Program-made: the position numbers and the translations under genes | The notes under the pieces: model-generated | Database searches by the model: none | What the model was told of the DNA's origin: nothing | What the model saw: only the letters and a program-made list of their open reading frames with translations | Shown: positions 1 through 64,000 of the stretch, in pieces | Layout: every line of letters begins with the position of its first letter | How positions within the stretch are numbered: position 1 is the first letter of the stretch | From: Minisyncoccota bacterium | Lineage (GTDB): Bacteria; Patescibacteriota; Minisyncoccia; Phycocordibacterales; XYD1-FULL-46-19 | DNA length: 64,000 nt | Assembly (NCBI GenBank): GCA_041663165.1 | Contig: JBAZRF010000005.1 | Location: 502 to 64,501, forward strand | Direction of reading: 5' to 3'

Positions 1-12
1 TACTTTAATGTT

Positions 13-2502
13 ATGGGCGGTAAAATCTCTAATCATACTTCATCAATGTCGATTATTGGCGGTACAAATTTATCTTTGCCTAGGATAAACGGTCTATCTG
101 TCTCTCAAGAGCTGGTTGGTAATTACCTGTACATGGCTTTTCAAACAATGGTCCCGACTGATGTGCTGAGGATTGTTGACGTAACAGATTTGTCCAATCC
201 GACTGTTATTGGCGGAGACAGCCTTAGTTTTCCCATCCCTTCTGGTTCGCCCGGGGATAGTGCCGCTCGGTGTATCGATGTGAGTGGCAAGTACGCTTAC
301 TTGGGCTTTGAAGATTTTACGCCCGGCGATTATAAAGATTTTCGAATTGTCGATGTTAGCGACCCCAAAAATCCATATATTGTCGGCGGGAGCAATTTGG
401 AATTTTCCGCGCCAATTAGGGGCATTAAGGTTATTGGTAAATATGCTTATTTGGCCGTTTATTCTCCGGTCGTTGGCGAAGGTTTTGCAATCCTGGATGT
501 CTCTGATCCAACCAACCCTCGGCGAATTAGTCCAGTCAGTATTTCTGGACTACAGGGCCATGTCAGAAGTGTCGATATCCAGGGTAAATATGCCTATGTT
601 GTCTCTTATATTTCGGCCGGAACTAACATCATGCGAATTCTCGATATCAGCGATCCCACTAATCCGGTTGTGGTGGGCGGCAGTGGTATCAGTCTACCCG
701 GTTATGGCCGGCAGATTAAGGTTGTCGGCAAATATGCCTATGTCATTTTCGATGCCTTTGGTACCGCCCAAGGTATTGATAACGGGCTAGCGGCCAATGA
801 GGTTTTTAGAATTGTTGACGTCTCCGACCCCACTAATCCGGAGGTCGCGGGCGGTAGTAATCTTAATTTTGCCCATATCGATGATTCAAACACTTCCGGT
901 TCTAAATCAATGTGGATTGCCGACCAGTACGCCTATGTCATGGATAGTGTTGAGAACAGTCTTAGGCTCATTGATACTTCCTCGTCAACCAACCCGACCT
1001 TTATCGATAGGCTGGTTTTTGGGATTTCGTCTTGGTCAGTCATTGCTTCCGGCCATCACGCTTTTGTCGGCTTCAATCCTGGCCCAGTTGGCTATGGCAC
1101 CGATGTTTTAAGAATCGTCGATATGGGTGGATTTGATAGCTTTGCTGGCGATATCAGCTCACTTCACGCGGGCAATCTTAGTGTTGTTAATGATGCCACA
1201 ATTTTCGGCCGGCTAAAGGTTTTTAACGGTCTAGTCGTTGACAGTTTGGGTATTTATTCTAACGGTGTCTTGACGGTAACGGCGACCACTTCGGCCTCAT
1301 ATCTTGCCGGCGGTTTGGGTATCGGTTCTTCTACCCCATCAACAATGCTTACCGTCTCGGGAACTTCTACTTTGCGCGACGTTATCCCCGAGGCCAACTT
1401 AACTTATACTCTGGGAGATATTGGCCATCAATGGAATTCGTTATGGGCCAAGGACGCTCTCTTTTCTGGTAATTCAACAACGACGGGCTTTTCGGCCCTT
1501 TCGACAACGACACTGGCCTTTGATTCTAAAATTGGCAACACGACACAAGGTTATTTATCGGTCGAGAATTATTATATGGGGACCATTCCGCCAAACACTT
1601 TTGAGCCAGGTGTGCCCGCCGTTGATACTCCGAGCTACATTCCCCTTATTAGATTTTCTAGTCCTAATTTGATTATAGACAATGGCGCTGGCGGCATTGC
1701 TGATACGCTCTTTATCACTCAAACCTCTGACGACAGTGATCCCTCCTTGGTTTTTGGCGCCAAGGATTTTATCGCTGGGGCTGAGACAACTCTAAATGGA
1801 GGAATACTTAACTATGCTACAACTACTCACACCTTCTTTTTCACTAATGTTGACCAAAATCCGATTGAATTGATTGTAAACGGTAGCACAACAATCGCCG
1901 GTCTAACTGACAATGGCGCCGTCTATTCCAATAATGGACTTCTTACCAACACCGCTCCGTCTTCAATGGAGTACAAGAATAGTATTGCTACCACCACGTT
2001 AAATATCGATGCCCTGCTCGGTTTACAAGTCAAGTCATTTAATTGGAAAAACAATGGTCATCAAGATTATGGCTTGATCGCCGAAGACATTAAAGAAGTT
2101 TTACCCGAACTTTATCATGATGACGGGGTAACTAAGGGTTATCGTCAGGATCATCTGGTCTTTTATCTCCTGCAGATTGCTCAACGTCAGGAAGCCGATC
2201 TAAAGGCACTAAAGGCGGCTCTGGGTGTGGATAGTTTAAGCATTGGTTCTGATGGCAGTCTTACTTTTAAGAAGGTAACGATCGGTGATTTAATTGTTGA
2301 CCAGGGTGTAACTATCAAGGATCGGGCAACTGGCCAATATACCTGCGTCTACGTTGAAAACGGAGTAATCAAAACAAGTATTGGCGAGTGTGCCATAGGC
2401 GCAAGCTCTAATGCGTCGGCTAAGAGCGGATCGACTGACGGTGGCGAAGAGGCCAGCTCCACCCTATCTGATAGAGAGACCGGGTACGGTACTAGCCCCT
2501 AA
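13..2502 (+). CDS. Large surface protein with N-terminal LVIVD-type beta-propeller repeats and a C-terminal peptidase S74 intramolecular-chaperone (tail-spike/endosialidase-like) autoprocessing domain. Probably 5'-partial, since the reading frame is open to the window edge.
   Basis: The motif 'V/LDxSDPTNP' recurs at least 7 times in the N-terminal half. The C-terminus reads 'LNIDALLGLQVKSFNWKNNGHQDYGLIAEDIKEVLPELYHDDGVTKGYRQDHLVFYLLQIAQRQEADLKALKAAL', which matches the S74 chaperone-domain pattern (YxWK..G..HYGFIAQEV..V.PE....D..G...V.Y..L..LL). Confidence 0.6.
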   Translation: MGGKISNHTSSMSIIGGTNLSLPRINGLSVSQELVGNYLYMAFQTMVPTDVLRIVDVTDLSNPTVIGGDSLSFPIPSGSPGDSAARCIDVSGKYAYLGFEDFTPGDYKDFRIVDVSDPKNPYIVGGSNLEFSAPIRGIKVIGKYAYLAVYSPVVGEGFAILDVSDPTNPRRISPVSISGLQGHVRSVDIQGKYAYVVSYISAGTNIMRILDISDPTNPVVVGGSGISLPGYGRQIKVVGKYAYVIFDAFGTAQGIDNGLAANEVFRIVDVSDPTNPEVAGGSNLNFAHIDDSNTSGSKSMWIADQYAYVMDSVENSLRLIDTSSSTNPTFIDRLVFGISSWSVIASGHHAFVGFNPGPVGYGTDVLRIVDMGGFDSFAGDISSLHAGNLSVVNDATIFGRLKVFNGLVVDSLGIYSNGVLTVTATTSASYLAGGLGIGSSTPSTMLTVSGTSTLRDVIPEANLTYTLGDIGHQWNSLWAKDALFSGNSTTTGFSALSTTTLAFDSKIGNTTQGYLSVENYYMGTIPPNTFEPGVPAVDTPSYIPLIRFSSPNLIIDNGAGGIADTLFITQTSDDSDPSLVFGAKDFIAGAETTLNGGILNYATTTHTFFFTNVDQNPIELIVNGSTTIAGLTDNGAVYSNNGLLTNTAPSSMEYKNSIATTTLNIDALLGLQVKSFNWKNNGHQDYGLIAEDIKEVLPELYHDDGVTKGYRQDHLVFYLLQIAQRQEADLKALKAALGVDSLSIGSDGSLTFKKVTIGDLIVDQGVTIKDRATGQYTCVYVENGVIKTSIGECAIGASSNASAKSGSTDGGEEASSTLSDRETGYGTSP

Positions 2503-2638
2503 TTTTTTGATAGCTTGTCCTGAGCGAAGTCGAAGGGTTATCAACAGCTTATCAAGGTTTTATAACAGAACCATTTGGATTAGAATGGTGAAGGTTTTGT
2601 TAGTTTTTATTATAAATTTTTAATTTTTTTGTAAAAAA

Positions 2639-4996
2639 ATGGCCAAAAAACAAAAAATTGCGCGAAAAATCATCAAAAAGGTCAAATCCGAGAAGAAAGT
2701 TTCTCTCACGGTTAAACAGATTCAAAAACGTGATGGGGTGAGAGTGCCTTATGATGAACAAAAGATCGTGAGCGCGATTGGCAAGGCGATGAAAGCGGCC
2801 GGCGAGGGGGGTTTGGCCGATGCCGAAAGGGTAGCTCGCTCGGTTCAGGCGGAGCTATTGCGCATTTGTTTGGCCAAGGGGGCTAAGACGAGCTCTGACT
2901 GTGTTCCCGCCGTCGAAGATATTCAGGATGTGGTAGAAAAACAACTTATTTTTCATCAATTTGCCACTACGGCCAAAAGCTACATTCTCTATCGCGAAAA
3001 ACGAACCGAGTTACGGCGCGAACGAGGCGAAGTCCCCACCAAGGTCCGTGAATTGGCCGCTGAAAGTAAAAAATATTTTCAAAACGATTTATCTGAATTT
3101 ATATATTATCGTTCTTACTCGCGTTGGATCGACGAGGAGAATCGTCGCGAAACCTGGGTAGAATCGGTTGACCGTTACCTCTCTTTCATGAAAGAGAACT
3201 TGGGCAATAAACTTAAGGAAACCGAATATGAGGAGTTGCGAGCAGCGATGCTCGCTCAAAGAGTGATGCCCTCGATGCGTCTAATGTGGAGTGCTGGGGC
3301 GGCGGCTCGGCGGACCAACGTTACCGGCTATAATTGCACCTATATGGCTCCAACTTCTTTTCAGGATTTGGCGGAAATTATGTATCTATCGATGTCGGGT
3401 TGTGGTGTTGGTTTTTCGGTTGAGAGTCAGACGGCTCAACAATTCCCAATCATTCAGCGGCAGAATGGTAAAATAAGAAAAACTCACGTTGTTGATGATA
3501 GTCGCGAAGGTTGGTGTGATGCCTTGGTTATTGGTTTGAAGACGTGGTTTGGCGGCGAGGACATTGAATTTGATTATTCACAATTACGACCAGCTGGCGC
3601 ACGCCTTAAAACAATGGGTGGGCGATCTTCGGGACCCGAACCCCTTATTGCTTTGATGCAATTTACCCGTAGCAAGATTCTCAGCCGTCAAAGCAAGCGT
3701 TTACGCAATATCGATTTACACGATATTATTTGCAAAATCGGAGAAGTCGTTGTCTCTGGTGGTGTGCGCCGAACGGCGATGATTTCATTGTCTGATCTCG
3801 ACGATTATGAAATTCAGCATGCCAAGGATGGTCAGTTTTATATGACCGAACCACAACGCGGTTTGGCTAATAATTCGGCCGTTTTTAACGAAAAACCATC
3901 TTCGGCCGAATTTTTGTCAGAATGGATTTCGCTGATGAAAAGCGGTTCGGGCGAGCGAGGAATTTTTAACCGCGGTTCGTTGCAAAAACAATTGCCGAAG
4001 CGCCGTTGGGAAAAATTTGAAAAAGACGCCCCGACTTGTGGCATGAATCCATGCGGCGAAATTGTACTCAAGTCCAAACAATTTTGTAATTTAACTGAAG
4101 TGGTGGCGCGGGCCGGCGATACCGAACAAGACTTGCTCGATAAAGCCCGTCTGGCAGCAATTTTAGGCACTTATCAAGCTAGCCTAACCCATTTCCCTTA
4201 TCTCTCGGAAGAGTGCAAAGAAAATTGTGAAGAGGAGGCTCTGCTGGGCGTTTCGATTACTGGCCAATGGGACTGTAAAACTGTGCGCAATCCGGAAATT
4301 ATGCGCAAAATGAAAGACGAGGCTGTCCGGGTTAACAAAGAATATGCTAAGCGCTTTGGCGTTAATCGAGCAACCGCCGTGACCTGTGTTAAACCTTCTG
4401 GCACTGTCTCTCAGCTCGTTGATTCGTCCTCGGGTATGCACCCGCGACATTCTCGTTATTATGTCCGGCGTATTCGCATTTCAGCCACGGACGCGCTTTT
4501 CAAGATGATGAAAGATCAGGGCTGTACCTATTATCCAGAAGTTGGCCAGACCATGGATAGTGCTAACACCTTTGTTCTTGAATTTCCAGTTAAAGCGCCT
4601 GAAAATTCTATCTATAAGGATGATCAAACCGCGATTGAACAATTAGAGTATTGGAAGATGGTTAAAGAGAATTATACTGAACATAATCCATCGGTGACAA
4701 TCTCAATCGGCGAAGATGAATGGGTCGCGGTGGCTGATTGGCTCTATAAAAATTGGGATATTATCGGCGGCCTTTCCTTCCTGCCGCGCTCGAATCATGT
4801 TTATAAATTAGCGCCTTATGAAGAGGTTGCTAAGGAGCGTTATGATGAGATGGTTAAGAATTTCCCAGAACTCGATTTTTCGAAGATCGTACTCTATGAA
4901 CAAGACGATCAAACTCAGGGTTCGAAAGAATTGGCCTGTTCATCGGGTGTCTGTGAAATCGATATGGCACCGACAAGCGAAAAAGAGAAGAAATAG
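2639..4996 (+). CDS. nrdJ: Class II (adenosylcobalamin-dependent, monomeric NrdJ/RTPR-type) ribonucleotide reductase with an N-terminal ATP-cone.
   Basis: An ATP-cone is visible at 'VKQIQKRDGVRVPYDEQKIVSAIGKAMKAAG'. The protein is 785 aa with a C-terminal CxxxxC pair ('CSSGVCEI'), as in L. leichmannii RTPR. It has no NrdD glycyl-radical/Zn-ribbon tail. Confidence 0.55.
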   Translation: MAKKQKIARKIIKKVKSEKKVSLTVKQIQKRDGVRVPYDEQKIVSAIGKAMKAAGEGGLADAERVARSVQAELLRICLAKGAKTSSDCVPAVEDIQDVVEKQLIFHQFATTAKSYILYREKRTELRRERGEVPTKVRELAAESKKYFQNDLSEFIYYRSYSRWIDEENRRETWVESVDRYLSFMKENLGNKLKETEYEELRAAMLAQRVMPSMRLMWSAGAAARRTNVTGYNCTYMAPTSFQDLAEIMYLSMSGCGVGFSVESQTAQQFPIIQRQNGKIRKTHVVDDSREGWCDALVIGLKTWFGGEDIEFDYSQLRPAGARLKTMGGRSSGPEPLIALMQFTRSKILSRQSKRLRNIDLHDIICKIGEVVVSGGVRRTAMISLSDLDDYEIQHAKDGQFYMTEPQRGLANNSAVFNEKPSSAEFLSEWISLMKSGSGERGIFNRGSLQKQLPKRRWEKFEKDAPTCGMNPCGEIVLKSKQFCNLTEVVARAGDTEQDLLDKARLAAILGTYQASLTHFPYLSEECKENCEEEALLGVSITGQWDCKTVRNPEIMRKMKDEAVRVNKEYAKRFGVNRATAVTCVKPSGTVSQLVDSSSGMHPRHSRYYVRRIRISATDALFKMMKDQGCTYYPEVGQTMDSANTFVLEFPVKAPENSIYKDDQTAIEQLEYWKMVKENYTEHNPSVTISIGEDEWVAVADWLYKNWDIIGGLSFLPRSNHVYKLAPYEEVAKERYDEMVKNFPELDFSKIVLYEQDDQTQGSKELACSSGVCEIDMAPTSEKEKK

Positions 4997-5051
4997 CTTT
5001 TTCGCCAGTTCCCTCTTTGCTTTACTTATAAATCCATGTTATAATGACCAG

Positions 5052-5352
5052 AGCTGGCCAGTAGGCAATTGCTCTGTATCGCAAGATATGGGGAGGAAAG
5101 TCCGAACACTCCTCTGTTTCGGCAGAGAGCATGGTAGCGGGTAACGCCCGCCTGGCGCAAGCCACGAGGTGCGAACAGAAACGACCCGGTTTAGTCCGGC
5201 TGAAACGTGCTAAATCCTTACCTGGGTGCAAGGCCGTGCCCCGAGAGAAATCGAGGGGAGTGCCGCTTGAGGCTAACAGTAATGTTGGTCCCAGATAAAT
5301 GATTGCCCTCCGCCAGTTGGCGGAACAGAATTCGGCTTATCGCTGGCCAGCT
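5052..5352 (+). ncRNA. rnpB: RNase P RNA (bacterial type A-like, compact, about 300 nt).
   Basis: The universal motif 'GGGAGGAAAGTCCGAACAC' is at 5092-5110 and 'ACAGAAACGACCCGG' follows. The 5' stretch 'agctggccag' (5052-5061) pairs with the 3' stretch 'ctggccagct' (5343-5352) to form a P1 helix. The region is GC-rich relative to flanking DNA and has no plausible ORF. Confidence 0.85.
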
Positions 5353-5359
5353 AACAAAA

Positions 5360-5386
5360 AACCCGAGTAGATCTCGGTTTTTTTGT
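5360..5386. terminator. Bidirectional rho-independent terminator (A-run, 'cccgag-tagat-ctcgg' hairpin, T-run).
   Basis: A hairpin at 5363-5377 is flanked by an A6 run upstream and a T7 run downstream. It sits between the rnpB 3' end and the stop codon of the convergent minus-strand HTH gene. Confidence 0.6.
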
Positions 5387-5598
5387 TAATCCGACAATTT
5401 GGCCCGTTTGGTTTGGGATGGCTTAGCTTTGGCTGTTTTGAGAAATTCTTGAATATGGGAGATCGAATAAAGGCGATAGCCATTTTGGGAATCGCGTTTT
5501 GAGCGTAGTTTGCCCTGTTTGTCCCAATTGCGCAGTGTCTCAATTGACACTCCGACGATTTCGGCCGCTGATTTAATTGTGACAAAACCTTTTTGCAT
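5386..5598 (-). CDS. Small excisionase/MerR-family HTH DNA-binding protein. The true start is the internal Met 'MQKGFVTIKSAAEIVGVSIETLRNWDKQGKL...'; the longer ORF in the track is a lysine-rich upstream extension.
   Basis: The HTH pattern 'VTIKSAAEIVGVSIETLRNWDKQGKLRSKR..GYRLYSISHIQEFL' matches the excisionase-family DNA-binding domain. An ATG (read on the minus strand) is at 5598-5596. Confidence 0.5.
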   Translation of the reverse strand: MQKGFVTIKSAAEIVGVSIETLRNWDKQGKLRSKRDSQNGYRLYSISHIQEFLKTAKAKPSQTKRAKLSD

Positions 5599-5610
5599 AT
5601 TCAAAATATT

Positions 5611-5634
5611 GCTAGTATTATATAATACTAGCAT
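5611..5634. promoter_or_regulatory. Perfect 24-bp palindrome TGCTAGTATTATATAATACTAGCA in the divergent promoter region; candidate operator for the adjacent HTH protein.
   Basis: The perfect inverted repeat was read directly from the sequence. Its centre, TATATAAT, resembles a -10 element. It lies between the minus-strand HTH gene (start 5598) and the plus-strand gene starting at 5663. Confidence 0.5.
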
Positions 5635-5662
5635 TAATAGCAAAAATGAAAACATAAATCTT

Positions 5663-8077
5663 ATGGAGGGAGAAACCCGCGTTAAATCTTTCTGGTCTTT
5701 CGACCGCTTAGCCCTGTTTGTTTTAACGGCTGGTTTTCTTATTTTACCGATTTTTACTCTACCCCTCTGGGCGACATCGCTTGAGATTAGTAAACACTTA
5801 CTTTTAGTTTTGACAGTTTTTGTTGCTTTCACCTTTTGGCTACTTGGGCGCTTACAGGCCGGTAAATTAGTTTTACCCAAAAATTTAATTGTCGCTGGGG
5901 CCTTTATCGTCTCATTAATTACCCTTTTATCAGCGGCCAGCTCTGGTTCTTTTTGGAATTCTTTTTCTGGCCTGGGTTATGAACTCGATACCTTTCTTAC
6001 TATCTTTAGTTTGTCCCTGCTCCTTTTTCTTTTTGGCATTTATTTTCAATCTCGCAAACGTTTTCTGACAGCTTATATCGGTGTTTTTGTTGTGGCGATC
6101 ATTTTCTTTGTCTTGGAGCTTTTGGCCGTAATTGTTTTACGCACCAGCGCCCTTAGCCTACTTAAGCCCTTCTTTCTTCTGCCTTTCAATAACTTGCTCA
6201 CTAGCCTTATTGGCAAATGGTACGATTTTGGCGTTTATTCTGGTTTTATCCTACTGTCTTCTCTTATTATGCTAGAATTCTTTTCCCTAAAGAGAATGCC
6301 GATTTTCAAAGGTTTCATTGCCACTTGTTTCATTTTGTCCTTAATTTGTTTGGTCCTCGTAAATTATTTACCAATCTGGATTGTTTTGGGGATTGCGGCG
6401 CTAATTCTCTTTGTCTACAAAATTTCTTTTTGGGAGGCCAACTCCGATAAAGAGGAGGGAGAAAAAAAACAAGTTAGTAAAGTCTTCCATCCGTCATTCG
6501 TCGTTATTTTAATTGCTTTACTCTTCATAACTCTTGGCGGCTCTGATAAATTAGGGCAAAACATTAGTCGCTGGCGAGATGGTTGGGGGGTCTCAGTTTT
6601 TGAAGTTAAACCATCGTGGCAAGGGACATGGAATGTTGTTGAGAAATCTCTAGTTGGCAAAACCTTATTGGGAGCTGGTCCCAATCGCTTTGTTAATGAA
6701 TGGATAAAGTTTAAGCCCGCCGCGGTTAACAATACTCTTTTTTGGAATATTGATTTTCGTTATGGGGTGGGGCTCTTACCCTCCTTGCTTGTTACCACCG
6801 GACTTCTGGGACTTCTGGCTTGGCTCTTTTTCTTTGGGGCTATTCTCTGGTATGGTTTGCGTTTTATTTTTACCACGAAGCAAGACCGGAGTACTCGAGC
6901 TTTACTTCTGCTCTCCTTCTTGGGGTCGGTTTATCTTTGGTTATTTACCATTATCTATGTTCCTGACACCGCTCTTTTAGCGTTAGCCTTTATGGTTACT
7001 GGTTTGTTTGTGGCGATTTTAACCGATACCCAAATTATTAAATATGGCGAAATTTCTCTAATTGAGAATCCTCGACACTCTTTTGTGGCGACGCTTGTTT
7101 TTGTTGTTCTGATCATCGGAACCATTGCCGTTGGCTATCTTTCTTTGCAAAAATATGTTTCAGTTTATCTTTTTCAGCGAGGATTGACGGTTTTAAATCA
7201 ACCGGGTGATCTTGATAAGGGTCGGATGCTAATTAGTCAGGCGGCGAGCTTAAGCGACCAAGATACTTATTACCGAACTTTATCCGAAATTGATTTGGTT
7301 CAGATTAATCGCTTGCTCGCTGATTCGAAATTAACAAAAGAAGAGTTGCGCGTTCGTTTCTTAGCTCAAACCGACTCAGCTATCAAAAATGCAATCAAGG
7401 CCACAACGCTTGATTCACAAAATTATCTAAACTGGTTAGCTCTCGGCCGCGTCTATGAAGCCCTTGTGCCTTTAGGAGTCGATAAGGCTTACGAACAGGG
7501 ACAATTAGCCTTTAATCGTGCTAAGCAATTAAAACCAACTGATCCTTCAATTCTCTTAGACTATTTCGCTCGTTTAGAGATCAGTAATAAAAATCTGGCC
7601 AAGGCCCGTGATTATGTCAAAGATTCTTTAGCGGTAAAAAATGATTATGCCCCAGCCATTTCTCTGCTGTCTCAACTTGACGCTCAAGAAGGCAATCTTG
7701 ACGTCGCCGCCCGTCGCCTCGAAGAATTTTTGGGGATCTATCCTCAGTACAACGATGCTAACCTCTATTTTCAGCTCGGTTGGCTTAAATATCAGCGTGA
7801 AAATTATCGAGGAGCAATCTCGGCCCTAGAGCAAGCGGTGACGATTGTCCCAAATTTCTCTAATGCCAAATATTTCTTAGGATTAAGCTATGATCGGATA
7901 GGGGACAAAGCTCTAGCTCTAAAACAATTTCAGGAAATAGCCAAACTTAATCCAGGAAATAAAGAAGTAGAGCAAATAATAAGTAATTTATTGTCCGGTC
8001 AGGGATCCCTTGCTCCCGTCTCGGCGGTTACGTCTACCTCCACTAAAATGGCCACGACAACTCCTCGAGTTAAATAG
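5663..8077 (+). CDS. Polytopic membrane protein (about 12 TM in the N-terminal 450 aa) with C-terminal TPR repeats; O-antigen-ligase/polymerase-like architecture.
   Basis: The N-terminal half has many hydrophobic segments. The C-terminal roughly 300 aa carries TPR-like repeats ('YYRTLSEIDL', 'LALGRVYEAL', 'AKYFLGLSYDRIGDKALALKQFQEIAKLNP'). The start was taken at 'MEGETRVKS' (ATG 5663), downstream of the palindrome. Confidence 0.45.
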   Translation: MEGETRVKSFWSFDRLALFVLTAGFLILPIFTLPLWATSLEISKHLLLVLTVFVAFTFWLLGRLQAGKLVLPKNLIVAGAFIVSLITLLSAASSGSFWNSFSGLGYELDTFLTIFSLSLLLFLFGIYFQSRKRFLTAYIGVFVVAIIFFVLELLAVIVLRTSALSLLKPFFLLPFNNLLTSLIGKWYDFGVYSGFILLSSLIMLEFFSLKRMPIFKGFIATCFILSLICLVLVNYLPIWIVLGIAALILFVYKISFWEANSDKEEGEKKQVSKVFHPSFVVILIALLFITLGGSDKLGQNISRWRDGWGVSVFEVKPSWQGTWNVVEKSLVGKTLLGAGPNRFVNEWIKFKPAAVNNTLFWNIDFRYGVGLLPSLLVTTGLLGLLAWLFFFGAILWYGLRFIFTTKQDRSTRALLLLSFLGSVYLWLFTIIYVPDTALLALAFMVTGLFVAILTDTQIIKYGEISLIENPRHSFVATLVFVVLIIGTIAVGYLSLQKYVSVYLFQRGLTVLNQPGDLDKGRMLISQAASLSDQDTYYRTLSEIDLVQINRLLADSKLTKEELRVRFLAQTDSAIKNAIKATTLDSQNYLNWLALGRVYEALVPLGVDKAYEQGQLAFNRAKQLKPTDPSILLDYFARLEISNKNLAKARDYVKDSLAVKNDYAPAISLLSQLDAQEGNLDVAARRLEEFLGIYPQYNDANLYFQLGWLKYQRENYRGAISALEQAVTIVPNFSNAKYFLGLSYDRIGDKALALKQFQEIAKLNPGNKEVEQIISNLLSGQGSLAPVSAVTSTSTKMATTTPRVK

Positions 8078-8082
8078 CCAGA

Positions 8083-9771
8083 ATGGTTAGGCGTCTGTTA
8101 AAAATATTTAATAGAGAGTTTGGCGGTCTCCACGAGGCCGCCCTGCTTTTAGCGTTGTCAATGTTTATGTCGCAACTCTTGGCTCTCGCTAGGGATCGGT
8201 TGCTGGCCGGAACTTTTGGCGCTAGTACTACTCTGGATATTTATTATAGCGCCTTTCGCTTGCCGGACTTGCTCTATGCTACCTTAGCCTCTTTTGTCTC
8301 GGTCGCCGTACTCATCCCATTTTTAGTTGAGCGACTAGAGAATGGCGAAGAACAAACGGCTCGCAATTTTCTCTCAGCGGTCTTCAGCCTTTTTATGTTA
8401 GTAATGATTTCTGTCGGCGCCGTAGCTTGGATTTTCATGCCAGAACTTGCCCCATGGCTGGCGCCCGGTTTTGATTCTGGCGCTCAAACTCAAATGATTG
8501 AGATGGCTCGAATTCTTCTACTTTCTCCAATTCTACTCGGATTGTCTAATCTTTTAGGGAGTGTGACCCAAGTCTATCGAAAATTCTTTGTTTATTCTCT
8601 TAGTCCCATTTTCTATAATGTTGGCATCATTGTGGGAATTGTTTTCTTTGTTCCTATTCTGGGGCCACGGGGATTAGTTTGGGGTGTAATCCTGGGAGCT
8701 CTGCTTCATTTGTTTGTTCAGTTGCCGACTCTTTGGTCGATTGGCTTTTGGCCCCGCTGGTCGCCCAAACAATTGATTTCAAATATCCGACCTATTGGCC
8801 GGATGATTATGACCTCTTGGCCGAGGACATTGACTCTCTCAACAAGCCAGTTGGTCATTTTAATTTTTATCGCCCTAGCCTCTTATTTAGGGCGAGGGTC
8901 GATTGCTATTTTTAATTTTGCCTACAATCTCCAATCTGTTCCACTCTCAATCGTTGGTATTAGTTATTCAGTGGCGGCCTTTCCGACTTTATCAAAATAT
9001 TTTGCCCGTGGCCATCTTGATAAATTTATCGGGCAAATTACCTCTGCGACACGGCATATTATTTTTTGGTCCATGCCGGCGACGGTGATGTTTATTGTTT
9101 TAAGGGCCCAAATTATTCGGGTGGTTTTAGGGACGGGACGTTTTGATTGGACCGCGACCAGATTAACGGCCGCTTGTCTGGCCCTATTTGCCATCTCAGT
9201 TCTTGCTCAAAGTCTGATCCTTCTTTTAATTCGCGGTTATTATGCCAGTGGCCAAACGGCCAAACCGCTCTTCATGAATATTTTTTCCTCGATCTTAATG
9301 GTCGGCGGAGTTTTTGCTTTTAGCGCTTGGTGGCAGGCTGGTTCGCCGTTTCGGTTATTTTGGGAAAATATCTTGCGGGTCGGGGATTTACCCAATACCT
9401 CTGTTTTGATTTTACCCCTAGCCTATTCGCTCGGGACGGTTATTAATTGTCTTTTATTGGCAATTTTCTTTGCTTGGGAACATAAGTTTTCGGTTTGGCC
9501 AGTTTTAAAAACTTTTAACCAGGCCCTTTGGTCGGCGGCGGCGGGTGGCGTCGTTGCCTATTATCTTCTTAATGTTTTAAGTTTTTATTTACCTCTGCGC
9601 ACCCTAACGGGTATATTTTTACAGGGCCTGTCGGCTGGTGTTGGCGGCCTGGTCGTTAACCTACTTCTCCTTTGGCTTTTAGGCAGTCAAGAACTAAAAG
9701 AATTAGTCAGAGCAATACGACACAAATTCTGGCAAAGCGAAACTTTAGTTCCCGAGCAATCGGAGCTATAA
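8083..9771 (+). CDS. murJ: Lipid II flippase MurJ (MviN).
   Basis: The N-terminus 'LLALSMFMSQLLALARDRLLAGTFGASTTLDIYYSAFRLPDLLY' is typical of MurJ. The protein is 562 aa and polytopic. Confidence 0.8.
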   Translation: MVRRLLKIFNREFGGLHEAALLLALSMFMSQLLALARDRLLAGTFGASTTLDIYYSAFRLPDLLYATLASFVSVAVLIPFLVERLENGEEQTARNFLSAVFSLFMLVMISVGAVAWIFMPELAPWLAPGFDSGAQTQMIEMARILLLSPILLGLSNLLGSVTQVYRKFFVYSLSPIFYNVGIIVGIVFFVPILGPRGLVWGVILGALLHLFVQLPTLWSIGFWPRWSPKQLISNIRPIGRMIMTSWPRTLTLSTSQLVILIFIALASYLGRGSIAIFNFAYNLQSVPLSIVGISYSVAAFPTLSKYFARGHLDKFIGQITSATRHIIFWSMPATVMFIVLRAQIIRVVLGTGRFDWTATRLTAACLALFAISVLAQSLILLLIRGYYASGQTAKPLFMNIFSSILMVGGVFAFSAWWQAGSPFRLFWENILRVGDLPNTSVLILPLAYSLGTVINCLLLAIFFAWEHKFSVWPVLKTFNQALWSAAAGGVVAYYLLNVLSFYLPLRTLTGIFLQGLSAGVGGLVVNLLLLWLLGSQELKELVRAIRHKFWQSETLVPEQSEL

Positions 9772-9957
9772 TCGGGGGATTAGATTAATAGGTTAATTTT
9801 AACAATATGGAGAAGGGAGATCCGGGTAAACCTAAAGAGGAGGAAGGTCAAGATAAAGAAAAAGACCTTACTCTTAGAAAGTTAGATAAATATGTCAGAG
9901 GCACAGGGAGTTTTATAGAAGCCATAACTAAAGCCCTTCACTTAACTTCCCCAAAAG

Positions 9958-10263
9958 ATGACGCAAACGATTGATGAAAATTTAAAAGCTGAAATCATTG
10001 AAGATTTAGGTCTCAATGATTTGACCTCCTTTGAACAAGAGGCGATTATTAGCGACCTAGAAGAAAAGGTTATTGAACAAGTAAACTCGATTATTCTTGA
10101 TCGTTTAACAAAAGAAGAGAAGGCTGAACTAGAGACTTTGGCCGAAGACGAGGAAGTGGCCAGCTTTTTGCAAAAAACCATTCCTGATCTCGATCACGTT
10201 AAACAAGAGGCCGCCCTCTGGGTGATTAAAAATTGGCGCGAAGAATTCAAACGAGAGAATTAA
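9958..10263 (+). CDS. Small acidic hypothetical protein.
   Basis: An intact 101-aa ORF, glutamate-rich, lies upstream of lepA on the same strand. Confidence 0.35.
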   Translation: MTQTIDENLKAEIIEDLGLNDLTSFEQEAIISDLEEKVIEQVNSIILDRLTKEEKAELETLAEDEEVASFLQKTIPDLDHVKQEAALWVIKNWREEFKREN

Positions 10264-10266
10264 CCT

Positions 10267-12063
10267 TTGTTTTTAATGGATCTAAAACATATCCGGAATT
10301 TTAGCATTATCGCTCATATTGACCACGGTAAAAGCACCTTGGCTGATCGGTTGTTGGAGATTACTGGTACAGTGGCCAAGCGCCAAATGAAAGAACAATA
10401 TCTCGACATGATGGAACTTGAGCGTGAACGGGGGATTACCATCAAGATGCAGCCCGTGCGGATGAACTGGCAGGGCTATGAAATGAATCTAATTGATACA
10501 CCTGGTCATATTGATTTTTCTTACGAAGTTTCGCGAGCGCTGAAAGCGGTTGAGGGGGTGGTGCTTTTGGTTGATGCTACTCAAGGCGTGCAAGCTCAAA
10601 CCTTTACCGTACTAGCCATGGCACGAGAGTTAGGCTTAACAATAATTCCCGTCTTAAATAAAATCGATTTGCCAAACGCGAGGGTTGAAGAATCGCGGGC
10701 CGAAATCGTTAAGCTTCTTGGTTGTGATTCCGGTGAAATTTTGGCCGTATCAGGCAAGACTGGCGAAGGGGCCGAGGCCCTCTTGGCTGAAATAATCAAA
10801 AAAGTGCCTTCTCCTGTTTCTGAATACCCCGGCACTGATAGTTTGCGCTCGCTCGTCTTCGATTTTGAATACTCGGCTCATCGCGGGATTATTGTTTATG
10901 TGCGCGTTTTGGATGGGGTAATTAAAAAGGGCGATCAACTTATTTTTAGCGCTGCTCGCGAAAAATTTATTGCCCAAGAGGTTGGGACTTTCTGTCCGCT
11001 GAAAGAGCCAAAGGATAAATTATTGGCCGGTGAAATTGGTTATATTGTAACTGGTATTAAAGAGCGTGGCCAAGCTCGTGTCGGCGAAACGATCACTAAA
11101 ACCATTCATTCGTTACCGGTTATTGCCGGTTATATGCTACCGCGGCCGGTGGTTTGGGCTTCGGTGTACCCCGAGAGCCAAGATGATTTTGCCCTGCTTA
11201 AACAATCGCTGGAGCGTCTTAATCTCCAGGATGCGGCCTTGTCGTTTGAAGAGGAATACTCGGGTGCTCTGGGCCGAGGTTTTCGCTGTGGTTTTTTGGG
11301 TATGCTTCACCTAGAAATTGTCACCGAGCGCTTGCGTCGTGAATTTAATTTAGAGTTAATTGTCACGACGCCGACAATCAGTTATGAGGTCATTGATAAA
11401 AAAACCGAAAAATCGGAGATCGCTTATTCCCCGCACCTTTTCCCTAAAGATACCAAAGACAAGACAATTAAAGAACCGTGGGTCAAAGTTAAGATTATGA
11501 CCCCGCAAATTTATATGGGGCCAATTATGACCTTGCTTTATGATCATGAGGCAACGATCGTTGGTACTCAAAATTTTGGCGATGATCGCACCGCTTTTGA
11601 TATTGAGATGCCCTTGCGCGAGTTGATGCGTAATTTCTTCGATGAGGTTAAGAGCGTGTCATCTGGCTTTGCTTCTCTCTCCTATGAGATCGGGGAGAAA
11701 AAGGGGGCCGATGTTGTCCGGCTCGATGTCTTGCTGAACGAAGAAATAATGGCGGCTTTCTCGCGGATTGTTCCGCGCCGACGGGCCGAGCGCGAGGCTG
11801 AAGAGATGGCCGACAAACTAAAAGAATTCTTGCCACGCCAGATGATTATCATCAAAATTCAGGTTGAGGGAATGGGCCGAATCATTGCCTCGCGCTCAAT
11901 TTCGGCGCTTAAAAAAGACGTTACCGGCTATCTGTATGGCGGCGACATTACTCGTAAAATGAAGTTGCGCGAAAAGCAAAAAAAGGGCAAAAAGAAAATG
12001 CAGTCATGGGGCAAAGTTAACGTCCCCCATGAAGTTTTTCTCAAAATGATGAAGTCTGGTTAA
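10267..12063 (+). CDS. lepA: Elongation factor 4 (LepA).
   Basis: The sequence 'NFSIIAHIDHGKSTLADRLLEITG ... NLIDTPGHIDFSYEV' is seen. The G-domain motifs and the length of about 595 aa fit LepA. The start could be ATG 10267 or ATG 10276. Confidence 0.9.
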   Translation: MFLMDLKHIRNFSIIAHIDHGKSTLADRLLEITGTVAKRQMKEQYLDMMELERERGITIKMQPVRMNWQGYEMNLIDTPGHIDFSYEVSRALKAVEGVVLLVDATQGVQAQTFTVLAMARELGLTIIPVLNKIDLPNARVEESRAEIVKLLGCDSGEILAVSGKTGEGAEALLAEIIKKVPSPVSEYPGTDSLRSLVFDFEYSAHRGIIVYVRVLDGVIKKGDQLIFSAAREKFIAQEVGTFCPLKEPKDKLLAGEIGYIVTGIKERGQARVGETITKTIHSLPVIAGYMLPRPVVWASVYPESQDDFALLKQSLERLNLQDAALSFEEEYSGALGRGFRCGFLGMLHLEIVTERLRREFNLELIVTTPTISYEVIDKKTEKSEIAYSPHLFPKDTKDKTIKEPWVKVKIMTPQIYMGPIMTLLYDHEATIVGTQNFGDDRTAFDIEMPLRELMRNFFDEVKSVSSGFASLSYEIGEKKGADVVRLDVLLNEEIMAAFSRIVPRRRAEREAEEMADKLKEFLPRQMIIIKIQVEGMGRIIASRSISALKKDVTGYLYGGDITRKMKLREKQKKGKKKMQSWGKVNVPHEVFLKMMKSG

Positions 12064-12217
12064 TTTTACTTATTGCCAAAAAGCGGGCAGATAGAGCAAA
12101 ATCATGCTCACAATCACCAAAACCCCGACAATCGCTGAAATTATCCCAAGATATTTTCTTTGTTTCTTGCCGTAAAACATAATATAATTCAATTGGCATT
12201 ATATTATTTTTGAGGCC

Positions 12218-12571
12218 ATGACACAAGGGAAAAATGAACGAAAAAAAAGATGGGCCGATCGACTGATTTTACTGGGTCTAGTGGTTGTTTTGCTGGTTGT
12301 TACCAAGGCTACCTGGAGTTTATACCGAAAAAATCAAATGGCGATAGAAAACCTCCGTTCTTCGACCGAACGCATGGCCAAATTGACCGAGCGAGAGGCC
12401 ACTTTGCATGACAAACTTGAACGCCTTAAAACGGCTCGCGGAGTAGAAGAAGAAATTCGCAACAATTTCCCAGTGGTTAAAGAAGGGGAGCAAGTAATCA
12501 ATATTGTCGAAGAGGGTTCCGTGCCAACCACTACTGCCACCACCTCTAAATCCTGGTGGCAAATCTGGTAA
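12218..12571 (+). CDS. FtsB/DivIC-like septum-formation initiator (single TM plus coiled coil).
   Basis: The N-terminal TM segment 'LILLGLVVVLLVVT' is followed by a coiled coil, 'IENLRSSTERMAKLTEREATLHDKLERLK'. Confidence 0.4.
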   Translation: MTQGKNERKKRWADRLILLGLVVVLLVVTKATWSLYRKNQMAIENLRSSTERMAKLTEREATLHDKLERLKTARGVEEEIRNNFPVVKEGEQVINIVEEGSVPTTTATTSKSWWQIW

Positions 12572-12579
12572 AAATTAGG

Positions 12580-12650
12580 TGCGGGTAGGGAGAATCGAAC
12601 TCCCGTCCTATGCTTGGGAAGCACATGTTCTGCCACTAAACCATACCCGC
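12580..12650 (-). tRNA. tRNA-Gly (anticodon CCC).
   Basis: The reverse complement 'GCGGGTATGGTTTAGTGGCAGAACATGTGCTTCCCAAGCATAGGACGGGAGTTCGATTCTCCCTACCCGCA' has a 7-bp acceptor stem, the T-arm 'GGGAG TTCGATT CTCCC', and the anticodon loop 'TTCCCAA'. Confidence 0.8.
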
Positions 12651-12700
12651 TTTCGTTTGTCTTATTTTTGTATTATATTAGAAAAACAGTATTTTAAGCA

Positions 12701-12994
12701 ATGACCCAAAATTTTAAGCGTCAAATTGAAGATTTTAAGTGTGAAAATTGCGGCGAGAAGGTTGCCGGCAATGGTTTTACTAACCATTGCCCACGCTGTC
12801 TGTGGAGCAAGCATGTTGATATTACTCCGGGTGATCGGGCCGAAGAGTGCGGTGGCTTGATGGAGCCAATTGGTGTAGAACTAGAAAAAAGCAAATATAT
12901 TATCATTCAAAAATGTTTAAAATGCGGTCGAATCTGGCGTAACGAAGCCTCTTTTAACGATCAAATTAGTGAGTTCTTGACTGGCATGCTATAA
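12701..12994 (+). CDS. RNHCP-domain protein (Zn-ribbon-like).
   Basis: 'FTNHCPRCLWSKH' contains the eponymous RNHCP motif, with additional CxxC pairs at 'CENCGEK' and 'CLKCGRIW'. Confidence 0.55.
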   Translation: MTQNFKRQIEDFKCENCGEKVAGNGFTNHCPRCLWSKHVDITPGDRAEECGGLMEPIGVELEKSKYIIIQKCLKCGRIWRNEASFNDQISEFLTGML

Positions 12995-13001
12995 TATAAG
13001 G

Positions 13002-13244
13002 ATGAAGACTAACAAAAAAGTGCAAATTTACACCTCGCCTACTTGTCATTACTGCCATATGGCTAAAGATTTTTTTGCCAATAACGGCATTAAATATGAG
13101 GAATTTGATGTCATGATCGACGTCAACAAGCGCCAGGAAATGATCGAAATCAGCGGCCAAATGGGCGTGCCAGTGATTGTGGTTGATGATCAGCCAATGG
13201 TCGGCTTCGACGAGGGCCATCTCAAGTCGGTTTTGGGGCTCTAA
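13002..13244 (+). CDS. Glutaredoxin/NrdH-like small redoxin.
   Basis: 'VQIYTSPTCHYCHMAKDFF' carries a CxxC active site. The protein is 80 aa and the line '...GVPVIVVDDQPMVGFDEG' is typical of Grx/NrdH. Confidence 0.7.
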   Translation: MKTNKKVQIYTSPTCHYCHMAKDFFANNGIKYEEFDVMIDVNKRQEMIEISGQMGVPVIVVDDQPMVGFDEGHLKSVLGL

Positions 13245-13340
13245 ACTGGTCCCCTCAGCAGGCCCGCCGACGCTTAAGCTTTGGCGGGTAAAAATCGTAC
13301 CTGTTGCTGGTGCGGTTTTTGTGCTAAATTTTAAAGTGTA

Positions 13341-13412
13341 GCCTCCGTAGTTCAATGGATAGAACGGGCCCGTCCTAAGGGTTTGATGTCAGTTCGATTC
13401 TGGCCGGAGGCA
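13341..13412 (+). tRNA. tRNA-Arg (anticodon CCT).
   Basis: 'GCCTCCGTAGTTCAATGGATAGAACGGGCCCGTCCTAAGGGTTTGATGTCAGTTCGATTCTGGCCGGAGGCA' has acceptor stem gcctccg/cggaggc, T-loop TTCGATT and anticodon loop GTCCTAA. The anticodon stem has two G-U pairs. Confidence 0.7.
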
Positions 13413-13413
13413 C

Positions 13414-14670
13414 ATGGTTAAGGACTTATTTGAGCAAAATATTGACCCCAAGGGTGCGCCGTTGGCCGACCGGCTAAGACCCGAGAAATTGGTTGATTTT
13501 GTCGGCCAAGAGGAGGTGATTAGCGAGGGTAAATTATTGCGCCAGTTGATTGAGAAAGACGAGGTGCCCTCTCTCATCCTCTGGGGGCCGCCAGGATCGG
13601 GCAAGACGACGCTGGCGCGGATAATTGCCAAATTGACCGGGGCCGAGTTTATTGCCTTACCCGCGGTCACTTCGGGTGTGGCCGAACTGCGGACGGTTAT
13701 TAAAGAAGCGCAAGATCGTCGTAAATTTAATCAAAAAAAGACCATTTTATTTATCGATGAAGTTCATCGTTGGAATAAAGCCCAACAGGATGCACTCTTG
13801 CCCCATGTTGAAACTGGCACGGTGGTGTTGATTGGGGCCACGACCGAAAATCCAAGTTTTGAAGTTAATTCGGCGCTCTTGTCGCGCTGTCGAGTTTTTG
13901 TTTTTAACCAGCTCGATGATGTTGCCATTTCGAAAATTCTAAATCGAGCATTGAAAGATAAAGAACGAGGACTTGGCTCTCGCAAAATAAAAATAGATAA
14001 AAAAACTTTAGAATTTTTAGCCAAGGCTTCGGACGGCGATGCGCGCAATGCTTTAAATGCACTCGAACTAGCCACCAAAACGGCAAAATTAGATGCCAAA
14101 AAGAATTTAGTGATAGACAAAAATTTAGTTAAAGAATCGCTGCAAAAATCCCATCTGCTTTATGATAAAAAAGGGGATGAGCATTACAATATAATTTCCG
14201 CGCTTCATAAATCACTAAGAGGAAGCGACGCTGACGCATCTTTGTATTGGCTGGCGCGAATGCTTGAGGGCGGGGAGGATCCGCTCTATGTGGCGCGTCG
14301 ACTGGTGCGTTTTGCGAGCGAAGATGTTGGCTTGGCCAACTCGCAAGCGCTCACTCAAGCGGTCGCCGGCTATCAAGCTTGCCACTTTATTGGTATGCCC
14401 GAATGTAATGTAATTTTGGCGCAAGTGGTGGTTTACTTAGCTAAGTGTAAAAAAAGTAATGAACTTTACGAAGCATATCTTACTGTGCAAAAAGATGTTA
14501 GAGAAACCGTGGACGAGCCGGTCCCCATTCATCTCCGTAACGCGCCCACCAAATTGATGAAAAATCTTGGTTTTGGCAAGGATTATAAATATAGCCCCGC
14601 CTTCAATTACGAAGAAAAACAGGAGTATCTACCGAAGAAATTAAAAGGGAAAAAGTATTTAAAAGACTAA
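13414..14670 (+). CDS. rarA: Recombination factor RarA/MgsA (AAA+ ATPase).
   Basis: 'LADRLRPEKLVDFVGQEEV...LILWGPPGSGKTTLARIIA' shows Walker A, 'ILFIDEVHRWNKAQQDALLPHVE' shows Walker B/sensor, and the C-terminal 'MgsA_C' region is recognisable. Confidence 0.85.
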   Translation: MVKDLFEQNIDPKGAPLADRLRPEKLVDFVGQEEVISEGKLLRQLIEKDEVPSLILWGPPGSGKTTLARIIAKLTGAEFIALPAVTSGVAELRTVIKEAQDRRKFNQKKTILFIDEVHRWNKAQQDALLPHVETGTVVLIGATTENPSFEVNSALLSRCRVFVFNQLDDVAISKILNRALKDKERGLGSRKIKIDKKTLEFLAKASDGDARNALNALELATKTAKLDAKKNLVIDKNLVKESLQKSHLLYDKKGDEHYNIISALHKSLRGSDADASLYWLARMLEGGEDPLYVARRLVRFASEDVGLANSQALTQAVAGYQACHFIGMPECNVILAQVVVYLAKCKKSNELYEAYLTVQKDVRETVDEPVPIHLRNAPTKLMKNLGFGKDYKYSPAFNYEEKQEYLPKKLKGKKYLKD

Positions 14671-14676
14671 GAATTT

Positions 14677-14753
14677 TGGTGCCCAGGGCCGGGCTCGAAC
14701 CGGCGACCCCTTCCTCTTCAGGGAAATGCTCTACCAACTGAGCTACCTGGGCG
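14677..14753 (-). tRNA. tRNA-Phe (anticodon GAA), CCA encoded.
   Basis: The reverse complement 'GCCCAGGTAGCTCAGTTGGTAGAGCATTTCCCTGAAGAGGAAGGGGTCGCCGGTTCGAGCCCGGCCCTGGGCACCA' has a D-arm typical of tRNA-Phe and the anticodon loop CTGAAGA. Confidence 0.7.
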
Positions 14754-14799
14754 TTAAAGGCATTTTAACATAAGAATCGTAAAAATCTAGGGGGGGGTT

Positions 14800-15054
14800 T
14801 TACTGTCCAGGTAGAGTCCGGATGCTCGTCTCGCTAACATTGTTTAGAAGTTCGGTATAAGTACCCCACAGCTTATCTATCATTGGCTGGAGATAGTAAA
14901 GAGCGCCAATTGCCGCGCCGACGACAATGATCCATTTGATCGCGCCAAACCAGCGCGCCCATTTTTGATACCACACCAGCTTGTTTAAAAGCTTGTTATT
15001 TTCTTTATTTACCTCAAGTTCCTCTTTTAGGAGTTTTTTAGCTTCTTCGTCCAT
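14800..15054 (-). CDS. Small hypothetical membrane protein.
   Basis: An 84-aa ORF has a hydrophobic segment, 'WIIVVGAAIGALYYL'. It lies between tRNA-Phe and the hsp20 gene. Confidence 0.3.
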   Translation of the reverse strand: MDEEAKKLLKEELEVNKENNKLLNKLVWYQKWARWFGAIKWIIVVGAAIGALYYLQPMIDKLWGTYTELLNNVSETSIRTLPGQ

Positions 15055-15057
15055 AAG

Positions 15058-15555
15058 CTACAAGCTTCTAACTTTGATTTTTTGCGTACGTTCTTTGTCA
15101 ATTTTGGGCATGCGCAAAGTAAGCAGACCGTTTTTTTCGTAGGCTTCAGACTCTGACGGTTCGACTTCGCAGGGCAATAAAATTTTGCGGGCAAAAGAAC
15201 CCCAATATAATTCTTTCATAAAATAGCCATCACCCTCTACCTCGCTGGCTTTTTGGCGACGACCCTCAAGCGTAACCATTTCGCGGGTGATCGAGACATT
15301 TAGATCTTCAGACCTGACGCCCGCGATCATTGCCTGAACCACGATGTCATTATCGGTTTGATAAACGTCTACCGAGAGTTCGCCAATTTCTTCTACGGTC
15401 GGTTCGGTTTCGTTCAACCATTGGTTATTGCTGCTGACCTTTATTTTGGGCGAGAAGGCTTTCTCGAGCGGTTTTTGAGTTACCTCTTCTTCATCACTTA
15501 CCGAGATGCTACCGGTAATTCTCTCAAAAAACGAACGTTTGTCTTTATTGAACAT
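15058..15555 (-). CDS. Hsp20/alpha-crystallin family small heat-shock protein; the start was trimmed to the internal Met 'MFNKDKRSF'.
   Basis: The alpha-crystallin domain is recognisable in 'LSVDVYQTDNDIVVQAMIAGVRSEDLNVSI...GYFMKELYWGSFARKILLPCEV...GLLTLRMPK'. Confidence 0.7.
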   Translation of the reverse strand: MFNKDKRSFFERITGSISVSDEEEVTQKPLEKAFSPKIKVSSNNQWLNETEPTVEEIGELSVDVYQTDNDIVVQAMIAGVRSEDLNVSITREMVTLEGRRQKASEVEGDGYFMKELYWGSFARKILLPCEVEPSESEAYEKNGLLTLRMPKIDKERTQKIKVRSL

Positions 15556-16351
15556 ATGACTGTTGATTGATTGGTTTAGTAATAGTTCTGGCATAGGCCA
15601 GACGCTTAACAATTTCAAAAAGAAAGATAATGAACATCGCAAACATCCAAAGCACGACGAGAACACGAAAAACTCCGCTTCCCTCGTTAACAATTATAAA
15701 GAAATTAAAGAGGGTATGCAAGGCGGTAGCGGTTAAGAGACCGATAATACCGCTCAAAAATTTAAATCGTCTAGATCGATAAAAGCTAAAACTTAAAAAG
15801 GCGCCCATGGTGGCTGAGGTCACGGTGTGAAGCAGAGTCGCACCCAAAAAACGAAGATTCCCTGTCAGTAGAAATGAACCAAGGGCAAAATTGTCCGTAT
15901 GCAAAACATTTAGTAAAAAGAGAAAATTTTCCACCGCGGCAAAACCGAGTGCTGCCGTGATCATATAAATCATCGCATCGATTGGTTCGTCAAAATTCTT
16001 GTTTTTAAGCGCCGCAACGTAGGCCGCGGCATATTTTACAAATTCTTCAATTAATGCCCAGGCTACTAGCGGCCAACCCGCAGTGATGATTAGCCATAAC
16101 GAGAAATTGTTTTGATACGCGTCAAGAATTTGGTTAATTAGATTGCCACTCGGAGCAACTAGTTTTTCTAGTAAAAAAGCGGCCACGATAAAAAAACCGC
16201 CGACAATAAAGGTTTTCATGATCAGGCGCGTTGGCTCAGGCTTCTTGCGGTCCTCATGAAGCCAAAACCAGAGCCAAAAAATCGTGGGCAAAAAACCGCC
16301 CACTGCGGCAAGCAACAAAAAGAAACTCATTTGGCTAGCGCCAGCAGTCAT
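15545..16351 (-). CDS. PrsW-family intramembrane metalloprotease-like protein.
   Basis: The protein is polytopic and carries the PrsW signature motifs 'IEEFVKY' (EExxK), 'FAAVENFLF' (FxxxE/N) and 'HTVTS...HTLFNFF' (HxxxN). Confidence 0.5.
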   Translation of the reverse strand: MTAGASQMSFFLLLAAVGGFLPTIFWLWFWLHEDRKKPEPTRLIMKTFIVGGFFIVAAFLLEKLVAPSGNLINQILDAYQNNFSLWLIITAGWPLVAWALIEEFVKYAAAYVAALKNKNFDEPIDAMIYMITAALGFAAVENFLFLLNVLHTDNFALGSFLLTGNLRFLGATLLHTVTSATMGAFLSFSFYRSRRFKFLSGIIGLLTATALHTLFNFFIIVNEGSGVFRVLVVLWMFAMFIIFLFEIVKRLAYARTITKPINQQSYVQ

Positions 16352-16373
16352 TCCTTAAATTATAGCACGAACT

Positions 16374-18554
16374 TTACTCAACCGGCCACGATTCGATCAT
16401 TAGTAGAGAATTGGAACCAAGCTCCTGCCAAATTTCCTCAGTGATGAAGGGCATGAAGGGGTGCAGAGTGATGAGGATTTTCTTGAGAGTGTGAAGGAGG
16501 AATTGTTGACGCGAGGTTCTAGTTGGTCCGTCGGAGCCGGCAAAAATCTTTTTGCTATCTTCTAAAATATTAGCTGCCAATTCATCCCAAACATAATGAT
16601 AGAGTTTGTCAGAGGCGAGATGAAAGCGGAAGTTATCGAAATCGGTGGTGATATCAACAATCAAATTATGTCTAATCTCTCTTAATTTTTGATCAGTCTC
16701 TGTATACTTGTTGAAACTCGCGTCATATTGTTTGAAATCCGCATTACTTAAAATGAAGCGGGCCACATTCCACAATTTGTTAGCAAAAAGTTTATAGGCC
16801 TTAATCTTGTCCTCCGACAGGGCCATATCGGTGCCGGGTGTGTTGCCAACCACGAGGGCCATGCGCAGGGCATCGGTGCCATATTTTTCGCCAATCTCCA
16901 CCGGGCTAATGACGTTGCCCTTACTCTTGCTCATTTTTTGGCGCGAACCGTCACGGACCATGCCATGCAAATAGATGGTATGAAAGGGAATTTTACCGGT
17001 ACGATAAATACCAAGCATAATCATTTTGGCCACCCAAAAGAAGAGGATATCGGCGGCCGTTTCCATCACATCGGTTGGGTAAAAAGTTTTAAAATCAGGA
17101 TTATCCGGATAACCCAGGGTCGCAAAAGGCCATTGGCCCGACGAAAACCAAGTGTCAAAGGTATCGGGATCTTTAACTAATTCAGCTCCACATTTTTTAC
17201 ATTTAGTTTCTTTATTATCTAAATTCACCCTGTCGAGTTGTTCGCTATACTCTACAGGGTAAACAACGCCATAATCGCAGAGAGGATTGGTGCAAATTTT
17301 CGCTGGGATTGGGATGCCCCACACAATTTGGCGCGAGATATTCCAATCGCGGATATTCTCAAGCCAATGGAAATAAATTTTTTCTTGAAAGTCGGGGATA
17401 ATTTTTACTTCACCCGATTTAACCACTTCAATTGCTTTTTTCGCGAGCGGTTCCATTTTTACAAACCATTGAGGCATCACTCGCGGTTCGAGGGTGCGAT
17501 TGCACTTATAACAGGTATTGATGGTATGCTCGTAATCTTCTTCTTTTTCCATCAAACCTAAGGTCTTTAAATCTTCAACCACCTTTTTTCTGGCTTCCTC
17601 AATTTTTAAACCTTCGTATTTGCCGGCCGCGCTCGTAAGCCGGCCATTCTTGTCGATTACTTCGACGCCGGTTAAGTTGTGACGCTCGGCAATTTCGAAG
17701 TCAGCGGTATCGTGCCAAGGGGTAATGGTCATTACTCCGGTGCCAAATTCCATATCAATAACTGAATCCTTAACAACCGTAGCTGTAATTTTCCCTTCCA
17801 ACCAATCAACCGGGATTTGTTGCCCTTCCTTATACTCAGCATAACGAGGATCATCGGGGTGCATCACCACATACTTATCGCCAAACTTTGTTTCTGGACG
17901 AGAGGTAGCAATGGTGAAGGGTCCGTACTTCATATAGTATAGTTTATCGGTTTGAGTCACTGGCGTGGTTTCAAGATCAGAAAGGGAAGTTTGATGTTTG
18001 GTGCACCAATTAACAATTCGTTTACCGCGATAAATCAAACCATCATCTGACATTTGTTTGAAAGTGGCGTAAACGGTTTGGATGATGTCTGGGTCAAGCG
18101 TAAATTTTTCGCGCGACCAATCGCAAGATGAACCCAGGGCGCGCAGGTCAGTTTCGGTTGCACTTTTATTATCCTGAGTGAACTTCATAATCTCGCCATA
18201 TAATTCTTCTGGCGAAAAATCGAAGCGAGACTTGCCTTCTTTTTCCAATTTTTTTTCAAACACCACTTGAGTTTCAAAACCGGCATGATCAGTGCCTGGG
18301 AGCCAAAGAGTTTTATAGCCGCGCAGACGCTTATAACGCGTCATCACGTCTTCTAGGGTGACAAACAGGGCGTGACCAGCATGGAGACGGCCGTTGGCGT
18401 TGGGCGGGGGCATGATAATAGTAAAGGCCCCCTTGTCGGTTTGGGGTAAATTATCGGGATTAAAATATCCGCTTTTCTCCCACCGCTCATAAATTCGCTT
18501 CTCGGTCTCGCTCGGGTTATAGGGTTTTAGGAATTTTGAATCGTTATTTAACAT
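16374..18554 (-). CDS. valS: Valine--tRNA ligase (short form lacking the C-terminal coiled coil).
   Basis: This is a class I aaRS: 'PPPNANGRLHAGHAL' (HIGH-type motif), 'KMSKSKGN' (KMSKS), and the ValRS-like 'GTDHAGFETQVVFEKKLEKEGKSRFDFSPEEL'. Confidence 0.7.
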   Translation of the reverse strand: MLNNDSKFLKPYNPSETEKRIYERWEKSGYFNPDNLPQTDKGAFTIIMPPPNANGRLHAGHALFVTLEDVMTRYKRLRGYKTLWLPGTDHAGFETQVVFEKKLEKEGKSRFDFSPEELYGEIMKFTQDNKSATETDLRALGSSCDWSREKFTLDPDIIQTVYATFKQMSDDGLIYRGKRIVNWCTKHQTSLSDLETTPVTQTDKLYYMKYGPFTIATSRPETKFGDKYVVMHPDDPRYAEYKEGQQIPVDWLEGKITATVVKDSVIDMEFGTGVMTITPWHDTADFEIAERHNLTGVEVIDKNGRLTSAAGKYEGLKIEEARKKVVEDLKTLGLMEKEEDYEHTINTCYKCNRTLEPRVMPQWFVKMEPLAKKAIEVVKSGEVKIIPDFQEKIYFHWLENIRDWNISRQIVWGIPIPAKICTNPLCDYGVVYPVEYSEQLDRVNLDNKETKCKKCGAELVKDPDTFDTWFSSGQWPFATLGYPDNPDFKTFYPTDVMETAADILFFWVAKMIMLGIYRTGKIPFHTIYLHGMVRDGSRQKMSKSKGNVISPVEIGEKYGTDALRMALVVGNTPGTDMALSEDKIKAYKLFANKLWNVARFILSNADFKQYDASFNKYTETDQKLREIRHNLIVDITTDFDNFRFHLASDKLYHYVWDELAANILEDSKKIFAGSDGPTRTSRQQFLLHTLKKILITLHPFMPFITEEIWQELGSNSLLMIESWPVE

Positions 18555-18669
18555 TTTTTACCCTATTGAGTAAAAATCTTTTAAGATTTTATGGTGTTAA
18601 AACACCATTACTCAACAGGGTTAATCATACCAAAAAACCCATAATTGGCAAAGGGGAATTGGAGGAGGA

Positions 18670-19869
18670 TTATTTGAGATTTAAATTACCATCGGCTTTG
18701 AAAGTGTTAGATTTTTGGGACTTGCCAGCCAACAAGCGCAAGCCGGCGGAGAGGGCAATCATGGTGGCGTTATCGGTTGAGTAAGATAGCTCAGGGATAA
18801 GTAATTTTAAATTATTGACGCTGGCCATTTTGCTTAAAGCCTCACGCAAGGCGGTATTAGCAATAACCCCGCCACCAGCAATAATGGTTTTGGCCTTGAA
18901 TTTTTGGCCGGCCGATAAAGTTTTAGTCACCAGCACTTCGATGGCGGCCTGTTGAAACTCGTAGGCAATCTCGGCCTTTATTTTTTCGTCAAATTTATTG
19001 GCTTGTTTTAATTTTTGCACCAAATAAAGTACTGCGGTTTTAAGACCCGAAAAAGAAAAATCAAAATCGCCAGAATGGAGCATTGGCCTGGGTAATCTGA
19101 ACTGAGAGGCCTCGCCTCTCAGTTGGGAGTTAGGGTTAACTAAGAGGCGAGGCCTCTCAGTGCTTATTGTTGCCGCTAGTTTAGAAATCTCTGGTCCGCC
19201 CGGATAGGGGAGGTCCAGGATTCGTGCCACTTTATCAAACGCTTCGCCGACTGCGTCATCGCGAGTTCGGCCGATAATTTTATATTTCAGCCAATCTTTC
19301 GATAAAACCAACTCGGTATGCCCGCCGCTAACGATTAAAGAAATGATGGGGAAGGCCACTTTTTGCGGTGTTGCGAGCGAAGCCAGGATATGTCCCTCCA
19401 GATGATTAACCGGGTAAAGTGGTTTATCCCACACCAGCGCCAACGCTTTGGCAAAATTAATACCCACCCACAGCGCCGGCTCCAAGCCTGGCCCCTTGGT
19501 GACGGCAATAGCGTCGATTTTTGGGATTTTTAATTTTGGAATTACGGCAAAAAATTGTTCCTTTAATTCGGGTTCTCGTTCTAAAATTTTATTTATCTTT
19601 TTTTCTATTTTTTCTTCAAACTTTTTCTCTTTGCCTTCTCCCTTACCGAAAGCTTCTCCTAGTGATTTAACCAAAATTGGCACCAAATTCTTGCCGTGTT
19701 CTCGTTTGGCGAGAGAAGGAACAACTCCGCCCCATTCCTGATGGATCTTAATTTGCGAGGAAATATTATGGGCAAGCACCTTAAAAACGGGCTTGGTGAG
19801 AGAGCCTTTAACGTCAACGATACTAATAGCGGTATCGTCGCAACTGGTTTCGATAGCCAAAATTTTCAT
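18670..19869 (-). CDS. tsaD: tRNA N6-adenosine threonylcarbamoyltransferase TsaD (Kae1/YgjD). It carries an in-frame insertion of about 20 aa encoded by a REP-like palindrome doublet.
   Basis: 'MKILAIETSCDDTAISIV', the 'HLEGH' metal motif, 'VSGGHTEL' and 'DFSFSGLKTAV' are present. The protein is 399 aa, against about 340 typical. The extra segment 'TERPRLLVNPNSQLRGEASQF' maps to 19101-19162. Confidence 0.85.
   Translation of the reverse strand: MKILAIETSCDDTAISIVDVKGSLTKPVFKVLAHNISSQIKIHQEWGGVVPSLAKREHGKNLVPILVKSLGEAFGKGEGKEKKFEEKIEKKINKILEREPELKEQFFAVIPKLKIPKIDAIAVTKGPGLEPALWVGINFAKALALVWDKPLYPVNHLEGHILASLATPQKVAFPIISLIVSGGHTELVLSKDWLKYKIIGRTRDDAVGEAFDKVARILDLPYPGGPEISKLAATISTERPRLLVNPNSQLRGEASQFRLPRPMLHSGDFDFSFSGLKTAVLYLVQKLKQANKFDEKIKAEIAYEFQQAAIEVLVTKTLSAGQKFKAKTIIAGGGVIANTALREALSKMASVNNLKLLIPELSYSTDNATMIALSAGLRLLAGKSQKSNTFKADGNLNLK
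19101..19162. repeat. REP-like palindromic element doublet (two inverted copies of core GAGAGGC-CTC/GAG-GCCTCTC separated by 16 nt), located inside the tsaD coding sequence.
   Basis: 'ctgagaggcctcgcctctcag' (19102-19122) and 'ctaagaggcgaggcctctcag' (19140-19160) are visible. The same core, 'ttagaggc(ctc/gag)gcctctaa', recurs at 39256-39280, 39745-39773 and 39961-39989. Confidence 0.75.
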
Positions 19870-20415
19870 AATCTAGCTTAGACAATATAAAGCAAAATGG
19901 GTCAAATTACAAACATAACAAAAGGCGCCTTGGCATATTCTACTGGAGGTAGACTGCTTTGGCGCCGTTCTCTTTTGTCTGGGTGTCTCCCTTTGTCGTT
20001 CCTAGGATCGAGCAAAGTTTGACTGTGAACTTCAGCATGTGCCCGTTCGGTATAGTGACCGGAGTCGGGCTAGGTGTTGCATTGCTTCGGGGGAAACCCG
20101 AAGCGTAAGCGGGGTACTACACGGTACTACGGATGCCATTCTGTGGACATCATCACAATAGAGACTTGTTCGTTGCTCCGCGTAAAAACGGAGAGTCTTG
20201 CGGTATTGCCCTGCTACACTTGGTCTGGTCCTGGGCCCTACCTAGGAAAACCTAAGCCAAACCCTACACGCAGACACAATGCTGTTCCTCAAACATCAAA
20301 GAACTTAATACACTGTATCTGGCTCAAGTATAGCAGATAACGGATAGCTTGTCAAGTATTTTTTATTAAAATCAACCACTTCACCAAAATATGGCTTAAA
20401 ATAAGGGTAAATTGG

Positions 20416-21759
20416 CTACTTCAAAATTGGTTTTAGCCTTTCCCCTAATCCTCGGTAGATTCTGACAAGCAAAAACGTCAATAAGGCGATTCCGCTTGGG
20501 ATTAATGAGGTTAAAGGATTGTCAGTTACAAATTTTAGTATAAGGCCAAGGACATAAACAATCGTACCGACAATAAGGAAGGTATTAATCTCAAAAGCGC
20601 TGGGTTTAAACAAAAAAGAAATAAGAAGGGCCGCGCCAATAACTGAAATCAATGAAATAAGAGCAAAGACTGACGACAAAAAGGAAAATAAATATAAAGA
20701 GGCTCCGGCCGAAATAATTATGCCGAGGATTGTGAAGAGCCTTGTTTTTCTAATGACATTTTCCTTTTTGGTTTTTTTCATTTTCGCTACCAGAACACCA
20801 AGAGCGAAAGCGCTAGAATCGATTGTGCCCATAAAGGCGGCAATTAGAGAGATAATAAGCAATGATCCTAGCCATCCTGGCAGGGCCGCCAAAACCCCTT
20901 CGCTAAATAGATTAGAGGGGTCAGCAATAATCCCAGCAAATTTGAAGTTTATTCCCAAATAGGCAATTGCTCCGGCGACTAAGGCGAGCAGGATAAAAGC
21001 AAAAATCAGTCCTTTTTTTAGGGATTGCGCATCTTTGCTAGCGAAGATTCTTTGAAAACTCTCGGCTTGTCCTAGTAGGCTTAAAAATTGTAATAGCGCC
21101 AGACCGATGGCGAACCAAAATTGAGAAGGATCAAGAGCGGTTGGTATTTTGGCAATTGTAAAATTGACCGGGAAAATAAAAATAGTCAAGACGATTGGTA
21201 ATATCAGAAGTCCTTGAAAGATATCAGTTTTAATGGAGGCCTTAAAACCACCAAACCAGAGATAGACACAAACCACTCCCGTGGTGAGTAAGAGAGCCGG
21301 TATTTTTTCGATGTGGAGCAGGGTGGAGAAGAGGCCGGTGTTAACGAACATTTGTAAAATTAAAAAAAGTGATAGTCCGCCACATAAAATTAAGTTAACA
21401 AAGATTTTACTTAATGATCCATACTGGAGACCAAAGTAATCGCCAATCGAAAGAAGATTGTACTCCTTTTGCAAAGAAGAAAGTCGCTTTTTGTAAAAAA
21501 AGTACAGAACCACAAGGGCCATACCGGCTCCAACAAAGGCCATTAAATACCAAAAGCCATAAAGATAAGCAAAGGTAACACCCAGTACAAAATTATAACC
21601 GGTTAAGAGAGAAGCAAATGTCGTCCAAGTGGACTCGGTCGCCGTGAGATTTTTGGCGCTATTAATGTACTCATCAACGGTTTCTCGACGAGAGGATCGC
21701 CAGGTAATAATGGCCAGTATGCCTAAATACAAAATTAGATAAAATACAGTAATATTCAT
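20416..21759 (-). CDS. Sodium:solute symporter (SSS) family-like transporter.
   Basis: This is a 447-aa polytopic membrane protein (about 12 TM) with an SSS-like N-terminal region. The assignment is tentative. Confidence 0.4.
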   Translation of the reverse strand: MNITVFYLILYLGILAIITWRSSRRETVDEYINSAKNLTATESTWTTFASLLTGYNFVLGVTFAYLYGFWYLMAFVGAGMALVVLYFFYKKRLSSLQKEYNLLSIGDYFGLQYGSLSKIFVNLILCGGLSLFLILQMFVNTGLFSTLLHIEKIPALLLTTGVVCVYLWFGGFKASIKTDIFQGLLILPIVLTIFIFPVNFTIAKIPTALDPSQFWFAIGLALLQFLSLLGQAESFQRIFASKDAQSLKKGLIFAFILLALVAGAIAYLGINFKFAGIIADPSNLFSEGVLAALPGWLGSLLIISLIAAFMGTIDSSAFALGVLVAKMKKTKKENVIRKTRLFTILGIIISAGASLYLFSFLSSVFALISLISVIGAALLISFLFKPSAFEINTFLIVGTIVYVLGLILKFVTDNPLTSLIPSGIALLTFLLVRIYRGLGERLKPILK

Positions 21760-21844
21760 AGTTCCTATTTAATCACACGGGCTAGATAAATGGGGTGAAA
21801 AACAGAGGGGGAGATATAGCCTTATCTTATAAACATATTTTAGC

Positions 21845-21875
21845 TACTAATTGACAAATTATTTGTCAATTAGTA
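21845..21875. promoter_or_regulatory. Perfect 31-bp palindrome TACTAATTGACAAAT-T-ATTTGTCAATTAGTA in a divergent promoter; candidate operator of the adjacent wHTH regulator.
   Basis: The 15-bp arms were read directly from the sequence, and each arm contains TTGACA. It lies between the minus-strand transporter and the plus-strand HTH gene. Confidence 0.5.
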
Positions 21876-21888
21876 TATTTAGATAATT

Positions 21889-22587
21889 ATGATCGGATTA
21901 GACAATTTAGACAATAAAATCTTGAAATTGCTTGGGGAAGAACCCAGTCACCCCTCGGAGATGGCTAGAGAATTGGGGATACTAAGAACAACGATTCATT
22001 ATCGTTTAGGTCGCCTGGCCGAGGCTGGATTAGCAAAAAAGACCATTGTTGGTCGAAAATCTATTTGGCGTCCGGTTTATAAGAATGAGCATAATAAGAG
22101 TTATTACCAGGCCTATTTAGGTCGAGACATTGTCCAAGCCTATAGACAACTTCTCAACTTACCGCCCGACTCAACCATTTTCGCCGTTCAGGGAAGTCTT
22201 GCCGCCAAGAGTGAGTTTGAGAGTTTGCCAACACTCTTTATTAAAGAAGCTCACCGGATATTCAAAAGAAAAAAGATCGTCATGAGAGGGATTTTAAATG
22301 AGAGAGCCTTAGATTTGTTTGCTAAATTAAAAAAAGATCTCGTTAAATCTCATGTTGGCCGAACCCAAAGCATCAAGATGATTTCTGGTAATAAGTTGAG
22401 TGCTCACGGCGAAATAATGTCTAGCGAAAAGATTTTATTACTATCTAACCCAAAGTCGCGTTTTGTTTTAGTGATAAAAGATCCTGGCGTAACAAAAATC
22501 GTCAACGACATGTTTAAACTACTGTTCGAGCTACTTGACGGGAATAAGACCTTTGATCTAAATAGTTATCTAAGTTCAAGATCCTGA
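21889..22587 (+). CDS. Winged-helix (TrmB/MarR-like) transcriptional regulator.
   Basis: The N-terminus 'ILKLLGEEPSHPSEMARELGILRTTIHYRLGRLAEAGLAKK' forms a wHTH. Confidence 0.4.
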   Translation: MIGLDNLDNKILKLLGEEPSHPSEMARELGILRTTIHYRLGRLAEAGLAKKTIVGRKSIWRPVYKNEHNKSYYQAYLGRDIVQAYRQLLNLPPDSTIFAVQGSLAAKSEFESLPTLFIKEAHRIFKRKKIVMRGILNERALDLFAKLKKDLVKSHVGRTQSIKMISGNKLSAHGEIMSSEKILLLSNPKSRFVLVIKDPGVTKIVNDMFKLLFELLDGNKTFDLNSYLSSRS

Positions 22588-23169
22588 TTCTTTTTCGGCC
22601 ACGAGATAATAACGAAAATCGATCGGTTTGAGCTCAACTTTAAAATTATTGGTCGAAAATAGGCTGGCGAGAGAATTTGGGGTATGAAAATGACTGCCCA
22701 TTCGTAGAACTTTTTCAAAGGCCTTAACTAATCGCCCTTTGCCTCTTGTCGGATCATATTCTTCCATCACAATTTGGCCCTTGGTTTTTAAAACTCGCGC
22801 CATTTCTTTGATTGCTTGGTTTTGATTAGGAAAATGATGAAAAGCGTCAACTAAAATTATTTTATCAAAACGATTATCGGTAAAAGGCAAATTCTCGGCG
22901 CTGGCTAAAACGCAAGTCAAACCTTTTTTTTCATGACATTCTTTAAGCATCCCGGTCGAGATGTCGACCACGGTGATTTGGGCGACCTTACCAATTAAAA
23001 ATTTAGCAATTCGCCCGCTCCCGCCACCAAGGTCTAAGACTTGATCAGTCGGCGCAAAATCGGCCAATTCGGCTAGGTGCCCAAAAGTCTTTTTATCACT
23101 AGTGGCCAGATAGTCGTAAATGGGGGCGGTAACATCAAAAAAGCTTTTCATTTTATTTTGCAGATACAA
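22576..23169 (-). CDS. Class I SAM-dependent methyltransferase.
   Basis: 'VLDLGGGSGRIAKFL' is a glycine-rich motif I, and 'KIILVDAFHHF' is motif-II-like. Confidence 0.7.
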   Translation of the reverse strand: MYLQNKMKSFFDVTAPIYDYLATSDKKTFGHLAELADFAPTDQVLDLGGGSGRIAKFLIGKVAQITVVDISTGMLKECHEKKGLTCVLASAENLPFTDNRFDKIILVDAFHHFPNQNQAIKEMARVLKTKGQIVMEEYDPTRGKGRLVKAFEKVLRMGSHFHTPNSLASLFSTNNFKVELKPIDFRYYLVAEKESGS

Positions 23170-24409
23170 TCGAAGTGAACGATGGTTTGATTATCCGACT
23201 ACTTTTAACTAAATAATAAAAACCACCGAGACAAATTAGCATCAATAAAAGGATCGATCCTCGATATTGGATATTCTCACCAAAGTTTTTGAGTAAATAA
23301 AAAGTAAAAAGCCAAACCAACGGCCCCAGAACAGAAGCCGCACGCTCAAAGATCGTAAACAGGCTAAAAAACTCCCCTTGTCTATTTTCGGGCGAAATTT
23401 CAGAATACACCGCTCTTGCCAGAGAGAATAAAAGTCCATAAGCAATACCACTTAAGGCTAAAACAACAAACACGAACGAGGGTATTTGCGGAATAAGGGC
23501 GATAATGCCAAAACAAAACGCATAAAAAACGCTCGATACCCCCAGCGCTTTTTCTTTGTCTTTTAATTTGTAAACAAGCCTGTTTGCCATAAAGCCACCC
23601 ACGACCGTGAAGATTAGACCAGTCATGCCGGCATAGGTTACTAATTTGTCTGAAAAATCAAATACTTTTGTTATGTAAAGCGTTAAATATAACTGAAAAG
23701 TAAGTATCGAATCGGCCAGCAATGAATAACCGATTAAAAAAAGAAAGATTCTCTTTTCGGAAAGTATTGTTTTAAGAAATATTTTGTAAGAAAAGCCCAT
23801 TTTCTCTGCATCGTTTTTTAAATCCTTTTGCTTGAAAAAGGGAATTGAAATTAATGCGAACAATACACCACCGAGGAAAAGCGCCAGCGGCTTTCCACTC
23901 AAACCAATGATCACGAGTGATGAACCCATTATTGGTCCAATTATCCCAAGAGCAAAAGCATTTCCTAATTGTCCTAGACCAAGACCCACCCCTGATACCT
24001 TGGCATTGTTATCAACGCTGGTTATACTTCGCAGCATTGCTGAATAAAAGACATATGAACCCTGAAAACAAACTTGAAATAGAATATAAAAGAAGGAGAG
24101 TCCCAATAATGCCGACACGTTAAAAATATCTATGCTTTGTATTAAAAAGGCGAGAACAAATAATGACACCACCATTAAAACGGAAGCGATTTTTATGAAG
24201 AATATTCTCTTGCCCGTTCGATCAGAGTAGGATCCTAAGTAGGGTAATATAAGCAACAATAATACCGTCGCGACTGACGCCGACACTCCAACCCAAACAT
24301 TGCTCGCGCCTCTCTCCGCCAGCATGAGGGGATAATAAAAAATCAGAACAATTGAAGCAAAGGAGTTTGCAAAATCATAAAGATACCAAAGTCGTACAGC
24401 TTTTTTCAT
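23153..24409 (-). CDS. MFS transporter.
   Basis: The protein is 418 aa with about 12 TM segments, and the loop 'GSYSDRTGKR' resembles the MFS motif A. Confidence 0.55.
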   Translation of the reverse strand: MKKAVRLWYLYDFANSFASIVLIFYYPLMLAERGASNVWVGVSASVATVLLLLILPYLGSYSDRTGKRIFFIKIASVLMVVSLFVLAFLIQSIDIFNVSALLGLSFFYILFQVCFQGSYVFYSAMLRSITSVDNNAKVSGVGLGLGQLGNAFALGIIGPIMGSSLVIIGLSGKPLALFLGGVLFALISIPFFKQKDLKNDAEKMGFSYKIFLKTILSEKRIFLFLIGYSLLADSILTFQLYLTLYITKVFDFSDKLVTYAGMTGLIFTVVGGFMANRLVYKLKDKEKALGVSSVFYAFCFGIIALIPQIPSFVFVVLALSGIAYGLLFSLARAVYSEISPENRQGEFFSLFTIFERAASVLGPLVWLFTFYLLKNFGENIQYRGSILLLMLICLGGFYYLVKSSRIIKPSFTSIVSAK

Positions 24410-24425
24410 ACAAATTCCGTTCGAG

Positions 24426-24498
24426 TGGGCGATACAGGATTCGAACCTGTGACATCCACAACGTCAATGTGGCGCTCTACCAACTGAGCTAACCGCCC
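24426..24498 (-). tRNA. tRNA-Val (anticodon GAC).
   Basis: The reverse complement 'GGGCGGTTAGCTCAGTTGGTAGAGCGCCACATTGACGTTGTGGATGTCACAGGTTCGAATCCTGTATCGCCCA' has anticodon stem ccaca/tgtgg and loop TTGACGT. Confidence 0.75.
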
Positions 24499-25181
24499 AA
24501 ATTATCTGCAATTTCCTGACAAAACTTTCTGCCAATATATACTAATTTTCTTTGTATGGCAACATTGCCGCAACTAATTATACAGACGCCTTTATAATTA
24601 GGATAAGTCTTTGTACCAAGCGTTCTTTTGTCAATTGAGACTTTCCTAAACCTATCAGTCGGCATCTCTAATTTTTTTGCCCAGTATTTTTTCAAAAGCT
24701 CTGGGTCCTGGTCGGCCCGTAAGTGAAGGTAAAAAGATATATTTTCCATCTTAAGATTGTAGACAAATTTCATTACTTTTAAAAAGAATTTTAAAATTAG
24801 CGGGTCTGAATTACCCAAACTCGTTGCTGATCCAGCTTTGTACCCTTCGCCAAGATAAAGCATTGCCAGGCTTAATTCTAATATTTCTCGGTCTTTGTCG
24901 ATTTTATTGAGCGTTTTATCTGCTTCAATTTCGGCGGTTCTCAGTCTGTCTTCTTTTTGCCCGTTGTGCCACTTCGTCGCTCCTTTCCTTGCTTTGATCA
25001 AAGCTCTTTCATGTTTTCGCTTCAATCTTTTCTTTTGTAACGAAGTAAGTTTTATATCTCTGAACCAGCCACTCAAAGTGGAGCGGGGAATGTCCAGAGT
25101 TTTTTCGACATCCCTAATAGATTTGCCTTTTTCTCTTAGTGAGATTGCCTTTGACTTTAACTCGAACCACCTTGATTTCAT
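24489..25181 (-). CDS. HTH-containing protein with a possible single LAGLIDADG-like motif ('LAMLYLGEGYK'); a free-standing homing-endonuclease-like gene next to tRNA-Val.
   Basis: The N-terminal HTH 'GKSIRDVEKTLDIPRSTLSGWFRD' and the stretch 'ILELSLAMLYLGEGY' resemble LAGLIDADG/GxxEGEG variants. The assignment is tentative. Confidence 0.3.
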   Translation of the reverse strand: MKSRWFELKSKAISLREKGKSIRDVEKTLDIPRSTLSGWFRDIKLTSLQKKRLKRKHERALIKARKGATKWHNGQKEDRLRTAEIEADKTLNKIDKDREILELSLAMLYLGEGYKAGSATSLGNSDPLILKFFLKVMKFVYNLKMENISFYLHLRADQDPELLKKYWAKKLEMPTDRFRKVSIDKRTLGTKTYPNYKGVCIISCGNVAIQRKLVYIGRKFCQEIADNLGG

Positions 25182-25245
25182 GTATAAATTATATCATCTG
25201 TGGTTCGAATGAATCAAACAAAAACTGGGGATAAATATATAGCAA

Positions 25246-25719
25246 TTACCCGAGAGCAATATTGTAATTTAGATAAGCGGCGAAAATTACCCAGAGCAGA
25301 TAAGGGACAAGTAACCAGCCGGCACGACGATCAATCTTTTTAAAGGTTAAGGTGGTAAACAGAACAAATAACCAGAGCACCACAATCTCCATTAATGCCC
25401 AAGATGGCTTTTGTAGGTAAAAGAAAAGAACTGACCACCAGACATTAAGAATTAATTGGGCGGCAAAGAGCAGGTAGGCTAAATGGGCCAGGTGCCTTTT
25501 GGTGTTTATGGGCCTCTTCCAAACAAGATAAAGAGCGATGCCCATTAAGATAAAAAGTATTGTCCAAGCGATCGGGAAAACCCAGCTTGGCGGTGTTAAA
25601 GCTGGCCTAGTCAAGGTCTCATACCAGCCACTCTTAATTGACGGAGTAGTAAAAAGTGAACCGATAAAACCAGCGAGAAGGGGAATGGCGATGGAGATTA
25701 AAAGTTTGAGATACTTCAT
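25246..25719 (-). CDS. tspO: TspO/MBR (tryptophan-rich sensory protein) family membrane protein; start trimmed to 'MKYLKLL'.
   Basis: The protein has 5 TM segments and is Trp-rich ('PSWVFPIAWTILFILMG', 'NVWWSVLFF', 'WLLVPYLLWVIFAAYLNY'), with the typical length of about 157 aa. Confidence 0.65.
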   Translation of the reverse strand: MKYLKLLISIAIPLLAGFIGSLFTTPSIKSGWYETLTRPALTPPSWVFPIAWTILFILMGIALYLVWKRPINTKRHLAHLAYLLFAAQLILNVWWSVLFFYLQKPSWALMEIVVLWLFVLFTTLTFKKIDRRAGWLLVPYLLWVIFAAYLNYNIALG

Positions 25720-25756
25720 CTCCCTATTATAAAATGAATAGGAAAAAAAGTCTCTG

Positions 25757-25843
25757 CGGAGGCGGGAGGATTCGAACCCCCGATGCCCTTTCAGGCATAC
25801 ATGTTTTCGAAACATGCGCGTTCAACCACTCTGCCACGCCTCC
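25757..25843 (-). tRNA. tRNA-Ser (anticodon CGA), with a long variable arm.
   Basis: The reverse complement 'GGAGGCGTGGCAGAGTGGTTGAACGCGCATGTTTCGAAAACATGTATGCCTGAAAGGGCATCGGGGGTTCGAATCCTCCCGCCTCCG' has anticodon loop TTCGAAA and the variable stem-loop tatgcc-tgaaa-gggcat. Confidence 0.75.
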
Positions 25844-25933
25844 TTTCGACAAACCAAATCCTAACATTTTCTTGGCAACTTTTCAAAAAAATGATATATT
25901 GCTGGCGTCAAGTTCGGGTTCTAAAAATTTATT

Positions 25934-26005
25934 GGCCCCATCGTCTAATGGTTAGGACATCACCCTTTCACGGTGGTAATCCGGGTTCGACTCCCGGTGG
26001 GGTCA
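25934..26005 (+). tRNA. tRNA-Glu (anticodon TTC).
   Basis: 'GGCCCCATCGTCTAATGGTTAGGACATCACCCTTTCACGGTGGTAATCCGGGTTCGACTCCCGGTGGGGTCA' closely resembles bacterial tRNA-Glu(UUC). Confidence 0.8.
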
Positions 26006-26027
26006 CAAAATTCATACAATTTTAATG

Positions 26028-26060
26028 TTTATCCAGTGCTTATCCACAGGGTTATCCTTG
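26028..26060. promoter_or_regulatory. Array of three DnaA-box-like 9-mers at about 11-bp spacing (TTTATCCAG, TTATCCACA [a perfect consensus match], TTATCCTTG), directly upstream of a DnaA-like gene.
   Basis: 'tttatccagtgcttatccacagggttatccttgg' was read directly. TTATCCACA at 26040-26048 equals the E. coli DnaA-box consensus. Confidence 0.55.
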
Positions 26061-26169
26061 GTTTGGGGCTTTGATTTGACCACCATTGTGACAAAATGTA
26101 AGAGGAGAAGACCGGTGTGCGGTCTTCCTGTTCGTTGAAAGACGACAGCGTAAGCGAAACAAATATGAG

Positions 26170-27819
26170 GTGTTGATCATGGAGACCGATGCTAAGACGG
26201 TTGGTGGCGCCGATGCCACTATCGGTCTGGCTCCGGTCCAGGTCGATCATCTCGCGATTGTTCGAAGTGAGTTCAGCCGGAAAATGCACGAGCGGGTCAG
26301 AACCAATCTTGGCGATCAATCGTATGATCTCTGGATTGTCAGCGGGGGAGTAACGTTCAGTTTTTACGAGGATCAACTCTCAGAAAGACTGGCTGGAGTC
26401 GTCTATACGGCGAGTTCCTTTGCTTCTGGCTGGCTCGGTGACCCCAAAAAGGTTTATCTAGCCGCTATAACCACTGCGTTCAGAGAGCAAGAAATCTTCC
26501 ACTGGAAGTGCGTGGAGGATGGGGCACTCTGTGAAGTGGCCAAGAAAGAAGTTCTGCCGGTAAGACAGTGTTTACCGAATCTTGAGGCCGAGAAGCCCGA
26601 GCCGGTAGTAAGTAACAAGAAGGTGCCGAAGTTCTGCCCTGGCAGGCCACCTGTTATCGGAGTTAGTTTCGAAGACTTTGTCCCCGAAACCTCGGCTAAC
26701 AAAATGGCGCTGGAGGCAGCCCAGGAGCTTACCAAGAGCCGAAAAGCAGCTAGGTTTACCAGCGCGATTTTTCACGGACCTAGCGAGTCCGGAAAGAAAC
26801 ACCTGGTTCTCTCGACTCTTCGGGCGATGTTGGAGGCTTATCCAAGACTGGATGTCTTCTACTTGGATGGAGACGGGTTCGGTACCCTGTTCCCGAGTTT
26901 CTTCTGGACAGGAAAGGGTGGCCAAACTCAAGCCAACGACGCGGATCTCAAGATCTTCAAGGACCGTCTCTACGCCGCCCAAGTTCTCGTTATCCCCGAC
27001 CTTGACCTTGTTGGCCTTAGGCATGACGGGAGCAAGAGACAAATGGCTCGGGCCATAAATCTGGTTCGCCAGAATGGAGGCCGAGTCCTGATCTCTCTGC
27101 TCCAGCCGCTGCCGGAAAGTGAGGCTGAGGGTATCGACCTGTTTGGACCAGAGCTCTACCGGGTGATAAAAGAGATAAGAAATTTCCGAATGGAAAGAAT
27201 TTCTCGGGAATCTTATCCCCTAGTTGCCCAAGCGTTTCTGGCTAAGCAGTTCATCTCGGCTAAAACACCGGGAGAGAGGGCAATTGTCGATTGGATAGTG
27301 AGGAGGACAAAAAGCCTCACTGTGCTAAAGAATCGACTTGAAACCCTTGTTGAAGAGCATAACAGGAGGGCGACGGATGGCCGCCGTGTCACCCTGCCGG
27401 AGGTGCAAGAACTGTTCAAGTTCCCGCCAAACGCCGACGATCTCATTGCCCTAGTACTGGAGGTCGGGAAACTTCAGCGGAAGGTCCGTCGTGGCGAGGT
27501 CGAATATAAGCGAGTTTTAGATATCGCTTGCTACCTTGCTTCTGAAGTTGTCGGTCTCGACCGGGAGAAGGTTGCTCAGTGGTTCTATCCGGACACCATC
27601 TGGGCAAGTTGCGATGTCAGCGGTGGCCTAATGCGTATCGAGAAGCTTCTGGAGACCTCAGAGGCCCGCTTTCCTCTCGGCATTTTGGCAAGAGAACTCT
27701 TGCGCCGGTTCTCCGTTCCTGAAGGGAAAAGAGAATTCTGGGCCAGCAGGCTAAAGGAGTGGACTCTCTCTGAGTCGGGCAAGAGCAAGGGTCGTCGTCG
27801 CTGTCGAGACAAGTTTTAG
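26170..27819 (+). CDS. Divergent DnaA-like AAA+ protein (DnaA domain III and IV homolog with a non-canonical Walker A, GKK, and an unrelated N-terminal domain of about 170 aa), located in a high-GC island.
   Basis: 'SFEDFVPETSANKMALEAAQEL...FHGPSESGKKHLVLS' parallels DnaA 'TFDNFVxGxSNxLAxAAA...LFLYGGxGLGKTHLL'. 'VLVIPDLDLV' is Walker B. 'KRQMARAINLVRQNGGRVLISLLQPLPE' parallels DnaA 'KERTQEEFFHTFNAL...QIVLTSDRPP'. The C-terminal 'KRVLDIACYLASEVVGLDREKVAQWF...SGGLMRIEKLLE' parallels the DnaA domain IV HTH. Confidence 0.55.
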   Translation: MLIMETDAKTVGGADATIGLAPVQVDHLAIVRSEFSRKMHERVRTNLGDQSYDLWIVSGGVTFSFYEDQLSERLAGVVYTASSFASGWLGDPKKVYLAAITTAFREQEIFHWKCVEDGALCEVAKKEVLPVRQCLPNLEAEKPEPVVSNKKVPKFCPGRPPVIGVSFEDFVPETSANKMALEAAQELTKSRKAARFTSAIFHGPSESGKKHLVLSTLRAMLEAYPRLDVFYLDGDGFGTLFPSFFWTGKGGQTQANDADLKIFKDRLYAAQVLVIPDLDLVGLRHDGSKRQMARAINLVRQNGGRVLISLLQPLPESEAEGIDLFGPELYRVIKEIRNFRMERISRESYPLVAQAFLAKQFISAKTPGERAIVDWIVRRTKSLTVLKNRLETLVEEHNRRATDGRRVTLPEVQELFKFPPNADDLIALVLEVGKLQRKVRRGEVEYKRVLDIACYLASEVVGLDREKVAQWFYPDTIWASCDVSGGLMRIEKLLETSEARFPLGILARELLRRFSVPEGKREFWASRLKEWTLSESGKSKGRRRCRDKF

Positions 27820-27958
27820 TCAGGGCCCCCGGAGTACACTGTCCGCGGGCCCTTTCGCATTTTTATAATTTTTAGAAATAAAAGTTTCCCCAAACCAAAA
27901 GCCCCTTGTCGGGGCTTTTGGGCCTACTGCTTACCACTAATCAACGTGCCTTTAGCAA

Positions 27959-28900
27959 TTACATGGCCGGCGTGGTAAACGAGTAGGTCGTGGAGGTAGC
28001 TGTTCCTCCTCCGGCGTTGGTCGAGGTCACGACATAATAATAAGTCGTGTTGGGGATTAGACCGGATAAGGTTCCCAGATGGAAGAAGGCCGGCACCACG
28101 TCACTGGCCGCTGGAGTTCCGGCCGTGCTAACCGGTGTTGTGGTTGAGAGCCACAATTTCCCATCAGCTAACTGGTCGGTAACGAGAATCACTATCGCGC
28201 TGGTACTAGACACGTTGAAAGCGCTAGTGAAGAGGATGGCTGGTGGCGGGGAAATTACCGGCGGGGTACTTGTTCCGGTAGCCGTAGTGGTAAACGATAC
28301 AACCGAGGATGTTGCCGTTTTGTCGGCACTGCTTGCTCGAACGGTCAGATAATAGGTGGTACTAGGGATGAGACCGGTCAAGGCCAAACTATGAGTAGTT
28401 GTTGTGGCGGTCGGGTCAATTATCACCGTCCCTCCGTTCGTGGCCAACTGAGTGGTGGTGCCAAACATCACGTTGCCGGTTGTTGGTAAATTGGTTAACC
28501 AACTGATACTGGCCGAGGTCGAGGCGACGGAAGAGAAATTGATACTAGAGATTGACAAGATCGCCTGACCACCGCCATGTTCAGCTTCATTTTCGTGTTC
28601 ATCTTCTCTCTCTCCGTATCCGGTTTGTTCGTTTTGATTCTTGCCGTGATCGTCATCGTCTTCTTTCTTGCTACCAGAGTTGTCACTATTCTGATTTTGC
28701 TGACCATGATCATCTTGGGTTGCCGGTGTGGCCACTACTTGATGTTGATCTTGTCTTCTTTCGGCTTGATCTCTTCCAGACGGCTCTCGGCCACCGCCAT
28801 CCTCGGCGAGAGCCAAAGCGCCAGGCACGGCGAGCACCAACGCTAAAGCGATCGAGAAAGGGACGAGTTTACTATGCCATTTAATCAATAATCTTTTCAT
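27959..28900 (-). CDS. Secreted protein with an acidic/His-rich linker and two FN3/PKD-like beta-sandwich repeats (high GC).
   Basis: A signal peptide is at 'MKRLLIKWHSKLVPFSIALALVLAVPGALA'. The 'GLIP(S/N)TTYY' repeat occurs twice, which is typical of FN3-like domains. Regional GC is about 57%. Confidence 0.4.
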   Translation of the reverse strand: MKRLLIKWHSKLVPFSIALALVLAVPGALALAEDGGGREPSGRDQAERRQDQHQVVATPATQDDHGQQNQNSDNSGSKKEDDDDHGKNQNEQTGYGEREDEHENEAEHGGGQAILSISSINFSSVASTSASISWLTNLPTTGNVMFGTTTQLATNGGTVIIDPTATTTTHSLALTGLIPSTTYYLTVRASSADKTATSSVVSFTTTATGTSTPPVISPPPAILFTSAFNVSSTSAIVILVTDQLADGKLWLSTTTPVSTAGTPAASDVVPAFFHLGTLSGLIPNTTYYYVVTSTNAGGGTATSTTYSFTTPAM

Positions 28901-29061
28901 AAGATTTTTTAAGTTAAGTTAATCGACTAAACATCAATGGCGACTAATTTACTCAACTAGCGACGACCAGAGACTCATTTGGCGGGGATTTATTGGCTTT
29001 TCCGCCAACGGCCCGCTAGGTAGGTTGTAGGTTTATAACTACGATTTGGTCCCAAATTCTG

Positions 29062-29883
29062 GTGCAAAGCCCGGATGTTTGTTATAGTTTTCTTATGATA
29101 ATTTGGATTGCGCTAGCCACTTTTTGCTCAACACTTTTGGGCGGACTTTTTGCTTTGCGGTTTCGGGATAAGTTGCACTTGATTCTCGGCTTCTCGGCCG
29201 GGGCGGTGATTGGCGTCGCTTTTTTTGATTTATTGCCCGAAGCGATTAATTTGGGGCAAGGACTTTATGATGTTTCTTTTGTTACTGGCATTGTCGCACT
29301 CGGTTTTATTGTCTACATGACTCTTGACCGTTTGATTTTATTTCATCCGCCGGCCGACGAGGATTGTCTCGACTGTCATAACGAGCACCACCAATTAGGA
29401 AGTTGGCCCCAAGGCCTTTGGCGGGGTAAACTAGGCGCTGGCACCTTGGCCGTGCACAGTTTTCTCGACGGCTTGGCAATTGGCCTGGCCTTCCAAGTTT
29501 CATCGGCCGTCGGCGTGATTGTGGCGGTCGCGGTTTTAACTCATGATTTTTCTGACGGCATTAACACGGTTGGTTTGATTTTAAAAACCGGGCACTCTGC
29601 GGTGCCCGGCCAGACCGATCCAGACAAGAAACGCCAAGCGTTTAGCTGGCTTTTGATAGATGCCATTGCGCCGGTGCTGGGTGTTTTGGCCACTTTATTT
29701 TTTACTCTCTCCGAAACTTCCCTCGGCCTCATCCTGGCCGTTTTTTGCGGCTTCTTCCTCTATATCGGCGCCTCCGAATTGCTCCCTGAGAGTCATCACG
29801 GCCACTCCACGCGCTTGACTACCCTAATGACGATTCTCGGCGCCTTGGTGCTATATCTGGCGGTTAAACTGGCCGGGGTCTAA
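29062..29883 (+). CDS. zupT: ZIP-family zinc/metal transporter (ZupT-like).
   Basis: 'HNEHHQ', 'HSFLDGLAIGLAF', 'HDFSDG' and 'HHGHS' are ZIP signature His/Asp-rich TM motifs. Confidence 0.75.
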   Translation: MQSPDVCYSFLMIIWIALATFCSTLLGGLFALRFRDKLHLILGFSAGAVIGVAFFDLLPEAINLGQGLYDVSFVTGIVALGFIVYMTLDRLILFHPPADEDCLDCHNEHHQLGSWPQGLWRGKLGAGTLAVHSFLDGLAIGLAFQVSSAVGVIVAVAVLTHDFSDGINTVGLILKTGHSAVPGQTDPDKKRQAFSWLLIDAIAPVLGVLATLFFTLSETSLGLILAVFCGFFLYIGASELLPESHHGHSTRLTTLMTILGALVLYLAVKLAGV

Positions 29884-29884
29884 A

Positions 29885-30832
29885 TTATTTCCTCTGCAAA
29901 AAGTTATAGATATCTTCAACGGCGTTGGCGGCATCGCCGGCGGCGATATTGTTTTGACGATAGAGAACATCGGTGCAGTCGCCGGCTGACCAGATTCCTT
30001 CTTGCGAGGTGGTCTGGCGAAGGTGGTCAACAACGATTTCACCTCTTTCATTTAATTTAACGATGTCTTTAAAAATAGCGGTATTGGCGACAAAACCAAT
30101 CTCAACAAAAATACCGGTCACGGGCAATTCAATCGGCTCACCGGTGGCTAAACCTTGTTCATCTTTGTTTTTGTAAACTAAACTTTTGACAAATCCGCCA
30201 GCTGGCGGAGCGCCTTTAATCTCAACCAGCTCAACATTTTTAAATGCTTTGAATTTTGGGTTTTGCAAAAGTTTGTCAATCGTGATTTGTTCGGCACGAA
30301 AGGCGGGCATGGTTTCAAGTAGGGTGACACTATTGCAATAAGCAAGGAGTTGGCCAGCCGAATTGAAACCGGCATTACCGCCGCCAATCACCGCCACATC
30401 TTGACCAGAGAAGATTGGGCCATCGCAGGAGGCGCAGTAAGTAACGCCTTTTTGTTCGAAAACGTCAGCGCCCGGCACGGTTAATTTTCGTCTGACAGCG
30501 CCGGCGGTAATAAGGACAGTTTTAGCTTTGTATTCGTCTTTGTCAGTTTTTACCACAAAGCCGTTGCTTTCCTTGGTCAGCCCGGTTACTTGCTCGGGAA
30601 CCTTAATTGTTAAATCGGGTCCTTCATAAGAACGCAAATGTAGCTCAAGTTTTTTGGCCAGGTCAATGCCGGAGATATTTTGCTCGCCGATCCAATTTTG
30701 AATTTCGGGTGAGACCGAAGATTGGCCGGCTAATTCTTGAGCGATAAGTAAAGTTTTTAATTTTTTTCTAGCAGCATAAACGCCCGCCGATACGCCGGCT
30801 GGTCCGCCACCAATAATGATTAGGTCGTACAT
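29885..30832 (-). CDS. trxB: Thioredoxin-disulfide reductase; start trimmed to 'MYDLIIIGGGPAG'.
   Basis: The FAD motif 'IIIGGGPAG', the redox-active 'CASCDG', and 'GQDVAVIGGGNAG' (NADPH site) are present. Confidence 0.8.
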   Translation of the reverse strand: MYDLIIIGGGPAGVSAGVYAARKKLKTLLIAQELAGQSSVSPEIQNWIGEQNISGIDLAKKLELHLRSYEGPDLTIKVPEQVTGLTKESNGFVVKTDKDEYKAKTVLITAGAVRRKLTVPGADVFEQKGVTYCASCDGPIFSGQDVAVIGGGNAGFNSAGQLLAYCNSVTLLETMPAFRAEQITIDKLLQNPKFKAFKNVELVEIKGAPPAGGFVKSLVYKNKDEQGLATGEPIELPVTGIFVEIGFVANTAIFKDIVKLNERGEIVVDHLRQTTSQEGIWSAGDCTDVLYRQNNIAAGDAANAVEDIYNFLQRK

Positions 30833-30854
30833 AGCTACATTATAGCACACCTGT

Positions 30855-32066
30855 CTACTTAGTTTTCGAACGGCGAAGAAAAGCGGGGATTGACGACCAA
30901 TCGTCATCTTCGAAATTTTCATCCTTTTTGTCTTTAGTCAGGTTGCTCAAACCATTTCCATTTCCGATCGTCGTTTTTGTTTCAAGTTCTTTACCTAGCT
31001 TGTTTTCTTCAATTTCAGTTTTGATTTTAGCGGACTCTTCTTTAGCGGGCATTTCTTTTTTGGGTTCGATTGAATCAATTATTTTAAAATCATCCCGCGA
31101 CTTTTTGCCGTCGCTCGAGAAACCGCAGGCGATAACGGTGATCTTAACCTCATTCTTCTTCATCTTGTCATCTTTAATTGTGCCAAAGATAACCTTGGCC
31201 TCTGGGTCGATTGATTCGGTAATGATTTTGGCCGCTTCTTGAAGTTCGAAGAGGGTTACGTCTTCACCGCCGGCCACCGTAAAGAGAATGCCCTTGGCGC
31301 CGTTGATTGAGACATCAAGCAGTGGGGAACTGATCGCCATTTTGGCGGCCTCAACGGCACGATTTTCACCCGAGGCGACACCCACGCCCATGAGAGCAGA
31401 GCCGGAGTTTTGCATAATGGTACGGATATCGGCGAAGTCAGCATTGATTTTGCCGGGCATGGTGATGGTATTGGAGATACCCTCAACTGCCTGTTTTAGA
31501 ATTTCATCACACATGGCAAAGGCCGAAGTGCAGGTGGTATCGTGACTGATTAGTGTTAAGAGGCGGTCATTGGGAATGGTAATAATTGCATCCACTTCTT
31601 TTTTGACTTCCTCGATACCTTTTTCGGCGATGGCTTTGCGTTGTTTGCCTTCAAAATAAAATGGGCGAGTGACGACACCAATGGTTAGGGCGCCCAAGTC
31701 CTTGGCAATTTTTGCCACCACTGGCGCCGCGCCGGTGCCGGTACCGCCGCCCAAACCGCAAGAAATAAAAACCATATCAGCGCCCTTCAAAACGTTTTGA
31801 ATGTCCTCCAAACTTTCTTCAGCCGCTTGCCGGCCGAGGTCGGGATTCATGCCGGTACCGAGACCGCGGGTTAAACTTTTACCAATATGGATTTTTTTGC
31901 TAGCTCGCGAGTTTTGGAGATGTTGAGCATCGGTATTCATGGCGATAAATTCAACGCCTTGAACTTTAGCTTCAACCATGTGAGTAATCGCGTTGGTGCC
32001 CGAACCGCCGACGCCGACGACTTTGATGCGGGCAAATGATTCAATTTCAGGGTTTATTTTAGGCAT
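30855..32066 (-). CDS. ftsZ: Cell division GTPase FtsZ; start trimmed to '[21 protein letters not shown]'.
   Basis: '[10 protein letters not shown]', the tubulin signature '[15 protein letters not shown]', and 'NVDFADV'-like '[11 protein letters not shown]' are seen. Confidence 0.9.
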
Positions 32067-32125
32067 AAAAAATAATTGGGGTCTTAATTTCCCCCATCTT
32101 AGCAAACCGCTTAAAAAAGGCAAAT

Positions 32126-33292
32126 TTAGGGCATCAGTTCTTTAATCCAGCTCCAAATTTTGCTTCGGGTGTCCTTAATGAGCCTTAAACCGAATGATTC
32201 TTCCCCCCCATCTTCGAGGCTATAAACACATAAACCATAGGAAACTGACCAAGCGGCATCGCGAATCTGACTCTTAGAGTTCGAGGCGATAGCCGATACC
32301 GCCACTTTCGCTGGGAGTTTAAAATAATTTTTAGCGAGCTCTTCAATATTTGGGATACTTGATCCGCCGCCAGTGATAACTAAACCGGCCGGAAGTAAGC
32401 CATTGCGGCCAAGTTTTTTAAGATGGGTTTCGATGAATTCAAAAATGTCAGACAAACGAGCCTCGATAATTTCATCCAATTTCTTTTTGGTGCCGACCGG
32501 TTCGCCTTCTCCCCGTTTGATTTTTTCAGCTTCTTCAATTGGGATACGAAAACCGAGGGCGATGTCGTTGGTAATATCCATTGACCCGATGGGAAAGACT
32601 TGAATTGAGACCGGGACACCCTCTTCAAAAACGGCAATCGAGGTAGTTTGCGAGCCGATATTAACCAAGACGCTGCCGGCCATTTTTTGGAGTTTGGACA
32701 TTATCACCAAACTGGCCGAGAGAGGAGCGGCAATGACATCCTCGACCATTAAACCGGCATCCTCAATCACTTTAATAAGATCTTTGAGGTGCTGGCTAAG
32801 GCAAGTGATAAAAAGAGTTCGAGCTTCGAGTTTTCCGCCGTGCATGCCTTCAGGATGGCCAAGCACTTTTTCCCCATCAATTTTGAAGGAAATAGGAATA
32901 CGATGAAGAATGTGTCGGTTGATCATGTCGGGCAAGTTGGCCTGACTAGCCTCAATGGTACGATTAACGTCAGCTTCAGAAATTTCGGTGTCTGGCCGAG
33001 CGGTCAAAACACTACCCTCCGTTACCCTTGAATCGAGTGAGACTCCCCCCATCCCCAGGAAAATTTTGCGGATTCGTAACTTCAAGCTTCGTTCGGCGTC
33101 GGCAACAGTGGCGCGAATTGCTTCGGTTGCTTCATCTGGGTTAATAACATAACCGCGACGCAAACCGCGAGCTGGTTTTTTAACCAAGGCCAAAACTTGC
33201 GGAGTACTATCCCCGGTTTTAATTTCGCAGACGACGAGCCGCACCCACGCGGTTCCCACGTCCAATCCCGCGATGATTTGTCGATTGGCCAT
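32126..33292 (-). CDS. ftsA: Cell division protein FtsA.
   Basis: The actin-like ATPase motifs 'IIAGLDVGTAWVRLVV' and 'VITGGGSSIPNIEELA' are present, and the gene lies directly upstream of ftsZ. Confidence 0.85.
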   Translation of the reverse strand: MANRQIIAGLDVGTAWVRLVVCEIKTGDSTPQVLALVKKPARGLRRGYVINPDEATEAIRATVADAERSLKLRIRKIFLGMGGVSLDSRVTEGSVLTARPDTEISEADVNRTIEASQANLPDMINRHILHRIPISFKIDGEKVLGHPEGMHGGKLEARTLFITCLSQHLKDLIKVIEDAGLMVEDVIAAPLSASLVIMSKLQKMAGSVLVNIGSQTTSIAVFEEGVPVSIQVFPIGSMDITNDIALGFRIPIEEAEKIKRGEGEPVGTKKKLDEIIEARLSDIFEFIETHLKKLGRNGLLPAGLVITGGGSSIPNIEELAKNYFKLPAKVAVSAIASNSKSQIRDAAWSVSYGLCVYSLEDGGEESFGLRLIKDTRSKIWSWIKELMP

Positions 33293-33635
33293 TCTTTTTT
33301 AACGAAGACAAAAACCTTTTCTCTTCAGTCTCCATTTTACTACCATGAGTGAATCCTGCCAAATGCAATAGGCCGTGGATAAACAAATGGTCAACAGCAA
33401 AGTCGGTAATCGGTAATTTTATAAAAATTTCGCCCGAAGTTTTAGTGAGTGGAAATGATAAAATATTAGCGATTTTGTCTTTGTTCCGCCTCTCTTTGTT
33501 TAGTCTGTGAGTTAGGGTTTCACCGCAAAAGACCAAGCTCAAATCATATTTTGATCCGAGGATTTTTTCGGACAATTTTGCAAAAGGCCCGCTCGGGGCC
33601 GGCCTTTTGGTTAAATTAACGATAGCTAGGGGCAT
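33219..33635 (-). CDS. ybeY: Endoribonuclease YbeY (rRNA maturation factor).
   Basis: 'HLFIHGLLHLAGFTH' is the H3xH5xH Zn-binding motif. The 3' end of the ORF overlaps the ftsA start by about 74 nt. Confidence 0.65.
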   Translation of the reverse strand: MPLAIVNLTKRPAPSGPFAKLSEKILGSKYDLSLVFCGETLTHRLNKERRNKDKIANILSFPLTKTSGEIFIKLPITDFAVDHLFIHGLLHLAGFTHGSKMETEEKRFLSSLKKNGQSTNHRGIGRGNRVGAARRLRN

Positions 33636-33864
33636 CTTTGATTTTGCCGAGTTTCTTCAGTCGTTCATAGGCGGTTCGTTTAGTCATTCGTTTGAGCGCT
33701 TCATTTTTGCGCTTGAGGGCCGATTTGGGTCGTTCGTTATAGCGAGCACTGCGAGTCTTTTTAATTAAACCAGCGCCGGAGACGCGCTTCGAAAATCGGC
33801 GCATCACGCTCATGTTGGTTTCGGAGGCACCTTTAACTACCTCAATCGTGCTGTTTTTGGTCAT
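33616..33864 (-). CDS. rpsU: 30S ribosomal protein S21; start trimmed to 'MTKNSTIEV'.
   Basis: 'RRFSKRVSGAGLIKKTRSARYNERPKSALKRKNEALKR' matches the S21 pattern. Confidence 0.65.
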   Translation of the reverse strand: MTKNSTIEVVKGASETNMSVMRRFSKRVSGAGLIKKTRSARYNERPKSALKRKNEALKRMTKRTAYERLKKLGKIKDAPSYR

Positions 33865-33994
33865 GACAAGAGGATAACATTTTTCTCTAAAAATGGCAAA
33901 CCTCACCCTCTCCCCGCCAGACCTCAAGTGAGCTCGAGGTCTGGCGGGTTAGCGATTTGTATGCTAGTAATTAAACTAGACACTAGACAAATCT

Positions 33995-34396
33995 TTGAAG
34001 GGAGGTGAATCGAAAATGAAGACCGTTACTCTTCATGGTTCCAGCGGGGAAGTTCTGGCTCCGTTCGGCGAGCCGGGGACATTCATCAGGGGTAAACGCC
34101 AGGCAGTACGGATCATTGGAGTTGGCCCTGACGAGGAGACACCTCTCGAAGTCCGGGAAGCCCTTGTCGGAAAGGTGGTTGATGCCATCCTTACCCAAAA
34201 ACAAGTCATCGAGCAGGGAGGTTCGGCATTTGCGGATGTCTTGCCCGAAGGATGCCTTCTGGCATATGCGCAAGAGGTGATCGAGTTACTGGAAACATGC
34301 CATGAGTTATCGGCTGCCGAGGCACTGCGGAACATTGCCGGCGCCGACCTGGACATGTATATCCTCGAACGAGAGATTTACGAAGTTATCCCTTGA
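33995..34396 (+). CDS. Hypothetical protein (high GC; gene status uncertain).
   Basis: A 133-aa ORF in a region of about 58% GC; several overlapping ORFs occur on both strands here. Confidence 0.2.
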   Translation: MKGGESKMKTVTLHGSSGEVLAPFGEPGTFIRGKRQAVRIIGVGPDEETPLEVREALVGKVVDAILTQKQVIEQGGSAFADVLPEGCLLAYAQEVIELLETCHELSAAEALRNIAGADLDMYILEREIYEVIP

Positions 34397-35023
34397 CCAT
34401 GAGACCCGCCCACGACAACGAGCCTAAATCGCTCGCGCGAGGCGGGCCTGTTGTTTTTAATAAAAAATTTGAAATGGCAAACCAGCGGCGCGCTTGCGCG
34501 CCGCTGGTGGATACGGTCATCTCAACCAGATACAGTCTTTCTCCCCGATTCGATACAAACGTACCGTTCGCCAAGCCCAAACCCTCCCGAGAGATTCTGT
34601 CCAGAGCACGAGAATACCCCATGCTCTTTTGATGGCGGTCTTGCGACAACCGGCCCATATGTACCTAGTCTTTTGGCGGATGAAAAGACCAGGTTTGCCG
34701 GGGTCTCGCGAATAACAGCCTGCCGAGCAAACGACCCGATATCTTTTCATCCTAAAACTCCCTTGTTGTTGGTCTAGCTCAATACTAATTATATTCTAAA
34801 TAATTGTCCAATTCCTCATCCTGTTTAAAACTGCAAGGTTGAACCTTGCGGTAGCAGTCAAGCGAGGCCCGTTCAGTTAAACAACCTCGCGTAGCCACGG
34901 CCAGCATGGTTTTCGCCATCATTTATTGTTCGCAGAACTATGGCGAAATGGCCGTCGCGGAGCGTAAGAAAACCATTCGCGGGAATGATTTTCTGTGTTG
35001 TTTAACTGAACGTGGCCGAGCGC

Positions 35024-36334
35024 CTATTTAATTTTTTTCAAGTACTCGGCCAGTTTGGCGACCTTGATCGTGTCTTGAGAGCGATTGTCCATATTGCGGA
35101 CAATCACGGTGCCATCAAGGGCTTCTTTTTGGCCTAGAATAATCGTAAAGGGGACTCCCAGTTTTTCCGCGAGACCGAGTTGGGTCGAGAGTGAGTCCTT
35201 AGAAAGCGAGTGCTGAACGGGGATTTTGGCCTGGCGCAGAGCCTCGATAACTTCAAAACTCTTCAATTTTGCATCAAAGGAAAGTTGAATGAAAAAGACC
35301 TTGGGCTTCTTTAAGAGACGGGGCGACAGCTTGGCGTAGGTGGCAAGCTCGGTAATGCGATCAACGCCAAGCGACACACCCACGGCCGGGACTTCTTTTT
35401 TAATATTCAAACTCTTGGCCAAGCCGTCATAACGACCGCCACCGCCCAGAGCGAGGGAGTCAACCGTGCCATTCTCGTCCGTTTTTTCGATAAAGACTTC
35501 GAAGACGGTACGGGTGTAGTAGTCAAGACCGCGCACCAAAGTGTTGTCAATTTCATAATTAATACCAAGTTCATCGAGATATTCGAGTACTTCTTTAAAG
35601 TGAGTTTTGCACGAGGCGCAAAGATAGCTAATTGAATCCGGCGCCCCTTTTTTGATTTCTTGGCAATTAGGATTTTTACAATCGAGGAGGCGGATTGGAT
35701 TGGTCTTTAACCGTTCACGGCAATCAGCGCAAATACCCTTGATATTCTTTTTATAATAATTAACTAGCTCACGGCGAAAAGTCCCGCGACATTCGCTGTC
35801 GCCCAGGCTGTTGATTTTAAATTTGAGATTCGTGATACCGGCTTCTTCTAAAATAATTCTCGTCAGATTGATGATCGTGGCATCGGCTATACTTTTCTTG
35901 GTGCCCAAAATTTCTAAACCAAATTGATAGAATTGACGATAACGTCCCTTTTGTGGATTCTCATGGCGAAAGAAGGGGCCATGATAATAAAACATTAATG
36001 GTTGAGGCACGGAGAACATACCATGTTCAACATAGGCGCGCATCACTCCGGCGGTATTCTCTGGACGCAAGACTAGGCGATCTCCGCCCTTAGTCCTAAG
36101 ATTGAACATCTCCTTGCTGACAATATCGGTCTCTTCCCCCACTCCTCGCGAAAAAAGTTCCTCTTTTTCCAAAATGGGTGTTTCGATCGGTTTAAAACCA
36201 TAATAAATGGCAATTTCGGCGGCTTTTTCGAAGAACCCTTGAAAAAGATAAACCTCGTCACCAATCAAGTCACGCATACCCTTGGGTGACTGCAATTCCT
36301 CGCTTTTACTTGCTTTAGGCATAATTTGTCTCAA
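35024..36334 (-). CDS. hisS: Histidine--tRNA ligase.
   Basis: The class II aaRS motifs 'LRPENTAGVMRAY', 'YYHGPFFRHENPQKGRYRQFYQFGLE' and 'GGGGRYDGL', and the C-terminal anticodon-binding domain, are present. Confidence 0.85.
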   Translation of the reverse strand: MRQIMPKASKSEELQSPKGMRDLIGDEVYLFQGFFEKAAEIAIYYGFKPIETPILEKEELFSRGVGEETDIVSKEMFNLRTKGGDRLVLRPENTAGVMRAYVEHGMFSVPQPLMFYYHGPFFRHENPQKGRYRQFYQFGLEILGTKKSIADATIINLTRIILEEAGITNLKFKINSLGDSECRGTFRRELVNYYKKNIKGICADCRERLKTNPIRLLDCKNPNCQEIKKGAPDSISYLCASCKTHFKEVLEYLDELGINYEIDNTLVRGLDYYTRTVFEVFIEKTDENGTVDSLALGGGGRYDGLAKSLNIKKEVPAVGVSLGVDRITELATYAKLSPRLLKKPKVFFIQLSFDAKLKSFEVIEALRQAKIPVQHSLSKDSLSTQLGLAEKLGVPFTIILGQKEALDGTVIVRNMDNRSQDTIKVAKLAEYLKKIK

Positions 36335-36365
36335 ACTAACACAGTTTTTTAATCAAAGCAAATTT

Positions 36366-36923
36366 CTATTTTGTCGCGTAAGTTACCAAGCCGGGCAAAT
36401 AGGAGATTTTTTTTGGCGGGAAGAGGCGCAAAAGCGCCCGGCCCTTGATTAGGTTGCGAGGCAGCGCGCCCCAAAAACGTGAATCCCAGCTAACGGCTCG
36501 ATTATCTCCCATGGCAAAATATTCGTTTGGTCCTAATTTGCGATAGGCGCTAATATTACTCTCGCTGCCCAAATATTTTTCTTGTAGAGCTAGCTGTTCG
36601 CCATCCTTGGTAATTATTGTTGTTTGACCGTTGCGAACACTAACCGTTTCGTTTGGTAAGCCAATAACACGCTTGATAAAATATTGAGATTTGTTGACAG
36701 GATTTTTAAAAACAATTACCTCGCCCCGTTCCGGATCTCGGAGCAAATAAGAAGCCTCGTCAATAATTAAATAATCATTCTCTTTAAAAGTATTATCCAT
36801 TGATGAACCGTGAACAATAAACGGTTGAGCGATGTACATACGAAAAGGAATAATAATCACGACCAAAATAGCCGCAAATTTTATCGCTTCCCACCAACCG
36901 TCAGACTTTTTAGGGTTTTCCAC
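36366..36923 (-). CDS. lepB: Signal peptidase I.
   Basis: 'VHGSSMDNTF' (catalytic Ser box), 'YFIKRVIGLPNE' (Lys box) and 'GDNRAVSWDSRFWG' are present. Confidence 0.8.
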   Translation of the reverse strand: MENPKKSDGWWEAIKFAAILVVIIIPFRMYIAQPFIVHGSSMDNTFKENDYLIIDEASYLLRDPERGEVIVFKNPVNKSQYFIKRVIGLPNETVSVRNGQTTIITKDGEQLALQEKYLGSESNISAYRKLGPNEYFAMGDNRAVSWDSRFWGALPRNLIKGRALLRLFPPKKISYLPGLVTYATK

Positions 36924-36950
36924 CAGTCAATATTATTATATAATGGCGAA

Positions 36951-37568
36951 ATGAGCAAGAAAACAAATTATATTTTTGTTGGGCTGGGTAATCCCGGGGA
37001 AGAATATGTCCAAAGCCGGCATAGTTTTGGCCGGATGATTTTGCTGTCGCTCGCGCAAAAGCCGGTTGAAGGAATGACGATCGGCGATTGGCGTTTTGAT
37101 AAAAAAATGAAAGCGCAATTAGCGGGCGGGCGGGGAGCCAAAAATAAGTTTCAATTATTATTGCCCGAAAACATGATGAATAATTCAGGTGGTTGCATTA
37201 AGCCCCTCATTAAAAGTAAAAAAGAGGCGGGGGACGTCGTCGTCATTCATGATGACATTGATTTACCACTCGGCACCGTTAAACTCTCGTATCATCGAGG
37301 GTCGGGCGGCCATCGTGGGGTTGAGTCAATCATTAAGGCTTTAAAAACAAATGAGTTTGTTCGGTTACGTTTGGGCGTGGCGCCAACTATGCCGTCGGGT
37401 AAAATTAAGAAACCGGGGAGCGACAAAATTATCAATTTTATTATCGGCAATTTTAAGCCGAGCGAAGAAGGGGAAGTAAAAAAAGTAATTAAAAAAGCAA
37501 AAAAGATTGTTGAATCATTGGTTGAAGTTGGTCTGGATAAGACCATGAATCTCTATAACAAGACCTAG
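36951..37568 (+). CDS. pth: Peptidyl-tRNA hydrolase; start trimmed to 'MSKKTNYIFVGLGNPG'.
   Basis: 'FVGLGNPGEEYVQSRHSFG' and 'VVIHDDIDLPLGTVKL' are Pth family signatures. Confidence 0.8.
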   Translation: MSKKTNYIFVGLGNPGEEYVQSRHSFGRMILLSLAQKPVEGMTIGDWRFDKKMKAQLAGGRGAKNKFQLLLPENMMNNSGGCIKPLIKSKKEAGDVVVIHDDIDLPLGTVKLSYHRGSGGHRGVESIIKALKTNEFVRLRLGVAPTMPSGKIKKPGSDKIINFIIGNFKPSEEGEVKKVIKKAKKIVESLVEVGLDKTMNLYNKT

Positions 37569-37768
37569 CTGGTTATTATAATAATTATAAAAAAGAAAGG
37601 CCAGGTCGTCGAACATCAACGCCTAGCCCATTCTGCCGTCGAAACGGCTGCCCATAAGGATCAGGGTGCGCACCCTGCCGTGCGTCACTACAGCCCGAAG
37701 CGACGCCGGCCGTCCCGCTTAATAGGATAACAGATTGCTAAAATCTGTCAATAGCCCAGACCTTATTA

Positions 37769-38977
37769 TTAGGCCTTTTTCTCTTCTGTCTTAACTCGTT
37801 CTGGCACTGAGCCAAAAAAGAGGGTCATTCGTTGATCTTTAGGTTCGAAGATATTTATCGTAAAGGTGTAAGTCTTTCCCAGCTCAAGAGTCTGGCGTAA
37901 ATCCTCATCACTCTTGAATTCGGAGATATGAACTAGACCAGCCACTCCCTCCTCGAGCGAAACCAAGGCCCCATGCTTATTGTGCTTGATAACGGCGCCA
38001 GTAACGATTTGTCCTCGATGGTATTTTTTCTCGGCATCTTTCCAGGGGTTGTCTTTGAGTGCTTTAATAGAGAGGGAAATCTTGTCGTCTTTTACCTCAA
38101 TAATCTTAGCTTTGACCTTATCACCGATATGATATAGATCGCGCGGATTTTCCACTAAGGACCAGTCGATTTCGGAGATATGCACTAGGCCTTCAAGGTT
38201 TTCTTCGATCTTAATAAAGATGCCAAAATCAACGGCGCCGGTCACTTCTCCCTCAACGATGTCGCCCAAGGCATATTTACTAATAATCTCTTTTTTAATC
38301 TTATTGTCTTGGTTTTTTTCGGAGAAGATCAATTTCCCCTCCTTTGAATCAGTACCAATAATTGAAACGGTTAAGGTTTTGCCCACCAATTTCTTCAATT
38401 CCTCCACAATCGCTTCTTTGTCTCCACCCTCAACACGAGGATAATGTTCGGCCTTGAGTTGTGAGGCGGGGAGGAAGCCGTCCATCCCGTTCCAATCCAA
38501 AATTAAACCACCCTTATTGGCCTCTTTAACCAAAAGTTCAAACTGTGATTTATTTTTTGAAGCCTTCTCGGCATCATTCCAGATTAAGGCCTGCTTGGCT
38601 TCTTTGAGGGAGAGTTCAAAATAACCCTCTTCGCCCTCAGTTTCGATCACCTTGGCCGTTACAAAGTCGCCGACCGCGATCTTCTTAATAATGTCTTTAG
38701 CATTTAAATATTCTCGGCCAAAAATGATACCCGTGCCAAACGGCGGGACATCAATGTAAATAGTCTTACTCCCCTTGCCAATCACCATACCTTCGACAAT
38801 GGCGCCAGCCTCGGGCTTTTGCGCAGATTGCTTGATATATTCGTCCATCAAGCGTTTGGGGCCTTCTAACTCAACACGCTCTTCATCCTGACCGGATAGG
38901 TCTTTATCGGACAAGCGCTCGTCATCGACGATCTCGGTCTCGGCCACTAAATTAGGATCACTTATAATGTTTTTCAT
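37769..38977 (-). CDS. rpsA: Ribosomal protein S1-like (four S1 domains); start trimmed to 'MKNIISDP'.
   Basis: S1/OB folds repeat ('GAIVEGMVIG...', 'GDFVTAKVIE...', 'GDIVEGEVTGAVDFGIFIKI', 'GQIVTGAVIKHNKHGALVSLEEG'). Confidence 0.7.
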   Translation of the reverse strand: MKNIISDPNLVAETEIVDDERLSDKDLSGQDEERVELEGPKRLMDEYIKQSAQKPEAGAIVEGMVIGKGSKTIYIDVPPFGTGIIFGREYLNAKDIIKKIAVGDFVTAKVIETEGEEGYFELSLKEAKQALIWNDAEKASKNKSQFELLVKEANKGGLILDWNGMDGFLPASQLKAEHYPRVEGGDKEAIVEELKKLVGKTLTVSIIGTDSKEGKLIFSEKNQDNKIKKEIISKYALGDIVEGEVTGAVDFGIFIKIEENLEGLVHISEIDWSLVENPRDLYHIGDKVKAKIIEVKDDKISLSIKALKDNPWKDAEKKYHRGQIVTGAVIKHNKHGALVSLEEGVAGLVHISEFKSDEDLRQTLELGKTYTFTINIFEPKDQRMTLFFGSVPERVKTEEKKA

Positions 38978-39255
38978 AATGTCTCCTACTATACAAAATA
39001 AAGCCCAAATTGGCAAATTTAACAAAAAACAAAGGCGGGGTCCGGAGACTTGCCGCCTTGCGTTGCTGGTTCGTGGCCTCCCTCAAGGAGAGGACCGACT
39101 AAATTGTCCGGGATGACCCTCGGGATAAACTCGCTTTCCCTAACGGTTTTGACGAGTTACCTCGTCCCTGAACCCGAACGCTTCCTTCCCGCAGTAACCA
39201 GCCCCAACCTCAGGGAATTAGCCGTATTGTATCTTTAACTAAAAATTTTGCAATC

Positions 39256-39280
39256 CACTTAGAGGCCTCGCCTCTAAGTG
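39256..39280. repeat. REP-like palindrome (cacttagaggc-ctc-gcctctaagtg) upstream of the RAYT gene.
   Basis: An 11-bp perfect stem with a 3-nt loop. Confidence 0.7.
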
Positions 39281-39304
39281 CCAAATTTGTTAATATGCTA
39301 AGCA

Positions 39305-39961
39305 ATGTCTCAAAGAAAAGTCGCTTTTGCTATCGGAGAATATTACCACGTTTTCAATCGCGGGATTGAAGGTCGGAGTATTTTTGCCAATGATGAAGAC
39401 CTCAATCATTTTATTCAAAGTGTCGAAAAATTTAACGACAACAATGTTGTAGGAGGTTTATACATGAGCTCGTTCGATAAATACAAGAAAAAAGGGAAGA
39501 GATTAGTAAATATCATTTGTTATGCTTTCAACCCAAACCATTATCATTTTTTAATGACTCCCTTGGTCGAGAAAGGTATAGAAAATTTTATGCAACGGCT
39601 CGGTACCGGTCATACAATGTTTTTTAATCACCAGCACAAGAGGAAGGGGAGATTGTTTCAAGGTGTTTTTAAATCAGCCCATATTGATTCGAATGAGTAT
39701 TTAATGCATTTGAGTGTTTACATTAATTTAAACGACAAAGTTCACCAACTTAGAGGCGAGGCCTCTAAGTTGGCAAAAACTAGCTGGAATAGCTATGCCT
39801 CGAAAAAGAGAGACATTTTGCTTAGGGATATAAGCATAATTACCAATCAATTCAAAAATCCCAAAGAGTATAAAAAATTCGCCGAAGAAATTTTGCCAGA
39901 TATTATTGAAAGAAAACAATTACTGAAAGAGCTTGAAGCTATCATTATCGAGGAAGAATAG
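39305..39961 (+). CDS. REP-associated tyrosine transposase (RAYT; IS200-like Y1/HuH transposase family), carrying an internal in-frame REP copy.
   Basis: The N-terminal 'YYHVFNRGIEGRSIFANDEDLNHFIQ' matches RAYT 'YHVxxRGNxRQxIFxDDxDRxxFL'. The HuH motif is in 'ICYAFNPNHYHFLM'. 'GRLFQGVFKSAHIDSNEYLMHLSVYINLN' parallels 'GHLWQGRYKSxLVxxExYLLxLSRYIxLNP' and contains the catalytic Tyr. 'SWNSYAS' parallels RAYT 'WSSY'. Confidence 0.65.
   Translation: MSQRKVAFAIGEYYHVFNRGIEGRSIFANDEDLNHFIQSVEKFNDNNVVGGLYMSSFDKYKKKGKRLVNIICYAFNPNHYHFLMTPLVEKGIENFMQRLGTGHTMFFNHQHKRKGRLFQGVFKSAHIDSNEYLMHLSVYINLNDKVHQLRGEASKLAKTSWNSYASKKRDILLRDISIITNQFKNPKEYKKFAEEILPDIIERKQLLKELEAIIIEEE
39745..39773. repeat. REP-like palindrome (ccaacttagaggc-gag-gcctctaagttgg) inside the RAYT ORF; it encodes 'HQLRGEASKLA'.
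   Basis: A 13-bp perfect stem whose core is identical to the other copies. Confidence 0.7.
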
Positions 39962-39989
39962 CCACTTAGAGGCGAGGCCTCTAAGTGGC
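39961..39989. repeat. REP-like palindrome (gccacttagaggc-gag-gcctctaagtggc) immediately after the RAYT stop codon.
   Basis: A 13-bp perfect stem. Confidence 0.7.
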
Positions 39990-40030
39990 TTGCTGATGAC
40001 TTACTGATTTTAACTTGCTATAATTTTTTT

Positions 40031-40684
40031 GTGGATAAAATAATCGGTTCATTCGTCGAAGAACTTAAAAAAAGACCAGACGTTATTGGTATTATTCTTT
40101 TTGGCTCTTGGGCCAGGGGAAACAATCGGCCGGATAGTGACATCGATCTAATGGTTATTACCATTGAGGAGTTTAGGAGGACCGTTGAATATAAAGATAA
40201 TCGAGCTTTTGAAATTACTTATACGACAGAAAAATCAGCGATGGACTATTGGGAGAGTCACAAAAATGATTGTGCTGGATTGTGGGAAGTGGCAAAAATT
40301 CTCTACGATAAGGACGGAACGATAAAAAAGCTCGAAGAGTTTGCTCAAGGGATTATAAAAAAAGGGAAAAACCCGTTGGATGAAATAAAGATAGGTCATC
40401 TTAAATTTGACGCCAAGGACAGTTTAGAGGCGGTTAAGGCTCTTGCTAAAACCGAACCAGTCCTAGCTAATTTTTTATTAACGAACAAAATCTTTTGGCT
40501 GACTGAATTATTTTTTGATATCCGCCAATTGTGGGTACCGGCTCCTAAACAGAGGTTCGACAAAATAAAAGAAATTGACAAAGAGTTTTTCGATCTTCTA
40601 ACTCAGTTTTATCAAGACGGCATTGCTCTTACTGAGAAAATAAAAATTGCTGAAAAGACCATACCGATAGTTTTTAAAAGTTAG
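40031..40684 (+). CDS. Nucleotidyltransferase-domain protein (minimal Pol-beta-type NTase fused to a C-terminal helical domain; KNTase/Lnu-like architecture).
   Basis: 'GIILFGSWARGNNRPDSDIDLMVI' carries the GS...DxD NTase motif. The protein is 217 aa. Confidence 0.5.
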   Translation: MDKIIGSFVEELKKRPDVIGIILFGSWARGNNRPDSDIDLMVITIEEFRRTVEYKDNRAFEITYTTEKSAMDYWESHKNDCAGLWEVAKILYDKDGTIKKLEEFAQGIIKKGKNPLDEIKIGHLKFDAKDSLEAVKALAKTEPVLANFLLTNKIFWLTELFFDIRQLWVPAPKQRFDKIKEIDKEFFDLLTQFYQDGIALTEKIKIAEKTIPIVFKS

Positions 40685-40736
40685 ATTTCCCCTTTGTTTT
40701 TGGGCGCCTTTTGTGCTACAATAGAAGGGTAATTCT

Positions 40737-41363
40737 ATGATTATCACCTATCATCGAGAGGGTTTTGTTAAGGTCCAGCAAGGCGACTTGGTGGTCGCTT
40801 TTAACCCGATTAGTCGAGAAATTGACGCTAAAGCGACGCGTTTTGGGGCGGATTTATGTTTAATTGCTCTAAACAGTCCGTCGTTTAATGGTTGCGAGAC
40901 AGTCACTTTTGGCAATAAAGAACCGTTCATTATTGATGGTCCGGGCGAGTATGAGATCGATGGTATTTTTGTTTACGGTTTAACGAGCGGTGGCGCCGAC
41001 GGTCAAGTTAACACGATTTTTACCACCGAGATTGAGGGGATTCGCTTGTGCCATTTGGGCGCTCTGTCTAATCCGGCGCTTGACCCCAAAACGATCGAAG
41101 ATATTGGCGGCGTTGATATTTTATTTGTGCCGATCGGTGGCGGTCCGGTCTTGTCGCCCAAAGATGCGGCTAAGTTGGCGGCTTCGCTTGAACCCAAAAT
41201 GATTATCCCGGTAATGTTTGAAAATGGCGAAGGGGAGACGGCGCTCAAAACTTTCTCTAAAGAAATTGGCGGTAATGCTGAAAATCGTGTCGATAAGCTA
41301 ACGGTCAAGAAAAAAGATGTCGAGGGCAAAGAGGACGAGGTAATTATTATTCAAGCCAGTTAG
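40737..41363 (+). CDS. MBL-fold metal-dependent hydrolase-like protein (COG2220-like).
   Basis: A beta-lactamase-fold pattern is suggested by 'DLCLIALNSPSFNG...', 'IRLCHLGALS' and 'VDILFVPIGGGPVLSPKDAAKL'. The assignment is tentative. Confidence 0.4.
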   Translation: MIITYHREGFVKVQQGDLVVAFNPISREIDAKATRFGADLCLIALNSPSFNGCETVTFGNKEPFIIDGPGEYEIDGIFVYGLTSGGADGQVNTIFTTEIEGIRLCHLGALSNPALDPKTIEDIGGVDILFVPIGGGPVLSPKDAAKLAASLEPKMIIPVMFENGEGETALKTFSKEIGGNAENRVDKLTVKKKDVEGKEDEVIIIQAS

Positions 41364-41372
41364 GATTGTAGT

Positions 41373-41702
41373 ATGTCAATTACCAAATATATAGAAAAAG
41401 TTAAAGCCAGACCAGAGGAGGAAAAACGGCGAACGGTTTTTGTTTGGACCACAGGGTTGGTTTTCTTGATTTTTATGGTTTGGGCGATTACTTTTAGTTT
41501 ATCAGTGGTTAATGATCAAGCCGATTCTGCCAGTCTTAGGGCTGAAGCCGAAGCGAGCGCTAAAACCCAATTAGCTATGGGTACAACAACTCCCGAGCAG
41601 AAAGGTGTTTCGTGGAGCGCTGATCTGGTCCGGTTTATCACCAGTGGTGCCAGCTCAATTAACGAAGGTTTTTGGACGGTTGGTAGTTGGTTGCACAAAT
41701 AA
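41373..41702 (+). CDS. Small hypothetical membrane protein.
   Basis: A 109-aa ORF with the TM segment 'VFVWTTGLVFLIFMVWAITF', immediately upstream of gyrA. Confidence 0.3.
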   Translation: MSITKYIEKVKARPEEEKRRTVFVWTTGLVFLIFMVWAITFSLSVVNDQADSASLRAEAEASAKTQLAMGTTTPEQKGVSWSADLVRFITSGASSINEGFWTVGSWLHK

Positions 41703-41708
41703 AAAATT

Positions 41709-44180
41709 ATGCCAAACAAAAAAGGACAAAAAAAAGAAGACGACGGTTTGCCAGTACCAGCGGAAAAGATTTTGCCGATCGATATTGTTAAAGAGATGCG
41801 CGATTCGTATCTCGACTACTCAATGTCGGTTATTATCGGTCGGGCCTTGCCCGATGTGCGCGATGGGTTAAAACCAGTGCAACGCCGCATTCTTTTCTCG
41901 ATGCACGAACTCGGCCTAACTTTTTCGGCCAAATTCCGCAAATCAGCGACCGTCGTTGGCGATGTATTGGGTAAATATCATCCCCATGGCGATTCGGCCT
42001 GTTATGAGGCGATGGTACGTTTGGCTCAAGACTTTTCTTTGCGCTATCCGCTTGTCGCTGGTCAGGGTAACTTTGGTTCAATCGATGGCGATTCGGCGGC
42101 GGCCATGCGTTATACCGAGGCCAAATTATCACGCTTGTCGAGCGAAATTTTGCGCGATATCGAAAAAGATACCGTTGATTTTATTCCCAATTACGATGGT
42201 ACCCGACAAGAGCCGGTGGTGATGCCATCGGTGGTACCGAATCTTTTATTAAATGGCGCGATGGGGATTGCGGTGGGTATGGCGACCAAAATCCCGCCCC
42301 ACAATTTAACCGAAGTGATGGACGCTCTTATTCACCTAATCGACAATCCCGAGGCAACGACTGACGACTTGCTCGAATTTGTTAAAGGCCCTGATTTCCC
42401 GACTGGTGGTTTGGCTTATAATCTTGCCGATATCCGTCACGCTTATGCGACTGGCAAAGGGGGAGTCTTGACCCGCGGCGAAGCCGAAATCGTCGAGAAT
42501 AAAGCGGGCAGCTTCCAAATCATTATCAAATCAATTCCCTACCAGGTTAATAAGGCGGAATTGATTATTAAAATTGCCGATTTGGTCCACGAAAAGAAAC
42601 TGGAGGGGATTCGCGATATTCGCGATGAGTCGACCAGAGAATTGCGAGTGGTCATTGACCTTAAAACCGGCACTCAACCGCAAAAGATTTTAAACGCGCT
42701 CTATAAACATACCGAGCTCGAAACTATTTTCCATTACAATTTGCTAATGCTCGTTGACGGGGTGCCTAAATTAATGCCGCTCGAAGGAATTTTGGAAGAA
42801 TTTCTGAAGCATCGCCAAATTATTGTTGTGCGCCGAACAAAATTTGATTTAAAGAAGGCCGAAGATCGCGCTCATATTTTAGAGGGTTTAAAAAAGGCGC
42901 TCGATCATATTGATGAAATCATTAAGCTGATTAAGAAGTCTAAGGATACGATAGTGGCGCATGCCAACCTGATGAAAGAGTTCAAGTTTAGCGACTTACA
43001 GGCGACCGCCATTCTTGAAATGCGTTTGCAAAAACTAGCTGGTCTCGAGCGCCAGAAGATCGAAGACGAATTGAAGGAAAAATTGGCGCTGATCAAAGAC
43101 TTAAAAGCGATTTTGGCTGATCCTAAAAAAGTGCTAGCCATTATCAAAAACGAATTTGTTGAGATCAAAGAGAAATACGGCGATGAACGCAAGACCCATA
43201 TCGTTAAAGGCGGGGTCAAAGAAATTAATGTTGAGGATTTAGTTGCCGAAAAAGAAGAAGTGTTGGTGGTGACGGCTGGCGGTTATATTAAGCGCACTGA
43301 TCCGACTGAATATAAAGCGCAAAAGCGCGGCGGGGTCGGTGTGGTAGATGTTAATATGCGCGAGGAGGATTTTGTCACCATCTTCTTGACGGCGAATACT
43401 CACGACGATCTCTTATTCTTTACCGATAAGGGCAAAGCCTTTCAACTTAAAATGTACGATATTGCCGAGGGCAAACGAGCGACGCGCGGCAAGTCGATTA
43501 TGAATTATCTGGCGCTCTCGCCGGAAGAAAAAATTACATCAATTCTCGCCTTGCCAAAAGATTTGAAGACAGCCAAATTCTCGCTCATGATGTTGACGAA
43601 AGACGGTGTGGCGAAGAAGGTTTCGGCCGATAGCTTCAAAGACGTTCGTCGCTCTGGTTTGATTGCGATTAAACTCGCTGATGGTGATGAACTTTTGGCC
43701 GTGCGGCCAGTTGATAAAGGCGATGAAATTATGATGTCTTCACAATTAGGCCAATCCATTCGCTTTAAAGAAACAGATATCCGCGAAATGGGTCGCAATG
43801 CCGCCGGTGTTCGCGGGATGAAATTGAAGAAGGGCGACAAGATTGTCGGTGCCGAGGTGGTTAAAAAAGAACAGGCTACGGGTGACTACCTAGTGATGAG
43901 TGAAAACGGTTATGGTAAGCGCACCAAACTCAAAGAATACAAAATTCAAAAGCGGGGCGGTTCGGGTATCAAAACCATGAGCGTTACTAAGAAAACCGGC
44001 CAGCTCGTTGCCGTTCATGTAAATGACGGGACGGAAGAGGAGGTGTTTGCCATTTCCAAAATGGGTCAAGTCATTCGCACGAAACTCGCCGAAATCTCGG
44101 TTCTTGGCCGGGCTACTCAAGGTGTCCGCGTCATGAAACTCCGCGAAGGGGATTCACTCGCTTCGCTTACCTGTTTATAA
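41709..44180 (+). CDS. gyrA: DNA gyrase subunit A.
   Basis: '[21 protein letters not shown]', '[26 protein letters not shown]' and '[21 protein letters not shown]' are present, followed by C-terminal beta-pinwheel repeats. Confidence 0.9.
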
Positions 44181-44332
44181 AAAAGACTTTAAATTTGAGA
44201 TAAATTATAGCTATTGACAAATAGGCTATTGCTTGTTATATTTAAACACGGAAGTTGAAAAAAGCGTAAATAAGATAAAACCCAGATATTCGTGAACCAT
44301 AACGCCTACGGGCCACGGGAGAATTAAGCGTC

Positions 44333-44881
44333 ATGAGTAGTCAGATTAGTAGTGCAACGGCGAAGAAGGGTTTGTTCTGGATGGCGATCGTTTTCGCTCT
44401 GGCTCTGGGGGTGTGGGCATGGTACTCCTTTGTCTACCGGCCCGATCACCAGAATCCTCAAGTGGCGGTTGCTCAAGTGGCCACGACCGAGATAGTTAAG
44501 ACCGATCTCGCCAGCCTGAACATTGGCACGGAGGACTTTGGCTGGCTGCCGGTGGTTTGGATGGAAGGAGTAGATAGTGCTAGCGGCCTGTCCGCGATCA
44601 TCATCTCTCTAGATCCCTCTAATTCCAAAGACACCGCCACCTGGCGACCGGCGATTATGAGGACTGGCGGATTCAACCCGGACAAGCGATCATATTCGCA
44701 GATCGCCGACAACGCGTCGGTCGGCGGTTTCAGTACTGTTGCCCACATCTACTCGAAGATCACACATCTCGAAAGAGCGCCCTTCTCGGATGTCTTCTTC
44801 GTCGGTGGCGGAGAGTATCCGGGCAACGTAGCCTACGCGAATTATCTAGCCGAACAGGCGGCCAACAAGAAGAAGCCATAA
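44333..44881 (+). CDS. Hypothetical membrane-anchored protein (high GC).
   Basis: A 182-aa ORF with an N-terminal TM anchor, 'LFWMAIVFALALGVWAWYSFV'. Local GC is about 57%. Confidence 0.3.
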   Translation: MSSQISSATAKKGLFWMAIVFALALGVWAWYSFVYRPDHQNPQVAVAQVATTEIVKTDLASLNIGTEDFGWLPVVWMEGVDSASGLSAIIISLDPSNSKDTATWRPAIMRTGGFNPDKRSYSQIADNASVGGFSTVAHIYSKITHLERAPFSDVFFVGGGEYPGNVAYANYLAEQAANKKKP

Positions 44882-44998
44882 CGTCGCCAAATAACACGCC
44901 CCACTGCGAACCCTACATTCCAGTGGGGCTTTCGCATTTATTAAAGGTGACGTTTTCCCCTTGTTGATAAATCTCTTAACGTGGTAAAATAAGGGCAA

Positions 44999-45529
44999 AT
45001 GGCTTTTGCGGATCCGCTCACTAATTTACAACAAATTAACTTAACCCTGGGGATGACAGTGGTAGATTTTGGCGCTGGTTCGGGCGCCTACACCTTACCG
45101 GCAGCGCGCTTGGTGGCGCCGGCTGGTAAAGTTTACGCGGTTGAAATTCAAAAAGATTTACTCGAGACAATCAAAAAGGCCGCCGAAGCTGAGCATTTGG
45201 GCGGAAACGTTAATTTGATTTGGGGAGATGTTGAGCAGCCTGGCGGTGTTGGGTTGGGAGACAATCTGGCCGATGTCATTATCATTTCTAACCTTTTGTT
45301 TCAGGCTAAATCAATGTACACGCTGGTCTTAGAGGCTAAACGGATCTTAAAACCCAATGGGAAGATTATGGTTATTGACTGGACGGGATCTTTTGGCGGA
45401 CTAGGACCTCAACCTAAAGATATTGTTTCGGCCGAAGAAGTAAAAAAGACTTTTGGCAGCGCTGGGTTAGTTTTCACCTCAGAATTTTCAGCCGGGGAAA
45501 ATCATTATGGGCTAATTTTTATGAAATAA
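44999..45529 (+). CDS. Class I SAM-dependent methyltransferase.
   Basis: 'VVDFGAGSGAYTLPAARLV' is motif I and 'VIIISNLL' is post-I-like. Confidence 0.6.
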   Translation: MAFADPLTNLQQINLTLGMTVVDFGAGSGAYTLPAARLVAPAGKVYAVEIQKDLLETIKKAAEAEHLGGNVNLIWGDVEQPGGVGLGDNLADVIIISNLLFQAKSMYTLVLEAKRILKPNGKIMVIDWTGSFGGLGPQPKDIVSAEEVKKTFGSAGLVFTSEFSAGENHYGLIFMK

Positions 45530-45533
45530 ATTA

Positions 45534-46844
45534 ATGAGTGGTAAAAGTTTGTTCCAAACCATTCTCCTTGTTCTCTTGGGTGCCGCCCTGGTGGTTGCCG
45601 TTTTAATTTTTGCCGGTGTTTTGCCGGGCTTTCGACAGAAAAAAGTTGGTCAGGCTGGTGAAGTTGTGGTCTGGGGCAGTTTTTCTGACAATTCTTTCAT
45701 CCAAATGATGACGACCGACCTTCCTCAAGGGCACGAAAAGGAGTTTTCGGTTAGATATTTTGATAAGGGCGCTGATCTTGAGTCGTCTTTAATCAATGCG
45801 CTTGCCTCCGGCCAAGGTCCCGATGTCATCATTGCTCCCCATGAGCTAATTCTTAAACAGCGCGACAAATTTGCCCTGATTCCTTTTACCTCGGTTCCGC
45901 TTCGCTCTTATCAAGACACTTTTGTTGACGAGGGTGATCTCTTTGTTGTTAAAGATGGGTTTATGGCGCTACCATTGTCAATTGATCCCCTTCTTCTTTA
46001 TTACAACAAAGACGTCTACAATAATGTTAATTTGCTCAAAGCGCCGACCAATTGGGAGGAGTTTATTAAAATTCAACCCATCCTGACCAAAGTGGGCGAA
46101 CTCCATCGATTAGAACAGAGCGCCTTTGCCCTGGGTACTTTTGGCAATAATAATAATGCCAAAGATATTTTATCCTTACTTATTCTCCAGGCCGGGGGCT
46201 CGCCGGCCGTTTCTAACGATGGCCAGATTTCCGTAACCCTCAATAACGACTTTGGTTTTTCTATTAAACCGGCTCAAGCCGCCCTTTCTTTTTTCCTGCA
46301 ATTTGCCGATCCTGTTAAGAGCACCTATTGTTGGAATCGTTCTTTGCCTGAGGCCCGGGATAGTTTCTTGGGTGAAAGTTTGGTCAATTATTTTGGCTTT
46401 GGAAGCGAGGCTTCTTATTTGCGAGAAAAAAATCCCCATCTTAACTTAAACTTAAGTATCGTGCCCCAAATGGAGGGCAAAAATCGCCTGACCTTTGGCC
46501 GTCTGTACGGGGTGGCCGTTCTTAAAACTTCGACCAAATTAAGTGCCACTTGGCCAATGATCTTTGCTTTGACCGGACAAGAACATTCCCAAAAGGCTGC
46601 CGATATTCTTAATCTCGCTCCCTCTCGGCGAGCACTTCTGGTTCCTGACCCGGCTAAGCCGGACCAAAAAGTTATTTTTGATTCCGCCCTCATTAGCCGT
46701 GGTTGGTATGATTTTGCGCCGGCCGAAATCAAGAACCTTTTTCAAACGATGAATGATAACGCTGCTACCGGTCGACTTTCGCCGTCCGAAGCGGTAGAGC
46801 AGGCAGCGGGAGAAATTAGCAAATTAATTAATCCTTCTCAATAA
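45534..46844 (+). CDS. Membrane-anchored extracellular solute-binding protein (family 1, sugar-type ABC SBP-like). It is orphaned, with no permease or ATPase adjacent.
   Basis: An N-terminal TM anchor is followed by about 400 aa with SBP_bac_1-like features ('LSIDPLLLYYNKDVY', 'WEEF'). The assignment is tentative. Confidence 0.45.
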   Translation: MSGKSLFQTILLVLLGAALVVAVLIFAGVLPGFRQKKVGQAGEVVVWGSFSDNSFIQMMTTDLPQGHEKEFSVRYFDKGADLESSLINALASGQGPDVIIAPHELILKQRDKFALIPFTSVPLRSYQDTFVDEGDLFVVKDGFMALPLSIDPLLLYYNKDVYNNVNLLKAPTNWEEFIKIQPILTKVGELHRLEQSAFALGTFGNNNNAKDILSLLILQAGGSPAVSNDGQISVTLNNDFGFSIKPAQAALSFFLQFADPVKSTYCWNRSLPEARDSFLGESLVNYFGFGSEASYLREKNPHLNLNLSIVPQMEGKNRLTFGRLYGVAVLKTSTKLSATWPMIFALTGQEHSQKAADILNLAPSRRALLVPDPAKPDQKVIFDSALISRGWYDFAPAEIKNLFQTMNDNAATGRLSPSEAVEQAAGEISKLINPSQ

Positions 46845-46845
46845 A

Positions 46846-47268
46846 ATGACCGCTAAGAAAGTCAATTATCGTTTCGCCCTCGCTTTCCTGCTGGTTTTGG
46901 TGTTTTTTAATTTCTTGCCACTTTTACTCTTGGCGGCTGACGCTCCGCTTGTTACTACAGTCGGCAGTGATGGTCCGGGCGATTACACCTGGAAGGAGCT
47001 CGTTCAATTATTTAGAAATGTTACCGACTTTATTTTCTTAAGATTGATGATTCCTCTTGCGGTGATCGCCATTGTTTACGCCGGTATTCGAATTTTGTTG
47101 GGGAAGAGCAAGCCAGAAGATTTAATTAAAGAAAAGGGGACGCTTCGCAATGTGGCGATCGGGATCTTTATGGCATTGGGCGCCTATGCTATAGTTAAGA
47201 CAATCTTTAGCTTGCTAGCTGACGATAGTACCAGCGTGATTAGGGGAGTGATGGATCAAGTTTTTTAA
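46846..47268 (+). CDS. Pilin-like small membrane protein (TrbC/VirB2-like two-TM), paralog 1 of 6.
   Basis: A signal peptide plus TM, a charged loop 'GKSKPEDLIKEKG', and a second TM; this architecture is shared by the next five genes. Confidence 0.4.
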   Translation: MTAKKVNYRFALAFLLVLVFFNFLPLLLLAADAPLVTTVGSDGPGDYTWKELVQLFRNVTDFIFLRLMIPLAVIAIVYAGIRILLGKSKPEDLIKEKGTLRNVAIGIFMALGAYAIVKTIFSLLADDSTSVIRGVMDQVF

Positions 47269-47277
47269 TTACCGAAG

Positions 47278-47682
47278 ATGAGAACAAAAAAATATCAACT
47301 TTTGGCTTTGATTTTATTTTTGACCGCTGTGGCCATGCCCAGCTTGGTTTGGGCGGTGGATCCGGTCGGCACCAAAATTTTTGTAAATCCTCTTAAAGCC
47401 GATAACATTACTGAATTGTTAACCGCTGTTCTCGATGTCGTTGTCCAGGTTGGCCTTGTTATTGTTGTCTTTTTTATTATTTACGCTGGTTTCCAATTTG
47501 TAACCGCCCAAGGAAATACGGAAAAAATTAAAGATGCGCGCAAAGCGCTGGTCTACACTCTTATTGGCTCAGCCATTGTTATTGGTTCTTATGCTATTGC
47601 CTCGGCGCTTAAAAGCACGGTCAATCAGCTCACCAACGGTGTTGTCGTTCAATTACAGGAAATTACTAAGTTTAAAACCTAA
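47278..47682 (+). CDS. Pilin-like small membrane protein, paralog 2.
   Basis: A signal peptide, TM1, the loop 'AQGNTEKIKDARK', and TM2. Confidence 0.4.
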   Translation: MRTKKYQLLALILFLTAVAMPSLVWAVDPVGTKIFVNPLKADNITELLTAVLDVVVQVGLVIVVFFIIYAGFQFVTAQGNTEKIKDARKALVYTLIGSAIVIGSYAIASALKSTVNQLTNGVVVQLQEITKFKT

Positions 47683-47686
47683 AAAT

Positions 47687-47992
47687 ATGGCTGCTGCGGG
47701 GAACCTTCAAGGCATTATCCAAGTTATTTTGAAGTCAATTATCGAACCGCTTATCCCGATTTTAGTGGCTCTCGCCATCATTCTTTTTGCTTGGGGATTA
47801 TTTAATTATCTAAAATCAGGGATGGGTGACACTGATGATATCCGAGGAGCCAAAAGCCTAATGTTTTGGGGGATGATTATTATTTTCGTGATGTTTTCGG
47901 TTTGGGGTTTGGTGCTTATCCTTCAAGATGTGTTTTTTAACGGTGGCACGGTGCCAATGGTCGCCCCCAAAGTTATCAGGTATGGTCTGTAA
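47687..47992 (+). CDS. Pilin-like small membrane protein, paralog 3; start trimmed to 'MAAAGNLQG'.
   Basis: TM1 'PILVALAIILFAWGLFNYL', the loop 'KSGMGDTDDIRGAKS', and TM2. Confidence 0.4.
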   Translation: MAAAGNLQGIIQVILKSIIEPLIPILVALAIILFAWGLFNYLKSGMGDTDDIRGAKSLMFWGMIIIFVMFSVWGLVLILQDVFFNGGTVPMVAPKVIRYGL

Positions 47993-48014
47993 TAATTTTT
48001 AATTATTCATTTTT

Positions 48015-48359
48015 ATGTCATTACGTTCTAAAATTGTGGTCGGTTTTGCTTCGCTCTCGCCGGTGATCGCTTCGGCCGGTTATCTCGATGATGTTGCCAC
48101 CACCTTTAAGAAGGTGATTGCCACCGTCTTGCCCGCCTTCATCGGCCTGGCCATCATCGGCTTCGCTTACGGCTTGTTCGTTTATCTTAAGGGTGGGGCT
48201 GAAGACAAGGAGAAGGGTAAGACTTTGATCTTTTGGGGCGGCTTATCAATTGTTGTTTTAATCTCTCTCTACGGTATTGCCGGGTTATTGCAAACTCTCA
48301 CCGGGGCCACGGGGACAATTATTAATGTTCCCTCGGTGGTTACCGGTTTGCATCAATGA
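48015..48359 (+). CDS. Pilin-like small membrane protein, paralog 4.
   Basis: 'LPAFIGLAIIGFAYGLFVYLKGGAEDKEKGKTL' is identical to the corresponding segment of paralog 5. Confidence 0.45.
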   Translation: MSLRSKIVVGFASLSPVIASAGYLDDVATTFKKVIATVLPAFIGLAIIGFAYGLFVYLKGGAEDKEKGKTLIFWGGLSIVVLISLYGIAGLLQTLTGATGTIINVPSVVTGLHQ

Positions 48360-48474
48360 TTCGTTTATCCACCTTTCGGTTTTACTAACCGGCTTTTAAA
48401 CGATATAATTAAGGAGGTCATTATTATTAAATAGTCGATTAATTATTAACTTTAATTATTAAGAAATATTTATT

Positions 48475-48834
48475 ATGTCGCTTCGTGTAAAAATTGGGGC
48501 TGGGTTAATGGCTCTTTTGCCAATGACTTCTTTCGCTCTCGGGTTTAATAATGCTTACTTTACGAACATGTCGGTAGCGTTTAAAACCATAATCGGGAAC
48601 CTTTTGCCCGCCTTCATCGGCCTGGCCATCATCGGCTTCGCTTACGGCTTGTTCGTTTATCTTAAGGGTGGGGCTGAAGACAAGGAGAAGGGTAAGACTT
48701 TGATGATTTGGGGCGGTCTAGCCGTTGTCATCTTGATTTCTATTTACGGCATTGCCGGGTTATTGCAAGATCTGACGGGGGCAACCGATACTAATATTAC
48801 TCCGCCGACGACTATCAAGGGCCTAAATATATAG
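48475..48834 (+). CDS. Pilin-like small membrane protein, paralog 5.
   Basis: A nucleotide block of about 100 bp (48604-48704) is identical to 48129-48229. Confidence 0.45.
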   Translation: MSLRVKIGAGLMALLPMTSFALGFNNAYFTNMSVAFKTIIGNLLPAFIGLAIIGFAYGLFVYLKGGAEDKEKGKTLMIWGGLAVVILISIYGIAGLLQDLTGATDTNITPPTTIKGLNI

Positions 48835-48851
48835 TGGGTTTCTAGATAAAA

Positions 48852-49100
48852 ATGAAATTGCTCGACAATATTAAGGCCTTTGTGGTTGATCCGGTCATTC
48901 TTTTGCTCTTTGGTTTGGCGCTTGTCATTTTCCTTTACGGTTTGGTTATGTTTTTATGGCAAGGCGATACGGTTAAGAATTCGACCGAGGGACGCGATAA
49001 AATTATCTGGGGTCTGGTCGGGATGGCAGTTATGGCTTCGGTTTACGGCTTCTTGGAGGTCATTTCTAAAACCATTGATCAACTGATGACAGGAGTTTAA
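48852..49100 (+). CDS. Pilin-like small membrane protein, paralog 6 (no cleavable signal peptide).
   Basis: TM1 'VILLLFGLALVIFLYGLVMFL', the loop 'WQGDTVKNSTEGRDK', and TM2. Confidence 0.35.
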   Translation: MKLLDNIKAFVVDPVILLLFGLALVIFLYGLVMFLWQGDTVKNSTEGRDKIIWGLVGMAVMASVYGFLEVISKTIDQLMTGV

Positions 49101-49180
49101 TATTTTAAAGAGTAAAGAAAAGTGCCACACCTCCTTGCGGGGGTGTGGCACTTGGTTTTTGTCAAACGCTTCTCCTTTCT

Positions 49181-49759
49181 CTACTTTGTTTTCCACCGCC
49201 AGGTCACATATAGCGGTGGTTCACCTTTGTTCACCTTGAAGTAAACGGGTTCTCCTGGGTCCAGCGTCACGCTGTCCCCGTCGCCAACCGAATGCCACTC
49301 TCCACCGCCACTCTTTATCAAGAAGCGGCGGCCGTGTTCCGCACCCGGAGCTAGGCGGTGGTCGCCTTCAATCGCTCCGTTTTCCCAGGCGATCGGTACT
49401 ACTTCGTCGGTGAGACGAAGGGTTCGCCACTCGCCCCAGCTAGCCTCTTTCGCCGCCGGGCAAGTCTTAGTGCTGCTACACACAGACGCGATATAGCAGA
49501 GCCCATATACGAAGATTACCGCCAACGCCAGAATCATGAACATCCCGTCTCGTGGCAGTGGGGCCTTGGCCTTAGGCTTCTTCTCGGCCGTGGCCGCCGC
49601 TTCCTTGGTGTCGGTCTTCTTTTCTGCCCCTTTCTCTTTGGCCTTCGACACCTTTTCCTTGTTTGTCCTTCTGGCTTGGCATAGCGCCAGAACGACGAAG
49701 ATGGTTGACGGTATCGTTACCACGGAAAGGATTGCTCCTATTGTCCACCACATTGTCAT
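49181..49759 (-). CDS. NfeD-like membrane protein (C-terminal beta-rich/OB-like domain); putative partner of the upstream SPFH protein. High GC.
   Basis: An N-terminal TM, a Lys/Ala-rich linker and a second TM are followed by the C-terminal 'GEWHSVGDGDSVTLDPGEPVYFKVNKGEPPLYV'. The protein lies immediately downstream of an SPFH gene. Confidence 0.35.
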   Translation of the reverse strand: MTMWWTIGAILSVVTIPSTIFVVLALCQARRTNKEKVSKAKEKGAEKKTDTKEAAATAEKKPKAKAPLPRDGMFMILALAVIFVYGLCYIASVCSSTKTCPAAKEASWGEWRTLRLTDEVVPIAWENGAIEGDHRLAPGAEHGRRFLIKSGGGEWHSVGDGDSVTLDPGEPVYFKVNKGEPPLYVTWRWKTK

Positions 49760-49768
49760 ACTCCTTTC

Positions 49769-50839
49769 TTACTTCTTATTGCTAGGGTCAATGTTGAGGA
49801 GAATGCCGCCCGTGTTCTCTGCAACCATATTGATTGTCGCCGGCGGCTGTTTTTCGAGCATATCAAGCACGTTCTGTGACCTGTAGATGGCCTCTGCCGC
49901 TCGCCACGAAACTACCCGTCCCTTGCGAACGACGGTAACACCGTCGGCCGCAAAAACTGGCTTGGCAGCTTCATCAATGATCGCCAAGATCGCGAGGGCA
50001 TGTCCTCTTCCCTTGGCTTGATGGCCCAGGGCTTCTTTCTCGGCACTAAGGACACCTTCGCGGTCTTTCTTCACACTCTCCGGCAGAGCAATCCGTTTGA
50101 GGGTGATCCCGCTCTCCGGACACAGGCGAACGCCGATGTTTGCCAATGCCTGCAAGAAGGTTCGATCCCATAATACTTTTTGCGAGATCTCGCCTGTCTT
50201 GAGCGCCGCGTCATCAACGTTGTAACCCTGAATGATTCGCCGGACCGCTTCTATTGCCAGACTCTTTATCCGGGCCGGTGTATCCTCAACCACGTAGACG
50301 AACAGGTAGCAGGGGTCATCGTGGCCCCGGCTTGGTGCCCCAGTTATTTTGTCGGGGGTCGGGGTGCCGGTGACGGTGGTGGGGATTTCGATCTCTGCCC
50401 TATCGCTGTCGATGACTTGGGCGACGATTTTGAATTCCGGCGTTCCACTACTGCCCCCAAGAAAGACGACTTCGCCTCCCATGTCAGCAGCCGTGACCTC
50501 GATAATGACTTGTTCGAAGGTCCCGTCTTCTCCGCCGTGTGGGGCAAACTTGTCGATCAGTCCCGGTAGACAGAGAATGTGCCAGCCGCCCCTTAGTGTC
50601 AGGTGATAGGTGCCGAGCCGCTCAACGACCCGGAAGTCCTTCTCGGTTACGAATGTCAGCCCTACTCCCGCGTAGATGGCAAACCAGGATAAGAGCCCGG
50701 TCAAACCAAATACGACAGACAACTTCCCAGCTCCTAAGAGCCAGGTCAGGACAATGGTCCCTAAGCCACAAACCGCTCCGCCACCAAGGATCACCACCCA
50801 GGCCAACAACTGCATCTGCCATTTCTTCATCGCGTCCAT
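49769..50839 (-). CDS. SPFH/band-7 (stomatin/prohibitin/HflKC-like) domain membrane protein (high GC).
   Basis: N-terminal TM segments are followed by 'FRVVERLGTYHLTLRGGWHILCLPGLID', an SPFH-domain start, and a long helical tail 'SVKKDREGVLSAEKEALGHQAKGRG'. GC is about 58%. Confidence 0.55.
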   Translation of the reverse strand: MDAMKKWQMQLLAWVVILGGGAVCGLGTIVLTWLLGAGKLSVVFGLTGLLSWFAIYAGVGLTFVTEKDFRVVERLGTYHLTLRGGWHILCLPGLIDKFAPHGGEDGTFEQVIIEVTAADMGGEVVFLGGSSGTPEFKIVAQVIDSDRAEIEIPTTVTGTPTPDKITGAPSRGHDDPCYLFVYVVEDTPARIKSLAIEAVRRIIQGYNVDDAALKTGEISQKVLWDRTFLQALANIGVRLCPESGITLKRIALPESVKKDREGVLSAEKEALGHQAKGRGHALAILAIIDEAAKPVFAADGVTVVRKGRVVSWRAAEAIYRSQNVLDMLEKQPPATINMVAENTGGILLNIDPSNKK

Positions 50840-51041
50840 CCTTCCTAGTTCAGAGTCACACCCTTCTTGAGGGGGACATTAGCTTAACGAAATTGACAAA
50901 AACCTATACAGTCACGAAACGAGGGAACATCCCTGTTTCGATTGTTCAGTGTATCTGCTATTGATTATACACTATATCATACAAGAAGTCAAGGGGTAAA
51001 AGTCCTTGTCTGGCAAGGCTTTTTGAGCGCTTTAATTCTGT

Positions 51042-51123
51042 GCCGAGGAGAGGACTTGAACCTCCATGGATTGCTCCACTAGCTCCTAAGGCTAGCGCGT
51101 CTGCCAATTTCGCCACCTCGGCA
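51042..51123 (-). tRNA. tRNA-Leu (anticodon TAG), with a long variable arm.
   Basis: The reverse complement 'GCCGAGGTGGCGAAATTGGCAGACGCGCTAGCCTTAGGAGCTAGTGGAGCAATCCATGGAGGTTCAAGTCCTCTCCTCGGCA' has anticodon stem ctagc/gctag and loop CTTAGGA. Confidence 0.75.
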
Positions 51124-51181
51124 AGTTTGATTTAAGGACACACGCGCTCGGACCTAAAAAATTTTTAAGTCGCTCGCTTGT

Positions 51182-51254
51182 CCGCCCAGTAGGATTCGGA
51201 CCTACGACCGTTCGCTTAAGAGGCGACTGCTCTACCAACTGAGCTATGGGCGGA
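51182..51254 (-). tRNA. tRNA-Lys (anticodon CTT).
   Basis: The reverse complement 'CCGCCCATAGCTCAGTTGGTAGAGCAGTCGCCTCTTAAGCGAACGGTCGTAGGTCCGAATCCTACTGGGCGGA' has acceptor stem ccgccca/tgggcgg and anticodon loop CTCTTAA. The T-loop is non-canonical (TCCGAAT). Confidence 0.65.
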
Positions 51255-51297
51255 ACTTTTTAATTTTAACAACTAACAAACAACAACTCAACGGTGT

Positions 51298-51379
51298 GCT
51301 TGGGGCGGGAATCGAACCCGCATGAGCATGGCTCACAACATTTTAAGTGTTGCGCGTATACCAATTCCGCCACCCAAGC
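51298..51379 (-). tRNA. tRNA-Leu (anticodon TAA), with a long variable arm.
   Basis: The reverse complement 'GCTTGGGTGGCGGAATTGGTATACGCGCAACACTTAAAATGTTGTGAGCCATGCTCATGCGGGTTCGATTCCCGCCCCAAGCA' has anticodon stem caaca/tgttg and loop CTTAAAA. Confidence 0.75.
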
Positions 51380-51380
51380 C

Positions 51381-51854
51381 TTATTTTTTACGATTCCGAC
51401 CTCTATGTGTTGGTTTTAGACTGTAACAATTGGGGCAGAGAACTCTTAAATTAGATAGTCGGTTGTCGTGCCTGTTTCCATTTATATGGTCTAACTCTAA
51501 TGGGAGTCGACCGTCCTCTGATCTTTTTGCCCAGCCACACTCTTCACATTGAGGCTCCTTTATTTTGGCAGAAAACAATCTATTTTTCAACTTAAAACTT
51601 TGGAAAGTGCTATTTGGAACAAGAATCTCGTTGAGAGGTATTGAAGTTTTGCCCGTCCCTTTTAAACCCTTATTCCAACCCTTTCCTGTAAAATGTTTGG
51701 TATTAAGAGACAGTTCCTTTATATATTTTTTTAGTTGGTCATAATTCCCGCCAGCTTCTTTTAGGTCTAATTCATGTAAAACCTGTCTATAGCTTGTGCA
51801 TTTTTTTACGGCGATTCTCAATTTCTCAATCGTCCAAGTTCGTTTCTTCGGCAT
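51381..51854 (-). CDS. Free-standing HNH endonuclease (homing-endonuclease-like), directly abutting tRNA-Leu(TAA).
   Basis: 'CEECGW...LELDHINGNRHDNRLSNLRVLCPNCYSLK' is an HNH motif with flanking Cys pairs. Confidence 0.6.
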   Translation of the reverse strand: MPKKRTWTIEKLRIAVKKCTSYRQVLHELDLKEAGGNYDQLKKYIKELSLNTKHFTGKGWNKGLKGTGKTSIPLNEILVPNSTFQSFKLKNRLFSAKIKEPQCEECGWAKRSEDGRLPLELDHINGNRHDNRLSNLRVLCPNCYSLKPTHRGRNRKK

Positions 51855-51964
51855 TACCTATATTATATCGTAATGGTAGAGGTAAGGAAAGTGGATAATT
51901 TTGCGTTTACCTAATAGTTTTGGGTATTTTAAAAATACAGTTTTTTTGCTAGACTTTAACTATC

Positions 51965-52034
51965 GGCCTGGTCGCCAAGTGGTAAGGCAAGGGTCTGCAA
52001 AACCCTTATACGGGAGTTCAATTCTCCCCCAGGC
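51965..52034 (+). tRNA. tRNA-Cys (anticodon GCA).
   Basis: 'GGCCTGGTCGCCAAGTGGTAAGGCAAGGGTCTGCAAAACCCTTATACGGGAGTTCAATTCTCCCCCAGGCCT' has anticodon stem agggt/accct, loop CTGCAAA, and T-arm gggag-ttcaatt-ctccc. Confidence 0.75.
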
Positions 52035-52035
52035 C

Positions 52036-52359
52036 TCAAATTTTTTCTAGAATCCCCTCGATTTTTTGGCGGTTTTTTTCGCCGGCATCAATTTCGAATT
52101 CGACGAAAGGGATGGTTTTCATTGGCAAGGCATCGGCAATAACCGAACGGAGTTCACTGCGCTTGCGCTTGGCAAATTCAAGCGCGGCGGTCTCGAAATT
52201 TTCGGGAAAGACGGTTATAAAAGCTGTGACATTTTTCAGGTCACGGCCAACCTCGCAATGGGTTACCGTTACGACCGATTGGGTATTAGCCTCTTTGTTT
52301 AGAAAGGCCGAAATTATTTCTTGCAATCTCCCTTCCACTTTTTCTTGTCTGAAAGTCAT
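52036..52359 (-). CDS. rbfA: Ribosome-binding factor A.
   Basis: The protein is 107 aa, with 'RLQEIISAFLNKE...VTVTHCEVGRDLKNVTAFITV', a KH-like RbfA pattern. It lies immediately downstream of infB. Confidence 0.7.
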   Translation of the reverse strand: MTFRQEKVEGRLQEIISAFLNKEANTQSVVTVTHCEVGRDLKNVTAFITVFPENFETAALEFAKRKRSELRSVIADALPMKTIPFVEFEIDAGEKNRQKIEGILEKI

Positions 52360-52387
52360 ATTTTTTGCCAGACGGGGTCTAGCGGAT

Positions 52388-53887
52388 TTATTTTGTTACA
52401 GTTTCAAAGACTTCAATATAGTCGCCCGGAGCAATTTCTATTTTGGCGTCAATCTCGGCGCCGAATTGGTTGTTTTCATCAACTTCATCTGCCTTAATTT
52501 TTTGCATTTGCAGGCTGACAATCTTGCCGCGGCCAATTTCGTTCTCGCGGCGCATAATCTTTACCTCCTTACCCTTGATCACTTTGCCTTGACCAACAAT
52601 GCCACCAACAATTTGCTTGTCGCCATTTGTGCCAAAAGTCTTTAAGATTTTAGCCTTACCCAGAAGTTCTTCAACTATCTGTTTGGGTGCGGCCCGCTTC
52701 ATCTCTTCTTCTAGCCATTCGGATAATTTATAGATAATATCTGATGTTTCTATTGTTGCCTGGCTTTTCTCAGCTAACGACAGGGCACTTTTCTCGGCTT
52801 TAACGCGAAAGCCCAAGATTTTGGCGTTAGGAAAGGCTTGGACGAGCTTTATGTCATTTTCGGTAATCGAACCAACTCCCAAGTCGATGATATTGAGATT
52901 TACATTTTCCACTTTTAATTTAGCCAGCTCTTTTTCGACGGCTTCAAGGGTGCCCGATACGTCAGCCTTAATGATGATTGGGAGGTTTATAACGCCGTCA
53001 GCCTCGCTCACGCTATTTAAAGTTCGGCGAAAATTTTCTTCAGCCGGAGCCGAGGCGGCAAAACTCTCGGCATCTTTTTTGTCGGCGAAAGCCTTAAAAG
53101 GAGCGCCAATTAGTGGTAATTTAGCAAAACCAAAAATATGGGATGGCGCGCTGAAGGTAAGTTCTTTAACTTGATTATCCAAAAAATCAGCCAAACGTTT
53201 AATTTTGGTTACTTCTTTGCCGATGACAATAAAATCACTCCCATGTAAGGTCCCGTTTTTAATGATGAAAGTAGCGGTTGTTCCGCTTCGCGGGTCGAGA
53301 TGAGTTTCTAACACAAAACCTTCGGCCCCGATTGAGGGGTCACCCTTAAGTTCCTCAAGTTCGGCCACTAAGAGGAGCAGGTCAAGTAATTCGTTTACGC
53401 CCGTTCCTTCTTTGGCCGAAATCAACGCCACCGGAATATTACCGCCATAACCCTCGACGAACACACCATTTTCGGCCAAGCTCTGTTTGGTTTTTTCGAT
53501 ATCAGCGGCCGGTTTGTCGATTTTATTAATAGCCACAACGAAGGGTGTGTTATGGTCTTTGATCGACTGCAAGGCTTCAAGGGTTTGGGCTTTGACGCCC
53601 TCCTCGGCGGAAACAATCAAAATGGCAATATCGGCAATTTGCGCCCCACGTTCGCGCATGGTGGTAAAAGCGGCATGGCCCGGGGTATCAACGAAGGTAA
53701 TCTTCTTGTTGTTATGGACCACTTCATAAGCGGTCGTGTGCTGAGTAATGCCGCCCGATTCCTTGTCAACAACATTAGTTTTGCGGATGTAGTCGAGGAG
53801 TTTTGATTTGCCATGATCAATATGCCCCATGACGGCAATCACTGGCGGACGCTCAACTAAACCGGTTTCAACGGTATTTTCACTCAT
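52388..53887 (-). CDS. infB: Translation initiation factor IF-2 (short form lacking the long N-terminal domains).
   Basis: 'VIAVMGHIDHGKSKLLDYIR', 'VDTPGHAAFTTMRERG' and 'NKIDK' are G-domain motifs, and the C-terminal beta-barrel domains are present. The protein is 499 aa. Confidence 0.85.
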   Translation of the reverse strand: MSENTVETGLVERPPVIAVMGHIDHGKSKLLDYIRKTNVVDKESGGITQHTTAYEVVHNNKKITFVDTPGHAAFTTMRERGAQIADIAILIVSAEEGVKAQTLEALQSIKDHNTPFVVAINKIDKPAADIEKTKQSLAENGVFVEGYGGNIPVALISAKEGTGVNELLDLLLLVAELEELKGDPSIGAEGFVLETHLDPRSGTTATFIIKNGTLHGSDFIVIGKEVTKIKRLADFLDNQVKELTFSAPSHIFGFAKLPLIGAPFKAFADKKDAESFAASAPAEENFRRTLNSVSEADGVINLPIIIKADVSGTLEAVEKELAKLKVENVNLNIIDLGVGSITENDIKLVQAFPNAKILGFRVKAEKSALSLAEKSQATIETSDIIYKLSEWLEEEMKRAAPKQIVEELLGKAKILKTFGTNGDKQIVGGIVGQGKVIKGKEVKIMRRENEIGRGKIVSLQMQKIKADEVDENNQFGAEIDAKIEIAPGDYIEVFETVTK

Positions 53888-53921
53888 AAGATTTAATTAA
53901 ACCAGAAAAAGCTTAAGATTA

Positions 53922-54380
53922 CTAGCTTAAGGCTTTGTTGATTACGTCTTTTTCTTCTTCAGAGAGTTCATATTCACTTTTACCTTCGGTGAGCGGTTTG
54001 GCATAAACACTCACTTTGTCTCGCGAATATAAACTAGAAATGACCACACCATCACCCTTTTCATTCATTAGGCAAGTGGCGAAACTTTGATTTCCACCCT
54101 GATCACGAAAAGGGTTAAAGCGGATGGTATGAATTTTTTGTAGGGCCTTAGCCAAACGCTCATTGATATTGTCAATTTCCTGGGCGATCATTTTTGTCCG
54201 TTCATCGAGCCGGCGCGCGGTTTTTACAAACTCATCAATTACGTCTTCAAAATCGTTGGCTCGCCGACCCGACAAGAGACGAGTAAGGCGCTTGTCTAAA
54301 ATCAACAAGCGGACCAATAAAAAAATAGTGATCACGATAAACCCAACAGTGACAATAAAAAGAGTGGTCAAATCAATCAT
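53922..54380 (-). CDS. Hypothetical single-TM protein (DUF4446-like).
   Basis: An N-terminal TM 'LFIVTVGFIVITIFLLVRLLIL' is followed by a coiled-coil-like region. Confidence 0.3.
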   Translation of the reverse strand: MIDLTTLFIVTVGFIVITIFLLVRLLILDKRLTRLLSGRRANDFEDVIDEFVKTARRLDERTKMIAQEIDNINERLAKALQKIHTIRFNPFRDQGGNQSFATCLMNEKGDGVVISSLYSRDKVSVYAKPLTEGKSEYELSEEEKDVINKALS

Positions 54381-54398
54381 TGGCCCATTATATAAAAT

Positions 54399-55745
54399 TT
54401 GTCATTTTTAAGCAAAAGGGCTTTATGGTACGATTACAAAATGAGACGAATTTACTGGGACACGGCGGCGGGGACGCCGATGGATAAAAGGGTGTTGAAA
54501 GCGATGTTGCCGTATTTAATGGGCAAGTTTGGCAATGCTAACAGTCTTCATCAGGAAGGGGTAGAAGCGCAAAAAGCGGTGGAGGGAGCACGAGCGAAAA
54601 TTGCCCAGATTCTTTTTGCGCACCCAGACGAAATTATTTTTACGGGTAGTGGAACGGAGAGTGACAATTTAGCGATTTTGGGTGTGGCGGAAGCTATCGG
54701 CGTGCGAAGTCCCATTTCGTTGCACGAAAAACGACTTCTCGCGCCCCGACCTGGCCATATAATCACTACCGCGATTGAACACAAGGCTATACTTGAACCC
54801 TGCCGGTATTTACAGAAAAAGGGCTACAAAGTTACTTATCTTAAGGTTGATAAAAATGGACAAATTGATTTGAAGGAGCTTAAAGAATCTTTAACCAAAG
54901 ATACTTTTTTGGTGTCAGTGATGATGGCGAATAATGAGATTGGTTCAATTCAGCCAATTAAAGAAGTGGCGAAAATCATTAGGCATTTTAAGAAGAATAC
55001 CCCTTCGACCGGTTCGACTTCGCTCACCACAAATCCGCTCAGGGTAAATACCCCGTATTTACATGTTGACGCTTGCCAAGCGCCGAGACTTTTGGATTTG
55101 AATGTTGAAAAATTGGGTGTTGATTTGATGACTTTCAATGGTTCAAAAATTTATGGACCAAAGGGTGTTGGCGCGCTTTATGTTCGGCGCGGGGTGATGC
55201 TTGCGCCAATCATCATGGGTGGGGGACAAGAACGGGGTTTAAGGTCGGGGACGCTAAATGTGGCGGGGATTGTTGGGCTGGCCGAAGCGCTCGCGATTTG
55301 TGCCAAGGAAAGGGGGAAAGAAGGCGCTCGTCTGTTTAAGTTGCAAAGCAAACTTATGGCCGAGCTTAAAAAAATAAAAAACCTAACAATTAATGGGCCA
55401 GAGGCTGTGAGAAATGCGACTTCAAGTGGGCCCGAAGTCGTTTTTCGCACAATTTCGCCCACATCGCTCCGCTTACCCAATAATATTAATTTTTCGGTTG
55501 GAGGCCTCGAAGGTGAGCAATTAGTAATCGAGCTTGATGCCAAGGGCTTTGCGGTTTCCAGCGGTAGTGCTTGCTCTCACGATAGTGGCGAAGGGTCGTA
55601 TACTATTCGGGCGATTGGCGGTTCGGAAGAACAAGTGGTCGGCGCTGTGCGTCTTAGCTTGGGCCGTGACGCCAAAACCAGCGATATTGCTCGTTTTACG
55701 AAGTCACTAAAAGAAATAATTGCGAAATACAAAATTAATACTTAG
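54399..55745 (+). CDS. Cysteine desulfurase family protein (class V aminotransferase fold, NifS/IscS-like) with an internal insertion.
   Basis: 'RIYWDTAAGTPMDKRVLKAMLPYL...FGNANSLHQEG', 'FNGSKIYGPKGVGALYVR' (PLP-Lys region) and 'SSGSACSHDSGEGSY' (active-site Cys loop) are present. Confidence 0.7.
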   Translation: MSFLSKRALWYDYKMRRIYWDTAAGTPMDKRVLKAMLPYLMGKFGNANSLHQEGVEAQKAVEGARAKIAQILFAHPDEIIFTGSGTESDNLAILGVAEAIGVRSPISLHEKRLLAPRPGHIITTAIEHKAILEPCRYLQKKGYKVTYLKVDKNGQIDLKELKESLTKDTFLVSVMMANNEIGSIQPIKEVAKIIRHFKKNTPSTGSTSLTTNPLRVNTPYLHVDACQAPRLLDLNVEKLGVDLMTFNGSKIYGPKGVGALYVRRGVMLAPIIMGGGQERGLRSGTLNVAGIVGLAEALAICAKERGKEGARLFKLQSKLMAELKKIKNLTINGPEAVRNATSSGPEVVFRTISPTSLRLPNNINFSVGGLEGEQLVIELDAKGFAVSSGSACSHDSGEGSYTIRAIGGSEEQVVGAVRLSLGRDAKTSDIARFTKSLKEIIAKYKINT

Positions 55746-55776
55746 TTAATAGTTAAAAGTTTAGACTTAACCTATT

Positions 55777-56406
55777 ATGTATACACTACCAAAATTGCCC
55801 TACGATTATAATGCGCTCGAACCGTTTGTCGACGAGGCGACGATGCGCTTGCATCATGGCAAACATCATCAAGCTTATTGTGATAAATTAAACGCGACTC
55901 TCGAAAAATATCCTGATTTGATGACTAATCCGGCGGAGGAATTGCTGGTTAAACTAAATGACTTGCCCGAGGAAATTAGGGTGGGAGTCAGAAATTTTGG
56001 TGGCGGTTATGTTAATCATAATTTCTTTTGGCAGATTTTAAACATACCCAAAGAAAATAATTTACTTGACCAGCCGGGGCCCGTCGGCGGATTGGCAAAA
56101 AAAATTGATGAACAGTTCGGCAGTTTTGCCGACTTCAAAAAACAATTGAGTGACAGGGCGATCGGTCTATTCGGTTCAGGTTGGGCGTGGCTGGTTTTTG
56201 ATAAAGGTAAATTGGCAATCACCACGACTATTAATCAAGATTCTCCGCTTTCTCTTGGTCAAATTTCATTATTAACGATTGATGTTTGGGAACACGCTTA
56301 TTATTTGAAGTACCAAAATCGCCGAGCGGAATATGTTGAGGCGATCTGGTCAGTTTTTAATTGGTTCAAAATCGCAGAGAATTATGATCTGGCTTTAAAA
56401 TCCTAA
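55777..56406 (+). CDS. sodA: Fe/Mn superoxide dismutase.
   Basis: 'LPKLPYDYNALEPFVDEATMRLHHGKHHQAY' and 'DVWEHAYYLKYQNRRAEY' are present. Confidence 0.85.
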   Translation: MYTLPKLPYDYNALEPFVDEATMRLHHGKHHQAYCDKLNATLEKYPDLMTNPAEELLVKLNDLPEEIRVGVRNFGGGYVNHNFFWQILNIPKENNLLDQPGPVGGLAKKIDEQFGSFADFKKQLSDRAIGLFGSGWAWLVFDKGKLAITTTINQDSPLSLGQISLLTIDVWEHAYYLKYQNRRAEYVEAIWSVFNWFKIAENYDLALKS

Positions 56407-56487
56407 AAGTGCTATAATTCACCCTATAGAGTAATGATGCTTTAGCATCATAAAATTATGAATAATTTTTACTCAATAGGGTAAAAT

Positions 56488-57276
56488 ATGGACATTAAGG
56501 ATTTAAATCGAAGCCAATTTTTGTTGTTGCTCTTGTTGATTATGCTGGTTACCTCGATTACTACCGCCGTTGTAACAGTTACCTTATTTGATCAAACGCC
56601 CAAGGCGGGGATTGTCAATACTGTTAATCGGGTTATCGAACGAGTAATCCCTGGTGCCACAACCACGGTAATAAAGATCGTCAAAGAAGCGCCGACTGTC
56701 AGTGAGGGAGAACAAATTGTTAAAGCCACCGAATCGGTTTCTCCTGCCGTGATAAAATTGGTTAACAAAACCGACAAGGGAAGCGAAAATCTTGGTACCG
56801 GCTTCATTATTCGCGACGGCCTGGTGGTCACCGCCCTTAAAAATATTCCGAGCGATTTGACTGGCGTTAATCTCGAGGTGGTAAGAAATACGACCGTCTC
56901 CTTGGCCGAGGTTTTGTCACGAGATGTTGATAATAATATTGTTTTCATTAGGTTTACGGCCACCAGCACTCTTTCGGTTGGTAACCTAACTCTAAGTGAT
57001 AAGTCTCCGACCAATGGCCAAACCAGCGTTGCCCTGTCTTATTCAGACAGTGGCAATCCGGATATCATGATCGGTTTAATTATGGGTCTAATAAATGCCA
57101 CCTCTTCAACCACACCGAACCAAAGTGTTGATCTCATTCGTACTGGCTCAGTGATTGGTGATAATATTGGCGGACCGGTGGTCGGCTTGGATGGCAAGGT
57201 GATCGGGATCGGGATTTCTCGTGGCTATGCCTTGGCTGCTCCGGCACTGAAGGCTCTGGTTGACCAAATAAAATAG
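56488..57276 (+). CDS. Trypsin/HtrA-like fold protein with substituted catalytic residues (probable pseudoprotease), membrane anchored.
   Basis: 'GTGFIIRDGLVVTALKN' has Lys where the catalytic His is expected in 'TNAHV'. 'GDNIGGPVVGLDGKVIGI' has Asn/Ile where 'GDSGGP' is expected. Confidence 0.4.
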   Translation: MDIKDLNRSQFLLLLLLIMLVTSITTAVVTVTLFDQTPKAGIVNTVNRVIERVIPGATTTVIKIVKEAPTVSEGEQIVKATESVSPAVIKLVNKTDKGSENLGTGFIIRDGLVVTALKNIPSDLTGVNLEVVRNTTVSLAEVLSRDVDNNIVFIRFTATSTLSVGNLTLSDKSPTNGQTSVALSYSDSGNPDIMIGLIMGLINATSSTTPNQSVDLIRTGSVIGDNIGGPVVGLDGKVIGIGISRGYALAAPALKALVDQIK

Positions 57277-57308
57277 TTGTTGTATGATTAGCGAAAAAAT
57301 AAATAATT

Positions 57309-59990
57309 ATGCCCCCATTTCAAAACTTTACAACCAAAGCGCGCGAGGCCATTCGCCGAGCTCATGAATTAGCGATCGAGCGTGGCCAGAACCAAGTCAA
57401 CCCATTTCATTTGTTGGCAGCTTTGCTCGTTCAAGAGGAGAGTTTGGTTGTTTCGATTCTTGATAAACTTGAGATCGATTCTCTTGCTTTGACTGAGCAT
57501 GTTATCGATAGTATCGAGGCCTTTGGTGGTGGCAATGTGATGAGTCCGTCTTATCAAATTTACCTTACGCCAGATTTGGTCAAGGTTTTTGACACCTCAG
57601 CCAAAGTCGCTAGTAGTTTAAACGAAGATTTTGTTTCGACTGAGCATTTGCTCATTGCTCTACTTGATGTACCAAGCGCGGCGCGCGATTTGCTTACTCG
57701 TTTTAAAGTTGCCCGCGAGGCGATCCTTAATGTTGTTGATGAAATAAAATCTGGCAAAATTTCGCCCCTCGGCTCTAATAAAAAACTTAAGGCCATTGAG
57801 AAGTTTACCAAAAATCTTACCGACTTGGCTCGGGCTGACAAACTCGATCCGGTTATCGGTCGCGAAGAAGAGATTCGGCGGGTAATGGAAATTCTCTCGC
57901 GGCGAACTAAAAATAATCCAGTCTTGGTTGGCGAAGCTGGTACTGGCAAGACAGCGATTGTTGAAGGTTTGGCCATCAGGATTGCCAAGGGCGAAGCTCC
58001 CGAATCCTTACGCGATCGCGAAATTGTCTCACTCGACCTGGGGATGCTCTTGGCGGGCACCAAATATCGTGGCGAATTTGAGGAACGTCTGAAGAATATT
58101 ATTAAAGAGATTGAAAAATCTGACGGGCGAATAATTTTGTTTATTGACGAGATTCACACTATCGTCGGCGCGGGAGCGGCCGAAGGGGCGATTGATGCTT
58201 CAAATATGTTAAAACCGGCGCTGGCCCGCGGCGATTTGCGGACGATTGGCGCGACCACGATCAAAGAATATCAAAAATATATCGAAAAAGATCAGGCGCT
58301 AACCCGTCGCTTTCAGCCGGTGACAGTGGAAGAGCCAAGCATTGAAGATGCGGTGACTATTCTGCGCGGACTCAAAGATAAATATGAACTTCACCACGGC
58401 GTTCATATTACCGATGACGCCATAATTTCGGCGGTAAATCTCGCTAGCCGTTACATTACTGATCGCTTCTTACCCGACAAGGCAATTGACCTGATCGATG
58501 AGGCCGCGAGCGCTCTGCGTTTACAACTAGAAAATAAGCCGGCCGCGCTTGAAGATGGCGAGCGTAAGATTATGCGTCTTGAAGTAGAAAAGGAGGCTCT
58601 TAAAAAAGAGGTGGAGCTATCGGATAAGAAGAGTGCTAAAACTCGAATTAAAGAAATTGACAAAAGTATCAGTGAGTTAAAAGAAAAAATTAGCGAGCTT
58701 GAGCTAAAGTGGAAAAACGAGAAACAGCTGATCGGCGAAATTCGCAATTCTAAGGCCGAGATTGAGAAACTACGCCTTGAGGCGGGTCATGCCGAACTCC
58801 GGGCCGATCTGTCAAGAGCGGCCGAGATATTGTATGGTCGTTTGCCAGAAATTCAAAAAAATCTCAAAGCGAAAGAGTTAAGGTTAAAGAGGTTACAAAG
58901 TGCTCGCAAAATCTTGAAAGAGGAGGTTGGTGACGAAGAGGTGGCCAAAGTGGTTTCGCGCTGGACGGGTATCCCGGTTACGCGCATGCTTGAAGAAGAA
59001 ACCAATAAACTTATTCGGATGAAAGAGGAGGTGAGAAAGCGTGTCTGTGGCCAAGATGAGGCCGTCCTGAAGGTTGCTGAGGCCGTTCAACGCTCTCGCG
59101 CCGGTGTGGCTGATCCCGATCGACCGATTGGCTCATTTATGTTTTTGGGCCCATCGGGTGTTGGTAAGACTGAACTTGCTCGGGCGCTGGCCGGTTTTCT
59201 CTTTAATGACGAAAAGGCGTTAATCCGGGTGGACATGTCTGAATATATGGAGAAATACTCCGTATCAAAATTGATTGGCTCGCCAGCTGGTTATGTTGGC
59301 TATGAAGAGGGTGGTCATCTAACTGAGATGGTACGCCACCGTCCCTACTCGATCCTTTTGTTTGACGAGGTGGAAAAGGCTCATCCCGAAGTTTTTAACG
59401 TTTTACTTCAGGTGCTTGATAATGGCCGTTTAACCGACGCTAAAGGGCGAACCGTCAACTTTAAAAATACCATCATTATTCTTACTTCAAATATTGGTAG
59501 TCAGTTTATCAAAAATTATCAGCGTATTGGTTTTGCTCGCGGCGATGGCGAACAGGGTTATGGTGAAGTTAAAGAAAAAATTCAAGATAGCCTGCGTGAT
59601 CATTTTCGCCCTGAATTCTTAAATCGGCTTGATGAGATCGTAGTTTTTAATCCGCTGTCGGTTGATGTTTTGCGAGAGATTGTCGATTTACAATTAGACA
59701 TTGTTCGCGACCGCCTGCTGAAGAAGGGGATTAAACTTGAAATTACCGATGAGGTGATGAACTTTTTGGCTAAAGAGGGTTATAGCCCAGAATATGGTGC
59801 GCGACCCTTGAAACGCTTGATTCAGAATAAAATTCTTAATCCGGTGGCGCAATTTATCATTGGCCGGCGCGTCGAAGGCGGAGGCATCGTGACAGTCTCG
59901 CTTAAAGATGGTGAACCGCTGGTTGAATTAACCAAATCAGTAAAATCTAAAATAAGACCACGAACCAATAATAAAATCGAGTCTAACTAG
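57309..59990 (+). CDS. clpB: Chaperone ClpB (two AAA+ modules plus the middle coiled-coil domain).
   Basis: The Clp N-domain is followed by '[18 protein letters not shown]' (NBD1 Walker A) and '[17 protein letters not shown]' (NBD2 Walker A), with a long coiled-coil M-domain between them. Confidence 0.9.
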
Positions 59991-60048
59991 TTATGTTTTA
60001 CTTTGTATTGCCGGGAGGGACTTTTTAAGCTAATATTTAGGAGTTATT

Positions 60049-60135
60049 GCGTAGGTGGCGGAGTGGTCAATCGCAACTGACTGTAAATCAGTCGCCCATT
60101 GGGCTACGGAGGTTCGAATCCTCCCCTGCGCACCA
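60049..60135 (+). tRNA. tRNA-Tyr (anticodon GTA), with a long variable arm; CCA encoded.
   Basis: 'GCGTAGGTGGCGGAGTGGTCAATCGCAACTGACTGTAAATCAGTCGCCCATTGGGCTACGGAGGTTCGAATCCTCCCCTGCGCACCA' has anticodon loop CTGTAAA. Confidence 0.8.
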
Positions 60136-60251
60136 AAATATAATACTTGACATATTGTCAAGTTTAGTATATACTCAACAACAGGTCTAAGTATGGGCAA
60201 TTTCGCCTATTTTTTGTTGTTTTTTGGCATAAGGAAAGAAAGGAGGTTCTC

Positions 60252-60527
60252 GTGAAGAACCTGGTTATCGTAGTTTTGGTTATATTGGTGTCGGCGTTGG
60301 TACTAGCTCTCGGGTGGACTTCATGTCCACTTCGTGTGCCAGTGCCAGCGGTGACGGTGCCAACAGTGTTGACGGCGGCTCCGATTTCCATTGGCGAAAA
60401 ACCGGTCTCCGGACCGGTAGCAGTAACGACTAAGGCGCCTGTCGCGCCAGAGTCGGAAACGGATCGAGTGCTCAAGGAGTTGGGCTTCCGTCCGTCGAAT
60501 CAACTCAGCAAGATCACAGTGAAGTAA
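60252..60527 (+). CDS. Small secreted hypothetical protein (high GC).
   Basis: A signal peptide 'MKNLVIVVLVILVSALVLALG'; the protein is Pro/Val/Thr-rich and 91 aa. Confidence 0.3.
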   Translation: MKNLVIVVLVILVSALVLALGWTSCPLRVPVPAVTVPTVLTAAPISIGEKPVSGPVAVTTKAPVAPESETDRVLKELGFRPSNQLSKITVK

Positions 60528-60547
60528 ACAGCGAGGAGAAGACCGAA

Positions 60548-61693
60548 ATGAAGAAGACAGTGGTGTTGGGTGTGGCGATGTTTGCGTTGTTGTTGTGCGG
60601 TGTGGGTTGGGCTCAGACGAGCACGGTTCCGACGGAATCGACGGCTGTTACGCCCGTGGTGGCCAGTTCGGGGAACAGCGAGGCGATTGCCCGCGCGTTC
60701 CTGTCGAAGGATGTGACCAGTTATTACGGCTGGCTCAACTTCTTGCGCGTGTCCGTCGCGGGCGGTTCGCAATGGGTGTCGGGGAGTTTCGAGATGACGA
60801 AAGACGGCTGGATAAGCAGTCTCGTCATTGATGGAACAATCGTGCCCTTGCCCGACGGCGAACCGTTTGCCGGGTTGCCGATTAACCAGGCCGGAAGCGC
60901 GACACAATTCAGCGTTAGCTTGAGCGGCGTGGATGCCGGAGGCCGGTACGTGGTCAACGGCAGTTTCTACACGTCTCTGCTGTCACCGGGCGATCCCATC
61001 GTGATTGTCTTGCATCCAAACAACGAGGACCGGTTCATCCCGTACACCGTTCCGGCGGGGGTTGATCCGAGTAATCTGCGGATCCGGACGCAAGACGGAA
61101 ACATTTGGACCTACGATTCGACACGTGATGGATTTGATCTGTGGGTTGACCCGGCCTATCCCAGTATGACGTACGAGATTTTCGACGTTTCAACTGGGGC
61201 GATCTACTCACGCGGGGTGATCGATGACAACGGCATCGACGGTTCGGCTGGCGAGAACATCATCAGCACGACCTATGCGGGTGTCTCGGCCATGTTGATG
61301 GATCCCCTGAAGTTCTGGGACAATATCCAGTCGACGACGCTCGACAACTCGGTCGAGCGCGACGGCAGGTTTGTGCCGGCCAAGGTCGTCATGGCTCGGG
61401 CCTATGGCCAAGCGATAACGATCCAAGTAAACGATCTCCCTGGCGATGGGCTTGTTGAAGTTCGGGCCTGGACGCCGTTCGGGCAGGAGATGCCCGTCAT
61501 CTCCTCAACTCTTGCCGTGTATGTGGCTCCCGAGGACGGTGGCCGAGGCAAGGCCTATGCTGGAGGCGGTTACTATTACGCCAACCTCAATACGCCGGTA
61601 GGCTATGATCGCCTGGTGATTACTATTACCGGCACGGCCGATGGACAGCCCTTCGACGTCTACCTCTCACGGGGTGGCGGCGGCAAGGGCTGA
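60548..61693 (+). CDS. Secreted hypothetical protein (high GC, about 58%).
   Basis: A signal peptide 'MKKTVVLGVAMFALLLCGVGWA'; the protein is 381 aa with no recognisable catalytic motif. Confidence 0.35.
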   Translation: MKKTVVLGVAMFALLLCGVGWAQTSTVPTESTAVTPVVASSGNSEAIARAFLSKDVTSYYGWLNFLRVSVAGGSQWVSGSFEMTKDGWISSLVIDGTIVPLPDGEPFAGLPINQAGSATQFSVSLSGVDAGGRYVVNGSFYTSLLSPGDPIVIVLHPNNEDRFIPYTVPAGVDPSNLRIRTQDGNIWTYDSTRDGFDLWVDPAYPSMTYEIFDVSTGAIYSRGVIDDNGIDGSAGENIISTTYAGVSAMLMDPLKFWDNIQSTTLDNSVERDGRFVPAKVVMARAYGQAITIQVNDLPGDGLVEVRAWTPFGQEMPVISSTLAVYVAPEDGGRGKAYAGGGYYYANLNTPVGYDRLVITITGTADGQPFDVYLSRGGGGKG

Positions 61694-61736
61694 TCACCCT
61701 GAACGATCGAGTAGTTAACTTCCTTCAACCTTAACC

Positions 61737-61776
61737 CAACCCGTGGCGCGTTTCGTGCCGCGGGTTGCTTTTTTTA
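61737..61776 (+). terminator. Rho-independent terminator (GC-rich hairpin 'acccgtggcgcg...cgcgggt' followed by a T8 run).
   Basis: 'aacccgtggcgcgtttcgtgccgcgggttgcttttttta' was read directly, downstream of the 60548..61693 ORF. Confidence 0.5.
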
Positions 61777-61836
61777 TAAAAATCAGTTATATTTACAGGG
61801 CTAAACCCCTCGACAAGCTCGGGGCAAGTAAAAGTT

Positions 61837-61995
61837 ATGTCGCAAGATTTCTTAATCAAATTGGCTTGCAAGAACTGCAAGCGCATCAATTACTGGAGCC
61901 GAAAAAACCGCAAGAAGGTTGAACGCAAAATCGACCTCAAGAAATATTGTCGTTGGTGCAAAAAGCATACCCAGCACGTCGAAGTCAAAAAATAG
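61837..61995 (+). CDS. rpmG: 50S ribosomal protein L33. It is 52 aa and so below the 60-aa cutoff of the ORF track.
   Basis: The translation 'MSQDFLIKLACKNCKRINYWSRKNRKKVERKIDLKKYCRWCKKHTQHVEVKK' matches the L33 pattern 'C..C....Y.T.KN......LEL.KYC..C.KHT.H.E.K'. Confidence 0.7.
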   Translation: MSQDFLIKLACKNCKRINYWSRKNRKKVERKIDLKKYCRWCKKHTQHVEVKK

Positions 61996-62089
61996 GACGG
62001 GTTTTGGCCCGTCTGGGCGCCAAGAAGAGCATTGTTACTTGGTTTGTTACCGGGCTTTTTTTGTGTATAATTTATTTGTCAGAAGGTCT

Positions 62090-62160
62090 GGGCCTATAGT
62101 TCAATGGTAGAACGATGGTCTCCAAAACCATTAATCGAGGTTCGAGTCCTCGTGGGCCCG
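62090..62160 (+). tRNA. tRNA-Trp (anticodon CCA).
   Basis: 'GGGCCTATAGTTCAATGGTAGAACGATGGTCTCCAAAACCATTAATCGAGGTTCGAGTCCTCGTGGGCCCG' has anticodon stem atggt/accat and loop CTCCAAA. Confidence 0.8.
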
Positions 62161-62302
62161 CAGTGAACGTTAGTGAACAAGAGAGGCCACGAGGACTCGA
62201 GCCAGAGGTGGGATCGGGAGGACTGGGTGTCCTCCCGTGGAGGAAATTATTCAAAACCGTGGGTTTTGAAAATCGTGAGATTCCTCGTGGGCCCGCTGTC
62301 GC

Positions 62303-63196
62303 TTAGGCTTCGACGGGTAAATCTGTCCAGAGTTTGATCCACTTAATTCGTTTGTCTCTTTTAAACCAGGTCATTTGGCGTTTGGAGTATTTAATGATCT
62401 CTTTTTCGAGTTGCTCAATCATCTTCGGCTTGGTGATTTTGCCCTGCAAAAAACGGGCGAGACAGCGGTATTCTAAACCTAATTCTTCCATTCGCTTCCA
62501 ACCCAAGCCTTGTCGGTGTAGTTTCTTAACTTCAGCTATCATCCCGTGTTCTAGCCTCTCGATTAATCTTTTATGAATTTTTTTATTTAATTCTTCTTGA
62601 TCGATCCTTATGCCGATAATTTCAAAATTATAAGGGGCTTGCCCTTCGTAGCCTTGGCGAAGAAGGGGCACCCTTCCCAATTCTTTTGCGATCTCAATTG
62701 CCCTAATCAAACGCACCGGGTTCTTGCTGTCAATTTCTCTGGCTCGTCTCGGATCTAACTTTTTTAACATCGCGAAAAGTTCGCTTGGAGGTGTCGCCTC
62801 CAAGTTGGCCCGCAGTTTTTTATCTGGCGCAACTTCCGGTAAAACCAAGTCATCGACTACCGCTTGAACATAAAAACCGGTTCCGCCGACAATAATTGGC
62901 GTATGACCGCGAGCGATAATTTCTTTAATTTTTTGCTCGGTGATTCTTTTAAAATCGGCCACCGTAAAAACCTTTTTCGGGTCAGCCACATCAAGCAGAT
63001 GATGAGGAATACCGGCCATCTCTTTTTTGGTTACCTTGCCAGTGCCAATATTTAGGCCTCTATAGACCTGCCTTGAATCAGCGCTGATAATCTCACCATT
63101 TAACTTCCTGGCGAGCTTAATTGACAAAGCCGTCTTGCCTGACGCGGTTGGGCCAACGACGACGATAATCTTTAATTTTTCCCATTTTGGAGCCAT
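62303..63196 (-). CDS. miaA: tRNA dimethylallyltransferase.
   Basis: 'IIVVVGPTASGKTALSIKLARKLNGEIISADSRQVYRGLNIGTGK' is the P-loop and the MiaA N-terminal signature. Confidence 0.85.
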   Translation of the reverse strand: MAPKWEKLKIIVVVGPTASGKTALSIKLARKLNGEIISADSRQVYRGLNIGTGKVTKKEMAGIPHHLLDVADPKKVFTVADFKRITEQKIKEIIARGHTPIIVGGTGFYVQAVVDDLVLPEVAPDKKLRANLEATPPSELFAMLKKLDPRRAREIDSKNPVRLIRAIEIAKELGRVPLLRQGYEGQAPYNFEIIGIRIDQEELNKKIHKRLIERLEHGMIAEVKKLHRQGLGWKRMEELGLEYRCLARFLQGKITKPKMIEQLEKEIIKYSKRQMTWFKRDKRIKWIKLWTDLPVEA

Positions 63197-63289
63197 ACTT
63201 TATCAAGTTGATTCTACTCTTATAGGTGTTAGAATGTAAACAGGCTAATTGTTAGCTTTTTATTACTAAAATCTTTTTAAATAAAATTT

Positions 63290-63811
63290 ATGGAAGAAGC
63301 AATTGTCCCGGGAAGCGGATCTGTTCAAGAGGTTAGTCTCAACACTGAGCAGCAGGCAGCCTTCGATAGTGTTATGGCTAAGGAGGGTCTAGAGTATTAC
63401 GCCGAAGAGCTTAGGACTGTTTTAGCTACGGCCGAGACAGTACCGTTGCCAGTAGATCTAACCGCTGATGGTGCCAAATACTATGGGGCCAAATGGCGTT
63501 GGCTGCCGCTACCCCCAGAGCGTGATGCCCTTGTTCAGGCCAGCCGAAATACCGCACTCGTCCTTCCTCGTCGGCCAGGAGATGCAAATTTTGCCCTTTT
63601 CCACAGCCTTGGCGTCTTAGATGCTTACCAAAATGATCAGCCATATACCTATGAAGAAAAAGGTCCTACTAAAGGGACACCGGTTCCTGGCTTTGATCGA
63701 AAAATTACCGGGCCAGGTTTTAATGACCAAGAGGTAAAAACATTTGCCTTAAGTATCGCTAAGTTCTTAGGATTGAAGGATCTGACAGATCCCGAAAGGC
63801 TTTACGGGTAA
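63290..63811 (+). CDS. Hypothetical protein (moderately high GC).
   Basis: A 173-aa intact ORF with no recognisable motif. Confidence 0.3.
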   Translation: MEEAIVPGSGSVQEVSLNTEQQAAFDSVMAKEGLEYYAEELRTVLATAETVPLPVDLTADGAKYYGAKWRWLPLPPERDALVQASRNTALVLPRRPGDANFALFHSLGVLDAYQNDQPYTYEEKGPTKGTPVPGFDRKITGPGFNDQEVKTFALSIAKFLGLKDLTDPERLYG

Positions 63812-63839
63812 TCAGAATCTGATAATTTTCCCTAAATTT

Positions 63840-63923
63840 GGTGCCGGAGGAGGGACTTGAACCCACACATCTTGCGATACACGATTTTGAGTCGTGCGCG
63901 TCTACCAATTCCGCCACTCCGGC
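63840..63923 (-). tRNA. tRNA-Leu (anticodon CAA), with a long variable arm; CCA encoded.
   Basis: The reverse complement 'GCCGGAGTGGCGGAATTGGTAGACGCGCACGACTCAAAATCGTGTATCGCAAGATGTGTGGGTTCAAGTCCCTCCTCCGGCACCA' has anticodon stem cacga/tcgtg and loop CTCAAAA. Confidence 0.8.
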
Positions 63924-64000
63924 TTAAGCTCTATTTTACCCAAATTTTGTCAAAAAGCAATTTGTGTTAAAATGGCAACATGTCAGGCAACTACGAAGAT

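What the first reader, a model, noticed from the sequence alone, without database searches (positions are those of the whole stretch)
26170..27819. Divergent DnaA-like AAA+ protein with a non-canonical Walker A (GKK) and a novel N-terminal domain
Residues from about 165 to 549 track DnaA domain III. 'SFEDFVPETSANKMALEAAQ' aligns to DnaA 'TFDNFVxGxSNxLAxAAA'. The P-loop 'GPSESGKKHL' aligns to 'GxGLGKTHL'. The Walker B is 'LVIPDLD'. 'GGRVLISLLQPLPE' aligns to 'QIVLTSDRPPKE'. The C-terminal 'KRVLDIACYLASEVVGLDREKVAQWF...' is a DnaA domain-IV-like HTH. The first roughly 165 aa have no DnaA domain I/II resemblance. The GKT to GKK substitution and the GC-rich island context suggest a horizontally acquired DnaA paralog. 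It could be a replication initiator of a mobile element or an initiation regulator, rather than the housekeeping DnaA.
Basis: partly seen in the sequence, partly recalled or inferred. Interest (0 to 1): 0.65.

Follow-up and report, generated by a model that had tools for sequence, protein, structure and literature searches.

The report
Accessory, catalytically degenerate DnaA look-alike
This gene encodes a complete but highly diverged copy of the bacterial replication initiator DnaA that has lost almost all of its ATP-handling and DnaA-box-reading residues; it sits in a swap-prone genomic slot that the closest relatives fill with other genes (including restriction-modification genes) or leave empty, so it is an optional extra and not the cell's own initiator.

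Summary
The ORF is real (26170-27819 +; the likely start is the ATG at 26179, giving 546 aa) and NCBI already names it a 'DnaA/Hda family protein' in a Candidatus Paceibacterota (CPR) MAG. Pfam PF00308 matches above its cut-off. Profile-profile comparison and an AlphaFold model show homology to DnaA along the whole length: domain I, linker, AAA+ domain III and HTH domain IV. The 'novel N-terminal domain' is therefore a diverged DnaA domain I. The GKK Walker A is confirmed, and it is only part of a wider loss. The Walker A Thr, first Walker B Asp, sensor I Asp, box VII Arg, Arg finger, sensor II Arg and the DHTT DnaA-box motif are all replaced or deleted across a tiny family of six sequences among 1.8 billion representatives. 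The gene sits between a tRNA-Ser/tRNA-Glu pair and ZIP-TrxR-FtsZ. Four related lineages carry it there and six lack it, including the window's three closest relatives. One of those has a type II R-M/defence island in the slot and one has an empty site. The gene is GC-rich in every carrier and diverges much faster than its neighbours. No phage, plasmid or integrase link was found. Best reading: an accessory, laterally exchanged, non-hydrolysing DnaA paralog, probably a modulator of replication or DNA binding. Its function is untested.

The parts
26179..27819 (+).
   Evidence: ORF. Identical public protein P0001 of 546 aa. SD GAGGTG at 26167-26172 and a conserved SD/ATG context.
26203..26247 (+). 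Conserved N-terminal peptide GGADATIGLAPVQVD (res 9-23) inside a predicted disordered tail (res 1-27). Possible partner-binding short linear motif.
   Evidence: Conserved as GGxNAT[IVL][GD]LAP..Q[IV]D in alignments A1 and A5. pLDDT 23-41. Any function is inference only.
26260..26553 (+). DnaA domain I-like N-terminal domain (res 28-125)
   Evidence: hhalign local 90.7%, E 1.3e-6, to E. coli DnaA 6-80. Score 38.3 against 9.6+-2.0 for shuffled columns, 0/40. P0004 hits Pfam DnaA_N at E 5e-4, below the gathering score. AF2 pLDDT 80-95 with alpha-alpha-beta-beta-alpha-alpha-beta order. Foldseek gives no significant PDB hit, only KH-like folds including the DciA N-domain.
26554..26658 (+). Low-complexity linker (res 126-160), equivalent to DnaA domain II, ending in the conserved F.PG.PP
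   Evidence: pLDDT below 50 for res 130-150. Variable length in A1. Aligned to the E. coli domain II region.
26659..27213 (+). AAA+ domain III core (res 161-345) with degenerate catalytic motifs
   Evidence: PF00308 34.7 bits, gathering score 23. hhalign 99.7%, E 5.6e-27. Foldseek top hits are DnaA 8btg/1l8q/2hcb/3r8f. Residue map.
26776..26805 (+). Walker A GPSESGKKHL: Lys206 invariant; the Mg-binding T/S position is Lys207 (family K/S/R/K/K/G)
26983..27006 (+). Walker B VLVIPDLD: first Asp replaced (family P/T/T/V/A/E), second Asp mostly kept (D/N/D/D/D/G)
27076..27117 (+). Box VI / sensor I region GGRVLISLLQPLPE: GGRV..S invariant, but the sensor I Asp (E. coli D269) is L/Q/S/S/S/S
27214..27423 (+). 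Lid / domain IIIb region (res 346-415). The sensor II arginine (E. coli R334) falls in a family-wide deletion.
   Evidence: Lower pLDDT, 35-65.
27424..27714 (+). DnaA domain IV-like helix-turn-helix (res 416-512). The DnaA-box reading motif DHTT is replaced (ASCD in this protein).
   Evidence: hhalign 83.6%, E 8.2e-6. Score 38.0 against 10.9+-2.1 shuffled, 0/40. One continuous HMMER alignment to T. maritima DnaA up to residue 434. P0005 hits PF08299 at E 1e-5, below the gathering score. Residue map.
27715..27816 (+). C-terminal extension with a basic, Cys-containing tail (..KSKGRRRCRDKF), shared only by the three closest family members
   Evidence: Alignment A1. pLDDT below 50 for res 532-546.
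26070..26097 (+). Promoter-like block conserved among carrier genomes: TTTGAT.., then an extended -10 of the form TGnCAAAAT
   Evidence: Conserved columns in alignment A4; coordinates. It was not flagged by the simple consensus scan, so it is inferred.
26107..26127 (+). Inverted repeat / hairpin in the 5' leader: GAAGACCG-GTGTG-CGGTCTTC
   Evidence: Conserved in L001, L002 and L006, with two compensatory double changes against L001 (GACCG/CGGTC to GATCA/TGATC). Its role as an RNA attenuator or a palindromic operator is inferred.
26029..26057 (+). Three TTATCC repeats at 11-12 bp spacing; the middle one (26040-26048) is a perfect DnaA box TTATCCACA. Found in the window only.
   Evidence: It is the only such cluster in the window, reached by 4 of 500 shuffles. 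Absent upstream in L001-L004.
27823..27866 (+). Terminator-like GC-rich hairpin (GGGCCC...GGGCCC) followed by a T-rich tail just after the stop codon, indicating a monocistronic unit
25756..26006 (.). Divergent tRNA-Ser(cga)/tRNA-Glu(ttc) pair forming the conserved left flank of the variable slot
   Evidence: The same pair flanks the slot in L001, L008, L010, L011 and L013, in either orientation.
27959..28900 (-). GC-rich secreted fn3 / purple-acid-phosphatase-N-like protein, co-resident cargo of the slot in this genome only
   Evidence: Pfam. GC 0.517. Absent from the slot in all relatives.
29096..29883 (+). ZIP transporter gene, the conserved right flank of the slot (followed by TrxR, FtsZ and FtsA)

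Best explanation
Shown. The gene encodes a full-length, four-domain homolog of DnaA: domain I, linker, AAA+ domain III and HTH domain IV. It belongs to a very small, fast-evolving family confined to a few Paceibacteria (CPR) lineages. The family keeps the fold and the P-loop lysine. It has lost the Walker A Thr, the first Walker B Asp, the sensor I Asp, both box VII arginines including the arginine finger, the sensor II arginine, the ssDNA-contacting H and B motif residues, and the DHTT DnaA-box reading motif. The gene is a monocistronic accessory module with its own conserved promoter-like block, leader hairpin and terminator. It sits in a variable slot between a tRNA-Ser/tRNA-Glu pair and ZIP-TrxR-FtsZ. 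Equally close or closer relatives have that slot empty or filled with other cargo, including a type II restriction-modification/defence cluster.

Inferred. It cannot work as a classical ATP-switch initiator, and the host must have another initiator, presumably a canonical DnaA. The most likely mode of action is as a non-hydrolysing DnaA-derived scaffold. It would bind DNA through its retargeted domain IV. Through domain I (the F46-equivalent Phe is conserved) and its AAA+ surfaces it would engage replication proteins such as host DnaA, the helicase or the clamp. This would modulate, most plausibly restrain or cap, initiation complexes on the chromosome or on incoming replicons. The gene probably spreads among related CPR genomes by homologous recombination through the conserved flanks.
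For: Homology and architecture: PF00308 above threshold. The family profile hits DnaA in the PDB, with one continuous alignment to T. maritima DnaA 89-434. hhalign over the full length gives 100%, E 7.7e-46, with each domain separately significant and mismatched-domain controls at 0.3-0.4%. Column-shuffle calibration gives z of about 13-14 for domains I and IV. The AF2 model's top Foldseek hits are DnaA over 355-370 columns, ahead of Hda, DnaC, FtsH and ORC. Viral hits are weaker and cover only the AAA+ core.

Degeneracy: the residue map shows the canonical control sequences keeping every catalytic residue while the family does not. An independent HMMER alignment to B. subtilis DnaA gives the same domain IV register.

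Rarity: 6 representatives among 1.84 billion, all singletons.

Accessory status: the gene is present in the window, L001 (=L008), L002 (=L003) and L006. It is absent, with no tblastn remnant, in L010, L011 and L013. No such gene is called in L014 or on the P0021 and P0031 contigs. The window's closest relatives by FtsZ (89-91%) and FtsA (82-88%) are the non-carriers. L013 is an empty site with tRNA-Glu abutting ZIP. L010 carries REase_II, MTase_II and PDC-S23 in the slot.

Fast evolution and composition: the protein is 38-46% identical between genomes whose flanking proteins are 65-91% identical. GC and GC3 are raised in every carrier.

Module structure: conserved promoter-like block, leader hairpin, SD and terminator.
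Against: No functional evidence of any kind exists, and the mechanism is inferred from losses and retentions of residues. I could not inspect the rest of the MAG or the 553-kb contig of the close relative, so the existence of a canonical dnaA in these genomes is inferred, not shown. P0002 retains a canonical GKS Walker A, and most members keep one Walker B Asp, so nucleotide binding without hydrolysis is not excluded. Domain I and domain IV homology rests on profile-profile scores from only 6-7 sequences per side. Pfam hits for these domains are sub-threshold and occur in single members. Foldseek with the isolated N-domain found no DnaA domain I structure. Only one of six alternative cargos is recognisably defence-related, so 'defence hotspot' is a weak label. 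The TTATCC cluster is not conserved.
Confidence: 0.55

Rival explanations
1. Stand-alone conflict or defence gene. The DnaA-derived pseudo-ATPase would act against invading replicons (phages or plasmids), for example as a decoy for invader factors that target DnaA, or as a dominant-negative cap on initiator filaments that assemble on foreign origins.
For: It occupies a hotspot that holds a type II R-M pair, PDC-S23 and a weak SIR2-like gene in the closest relative. Its distribution is patchy, with 4 of 10 lineages carrying it. It diverges much faster than its neighbours. Its GC is atypical in all carriers. Initiator-clade AAA+ paralogs are common cargo of fast-evolving archaeal islands (PMC4158269).
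Against: There is no match to any PADLOC model (best E 0.017). The protein has no recognisable effector domain. The guilt-by-location argument rests on a single relative. The other alternative cargos are unknown ORFs, a GIY-YIG gene or nothing. The family is too small for a statistical test of defence-island association.
Confidence: 0.2
2. Replication initiator of an integrated or formerly extrachromosomal mobile element inserted next to the tRNA genes.
For: The gene is tRNA-adjacent and lies in a GC-atypical, variably present segment. Some secondary replicons carry dnaA-like genes; the single plasmid hit is a canonical dnaA on a Sphingomonas replicon.
Against: There is no integrase, recombinase, partition or transfer gene in the slot in any carrier, and the module is a single gene. 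There are no att-like direct repeats and no iterons or shared flanking k-mers. There are no relatives in phages, plasmids, IMG/VR or PHROGs. The tRNA pair is part of the conserved backbone in non-carriers too. Loss of the arginine finger, sensors and ssDNA-binding residues is hard to reconcile with origin melting.
Confidence: 0.1
3. It is the organism's only, highly derived chromosomal initiator: the dnaA ortholog, relocated and remodelled, in a lineage with unusual initiation.
For: All four DnaA domains are retained in order. In the window, a perfect DnaA box within a TTATCC triplet lies upstream, which resembles dnaA autoregulation. No other dnaA is present in the 64-kb window. JGI annotated it as a chromosomal replication initiation ATPase.
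Against: Six related lineages lack the gene at this slot, including relatives at about 90% FtsZ identity, and no family member from them appears in the exhaustive search. The gene is not next to dnaN. It is 38-46% identical where core proteins are 65-91% identical. Every catalytic residue that canonical DnaAs keep is lost, as is the DnaA-box reading motif, so it could not read the TTATCCACA box itself. The box cluster is absent in the other carriers. TIGR00362 scores 29.8 against a cut-off of 343.9.
Confidence: 0.05
4. A decaying relic: a duplicated or transferred dnaA copy that is drifting without function.
For: The catalytic motifs are lost wholesale, divergence is fast and the gene is frequently absent.
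Against: Intact ORFs of 534-587 aa persist in all six family members despite 24-53% pairwise identity. There are 32 invariant columns and long conserved blocks such as GGRV..S, VLD.ACYLA.EV.GLDRE and YVP..F..WL. The promoter-like block, SD, leader hairpin with compensatory changes, and terminator are conserved. The AF2 model is confident over the folded domains.
Confidence: 0.08

Closest known systems
Chromosomal replication initiator DnaA (TIGR00362; Pfam PF11638 + PF00308 + PF08299)
   Same: The four-domain order and folds are the same. The best sequence, profile and structure matches are all DnaA. It shares the P-loop Lys, an initiator-specific helical insert between beta2 and beta3, the box VI GxxV..S strand, the F46-equivalent Phe in domain I and the HTH scaffold in domain IV.
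   Different: It lacks the Walker A Thr, first Walker B Asp, sensor I Asp, R281, the R285 arginine finger, sensor II R334, V211/R245 and the DHTT DnaA signature. It scores 29.8 against the 343.9 equivalog cut-off. It is not beside dnaN. It is accessory and patchy, not universal. It has an extra about 10-residue Gly-rich insertion in the ISM region, an N-terminal conserved peptide and a basic C-terminal tail.
Hda / HdaA (DnaA-related regulatory inactivator; TIGR03420)
   Same: It is a DnaA paralog that regulates initiation and does not initiate it. It has a short N-terminal peptide ahead of the folded part; in Hda this is the beta-clamp motif QL[SP]LPL (established knowledge). Structural similarity is seen in the AAA+ core (3bos, 5x06).
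   Different: Hda consists of domain III only and depends on its arginine finger to trigger DnaA-ATP hydrolysis. This protein has domains I and IV and has no conserved arginine finger. TIGR03420 scores 17.1 against 194.8. The N-terminal peptide lacks the conserved Gln, and its function is untested.
Non-catalytic AAA+ subunits of replication machines (clamp-loader delta-prime/HolB; Orc subunits with degenerate sites)
   Same: An initiator or clamp-loader-clade AAA+ fold is kept while nucleotide-hydrolysis motifs are lost, and the subunits act as structural or regulatory partners (established knowledge). This is the working analogy for the mechanism.
   Different: Those proteins are universal core subunits encoded in all members of their lineages. 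This one is an optional, hotspot-borne gene. No partner has been identified.
Initiator-clade AAA+ paralogs in archaeal 'dark matter' islands (SSV 'DnaA-like' ATPase arCOG07960; Orc/Cdc6-related arCOG00467)
   Same: They are fast-evolving, narrowly distributed initiator-type AAA+ genes located in variable genomic islands together with defence and mobile genes (PMC4158269).
   Different: They are archaeal and virus-associated and are not full-length bacterial DnaA homologs. No sequence relationship was tested here beyond the shared AAA+ clade.
DnaC / IstB-type helicase loaders (phage and IS21)
   Same: AAA+ core similarity is seen (3ecc, 5bq5; phage DnaC-like proteins; phrog_50 hit for one member at E 6.7e-5).
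   Different: Only about 190-200 columns of the ATPase core align, and they rank below DnaA. There is no DnaA-type domain I or IV in loaders. The catalytic residues are intact in loaders.

Membership tests
DnaA superfamily (homology to bacterial DnaA) | Bac_DnaA AAA+ domain (PF00308) at or above the gathering score | tested here: met
   34.7 bits against 23 for P0001. Four of six members are above threshold and one is at 22.7.
DnaA superfamily (homology to bacterial DnaA) | Colinear domain I - linker - domain III - domain IV architecture | tested here: met
   hhalign full length, family 28-510 to E. coli DnaA 1-467. Per-domain probabilities are 90.7%, 99.7% and 83.6%, with controls at 0.3-0.4% and shuffle z of 13-14. 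Foldseek top hits are DnaA over domains III+IV.
Bona fide chromosomal initiator DnaA (TIGR00362 equivalog) | Equivalog HMM score above the curated cut-off | tested here: not met
   29.8 bits against 343.9.
Bona fide chromosomal initiator DnaA (TIGR00362 equivalog) | Intact Walker A GK[T/S] and Walker B hhhhDD | tested here: not met
   T179 becomes K/S/R/K/K/G and D235 becomes P/T/T/V/A/E. Only K178 is invariant. The canonical controls keep all of them.
Bona fide chromosomal initiator DnaA (TIGR00362 equivalog) | Sensor I Asp, box VII Arg (R281), arginine finger (R285) and sensor II Arg (R334) | tested here: not met
   D269 becomes L/Q/S/S/S/S, R281 becomes E/E/E/P/E/E, R285 becomes E/G/D/D/R/S, and R334 falls in a deletion.
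Bona fide chromosomal initiator DnaA (TIGR00362 equivalog) | Domain IV DnaA signature (R399 and the DHTT recognition helix) for reading TTATCCACA | tested here: not met
   The DHTT positions read ASCD, PIDR, ALDM, SAEN, NYAT and GEFD in the six members. R399 is partly kept (R/R/R/G/R/S). The same register is seen in the HMMER alignment to 8btg. There is no PF08299 hit for P0001.
Bona fide chromosomal initiator DnaA (TIGR00362 equivalog) | Universal presence in the lineage and the usual dnaA-dnaN/oriC neighbourhood | tested here: not met
   The gene is absent from the syntenic slot in 6 of 10 related lineages. There is no dnaN in the 64-kb window. There is no window-wide DnaA-box enrichment: 17 found against 12.9 expected.
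Bona fide chromosomal initiator DnaA (TIGR00362 equivalog) | ATP binding and hydrolysis, and origin unwinding | not testable with these tools
   This needs biochemistry.
Hda (TIGR03420) | Equivalog HMM score above the cut-off, and a domain-III-only architecture | tested here: not met
   17.1 bits against 194.8. The protein has domains I and IV.
Hda (TIGR03420) | N-terminal beta-clamp-binding motif (QL[SP]LPL-type) | tested here: inconclusive
   A conserved N-terminal peptide ..AT[IVL][GD]LAP.. lies in a disordered tail.
Hda (TIGR03420) | Conserved arginine finger used to stimulate DnaA-ATP hydrolysis | tested here: not met
   There is no conserved Arg at the box VII positions.
Known anti-phage defence proteins (PADLOC-DB v2) | Significant match to a defence-system model | tested here: not met
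   The best matches are Csx3-AAA at E 0.017 and mad8 at E 0.03, each in one or two members. P0001 has none.
Phage or plasmid replication initiators | Homologs encoded on phages, plasmids or viral contigs, with linked element genes | tested here: not met
   There is no phage hit, and the one plasmid hit is a canonical dnaA at 28% coverage. PHROGs gives nothing for P0001. IMG/VR gives nothing. There is no integrase and there are no att repeats.

The most novel reading that the evidence does not exclude
A DnaA-derived pseudo-ATPase that works as a single-gene conflict module in CPR bacteria. It would be exchanged through a tRNA-flanked defence hotspot. It would use the retained DnaA folds (domain I partner surface, AAA+ docking face, retargeted HTH) to cap or mis-assemble initiator complexes on invading replicons, or to act as a decoy for invader factors that target DnaA. 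That would be a defence or anti-takeover principle built on the replication initiator itself.
Probability: 0.15. Interest if true: 0.75.

Novelty: new variant of a known kind. Interest (0 to 1): 0.45.

Why it matters
DnaA is among the most conserved bacterial proteins, and its ATP switch is central to replication control. This family is a naturally occurring full-length DnaA scaffold stripped of the switch and of DnaA-box reading, yet kept as an intact gene, with conserved regulatory signals in the closest carriers. It shows what the fold can do without ATP hydrolysis. If it caps or titrates initiation complexes, it would be a new type of initiation modulator. It would also be a rare glimpse of replication control, and possibly of genetic conflict, in the uncultured CPR bacteria. 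Practically, it is a caution for annotation: JGI labels it 'chromosomal replication initiation ATPase DnaA', which could mislead origin prediction and genome rotation in CPR MAGs. The family is very small (six sequences), so its general importance is limited unless a function is demonstrated.

Tried and rejected
1. I first read the conserved order TspO - tRNAs - gene - ZIP - TrxR - FtsZ - FtsA in L001, L002 and L006 as vertical inheritance of a core gene. I rejected this after TrxR-anchored sampling showed six related lineages, including the closest, without the gene and with other cargo or an empty site.

2. I considered the TTATCC/DnaA-box cluster upstream as a sign of an origin or conserved autoregulation. 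It is locally unusual (4/500 shuffles). It is absent in the other carriers, the window shows no overall box enrichment, and the protein lacks the box-reading residues. I kept it only as a window-specific curiosity.

3. I considered tRNA-Glu as an integration att site. The tRNA pair is conserved backbone in non-carriers, and no convincing direct repeats flank the segment.

4. The word-indexed homolog search returned only the query itself, twice. The exhaustive HMMER search was needed to find the family.

5. The search for related loci with the six-sequence alignment failed for lack of conserved stretches. The four-sequence alignment added only known members and one duplicate, L008 = L001.

7. 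A selection test from duplicate assemblies was not possible. L002/L003 and L001/L008 are identical at the DNA level.

8. A search for iterons or shared k-mers in flanks found none.

9. Literature searches for CPR DnaA paralogs found nothing specific.

10. I could not determine whether the MAG has a canonical dnaA. The genome and metagenome scans and the homolog searches were exhausted, and only +-10 kb of the relative's 553-kb contig could be read.


Full report
1. The observation.

An ORF runs from 26170 to 27819 on the + strand (549 aa from a GTG). The public database holds the identical protein starting three codons later at the ATG at 26179. It is 546 aa (P0001, MFA6254056.1), named 'MAG: DnaA/Hda family protein [Candidatus Paceibacterota bacterium]' by NCBI and 'chromosomal replication initiation ATPase DnaA' by JGI, on a 64,991-bp contig. 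A GAGGTG Shine-Dalgarno at 26167-26172, and conservation of the SD/ATG context in relatives, favour 26179 as the start.

The window is a normal CPR chromosomal fragment. It carries ribonucleotide reductase, RNase P RNA, MurJ, LepA, aminoacyl-tRNA synthetases, TsaD, FtsZ/FtsA, GyrA, IF-2, ClpB and 13 tRNAs.

2. Is it DnaA-like?

- Pfam PF00308 matches at 34.7 bits against a gathering score of 23, over residues 163-306.
- A profile of the family hits only DnaA chains in the PDB (8btg at 3e-10). It aligns in one stretch to Thermotoga DnaA residues 89-434, which covers domains III and IV.
- I compared the family alignment with a small canonical DnaA alignment: E. coli DnaA plus six metagenomic DnaAs that match E. 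coli DnaA at 1e-57 to 1e-83. This gave 100% probability, E 7.7e-46, over family 28-510 against E. coli 1-467.
- In local mode each domain stands alone. Domain I gives 90.7% (E 1.3e-6). Domain III gives 99.7% (E 5.6e-27). Lid plus domain IV gives 94.6%. Domain IV alone gives 83.6% (E 8.2e-6). Mismatched-domain controls give 0.3-0.4%.
- Shuffling template columns gave 9.6+-2.0 (max 19.3) against a real score of 38.3 for domain I. For domain IV it gave 10.9+-2.1 (max 17.3) against 38.0. In both cases 0 of 40 shuffles reached the real score.
- Single family members give sub-threshold Pfam hits to DnaA_N (P0004, E 5e-4) and Bac_DnaA_C (P0005, E 1e-5).
- An AlphaFold2 model from the six-sequence alignment has mean pLDDT 70.7, with 80-93 over the AAA+ core. 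Its best Foldseek matches are DnaA (8btg, 1l8q, 2hcb, 3r8f; E of about 1e-8; 355-370 columns). These rank ahead of Hda, DnaC, FtsH, RFC and ORC.
- Viral protein structures match only the AAA+ core, and more weakly.

The 'novel N-terminal domain' is therefore best read as a diverged DnaA domain I followed by a disordered domain II-like linker. This is supported by calibrated profile comparison but not by an independent structural match.

3. How degenerate is it?

I mapped well-characterised E. coli DnaA residues through the profile alignment onto the six family members.

| E. coli DnaA residue | Role | Family members |
|---|---|---|
| K178 | Walker A Lys | K in all |
| T179 | Walker A Thr (Mg) | K/S/R/K/K/G |
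| D235 | Walker B | P/T/T/V/A/E |
| D236 | Walker B | D/N/D/D/D/G |
| D269 | sensor I | L/Q/S/S/S/S |
| R281 | box VII | E/E/E/P/E/E |
| R285 | arginine finger | E/G/D/D/R/S |
| R334 | sensor II | in a deletion |
| V211 / R245 | ssDNA contacts | not kept |
| D433-H434-T435-T436 | DnaA-box reading | ASCD, PIDR, ALDM, SAEN, NYAT, GEFD |

The canonical control sequences keep all of these. The HMMER alignment to B. subtilis DnaA gives the same domain IV register.

What is kept:
- the fold;
- the P-loop glycines and Lys;
- the GGRV..S strand;
- the F46-equivalent Phe of domain I (F in five members, M in one);
- a strongly conserved domain IV block, VLD.ACYLA.EV.GLDRE.VA.WFYP;
- a conserved N-terminal peptide (GGxNAT[IVL][GD]LAP) in a disordered tail;
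- in the three closest members, a basic Cys-containing C-terminal tail.

4. How common is it?

An exhaustive HMMER pass over 1.84 billion representative proteins found five full-length relatives (27-46% identity, 534-587 aa). After them come only ordinary DnaAs at E of about 1e-4, matching the AAA+ core. All six family members are singletons. Scans of GTDB genomes, JGI metagenomes and IMG/VR added nothing new. Labels on carrier MAGs are Candidatus Paceibacterota or Vogelbacteria, with one loosely labelled Saccharibacteria.

5. Genomic context: first impression and revision.

In L001, L002/L003 and L006 the gene lies in the same place as in the window. It is downstream of TspO and a tRNA-Ser(cga)/tRNA-Glu(ttc) pair and upstream of ZIP, TrxR, FtsZ and FtsA. 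I first took this as vertical inheritance. Three things did not fit that reading.
- The protein is only 38-46% identical between genomes whose neighbouring proteins are 65-81% identical.
- Its GC and GC3 are raised relative to its neighbours in every carrier.
- Contigs often break just upstream of it.

I then used the adjacent TrxR as an anchor and inspected more relatives.
- L010 is a 552,915-bp contig with TrxR about 81-84% identical to the window's. Its slot holds a type II restriction enzyme (PADLOC REase_II 8.6e-135), its methylase (5.3e-117), a PDC-S23/Fic-RhuM protein (2.6e-100), a weak SIR2-like protein and unknowns, at GC 0.387.
- L011 has an extra tRNA-Glu(ctc) and two unknown low-GC ORFs.
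- L013 has an empty site, with tRNA-Glu directly abutting ZIP.
- L014 has only a GIY-YIG gene.
- The P0021 and P0031 contigs have other unknown ORFs.
- tblastn with all six family proteins finds no remnant in L010, L011 or L013.

By FtsZ (89-91%) and FtsA (82-88%), the window's closest relatives are exactly the non-carriers L010, L013 and L011. The carriers are more distant, at FtsZ 74-79%. Identities among the four close genomes are star-like. Strict vertical descent would therefore need several independent losses, and a gain or exchange at the hotspot is at least as parsimonious.

Relative to the empty site, the window's cargo is about 26007-29095. It comprises the DnaA-like gene and a GC-rich secreted fn3-type protein found in no other relative.

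The tRNAs are backbone, not att sites, and no flanking repeats, integrase or iterons exist.

6. The module.

Upstream of the gene the carriers share four elements:
- a promoter-like block (TTTGA.. then an extended -10, TGn[C/T]A[A/G]AAT; window 26070-26097);
- a leader inverted repeat (26107-26127, GAAGACCG-N5-CGGTCTTC), with two compensatory double changes in L001;
- a block with consensus ATTGACAG (clearest in L001 and L006);
- the Shine-Dalgarno sequence.

A GC-rich hairpin with a T-rich tail follows the stop codon at 27823-27866. The gene is thus a self-contained monocistronic unit with no conserved partner gene.

Only in the window, three TTATCC repeats at helical spacing sit just upstream of the promoter block, at 26029-26057. 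The middle one is a perfect TTATCCACA. This is the only such cluster in 64 kb and is reached in 4 of 500 shuffles. Because the protein lacks the box-reading residues, a functional box would have to be read by a canonical DnaA. The cluster is not conserved, so I treat it as a lead only.

7. What it most likely does.

Shown: it is an intact, conserved, accessory, full-length DnaA homolog without the catalytic and DnaA-box-reading residues.

Inferred:
- It cannot act as an ATP-switch initiator.
- The host, like the non-carrier relatives, must use another initiator.
- The retained surfaces (domain I with the F46-equivalent, the AAA+ body, a retargeted HTH, an N-terminal peptide) suit a scaffold. 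Such a scaffold would bind DNA and replication proteins and modulate initiation, most plausibly by restraining or capping it.

This parallels the non-catalytic AAA+ subunits of clamp loaders and ORC, and the regulatory DnaA paralog Hda (established knowledge). It fails the membership tests for both DnaA proper and Hda.

A defence or conflict role is the main rival. It is supported by the hotspot's content in the closest relative, the patchy distribution and the fast evolution. It is also consistent with the finding that initiator-clade AAA+ paralogs are frequent in archaeal fast-evolving islands (PMC4158269). Against it, no PADLOC model matches and no effector domain is present.

The mobile-element initiator reading is poorly supported: there are no relatives in phages, plasmids, PHROGs or IMG/VR. 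The sole-initiator and pseudogene readings are poorly supported for the reasons given under the rival explanations.

8. Limits.

I could not read the rest of the MAG or the relative's 553-kb contig, so the presence of a canonical dnaA is inferred. Alignments are shallow, at six family sequences. Domain I lacks an independent structural match. No selection statistics were possible. All functional statements are inference.

9. Verdict.

This is a real feature, already annotated generically as DnaA/Hda-like. The new points are four:
- it is a complete four-domain DnaA homolog;
- it is a family-wide pseudo-ATPase with a retargeted or disabled DNA-reading head;
- it is very rare;
- it is optional cargo of a tRNA-flanked hotspot that carries restriction-modification genes in a sister genome.

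It is a new variant of a known kind and of moderate interest.

Noticed in passing
window 26029-26057: Three TTATCC repeats at 11-12 bp spacing, the middle one a perfect DnaA box TTATCCACA, lie immediately upstream of the gene's promoter-like block. This is the only such cluster in the window (4/500 shuffles). It is absent upstream of the gene in the other carriers.
   Followed up: partly
window 26107-26127 (and L001 3162-3181, L006, L002 equivalents): A conserved inverted repeat or hairpin lies in the 5' leader (GAAGACCG-GTGTG-CGGTCTTC), with two compensatory double changes in L001 (GATCA/TGATC). It could be an RNA attenuator or a palindromic operator.
   Followed up: partly
window 26203-26247 (protein residues 9-23): A conserved N-terminal peptide GGxNAT[IVL][GD]LAP..Q[IV]D sits in a predicted disordered tail. 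It loosely resembles the beta-clamp-binding hexapeptide of Hda and Pol IV (QLxLxL) but lacks the Gln.
   Followed up: no
window 26179-27819; L001 3255-4958; L002 202-1806; L006 341-1987: The DnaA-like gene keeps raised GC and GC3 relative to its neighbours in every carrier genome (for example GC3 of 0.576 against about 0.47, and 0.538 against 0.43). This is unexpected for a long-resident gene and remains unexplained.
   Followed up: partly
window 27959-28900 (-): A GC-rich secreted protein with fn3 / purple-acid-phosphatase-N-like domains and a low-complexity acidic N-terminal region shares the variable slot with the DnaA-like gene. It is found in no relative's slot.
   Followed up: partly
window 20416-25181: A low-GC (0.38-0.41) block lies between TsaD and TspO. 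It holds an SSF symporter, an HTH regulator, a methyltransferase, an MFS transporter, tRNA-Val and a 230-aa protein with weak HTH/transposase-HTH hits. In L010, TspO, tRNA-Val and TsaD are adjacent, so this is a second variable segment.
   Followed up: partly
window 49181-50839 (-) and 60548-61693 (+): Two further strongly GC-rich patches (GC 0.56-0.59, GC3 0.64-0.72) stand in a 45% GC genome. One holds an SPFH/Band 7 protein with a 192-aa neighbour, and the other a 381-aa protein with no Pfam match. They are possibly other laterally acquired genes.
   Followed up: no
L001 2618-2866, L008 1313-1561, L014 5855-6106: A small GIY-YIG protein gene is inserted between or beside the tRNA-Glu and tRNA-Ser genes in some relatives but not in the window. 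The tRNA pair is also inverted in the window and L013 relative to L001 and L010.
   Followed up: partly
L010 11743-17183: The closest relative's slot carries a compact defence cluster: a type II REase, its MTase, PDC-S23 (Fic/RhuM), a weak SIR2-like protein, a SOUL-domain protein and unknown ORFs.
   Followed up: yes
window 39305-40684: An IS200-like Y1 transposase fragment (weak, E 2e-4) and a nucleotidyltransferase (NTP_transf_2) gene lie in a low-GC (0.35-0.37) stretch. The stretch sits at a gene-strand switch and a local GC-skew sign change, and a perfect TTATCCACA lies at 40030-40038 (-). I did not investigate it as a possible origin or island.
   Followed up: no
window 5053-5355: Bacterial RNase P RNA class A (140.5 bits) lies between the ribonucleotide reductase gene and a TPR protein gene. 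This is an ordinary feature.
   Followed up: no
(method): The word-indexed protein search returned only the query, even when given an alignment containing P0002-P0006, which are in the collection. Family members this divergent are only reachable by the exhaustive HMMER search.
   Followed up: yes

Follow-up and report, generated by a model that had tools for sequence, protein, structure and literature searches.

The locus described here is probably a CPR-specific variant of the REP/RAYT system, consisting of a resident, single-copy gene for a RAYT-type Y1 HuH enzyme and of short, perfect hairpins that would be the cognate repeats of this enzyme. The gene is located in a window of 64,000 nucleotides from a tiny, uncultured CPR bacterium, which is the whole stretch of DNA analysed, and was compared with 80 homologous loci from CPR genomes (GTDB). 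A preliminary description had noted a RAYT-like ORF bracketed by stem-loops, and the observation itself is borne out: the ORF (39305..39961, plus strand), all of the motifs quoted for it, and the upstream and downstream stem-loops, named U and D below, were located.

The RAYT-like protein

The gene encodes a protein of 218 aa, for which motifs of the RAYT/IS200 kind had been reported and are present. The HuH motif H79-Y80-H81 lies within NPNHYHF (39539..39547, plus strand), and H79 and H81 are invariant in an alignment of 26 sequences of the RAYT-like family; the single catalytic tyrosine is found on the following helix, Y139-I-N-L-N143 (39719..39733, plus strand), where Y139, N141, L142 and N143 are invariant in the same alignment, and the structure model contains a helix (residues 132–146) at this position. 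The residue at Y+4 (N143) is Asn, as in RAYTs, whereas the TnpA proteins of IS200 and IS608 have Gln there.

A Pfam search, proposed earlier as a check, gave a match of PF01797 (Y1_Tnp) to the window protein (E = 2.3e-4) that scores 21.7 bits, below the gathering score of 23; all 26 aligned relatives match this family at E ≤ 0.01 (best 2.1e-8), and most database relatives carry a precomputed PF01797 match. The top NCBIfam family of the window protein is NF047646 (REP_Tyr_transpos, equivalog), above which no IS200 model ranks, despite a score of 19.8 bits against a cutoff of 80; the alignment to this model ends at residue 144, and 24 of the 26 relatives match it (best E = 5.1e-7). Judged by the equivalog cutoff, the window protein is not a canonical REP/RAYT member.

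The protein has a core of about 150 aa, followed by a C-terminal helical extension (aa ~160–218). AlphaFold modelling (pLDDT 76.4) predicts a HuH α/β fold, and the top PDB match in the Foldseek search is the E. coli RAYT-REP complex (4er8_A; E = 8.8e-5, TM 0.60, probability 1.00), followed by the TnpA structures of IS608, ISDra2 and IS200. Sequence searches of the PDB, made with the family profile and with the single protein, yielded no match even at E ≤ 10; a PDB match came only from the comparison of structures. Sequence conservation and the predicted structure support the assignment of the window protein to the Y1 HuH enzymes of RAYT type, for which we infer the corresponding catalysis. The family is CPR-wide and comprises 995 clusters at 50% identity (E ≤ 1e-30).

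Hairpins at the gene in the window and in 80 homologous loci

A palindrome of the form ACTTAGAGGC-NNN-GCCTCTAAGT is found upstream of the ORF, across its stop codon and within it. Hairpin U (39256..39280; CACTTAGAGGC-CTC-GCCTCTAAGTG) has a perfect 11-bp stem, ends 25 nt 5' of the start codon and has a folding energy of −10.9 kcal/mol as single-stranded DNA (z = −7.0). Hairpin D (39960..39990; AGCCACTTAGAGGC-GAG-GCCTCTAAGTGGCT) has a 14-bp stem, a folding energy of −15.9 kcal/mol, and overlaps the TAG stop codon (39959–39961). The pattern CTTAGAGGCNNNGCCTCTAAG, with up to two mismatches, occurs five times in the window vs none in each of 100 shuffles, and the gene is bracketed by its own palindromes, as claimed at the outset. 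The internal hairpin I2 (39745..39773; CCAACTTAGAGGC-GAG-GCCTCTAAGTTGG) has a 13-bp stem with the loop GAG and a folding energy of −14.1 kcal/mol; it starts nine residues past the catalytic Tyr139, is translated as Q148-L-R-G-E-A-S-K-L156 and sits in a low-confidence loop of the AlphaFold model. Hairpin D was also considered as an intrinsic terminator of the RAYT-like gene and rejected, the plus strand having no T-run; no convincing plus-strand promoter was found between hairpin U and the start codon.

Across the 80 loci, the density of perfect hairpins is 2.99 per kb in the gene zone vs 0.41 per kb elsewhere; the enrichment near the gene, which the preliminary description had put forward for checking, thus exceeds 7-fold and extends to the RAYT-like gene family. 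The hairpins form four position clusters (−60..−1, 150–240, 420–510 and 630–720 nt), corresponding to a site upstream of the gene, two internal loops of the protein (aa ~60 and aa ~148) and a site downstream; at least one hairpin is present in 78 of the loci, and all four in 15. The position class of hairpin U is filled in most of the loci, that of hairpin D is also conserved, and a palindromic repeat on both sides of the gene, which is characteristic of RAYTs, is observed in the window and in most of the 80 loci.

The foot of the stem is shared across loci (ACTTGG 85 times, ACTTAG 14 times), whereas the apical 4 bp and the loop vary between lineages and agree within a locus. Two hairpins of one locus have the same 8-nt core in 65% of pairs, as against 2.1% for pairs from different loci, with 72 distinct cores among 183 hairpins; a co-evolution of the gene and the element, suspected from the window, finds support in this difference. 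In one MAG with two paralogues, each of the two has its own hairpin variant. The loop orientation flips freely while the stems are perfect, and the alignment of 158 hairpins revealed no conserved tag, cleavage motif or other flank outside the stem; the tetranucleotide GTAG/GTGG (or CGTC) is absent from the foot, which has the consensus ACTT(G/A)G. Judging from these sequences, each hairpin appears to be built of a conserved foot ACTT(G/A)G...C(T/C)AAGT, a lineage-specific apical part of 4 bp and a 3-nt loop.

Comparisons of the internal copies point to constraint on the nucleic acid. In the protein-anchored register, 63% of cells pair vs 30–43% in slid controls. In alignment A4, pairing reaches 86.9% vs 73.5% after shuffling, a figure inflated by the selection of this alignment for a shared register; double changes are found at 12 of its 13 pairs, which was reached by none of 500 shuffles. 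In the unfiltered test of synonymous codons, Leu is encoded by CTT in 31 of 31 cases (22% elsewhere) and Lys by AAG in 28 of 31 (26% elsewhere). Compensatory changes and constrained synonymous codons indicate that the internal hairpin is a nucleic-acid feature; on account of these two observations, and of the use of the other reading frame in other genes, the view that the palindrome in the ORF results from conservation of 'QLGGxASKL' in the protein was rejected.

It may be asked whether the hairpins at the gene are immobile cis- or autoregulatory elements, acting as protein-binding or RNA-structure sites at the promoter, mRNA and 3' end and curbing a potentially harmful nuclease, with the other hairpins being unrelated or produced by local template switching. 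IS200 limits its own expression through 5' stem-loops, and such a role would suit the placement of the hairpins, which is fixed with respect to the gene throughout a very large family, the nearly constant frame of the internal copies (32 of 37 at I1, 29 of 30 at I2), the tolerance of a G-T (G-U) wobble at I2 in locus L116 and the small number of copies elsewhere. However, point mutation and selection could hardly give four sites the same fast-evolving apical sequence; since the four sites share this apex in spite of the diversity of cores, copying between sites is required. Moreover, the same hairpins, including the loop, are present on other contigs and in unrelated genes, singly or doubled and polymorphic in presence or absence, and I2 is missing from about a quarter of the homologues, which makes a purely regulatory origin unlikely. 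The homogenisation of the internal copies is not universal, since I2 has decayed in two close relatives in which U and D are still perfect.

Residence of the gene and hairpin copies in other genes

The genomic context of the RAYT-like gene indicates that it behaves as a resident, single-copy and vertically inherited gene and not as an insertion sequence. Its neighbours are kept in a lineage with a 78%-identical protein, in which the flanking orthologues are 87–88% identical, and 24 contigs, derived from many samples, encode one identical protein, in each case in the same genomic context. No relatives of the protein were found on viral contigs; a rolling-circle Rep protein or a phage or plasmid element was rejected on this ground and on synteny.

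Another reading is that of an autonomous IS200-like insertion sequence, with U as the left end and D as the right end of a unit of about 735 bp that would move whole, solitary hairpins being remnants of ends or MITEs. In its size the compact arrangement fits IS200, the hairpins being located 10–40 nt from the ORF ends, the fold also matches TnpA of IS608 and ISDra2, a 75%-identical homologue (P0003) occupies another genomic context, and a few MAGs have two diverged paralogues. We nevertheless consider such an element very unlikely: near-identical copies in several contexts, which are expected of IS200/IS605 elements, were not found, and the paralogues of one MAG have different hairpins and so are not recent copies. 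The retained synteny, the single context of the identical protein and the lack of viral relatives speak against it as well, as do the RAYT model being the top NCBIfam match and the structure of the ends, which are identical perfect palindromes with further copies within the ORF, unlike those of IS200/IS605.

Copies away from the gene are few. In the 80 loci, 30 hairpins of the family type were found in 1.08 Mb away from the gene (about one per 36 kb), and the window contains two or three such copies in 64 kb, with at least two mismatches to those flanking the RAYT-like gene. The recurrence of the stem-loop in tsaD, pointed out in the first reading of the window, takes the form of a REPIN-like inverted pair of two diverged copies. 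This doublet (19094..19168) lies in frame in tsaD (18670..19869, minus strand; Pfam PF00814) and codes TERPRLLVNPNSQLRGEASQ; it consists of two hairpins with opposite loops, 13 nt apart (19100–19124 with the loop CTC; 19138–19164 with the loop GAG and one mismatch), each having two mismatches to the above pattern. Together they make an inverted repeat with arms of 31 nt and 87% complementarity, which folds into a single long hairpin (−25.7 kcal/mol), as close inverted copies do in REPINs. The doublet is present where relatives show empty sites; comparison of filled and empty sites revealed no target-site duplication or clean target-site signature and indicated a net gain of 16–17 codons, which for a doublet of 61 nt requires indels at a later time. 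The doublet also occurs in a lineage with a TsaD of only 72% identity, and it is a variant different from the copies flanking the RAYT-like gene; the tsaD copies are therefore old, and any recent mobility in this genome would be hypothetical. A relic or variant hairpin absent from the preliminary description (62782..62806; CTTGGAGG-TGTCG-CCTCCAAG; 8-bp stem) lies in frame in miaA (62303..63196, minus strand) and codes NLEATPPSE; the orthologous MiaA site of locus L101 contains the perfect ACTTAGAGGCCTCGCCTCTAAGT.

A metagenome scan for the palindrome found contigs with no nucleotide similarity to the window, and in these the hairpin is located inside genes for LigA, MnmA, PheT (two copies seen, at the same site), GuaA, UvrA, MiaA and HolB, with the ORF spanning the hairpin and Pfam domains on both sides. 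In these seven genes and in tsaD, the palindrome lies in a coding gene with the frame intact, in the manner of the Rickettsia palindromic elements (RPEs). The palindromes are not extragenic: many lie within coding sequences without breaking the frame, and the transposase gene itself has one or two such fixed sites. One sample pair contains a RAYT locus (L086) with the loop TCA/TGA, and this loop recurs in 11 copies on nine other contigs. Doublets are also present in L096, L109 and L115, with a perfect one in L120; single copies are at least as common.

The dispersed copies raise the question of whether the hairpins spread without the RAYT-like protein, by means of another enzyme, template switching in replication or gene conversion between palindromes, the gene being a preferred landing place or a domesticated one with another role, e.g., hairpin-resolving. 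Perfect stems with freely flipping loops are a product of intrastrand template switching, the remote copies in the window differ from the variant flanking the RAYT-like gene, and the activity of the enzyme is a predicted one; yet such spreading leaves the more than 7-fold enrichment at one gene family, in four fixed places and in lineages across the CPR, hard to reconcile, as well as the paralogue-specific variants within one genome, and the nearest solved structure is that of an enzyme crystallised on this kind of substrate. We regard this explanation as quite unlikely.

Known systems, the proposed mechanism and its implications

RAYTs are described as single-copy, chromosomal and vertically inherited genes (PMC5581495) with a flanking repeat that is highly abundant genome-wide and extragenic, and the hairpins of REPs have a tetranucleotide GTAG/GTGG (or CGTC) at the 5' foot (PMC6006769, PMC3733652). 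The identification of the present locus as such a system holds in part: the RAYT-type enzyme, the bracketing palindromes, the tsaD doublet, co-evolution and single-copy residence agree with it, whereas the score below the NCBIfam cutoff, the missing GTAG/GTGG tag and the perfect stems do not, nor would the low density seen in the window and in the 80 loci and the copies that are not extragenic. The E. coli RAYT (TnpA-REP, YafM) with REP/BIME sequences (PDB 4ER8; Messing 2012 and Ton-Hoang 2012, as presented in PMC5581495) shares with the CPR system the Y1 HuH fold, the single catalytic Tyr, Asn at Y+4 and a single-copy chromosomal gene bracketed by cognate hairpins; it provides the top structural match, and the RAYT model the top NCBIfam match. 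At the same time, sequence identity is about 15%, and the window protein is longer by about 55 residues at its C terminus. The palindromes of classical REPs are imperfect, are tagged with GTAG on the 5' side and number in the hundreds, whereas the CPR hairpins have perfect 10–14-bp stems, 3-nt loops and the ACTT(G/A)G foot, number tens at most and, unlike classical REPs, lie inside coding sequences, including the ORF of the enzyme itself.

In Pseudomonas, REPIN populations are large and extragenic, with flanking 16-mers found 57–140 times per replicon for RAYT Groups 2/3 (Bertels and Rainey 2011; Bertels et al. 2017; PMC5581495). The vertical single-copy RAYT, the lineage-specific repeat co-inherited with the gene and the inverted doublets foldable as one hairpin (tsaD, L096, L109, L120) are common to both, but the CPR hairpins have a far lower density, single copies being no rarer than doublets and a large part of all copies being intragenic and in frame. 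The TnpA proteins of IS200/IS605 (IS608, ISDra2) are similar in fold and expected chemistry, in the hairpins near both gene ends and in a unit of about 0.7 kb; the CPR gene differs in the absence of multi-copy, multi-context behaviour and in the features of the ends and of Y+4 given above. The RPEs of Rickettsia are about 100–150 bp long and, to our knowledge, have no cognate transposase, whereas the CPR units are 23–61 nt long, are tied to a specific Y1 enzyme and occupy sites filled by different variants in different lineages. RPEs are palindromic repeats in frame in essential genes, where they add short peptides to surface loops (PMC10969869), and going by this description, the CPR hairpins are alike in being tolerated in frame within essential genes. 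The literature search found no description of RAYT/REP in CPR/Patescibacteria or of in-frame palindromes in Parcubacteria; a 2026 preprint mentions no more than a K07491 match in an archaeon, and CPR does not figure in a paper on HuH phylogenomics (PMC6006769).

For the REP/RAYT variant that we favour, the following mechanism is proposed. Hairpins would extrude in single-stranded DNA, e.g., at the replication fork; the enzyme would bind them, cut and rejoin at the conserved foot, with the help of a metal ion and of His79/His81 and by way of a 5'-phosphotyrosyl bond with Tyr139, and hairpins or doublets would thereby be copied or exchanged among sites. The enzyme would act mainly in cis, so that the copies around and inside its own gene would be continually homogenised, and this preference may account for the concerted evolution within a locus. 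The small number of surviving copies elsewhere may be due to CPR genomes having almost no intergenic space; many of those that survive are in frame, probably where essential proteins have permissive surface loops, and read L-R/G-x-x-x-S-K or L-E-A-x-P-L-S, and the two loops of the transposase itself (aa ~60 and aa ~148) may be such permissive sites. A more tentative suggestion, about which we have considerable doubt, is that the copies inside the transposase ORF are functional, as protected master copies and/or as sites of self-cleavage or autoregulation, the enzyme carrying its own substrate and a cassette being swapped. If so, cleavage at the foot (ACTT) would swap the apical 'cassette' between occupied sites and would rewrite loops of 7–9 residues at fixed positions of TsaD, MiaA, PheT and other proteins in each lineage.

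Descriptions of REP/RAYT systems concern nearly exclusively Proteobacteria with abundant extragenic repeats, while the present family would represent a very large CPR-wide branch. It is distinguished by a short perfect hairpin repeat, one or two in-frame copies of which lie in the enzyme gene and change in concert with the flanking copies, and by dispersed copies that are few and in many cases encode loops of essential proteins. Should the proposed mechanism be correct, HuH specificity could be tested on a compact pair of enzyme and substrate, for which co-varying hairpins and proteins form a natural library; the system would also explain some of the short insertions, so far without explanation, that are typical of CPR proteins, and would be an example of a repeat-transposase partnership lasting where intergenic space is nearly absent.

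The RAYT-like gene and its surroundings

The motifs on which the preliminary description based its REP-associated tyrosine transposase (RAYT) are all present in the 218-aa protein encoded by the ORF 39305–39961 (plus strand). According to the naming of the identical protein by NCBI and JGI, the contig stems from Candidatus Paceibacterota (CPR/Patescibacteria). In the HMM search against PF01797 (Y1_Tnp), proposed earlier as a check, the protein itself scored 21.7 bits, slightly below the gathering score of 23, and 19.8 bits with NCBIfam REP_Tyr_transpos (cutoff 80), and, among 26 aligned relatives, Y1_Tnp was matched by all 26 and the RAYT model by 24. The alignment of relatives indicated that H79, H81, Y139 and N143 are invariant. 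A sequence search of the PDB revealed no match; the AlphaFold model (pLDDT 76) had as its best PDB fold match the complex of E. coli RAYT with a REP hairpin (4er8_A, E = 8.8e-5, TM 0.60), followed by IS608, ISDra2 and IS200 TnpA. A profile search gave a family size, in clusters of 50% identity, of 995 with the threshold E ≤ 1e-30 and of 10,044 with E ≤ 1e-10; the 80 best genomic loci are all from CPR-type MAGs, and some members have already been named 'RayT' by automatic annotation.

An IS200-like element, the explanation towards which the TnpA fold matches lean, is the one of three alternatives against which the data argue most strongly; the gene behaves as a resident gene and not as an insertion sequence. 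No IS200 model was among the model matches of the 26 relatives, and no relatives were found in IMG/VR viral contigs. A 78%-identical homologue is flanked by the same S1-domain and Lactamase_B_3 genes, the orthologues of which are 87.5% and 88.5% identical (80% for the RAYT itself in the tblastn alignment), and one identical RAYT-like protein occurs on 24 contigs from many samples in a single context throughout. A 75%-identical homologue occupies a different genomic context, so relocation occurs over longer time scales.

Hairpins of the gene and of its family

The flanking stem-loops described earlier correspond to perfect hairpins, and the gene carries three of these, all of one sequence: an upstream one (U, 39256–39280, CACTTAGAGGC-CTC-GCCTCTAAGTG), the end of which lies 25 nt ahead of the ATG; an internal one (I2, 39745–39773, 13-bp stem), which is in frame and translated as Q148-LRGEASK-L156; and a downstream one (D, 39960–39990, 14-bp stem), which overlaps the stop codon. 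The core pattern, with at most two mismatches, occurs five times in the 64-kb window and was absent from 100 shuffles; the folding energies of the hairpins as ssDNA are −10.9 to −15.9 kcal/mol (z ~ −7). A nucleotidyltransferase gene (NTP_transf_2, 40031–40684) begins 41 nt past D and is missing at an otherwise syntenic homologous locus (L116), which indicates an indel directly beside this hairpin.

A scan of 80 homologous loci (perfect stem of at least 8 bp, loop of 3–5 nt) shows that such hairpins characterise the RAYT-like family as a whole and not the window alone. Within the gene and its immediate surroundings they number 2.99 per kb, compared with 0.41 per kb in the other 1.09 Mb, and they fall into four tight position classes: upstream (−60 to −1), I1 (nt 150–240, aa ~60), I2 (nt 420–510, directly behind the catalytic-Tyr helix) and downstream (nt 630–720). 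At least one hairpin is present at 78 of the 80 loci, and all four classes are filled at 15. The stem foot is ACTTGG in 85 hairpins and ACTTAG in 14, and variability is high in the apical 4 bp and in the loop (72 distinct 8-nt cores in 183 hairpins); the loop orientation flips freely, and no conserved motif outside the stem was found in the aligned family hairpins. Cores are identical in 65% of within-locus pairs versus 2.1% of between-locus pairs; the hairpins at one locus show concerted evolution. Two paralogous RAYT-like genes of one MAG (JBAQWN01; L014 and L019) have a separate variant each, ACTTGGCGGT versus ACTTGGGGGT, constant over all flanking and internal sites of their own gene. At three loci from samples Ga0075122 / Ga0075116 (L092, L102, L107), the repeat unit exceeds the hairpin and includes a 15-nt flank (TTAGGTTGTAAAATAA); two copies of this unit lie downstream of the RAYT gene, and a third is on a different contig.

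The internal hairpin is constrained as nucleic acid and not as peptide. In sequences anchored solely on the Y-x-N-x-N codons, pairing in the window's I2 register reached 63% of cells versus 30–43% in slid controls; in an alignment of 33 sequences selected for a common register, pairing was 86.9% versus 73.5% when shuffled, with both-sided changes at 12 of 13 pairs, values reached by none of 500 shuffles. In L-[GRS]-x4-K peptides, Leu is encoded by CTT in 31/31 cases and Lys by AAG in 28/31, as against 22% and 26% elsewhere in the same genes, and the amino-acid alternations (G/S,A,T,P; R/S; H/M; D/V) are those that complementary codons dictate. Both internal sites are loops of variable length and low confidence in the predicted model; I2 is missing in about a quarter of homologues and its position drifts by a few residues, and the reading frame is nearly constant (32/37 for I1, 29/30 for I2). 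In two close relatives, I2 contains a G-T wobble or has decayed further, while U and D are still perfect. Purely regulatory hairpins would be an alternative in keeping with the fixed hairpin positions relative to the gene; the same fast-evolving apical sequence at four sites of one locus, however, needs copying between sites.

Copies in tsaD, miaA and other genes

The tsaD copies reported in the preliminary description are the other two of the five pattern matches. They form a doublet (19100–19124 and 19138–19164; tsaD on the minus strand), which is in frame (peptide TERPRLLVNPNSQLRGEASQ) and alternatively folds as one long hairpin (−25.7 kcal/mol). Among TsaD relatives of 75–80% identity, L122 and L123 are empty at this loop, L120 shares the doublet in perfect form (61 nt), and further ones carry different hairpin-like inserts there; no target duplication is visible between filled and empty sites. 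The window doublet is of the ACTGAG variant, as in L120, and the window RAYT hairpins are of the ACTTAG variant, so the doublet is old. The TsaD of this clade has three more variable-insert sites (alignment columns 20–45, 95–125 and 210–250), where peptides such as SAQGRPTLSGK and PRLRGAST resemble further hairpin-derived insertions in relatives. A perfect 15+1+15 palindrome (21845–21875, TACTAATTGACAAAT-T-ATTTGTCAATTAGTA), whose sequence shows no relation to that of the RAYT hairpins, is located just outside the 5' end of the ORF 20416..21759 (minus strand).

A sixth, more diverged copy lies in frame at 62782–62806 in miaA (62303..63196, minus strand; CTTGGAGG-TGTCG-CCTCCAAG). The miaA of a metagenome locus (L101) has a perfect ACTTAGAGGC-type hairpin at the orthologous codons; the variants differ, and net length is unchanged relative to the Pfam IPPT model. 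Nearby, 31 nt past the tRNA-Trp gene on its downstream side, there is a 17-nt inverted copy (94%; 62139–62155 / 62187–62203) of the 3' part of this tRNA, followed by two short hairpins (62215–62237, 62250–62270). Thirteen tRNA genes scattered over the window and a bacterial class A RNase P RNA (5053–5355, 140.5 bits) represent ordinary housekeeping content.

Away from the RAYT-like gene, the related loci contain few family-type hairpins: 30 were counted over 1.08 Mb, eight of them within open frames of 200 aa or longer. When metagenomes were scanned for ACTTAGAGGC-N3-GCCTCTAAGT, 35 loci emerged, only six with a RAYT homologue close by. For the RAYT locus L086 (loop TCA/TGA), 11 same-loop copies, including abutting doublets, were found on nine other contigs of one sister-sample pair, a link at the level of the samples. 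At ~13 of the scan loci without a nearby RAYT homologue, the hairpin is within open frames of 330–673 aa, using the two stop-free frames; Pfam identified seven of these hosts as LigA, MnmA, PheT, GuaA, UvrA, MiaA and HolB, with the PheT copy at the identical site in two organisms.

Relation to REP/RAYT systems

The anatomy of the locus fits a REP/RAYT-type partnership of a resident Y1 HuH enzyme with a cognate hairpin, the presumed single-stranded DNA substrate for binding and cutting by the enzyme. Since the same sites in other genes are filled by different variants in different lineages, copying between sites is needed here as well; point mutation with selection is insufficient for both the within-locus identity and the shared-site occupancy. 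Cleavage and rejoining by the HuH enzyme at the conserved foot could copy hairpins between sites and would also account for doublets and loop flips. A spread of the hairpins independent of the enzyme would be the third alternative; against it stands their density around the gene.

The locus probably operates in the manner of RAYT/REP(IN) systems, REPINs being doublets of inverted REPs; unlike canonical RAYTs, it scores below the curated-model cutoff and is without the GTAG tag, and in the loci covered its hairpins are sparse away from the gene and many are intragenic. In-frame tolerance recalls Rickettsia palindromic elements. No description of this RAYT-like/hairpin system was found in the searchable literature, and its interest lies chiefly in the self-embedded, co-evolving copies and in the in-frame occupancy of essential genes.

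Follow-up and report, generated by a model that had tools for sequence, protein, structure and literature searches.

The question raised by this locus is whether six small membrane-protein genes standing in tandem encode pilin subunits and, if so, of what machine. The window, by which we mean the whole 64-kb stretch of DNA that was analysed, carries them between positions 46846 and 49100. An earlier note, made from the sequence, had listed six consecutive same-strand genes of 82–140 aa here, and all six ORFs were recovered on the + strand. Proteins resembling g1 and g2 are called A-type and those resembling g3–g6 B-type; Pfam cut-offs are the curated gathering thresholds.

46846–47268, + strand: g1, A-type VirB2/TrbC-like pilin, 140 aa; above the cut-offs of PF04956 and PF18895; own orthologue clade
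47278–47682, + strand: g2, A-type pilin, 134 aa; above the cut-off of PF18895; modelled with AlphaFold2
47687–47992, + strand: g3, B-type pilin-like hairpin, 101 aa, without a signal peptide; PF18895 E-value 9.5e-4
48015–48359, + strand: g4, B-type pilin-like protein, 114 aa, signal peptide ending ASA↓GY; PF18895 E-value 5.6e-3
48475–48834, + strand: g5, B-type pilin-like protein, 119 aa, signal peptide ending SFA↓LG; PF18895 E-value 1.7e-4
48852–49100, + strand: g6, B-type minimal hairpin, 82 aa, without a signal peptide; PF18895 E-value 7.2e-4

The array and its protein family

The order and sizes of these genes are kept in at least 10 other genomes. In cross-genome comparison the mismatch is 0.40–0.69 at third codon positions versus 0.09–0.27 at second positions. 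The genes are therefore not chance ORFs. A longer version of g3 opens at 47534, the mechanical ORF start, with a signal-peptide-looking N-terminus and an overlap of ~150 nt with g2. We prefer the start at 47687, because the orthologues are 102–107 aa long and the overlap would fall on the conserved C-terminal helix of g2. The most conserved member is g6 (75% identity between genomes), which is usually the terminal gene of the array.

Together the six genes form a genuine tandem series coding for VirB2/TrbC-like membrane proteins, in an ultra-small bacterium of the Patescibacteria (candidate phyla radiation, CPR). The pilin assignment of the earlier note, for which a search with PF04956 had been proposed, held for the A-type genes at the level of the Pfam cut-offs. 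The g1 protein scores 30.7 bits with PF04956 (TrbC/VirB2; cut-off 27.9) and 28.5 bits with PF18895 (T4SS_pilin; cut-off 26.6), and g2 scores 32.2 bits with the latter. The B-type proteins g3–g6 score 17.2–22.0 bits with PF18895, under the cut-off, with E-values of 1.7e-4 to 5.6e-3. All 29 of their relatives match the same model (best E-value 4.6e-7), and orthologues in the more distant loci L007–L009 give unmarked PF18895 matches. Comparison of class profiles with hhalign links c1 to c2 at 97.8% and c2 to c6 at 93.8%. The B classes c3, c45 and c6 are linked to each other at 97.9% or more (c3–c45, 99.5%) and to the A classes at 72–94%. Genes of the g3–g6 type slip under Pfam thresholds, and public records call them ‘hypothetical’ or give them spurious names.

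The topology described in the note, two helices around a short charged loop, was borne out by Kyte–Doolittle hydropathy: all six proteins have two hydrophobic helices around a loop of K/R and D/E residues. The quoted loops were found, GGAEDKEKGK in both g4 and g5, KSGMGDTDDIRGAKS in g3 and WQGDTVKNSTEGRDK in g6. The g1 protein consists of a long signal peptide, an N-terminal extension of ~25 aa, and two helices with the loop GKSKPEDLIKEKGTLR. The g2 protein has a signal peptide ending VWA↓VD, an NPL motif, and helices at 44–76 and 81–130. Cleavable-looking N-terminal signal-like segments are present in g1, g2, g4 and g5; by hydropathy there is none in g3 and g6. AlphaFold2 models both g2 (pLDDT 79) and g5 (pLDDT 76; helices 26–64 and 67–101) as hairpins.

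Foldseek matched no solved conjugative pilin, the best hits being generic hairpins (E-values 2.6 and 0.26), and a profile of the g2 family had no relevant match among PDB sequences. The model NF045849 (Mbov_0395 pilin-like ICE protein) gave sub-threshold matches for g2–g5 (17–29 bits; cut-off 40). The class-III signal peptide of type IV pilins (G↓F/M-x-x-x-E) is absent from all six N-termini. Pam pilins of CPR were considered and rejected: they have Ig-like donor-strand-exchange domains (bioRxiv 10.64898/2026.03.03.709456) and are unrelated to the array, whose models are all-helical.

The solute-binding-protein-like gene and the secretion machinery

The neighbours of the array, and the regulatory signals around it, are as follows.

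44214–44242, + strand: promoter-like site TTGACA-17-TATATT with TG, downstream of gyrA; 11/12 in a consensus scan; candidate operon promoter
44999–45529, + strand: class-I SAM methyltransferase, 176 aa; Pfam Methyltransf_31/11/25
45534–46844, + strand: SBP_bac_1-like protein, 436 aa, with an N-terminal TM helix; Pfam SBP_bac_1, 36.4 bits (cut-off 26)
48381–48409, + strand: promoter-like site TTTACT-17-TATAAT in the 115-nt gap between g4 and g5; 10/12 in a consensus scan; possible internal promoter
49120–49153, + strand: strong intrinsic-terminator-like hairpin, 15-bp stem with 9 G–C pairs and a T-run
49181–49759, − strand: membrane protein, 192 aa, convergent with the array
49769–50839, − strand: SPFH/Band_7-like protein, 356 aa (Band_7, 28.5 bits), convergent with the array

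Pfam supports the earlier reading of a methyltransferase and an orphan solute-binding protein (SBP) upstream, with no permease or ATPase near the latter. The SBP-like protein is weakly similar to MalE/trehalose–maltose-binding proteins (PDB matches), and 1 nt separates its stop codon from the start of g1. The SBP-like gene and g1–g6 probably form one operon, since the intergenic gaps are 1–22 nt save one of 115 nt, a promoter-like site precedes them, and the terminator-like hairpin follows 20 nt past the end of g6, in the space between the convergent genes.

The pilin module begins with the SBP-like gene, and this first place is conserved. A GTDB locus scan was built on a 10-sequence SBP alignment, a 26-sequence alignment being too diverse. 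In all 69 GTDB loci whose sequence runs far enough downstream, the SBP-like gene is directly followed by a pilin-like array (median gap 18 nt), and the order is always A-type then B-type. Most arrays have 4–6 genes, and of 358 pilin-like ORFs only ~10 are found at other places in the ±10-kb flanks. The architecture of loci L001–L010 is identical to the one here. The same arrangement occurs in Kaiserbacteria, in Kuenenbacteria and in one further distant locus, and the adjacency holds in very distant loci where SBP identity is 27–33%. Distant SBP homologues have lipoprotein-type (lipobox-type) signals in place of the TM anchor. For this reason, and because the conservation figures are 0.65 versus 0.58 in the close set and 0.37 versus 0.47 in the wide set, we rejected a specially conserved TM anchor.

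The other neighbours follow the array less closely. The methyltransferase gene ends 4 nt upstream of the SBP-like gene, is syntenic in closer Paceibacteria, and has no specific NCBIfam match. It is probably not a core part of the module and was rejected as one, since the distant loci L011 and L012 lack it. The convergent pair at 49181–50839 has a GC content of 0.56 and keeps its position while its sequence is hypervariable (26–28% identity between genomes). A gene like one of this pair (dn2-like) follows the array in 26 of 48 loci, and a Band_7 gene adjoins the array in L011 too. Any link between this pair and the array is uncertain.

None of the ORFs of at least 150 aa in the window encodes VirB4 or VirD4, in agreement with the earlier note, and no other T4SS component (VirB3, VirB6 and others) was found in the 64 kb. 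The window has ~40 CDS upstream and ~12 downstream of the array, none of them virB4, whereas the arrays mapped in PMC12102498 lie within 20 CDS of that gene. No T4SS gene was found within ±10 kb in 12 related annotated loci. In 80 GTDB loci, a Walker A motif occurs in one of 39 unassigned ORFs of at least 450 aa. An ORF at 26170–27819 was rejected as DnaA, which would have marked a nearby origin or T4SS, at 29.8 bits against a cut-off of 343.9; published work places the VirB4 complex of Paceibacteria near dnaA. Separation of this kind is known. Pilin genes lie away from virB4 in ~40% of assemblies (PMC12102498), and in the Nomurabacteria genome GCA_000990275.1 VirB4 is at CDS 545 and a VirB2-PrgF-PrgF run, flagged as not VirB4-associated, at CDS 786–788 (PMC12102498 Table S3).

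These observations bear on a first alternative, in which the locus would encode a T4SS-independent, SBP-coupled membrane device whose hairpins form a pore or scaffold that takes up or senses a host-derived, sugar-like solute, replacing the missing ABC permease. The strict adjacency of SBP and array, down to the very distant loci, would fit such a device, as would the lack of both a permease/ATPase and VirB4 within ±10 kb and the reliance of Patescibacteria on host scavenging (PMC11665869). No BPD_transp or ABC_tran partner was found at the locus in the window. Nor is such a partner conserved among the related loci that were annotated: an exporter-type ABC gene occurs once, in L005, and is not kept elsewhere. 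However, no transporter made of VirB2-like hairpins is known, and the best-studied array, that of S. epibionticum, sits inside a T4SS cluster with no SBP. Most Patescibacteria encode VirB4 (PMC12102498), elsewhere in the genome, and adjacency indicates a functional link rather than a mechanism. We consider this explanation unlikely.

Age and selection of the paralogues

The earlier note took the divergent paralogues as a sign of a diversifying surface-filament locus, and suggested a dN/dS comparison. The result contradicts that view. Wherever dS could be calculated, dN/dS is 0.06–0.30, which is purifying selection, and orthology is position-specific: g1, g2, g3 and g6 each form a separate clade across genomes with one-to-one orthologues. 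The g1, g2 and g6 classes extend to L007–L009, whose g2 is only 40–50% identical, and the g6 orthologue clade reaches L007 and L009. Orthologue identity is 59–75% for the pilins, 71% for RbfA and 70% for the SBP; the pilins evolve no faster than either.

Between classes, identity averages ~25% (range 15–58%). The g3 protein is 38% identical to g4 and to g5, which are 62% identical to each other and share a 220-nt direct repeat of 84% identity (48105–48324 and 48580–48799). The g5 gene is the younger duplicate partner of g4, and this is the only younger duplication in the array; the other paralogues are old. Lineage-specific duplications fall in the middle of the array, as g4/g5 here, p2–p4 in L008 and p3/p5 in L009. 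Overall, the paralogues are an old, individually maintained and fixed set rather than a variable cassette. Their age, their fixed positions and the purifying selection acting on them favour a reading as non-redundant structural classes, with major and minor subunits, over one as antigenic variants.

The opposite reading, an antigenically variable adhesin or pilin cassette whose interchangeable variants broaden host range, takes the VirB2 paralogue arrays of Bartonella and Anaplasma as its model and has been put forward for Patescibacteria arrays (PMC12102498). The low within-array identity and the duplications among the middle genes are in its favor. The one-to-one orthologues, the persistence of classes in distant loci, the dN/dS values, the fixed A-then-B order (69/69 loci) and an evolutionary rate no higher than that of RbfA or the SBP all speak against it. 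We regard it as improbable.

Known systems and the proposed pilus module

The array type itself is not new, a point of which the earlier note took no account: the locus adds to already published tandem VirB2-like arrays of Patescibacteria. There are 441 such arrays of 2–11 genes each in 383 Patescibacteria assemblies, with a mean identity of 25% (PMC12102498). The array here is likewise tandem, detected by PF04956/PF18895 and of ~25% mean identity; it has six low-identity VirB2-like genes in a genome of Candidatus Paceibacterota, where two or more in tandem make an array. The g2, g5 and SBP-like proteins are 100% identical to proteins recorded for a Candidatus Paceibacterota MAG, and an exact-protein look-up of g4 gave no match. 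The 62% identity of g4 and g5 exceeds the maximum of 54% reported there. Arrays with sub-threshold B-type genes may have been under-counted in that study or scored as PrgF. The text of that study contains none of the words solute, SBP, Band and SPFH, and in the library searched we found no paper linking an SBP to VirB2-like pilins in Patescibacteria. The fixed SBP linkage, the constant A-then-B order and the lack of a VirB4-like ATPase within ~10 kb may therefore be undescribed features.

The closest counterpart is in Candidatus Southlakia epibionticum ML1, where SEML1_0014–0019 are six consecutive same-strand PF18895 genes (some also PF04956) of 103–185 aa, all essential and next to VirB6/VirB4 (PMC10633639; PMC12857230). 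The sequences are likewise divergent, the hairpins similar, and structure searches there, too, returned nothing more specific than generic hairpins, for example the c subunit of ATP synthase (PMC10633639). That array belongs to Saccharimonadia and lies inside a T4SS cluster, beside a VirB6-like gene and near VirB4, with no SBP in front, whereas the array here is from Paceibacteria, adjoins gyrA, and has the SBP-like gene immediately upstream and no T4SS gene in the window. The pilus of S. epibionticum is itself a proposal; no Patescibacterium has been observed with a pilus built from such proteins.

VirB2 (T-pilus), TrbC (RP4) and TraA (F) share Pfam family membership with g1 and g2, as well as a long signal peptide, two hydrophobic helices, a short basic loop and a mature size of ~70–110 aa. 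In contrast to these diderm systems, the host here is a monoderm, no virB operon is adjacent, six paralogues stand in place of a single major pilin, g3 and g6 have no signal peptide, and neither sequence nor Foldseek gives similarity to solved pilins. An extracytoplasmic solute-binding-fold protein tied to a T4SS has precedents in ChvE of Agrobacterium and in PrgZ/TraC of pCF10, whose record lists ‘peptide pheromone-binding protein TraC’. Those are members of different SBP families and deliver to regulators or Opp permeases, whereas here an SBP_bac_1 (MalE-like) protein is in the same putative operon as the pilins.

Small two-TM hairpins of monoderm conjugation systems, such as pCF10 PrgF and the NF045849 protein, suggest a further alternative: the B-type proteins would be PrgF-like small parts of a monoderm MPF-FATA system, a T4SS channel accessory that never leaves the membrane. 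PrgF (75 aa) has a comparable size and hairpin topology, the VirB2-PrgF-PrgF runs of Paceibacteria resemble the A-then-B order (PMC12102498 Table S3), and monoderm (Gram-positive) T4SSs generally lack pili (PMC12102498; PMC10633639). However, pCF10 PrgF shows no significant match to the A- and B-type profiles (2–5 bits, hhalign 0.2%, Smith–Waterman shuffle z 1.1–2.8), and the B-type proteins match the pilin model PF18895 instead. We think this very unlikely. That the genes are unrelated hydrophobic ORFs or spurious calls can be dismissed: short hydrophobic ORFs do give weak HMM matches easily and g3–g6 miss the Pfam cut-off, but conservation of order, sizes and sequences across >70 genomes already refutes the idea, as do the codon-position pattern, dN/dS far under 1 and 8,535 cluster representatives matching the B-type profile.

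On balance, we lean towards the six proteins being subunits with specialised roles in a pilus or conduit that depends on a T4SS, a pilin module of the Paceibacteria chromosome with its machinery encoded elsewhere. The module would run from the SBP-like gene through two A-type pilins (g1, g2) to four B-type ones (g3–g6), closed by the terminator. Each product would be inserted in the cytoplasmic membrane as a helical hairpin, for g1, g2, g4 and g5 after signal-peptidase cleavage, with the charged loop in the cytoplasm and both ends outside. A VirB4-type ATPase complex encoded elsewhere would pull the hairpins from this membrane pool, as for VirB2-family pilins, and the extracted subunits would go on to form a pilus-like filament or conduit where the bacterium touches its host cell. 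The membrane-tethered SBP-like protein would be a required partner and might serve as a receptor, as an adaptor or as an assembly factor on the outer side of the cytoplasmic membrane. A bolder reading, which we hold to be doubtful, is that SBP and ordered array are one conserved device across Paceibacteria and related Patescibacteria. The tethered sugar-binding-fold protein would then act directly with the VirB2-like filament or pore, either as receptor or tip adaptor of a host-tapping T4SS pilus or as part of a T4SS-independent uptake conduit in place of the missing ABC permease.

The T4SS and pilin arrays of Patescibacteria are essential in the sole species tested, though the T4SS of a monoderm does not normally form a pilus. 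The locus described here constrains what such arrays can be in Paceibacteria: a set of fixed, old paralogue classes in A-then-B order, uncoupled from virB4 on the chromosome and always placed behind a membrane-tethered SBP-like gene. Should the SBP prove to be a working partner, it would give a specific entry point for learning what the structure recognises or transports.

The array and its pilin family

The six-gene pilin array is real. An earlier note, made from the sequence alone, had placed six same-strand open reading frames at 46846–49100, and all of them were found, together with every loop string that it quoted. The topology it proposed, two helices around a short charged loop, is seen in all six proteins; the loop carries 3–5 K/R and 2–3 D/E residues, and both helices are hydrophobic. 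The genes and the signals around them are as follows.

46846–47268, +, g1, 140 aa
47278–47682, +, g2, 134 aa
47687–47992, +, g3, 101 aa
48015–48359, +, g4, 114 aa
48475–48834, +, g5, 119 aa
48852–49100, +, g6, 82 aa
44214–44242, promoter-like site 3′ of gyrA
48381–48409, promoter-like site within the g4–g5 gap
49120–49153, terminator-like hairpin with a 15-bp stem, 3′ of g6

The start of g3 at 47687 was preferred to the mechanical ORF start at 47534, which overlaps g2, because the g3 orthologues are 102–107 aa long. The intergenic gaps from g1 to g6 are 9, 4, 22, 115, and 17 nt. The gene for a membrane-anchored solute-binding-like protein (SBP) stops 1 nt 5′ of g1, and the methyltransferase gene stops 4 nt 5′ of the SBP gene. 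A signal-peptide-like N-terminus is present in g1, g2, g4, and g5, with small residues at −1/−3 (VWA-VD, ASA-GY, SFA-LG), and absent from g3 and g6. The cores of g4 and g5 form a 220-nt direct repeat with 84% identity (48105–48324 versus 48580–48799), and the corresponding 34 amino acids are identical, which indicates recent duplication or gene conversion. An N-terminal extracellular extension of the g1 orthologues retains a cysteine pair (V-x-C-G...D-C) in the related loci L001, L003, L005, and L007 and a shorter C-x-x-x-x-C form in L009; g1 of the window has lost both cysteines (VTTVGSDGPGDYTW).

The assignment to the VirB2/TrbC-type pilin family, also made in the earlier note, is correct. 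g1 scores above the Pfam curated thresholds of both TrbC/VirB2 (PF04956) and T4SS_pilin (PF18895), and g2 above that of PF18895. Matches of g3–g6 to PF18895 are sub-threshold (17–22 bits, E 1.7e-4 to 5.6e-3). Their membership is supported by PF18895 matches in 29/29 members of the g3–g6 family alignment (best E 4.6e-7), by stronger precomputed matches in orthologues from other genomes, and by profile–profile links between the orthologue classes of g1 and g2 (97.8%), g2 and g6 (93.8%), g3 and g4/g5 (99.5%), and g3 and g6 (98.2%). On the basis of these Pfam, alignment, and profile–profile results, two types are distinguished: A-type g1 and g2, with a signal peptide, an N-terminal extension, and a canonical Pfam match, and the shorter B-type g3–g6. 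The B-type family is large, since its profile matched 8,535 cluster representatives in a library of 1.84 billion proteins. Many of the best matches (P0164–P0313) have 230–370 aa and two to three tandem hairpin domains per polypeptide; they represent genuine gene fusions within arrays or else read-through in gene calling.

AlphaFold2 models of g2 (H44–76 and H81–130, pLDDT 79) and g5 (H26–64 and H67–101, pLDDT 76) are helical hairpins. Solved structures, searched by fold and by sequence, gave nothing informative for these pilins, as expected for a bare hairpin; structure searches are likewise uninformative for the S. epibionticum pilins. Direct comparison with PrgF of pCF10 gave no similarity.

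Conservation of the probable SBP–array operon

SBP homologues are widespread in Patescibacteria. Even for distant ones, T4SS_pilin genes lie directly downstream: four in Kaiserbacteria (33% identity), two in Kuenenbacteria (28% identity), followed by LysM/M23 and Band_7 genes, and nine to ten after a homologue with 27% identity. The array of L012, a distant relative (9385–14904; GCA_020049755.1), is the largest among the loci examined, with nine to ten consecutive T4SS_pilin genes (106–317 aa) 3′ of an SBP-like gene.

A scan of GTDB species representatives gave at least 574 relatives, and the 80 loci kept from it were analysed with A- and B-class HMMs. In all 69 loci whose sequence continues for 1.5 kb or more downstream, the gene next to the SBP gene on its 3′ side is pilin-like (median gap 18 nt) and A-type genes precede B-type genes; 67 of the 69 have at least two pilin-like genes. 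Array sizes in the GTDB loci are four (26 loci), five (26), six (8), seven (2), and eight (1). Pilin-like ORFs elsewhere in the ±10-kb flanks amount to only about 10/358, and GyrA is upstream in 64/80 loci. Across the 80 loci, virB4 is not nearby, because only 1/39 large ORFs without a housekeeping explanation has a Walker A motif. Many MAG titles read "Saccharibacteria", yet the loci are close to Paceibacterota records, and such labels call for caution. GyrA on the L003 contig is 91% identical to that of the window.

The related loci reached through pilin homologues (L001–L009) share one layout: gyrA, methyltransferase, SBP-like gene, 5–6 pilin-like genes, a convergent pair (small membrane protein and SPFH-like protein), rbfA, and infB. 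In a tree of 40 pilins, g1, g2, g3, and g6 each form one clade across genomes, and the g1, g2, and g6 classes reach loci in which g2 is 40–50% identical. Lineage-specific duplications occur among the middle genes: g4/g5 here, the pilin genes at positions 2–4 in L008, and those at positions 3 and 5 in L009. Mean amino-acid identity between orthologues of four genomes is 59–75% for the pilins, 92% for GyrA, 84% for IF2, 78% for the methyltransferase, 71% for RbfA, and 70% for the SBP. Pilin dN/dS is 0.06–0.30 where calculable, with synonymous sites saturated. The description of the locus as "diversifying" in the earlier note is thus unsupported. Orthology, orthologue identities, and dN/dS point to specialised, individually maintained subunits.

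Surroundings of the array

In the MAG of a Candidatus Paceibacterota bacterium at NCBI (locus tags WC640_*), proteins 100% identical to g5, g2, and the SBP are on record. The window is a stretch of chromosome with housekeeping genes (GyrA, LeuRS, HisRS, LepA, IF2, RbfA, ClpB, FtsZ, FtsA, MurJ, RNR, S1, signal peptidase I, RNase P RNA, and 13 tRNAs). VirB4 and VirD4 had been said to be missing from it; neither is present within the 64 kb, nor are VirB6 or type IV pilus assembly genes. A PilM_2 match was rejected as a pilus gene, as it is FtsA. Our own pilin HMMs found no pilin-like ORFs in the window beyond g1–g6.

Two genes converge on the array (49181–50839, −); they encode a membrane protein of 192 aa and an SPFH/Band_7-like protein of 356 aa, each with a GC content of 0.56 versus 0.452 for the window. 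The pair is conserved in position and hypervariable in sequence, with an identity of only 26–28% between genomes that have 92% GyrA identity. A dn2-like gene lies 3′ of the array in 26/48 GTDB loci, and Band_7 adjoins the array in the Kuenenbacteria locus too. Between gyrA and the methyltransferase, a 182-aa ORF (44333–44881, +; GC 0.55) matches no family; the insertion occurs in this genome only, and in relatives a short intergenic stretch separates the two genes. Inside a tRNA cluster at 51040–52037 (Leu, Lys, Leu, −; Cys, +) is an HNH endonuclease gene (51381–51854, GC 0.378), and close to this position L005 and L006 carry a LAGLIDADG gene. At 39305–39961 (+), an IS200-like Y1 transposase match is weak and sub-threshold (21.7 bits versus a cut-off of 23); L003 and L005 also have a Y1_Tnp gene near the array. 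A GC-rich block (26000–30000; 0.50–0.53) beside tRNA-Ser and tRNA-Glu may be an acquired island. Besides a ZIP transporter and an fn3/purple-acid-phosphatase-N protein, it encodes a 549-aa AAA+ protein that is only weakly DnaA-like (29.8 bits versus a cut-off of 343.9). The gene at the window start (13–2502, +) encodes an LVIVD-repeat protein of 829 aa that contains a Peptidase_S74 (endosialidase chaperone) domain.

Published arrays and proposed role

Patescibacteria have an MPF-FATA-like T4SS. VirB2-like pilins were detected in 1,948 assemblies, 1,135 of which have them near virB4, and 441 pilin arrays of 2–11 genes have a mean identity of 25% and a maximum of 54% (PMC12102498). In S. epibionticum, six PF18895 genes (SEML1_0014–0019) lie inside a T4SS cluster, and all are essential (PMC10633639). 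The window array is therefore a further instance of an already published kind of feature. Table S3 of PMC12102498 includes Paceibacteria genomes with VirB4 at one site and a VirB2-PrgF-PrgF run elsewhere; these runs probably reflect the same array type. PMC12102498 contains none of the words solute, SBP, Band, or SPFH, and no paper in the literature searched brings Patescibacteria, VirB2, and solute-binding together.

We propose that the hairpins insert into the membrane, and that a VirB4-type machine encoded elsewhere would build this pool into a pilus-like filament or conduit at host contact. The A- and B-type classes would differ in structural role, and the SBP-like protein, tethered to the membrane, could be a receptor, adaptor, or assembly partner. 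Jointly, these three steps are the most likely reading, slightly more probable than not. A T4SS-independent membrane device coupled to the SBP is unlikely; the invariable SBP linkage and the distance from virB4 speak for it, and the array inside the S. epibionticum T4SS cluster speaks against it. Antigenic or host-range variation is distinctly improbable: middle genes do duplicate, and a rapidly diversifying cassette is contradicted by the cross-genome clades, the orthologue identities, and the dN/dS values. A purely membrane-embedded accessory is a shade less probable again. An artefact is scarcely credible for an array recurring in so many genomes.

An SBP gene plus an ordered array, strictly conserved as a probable operon remote from virB4, is apparently undescribed so far and is a useful lead.
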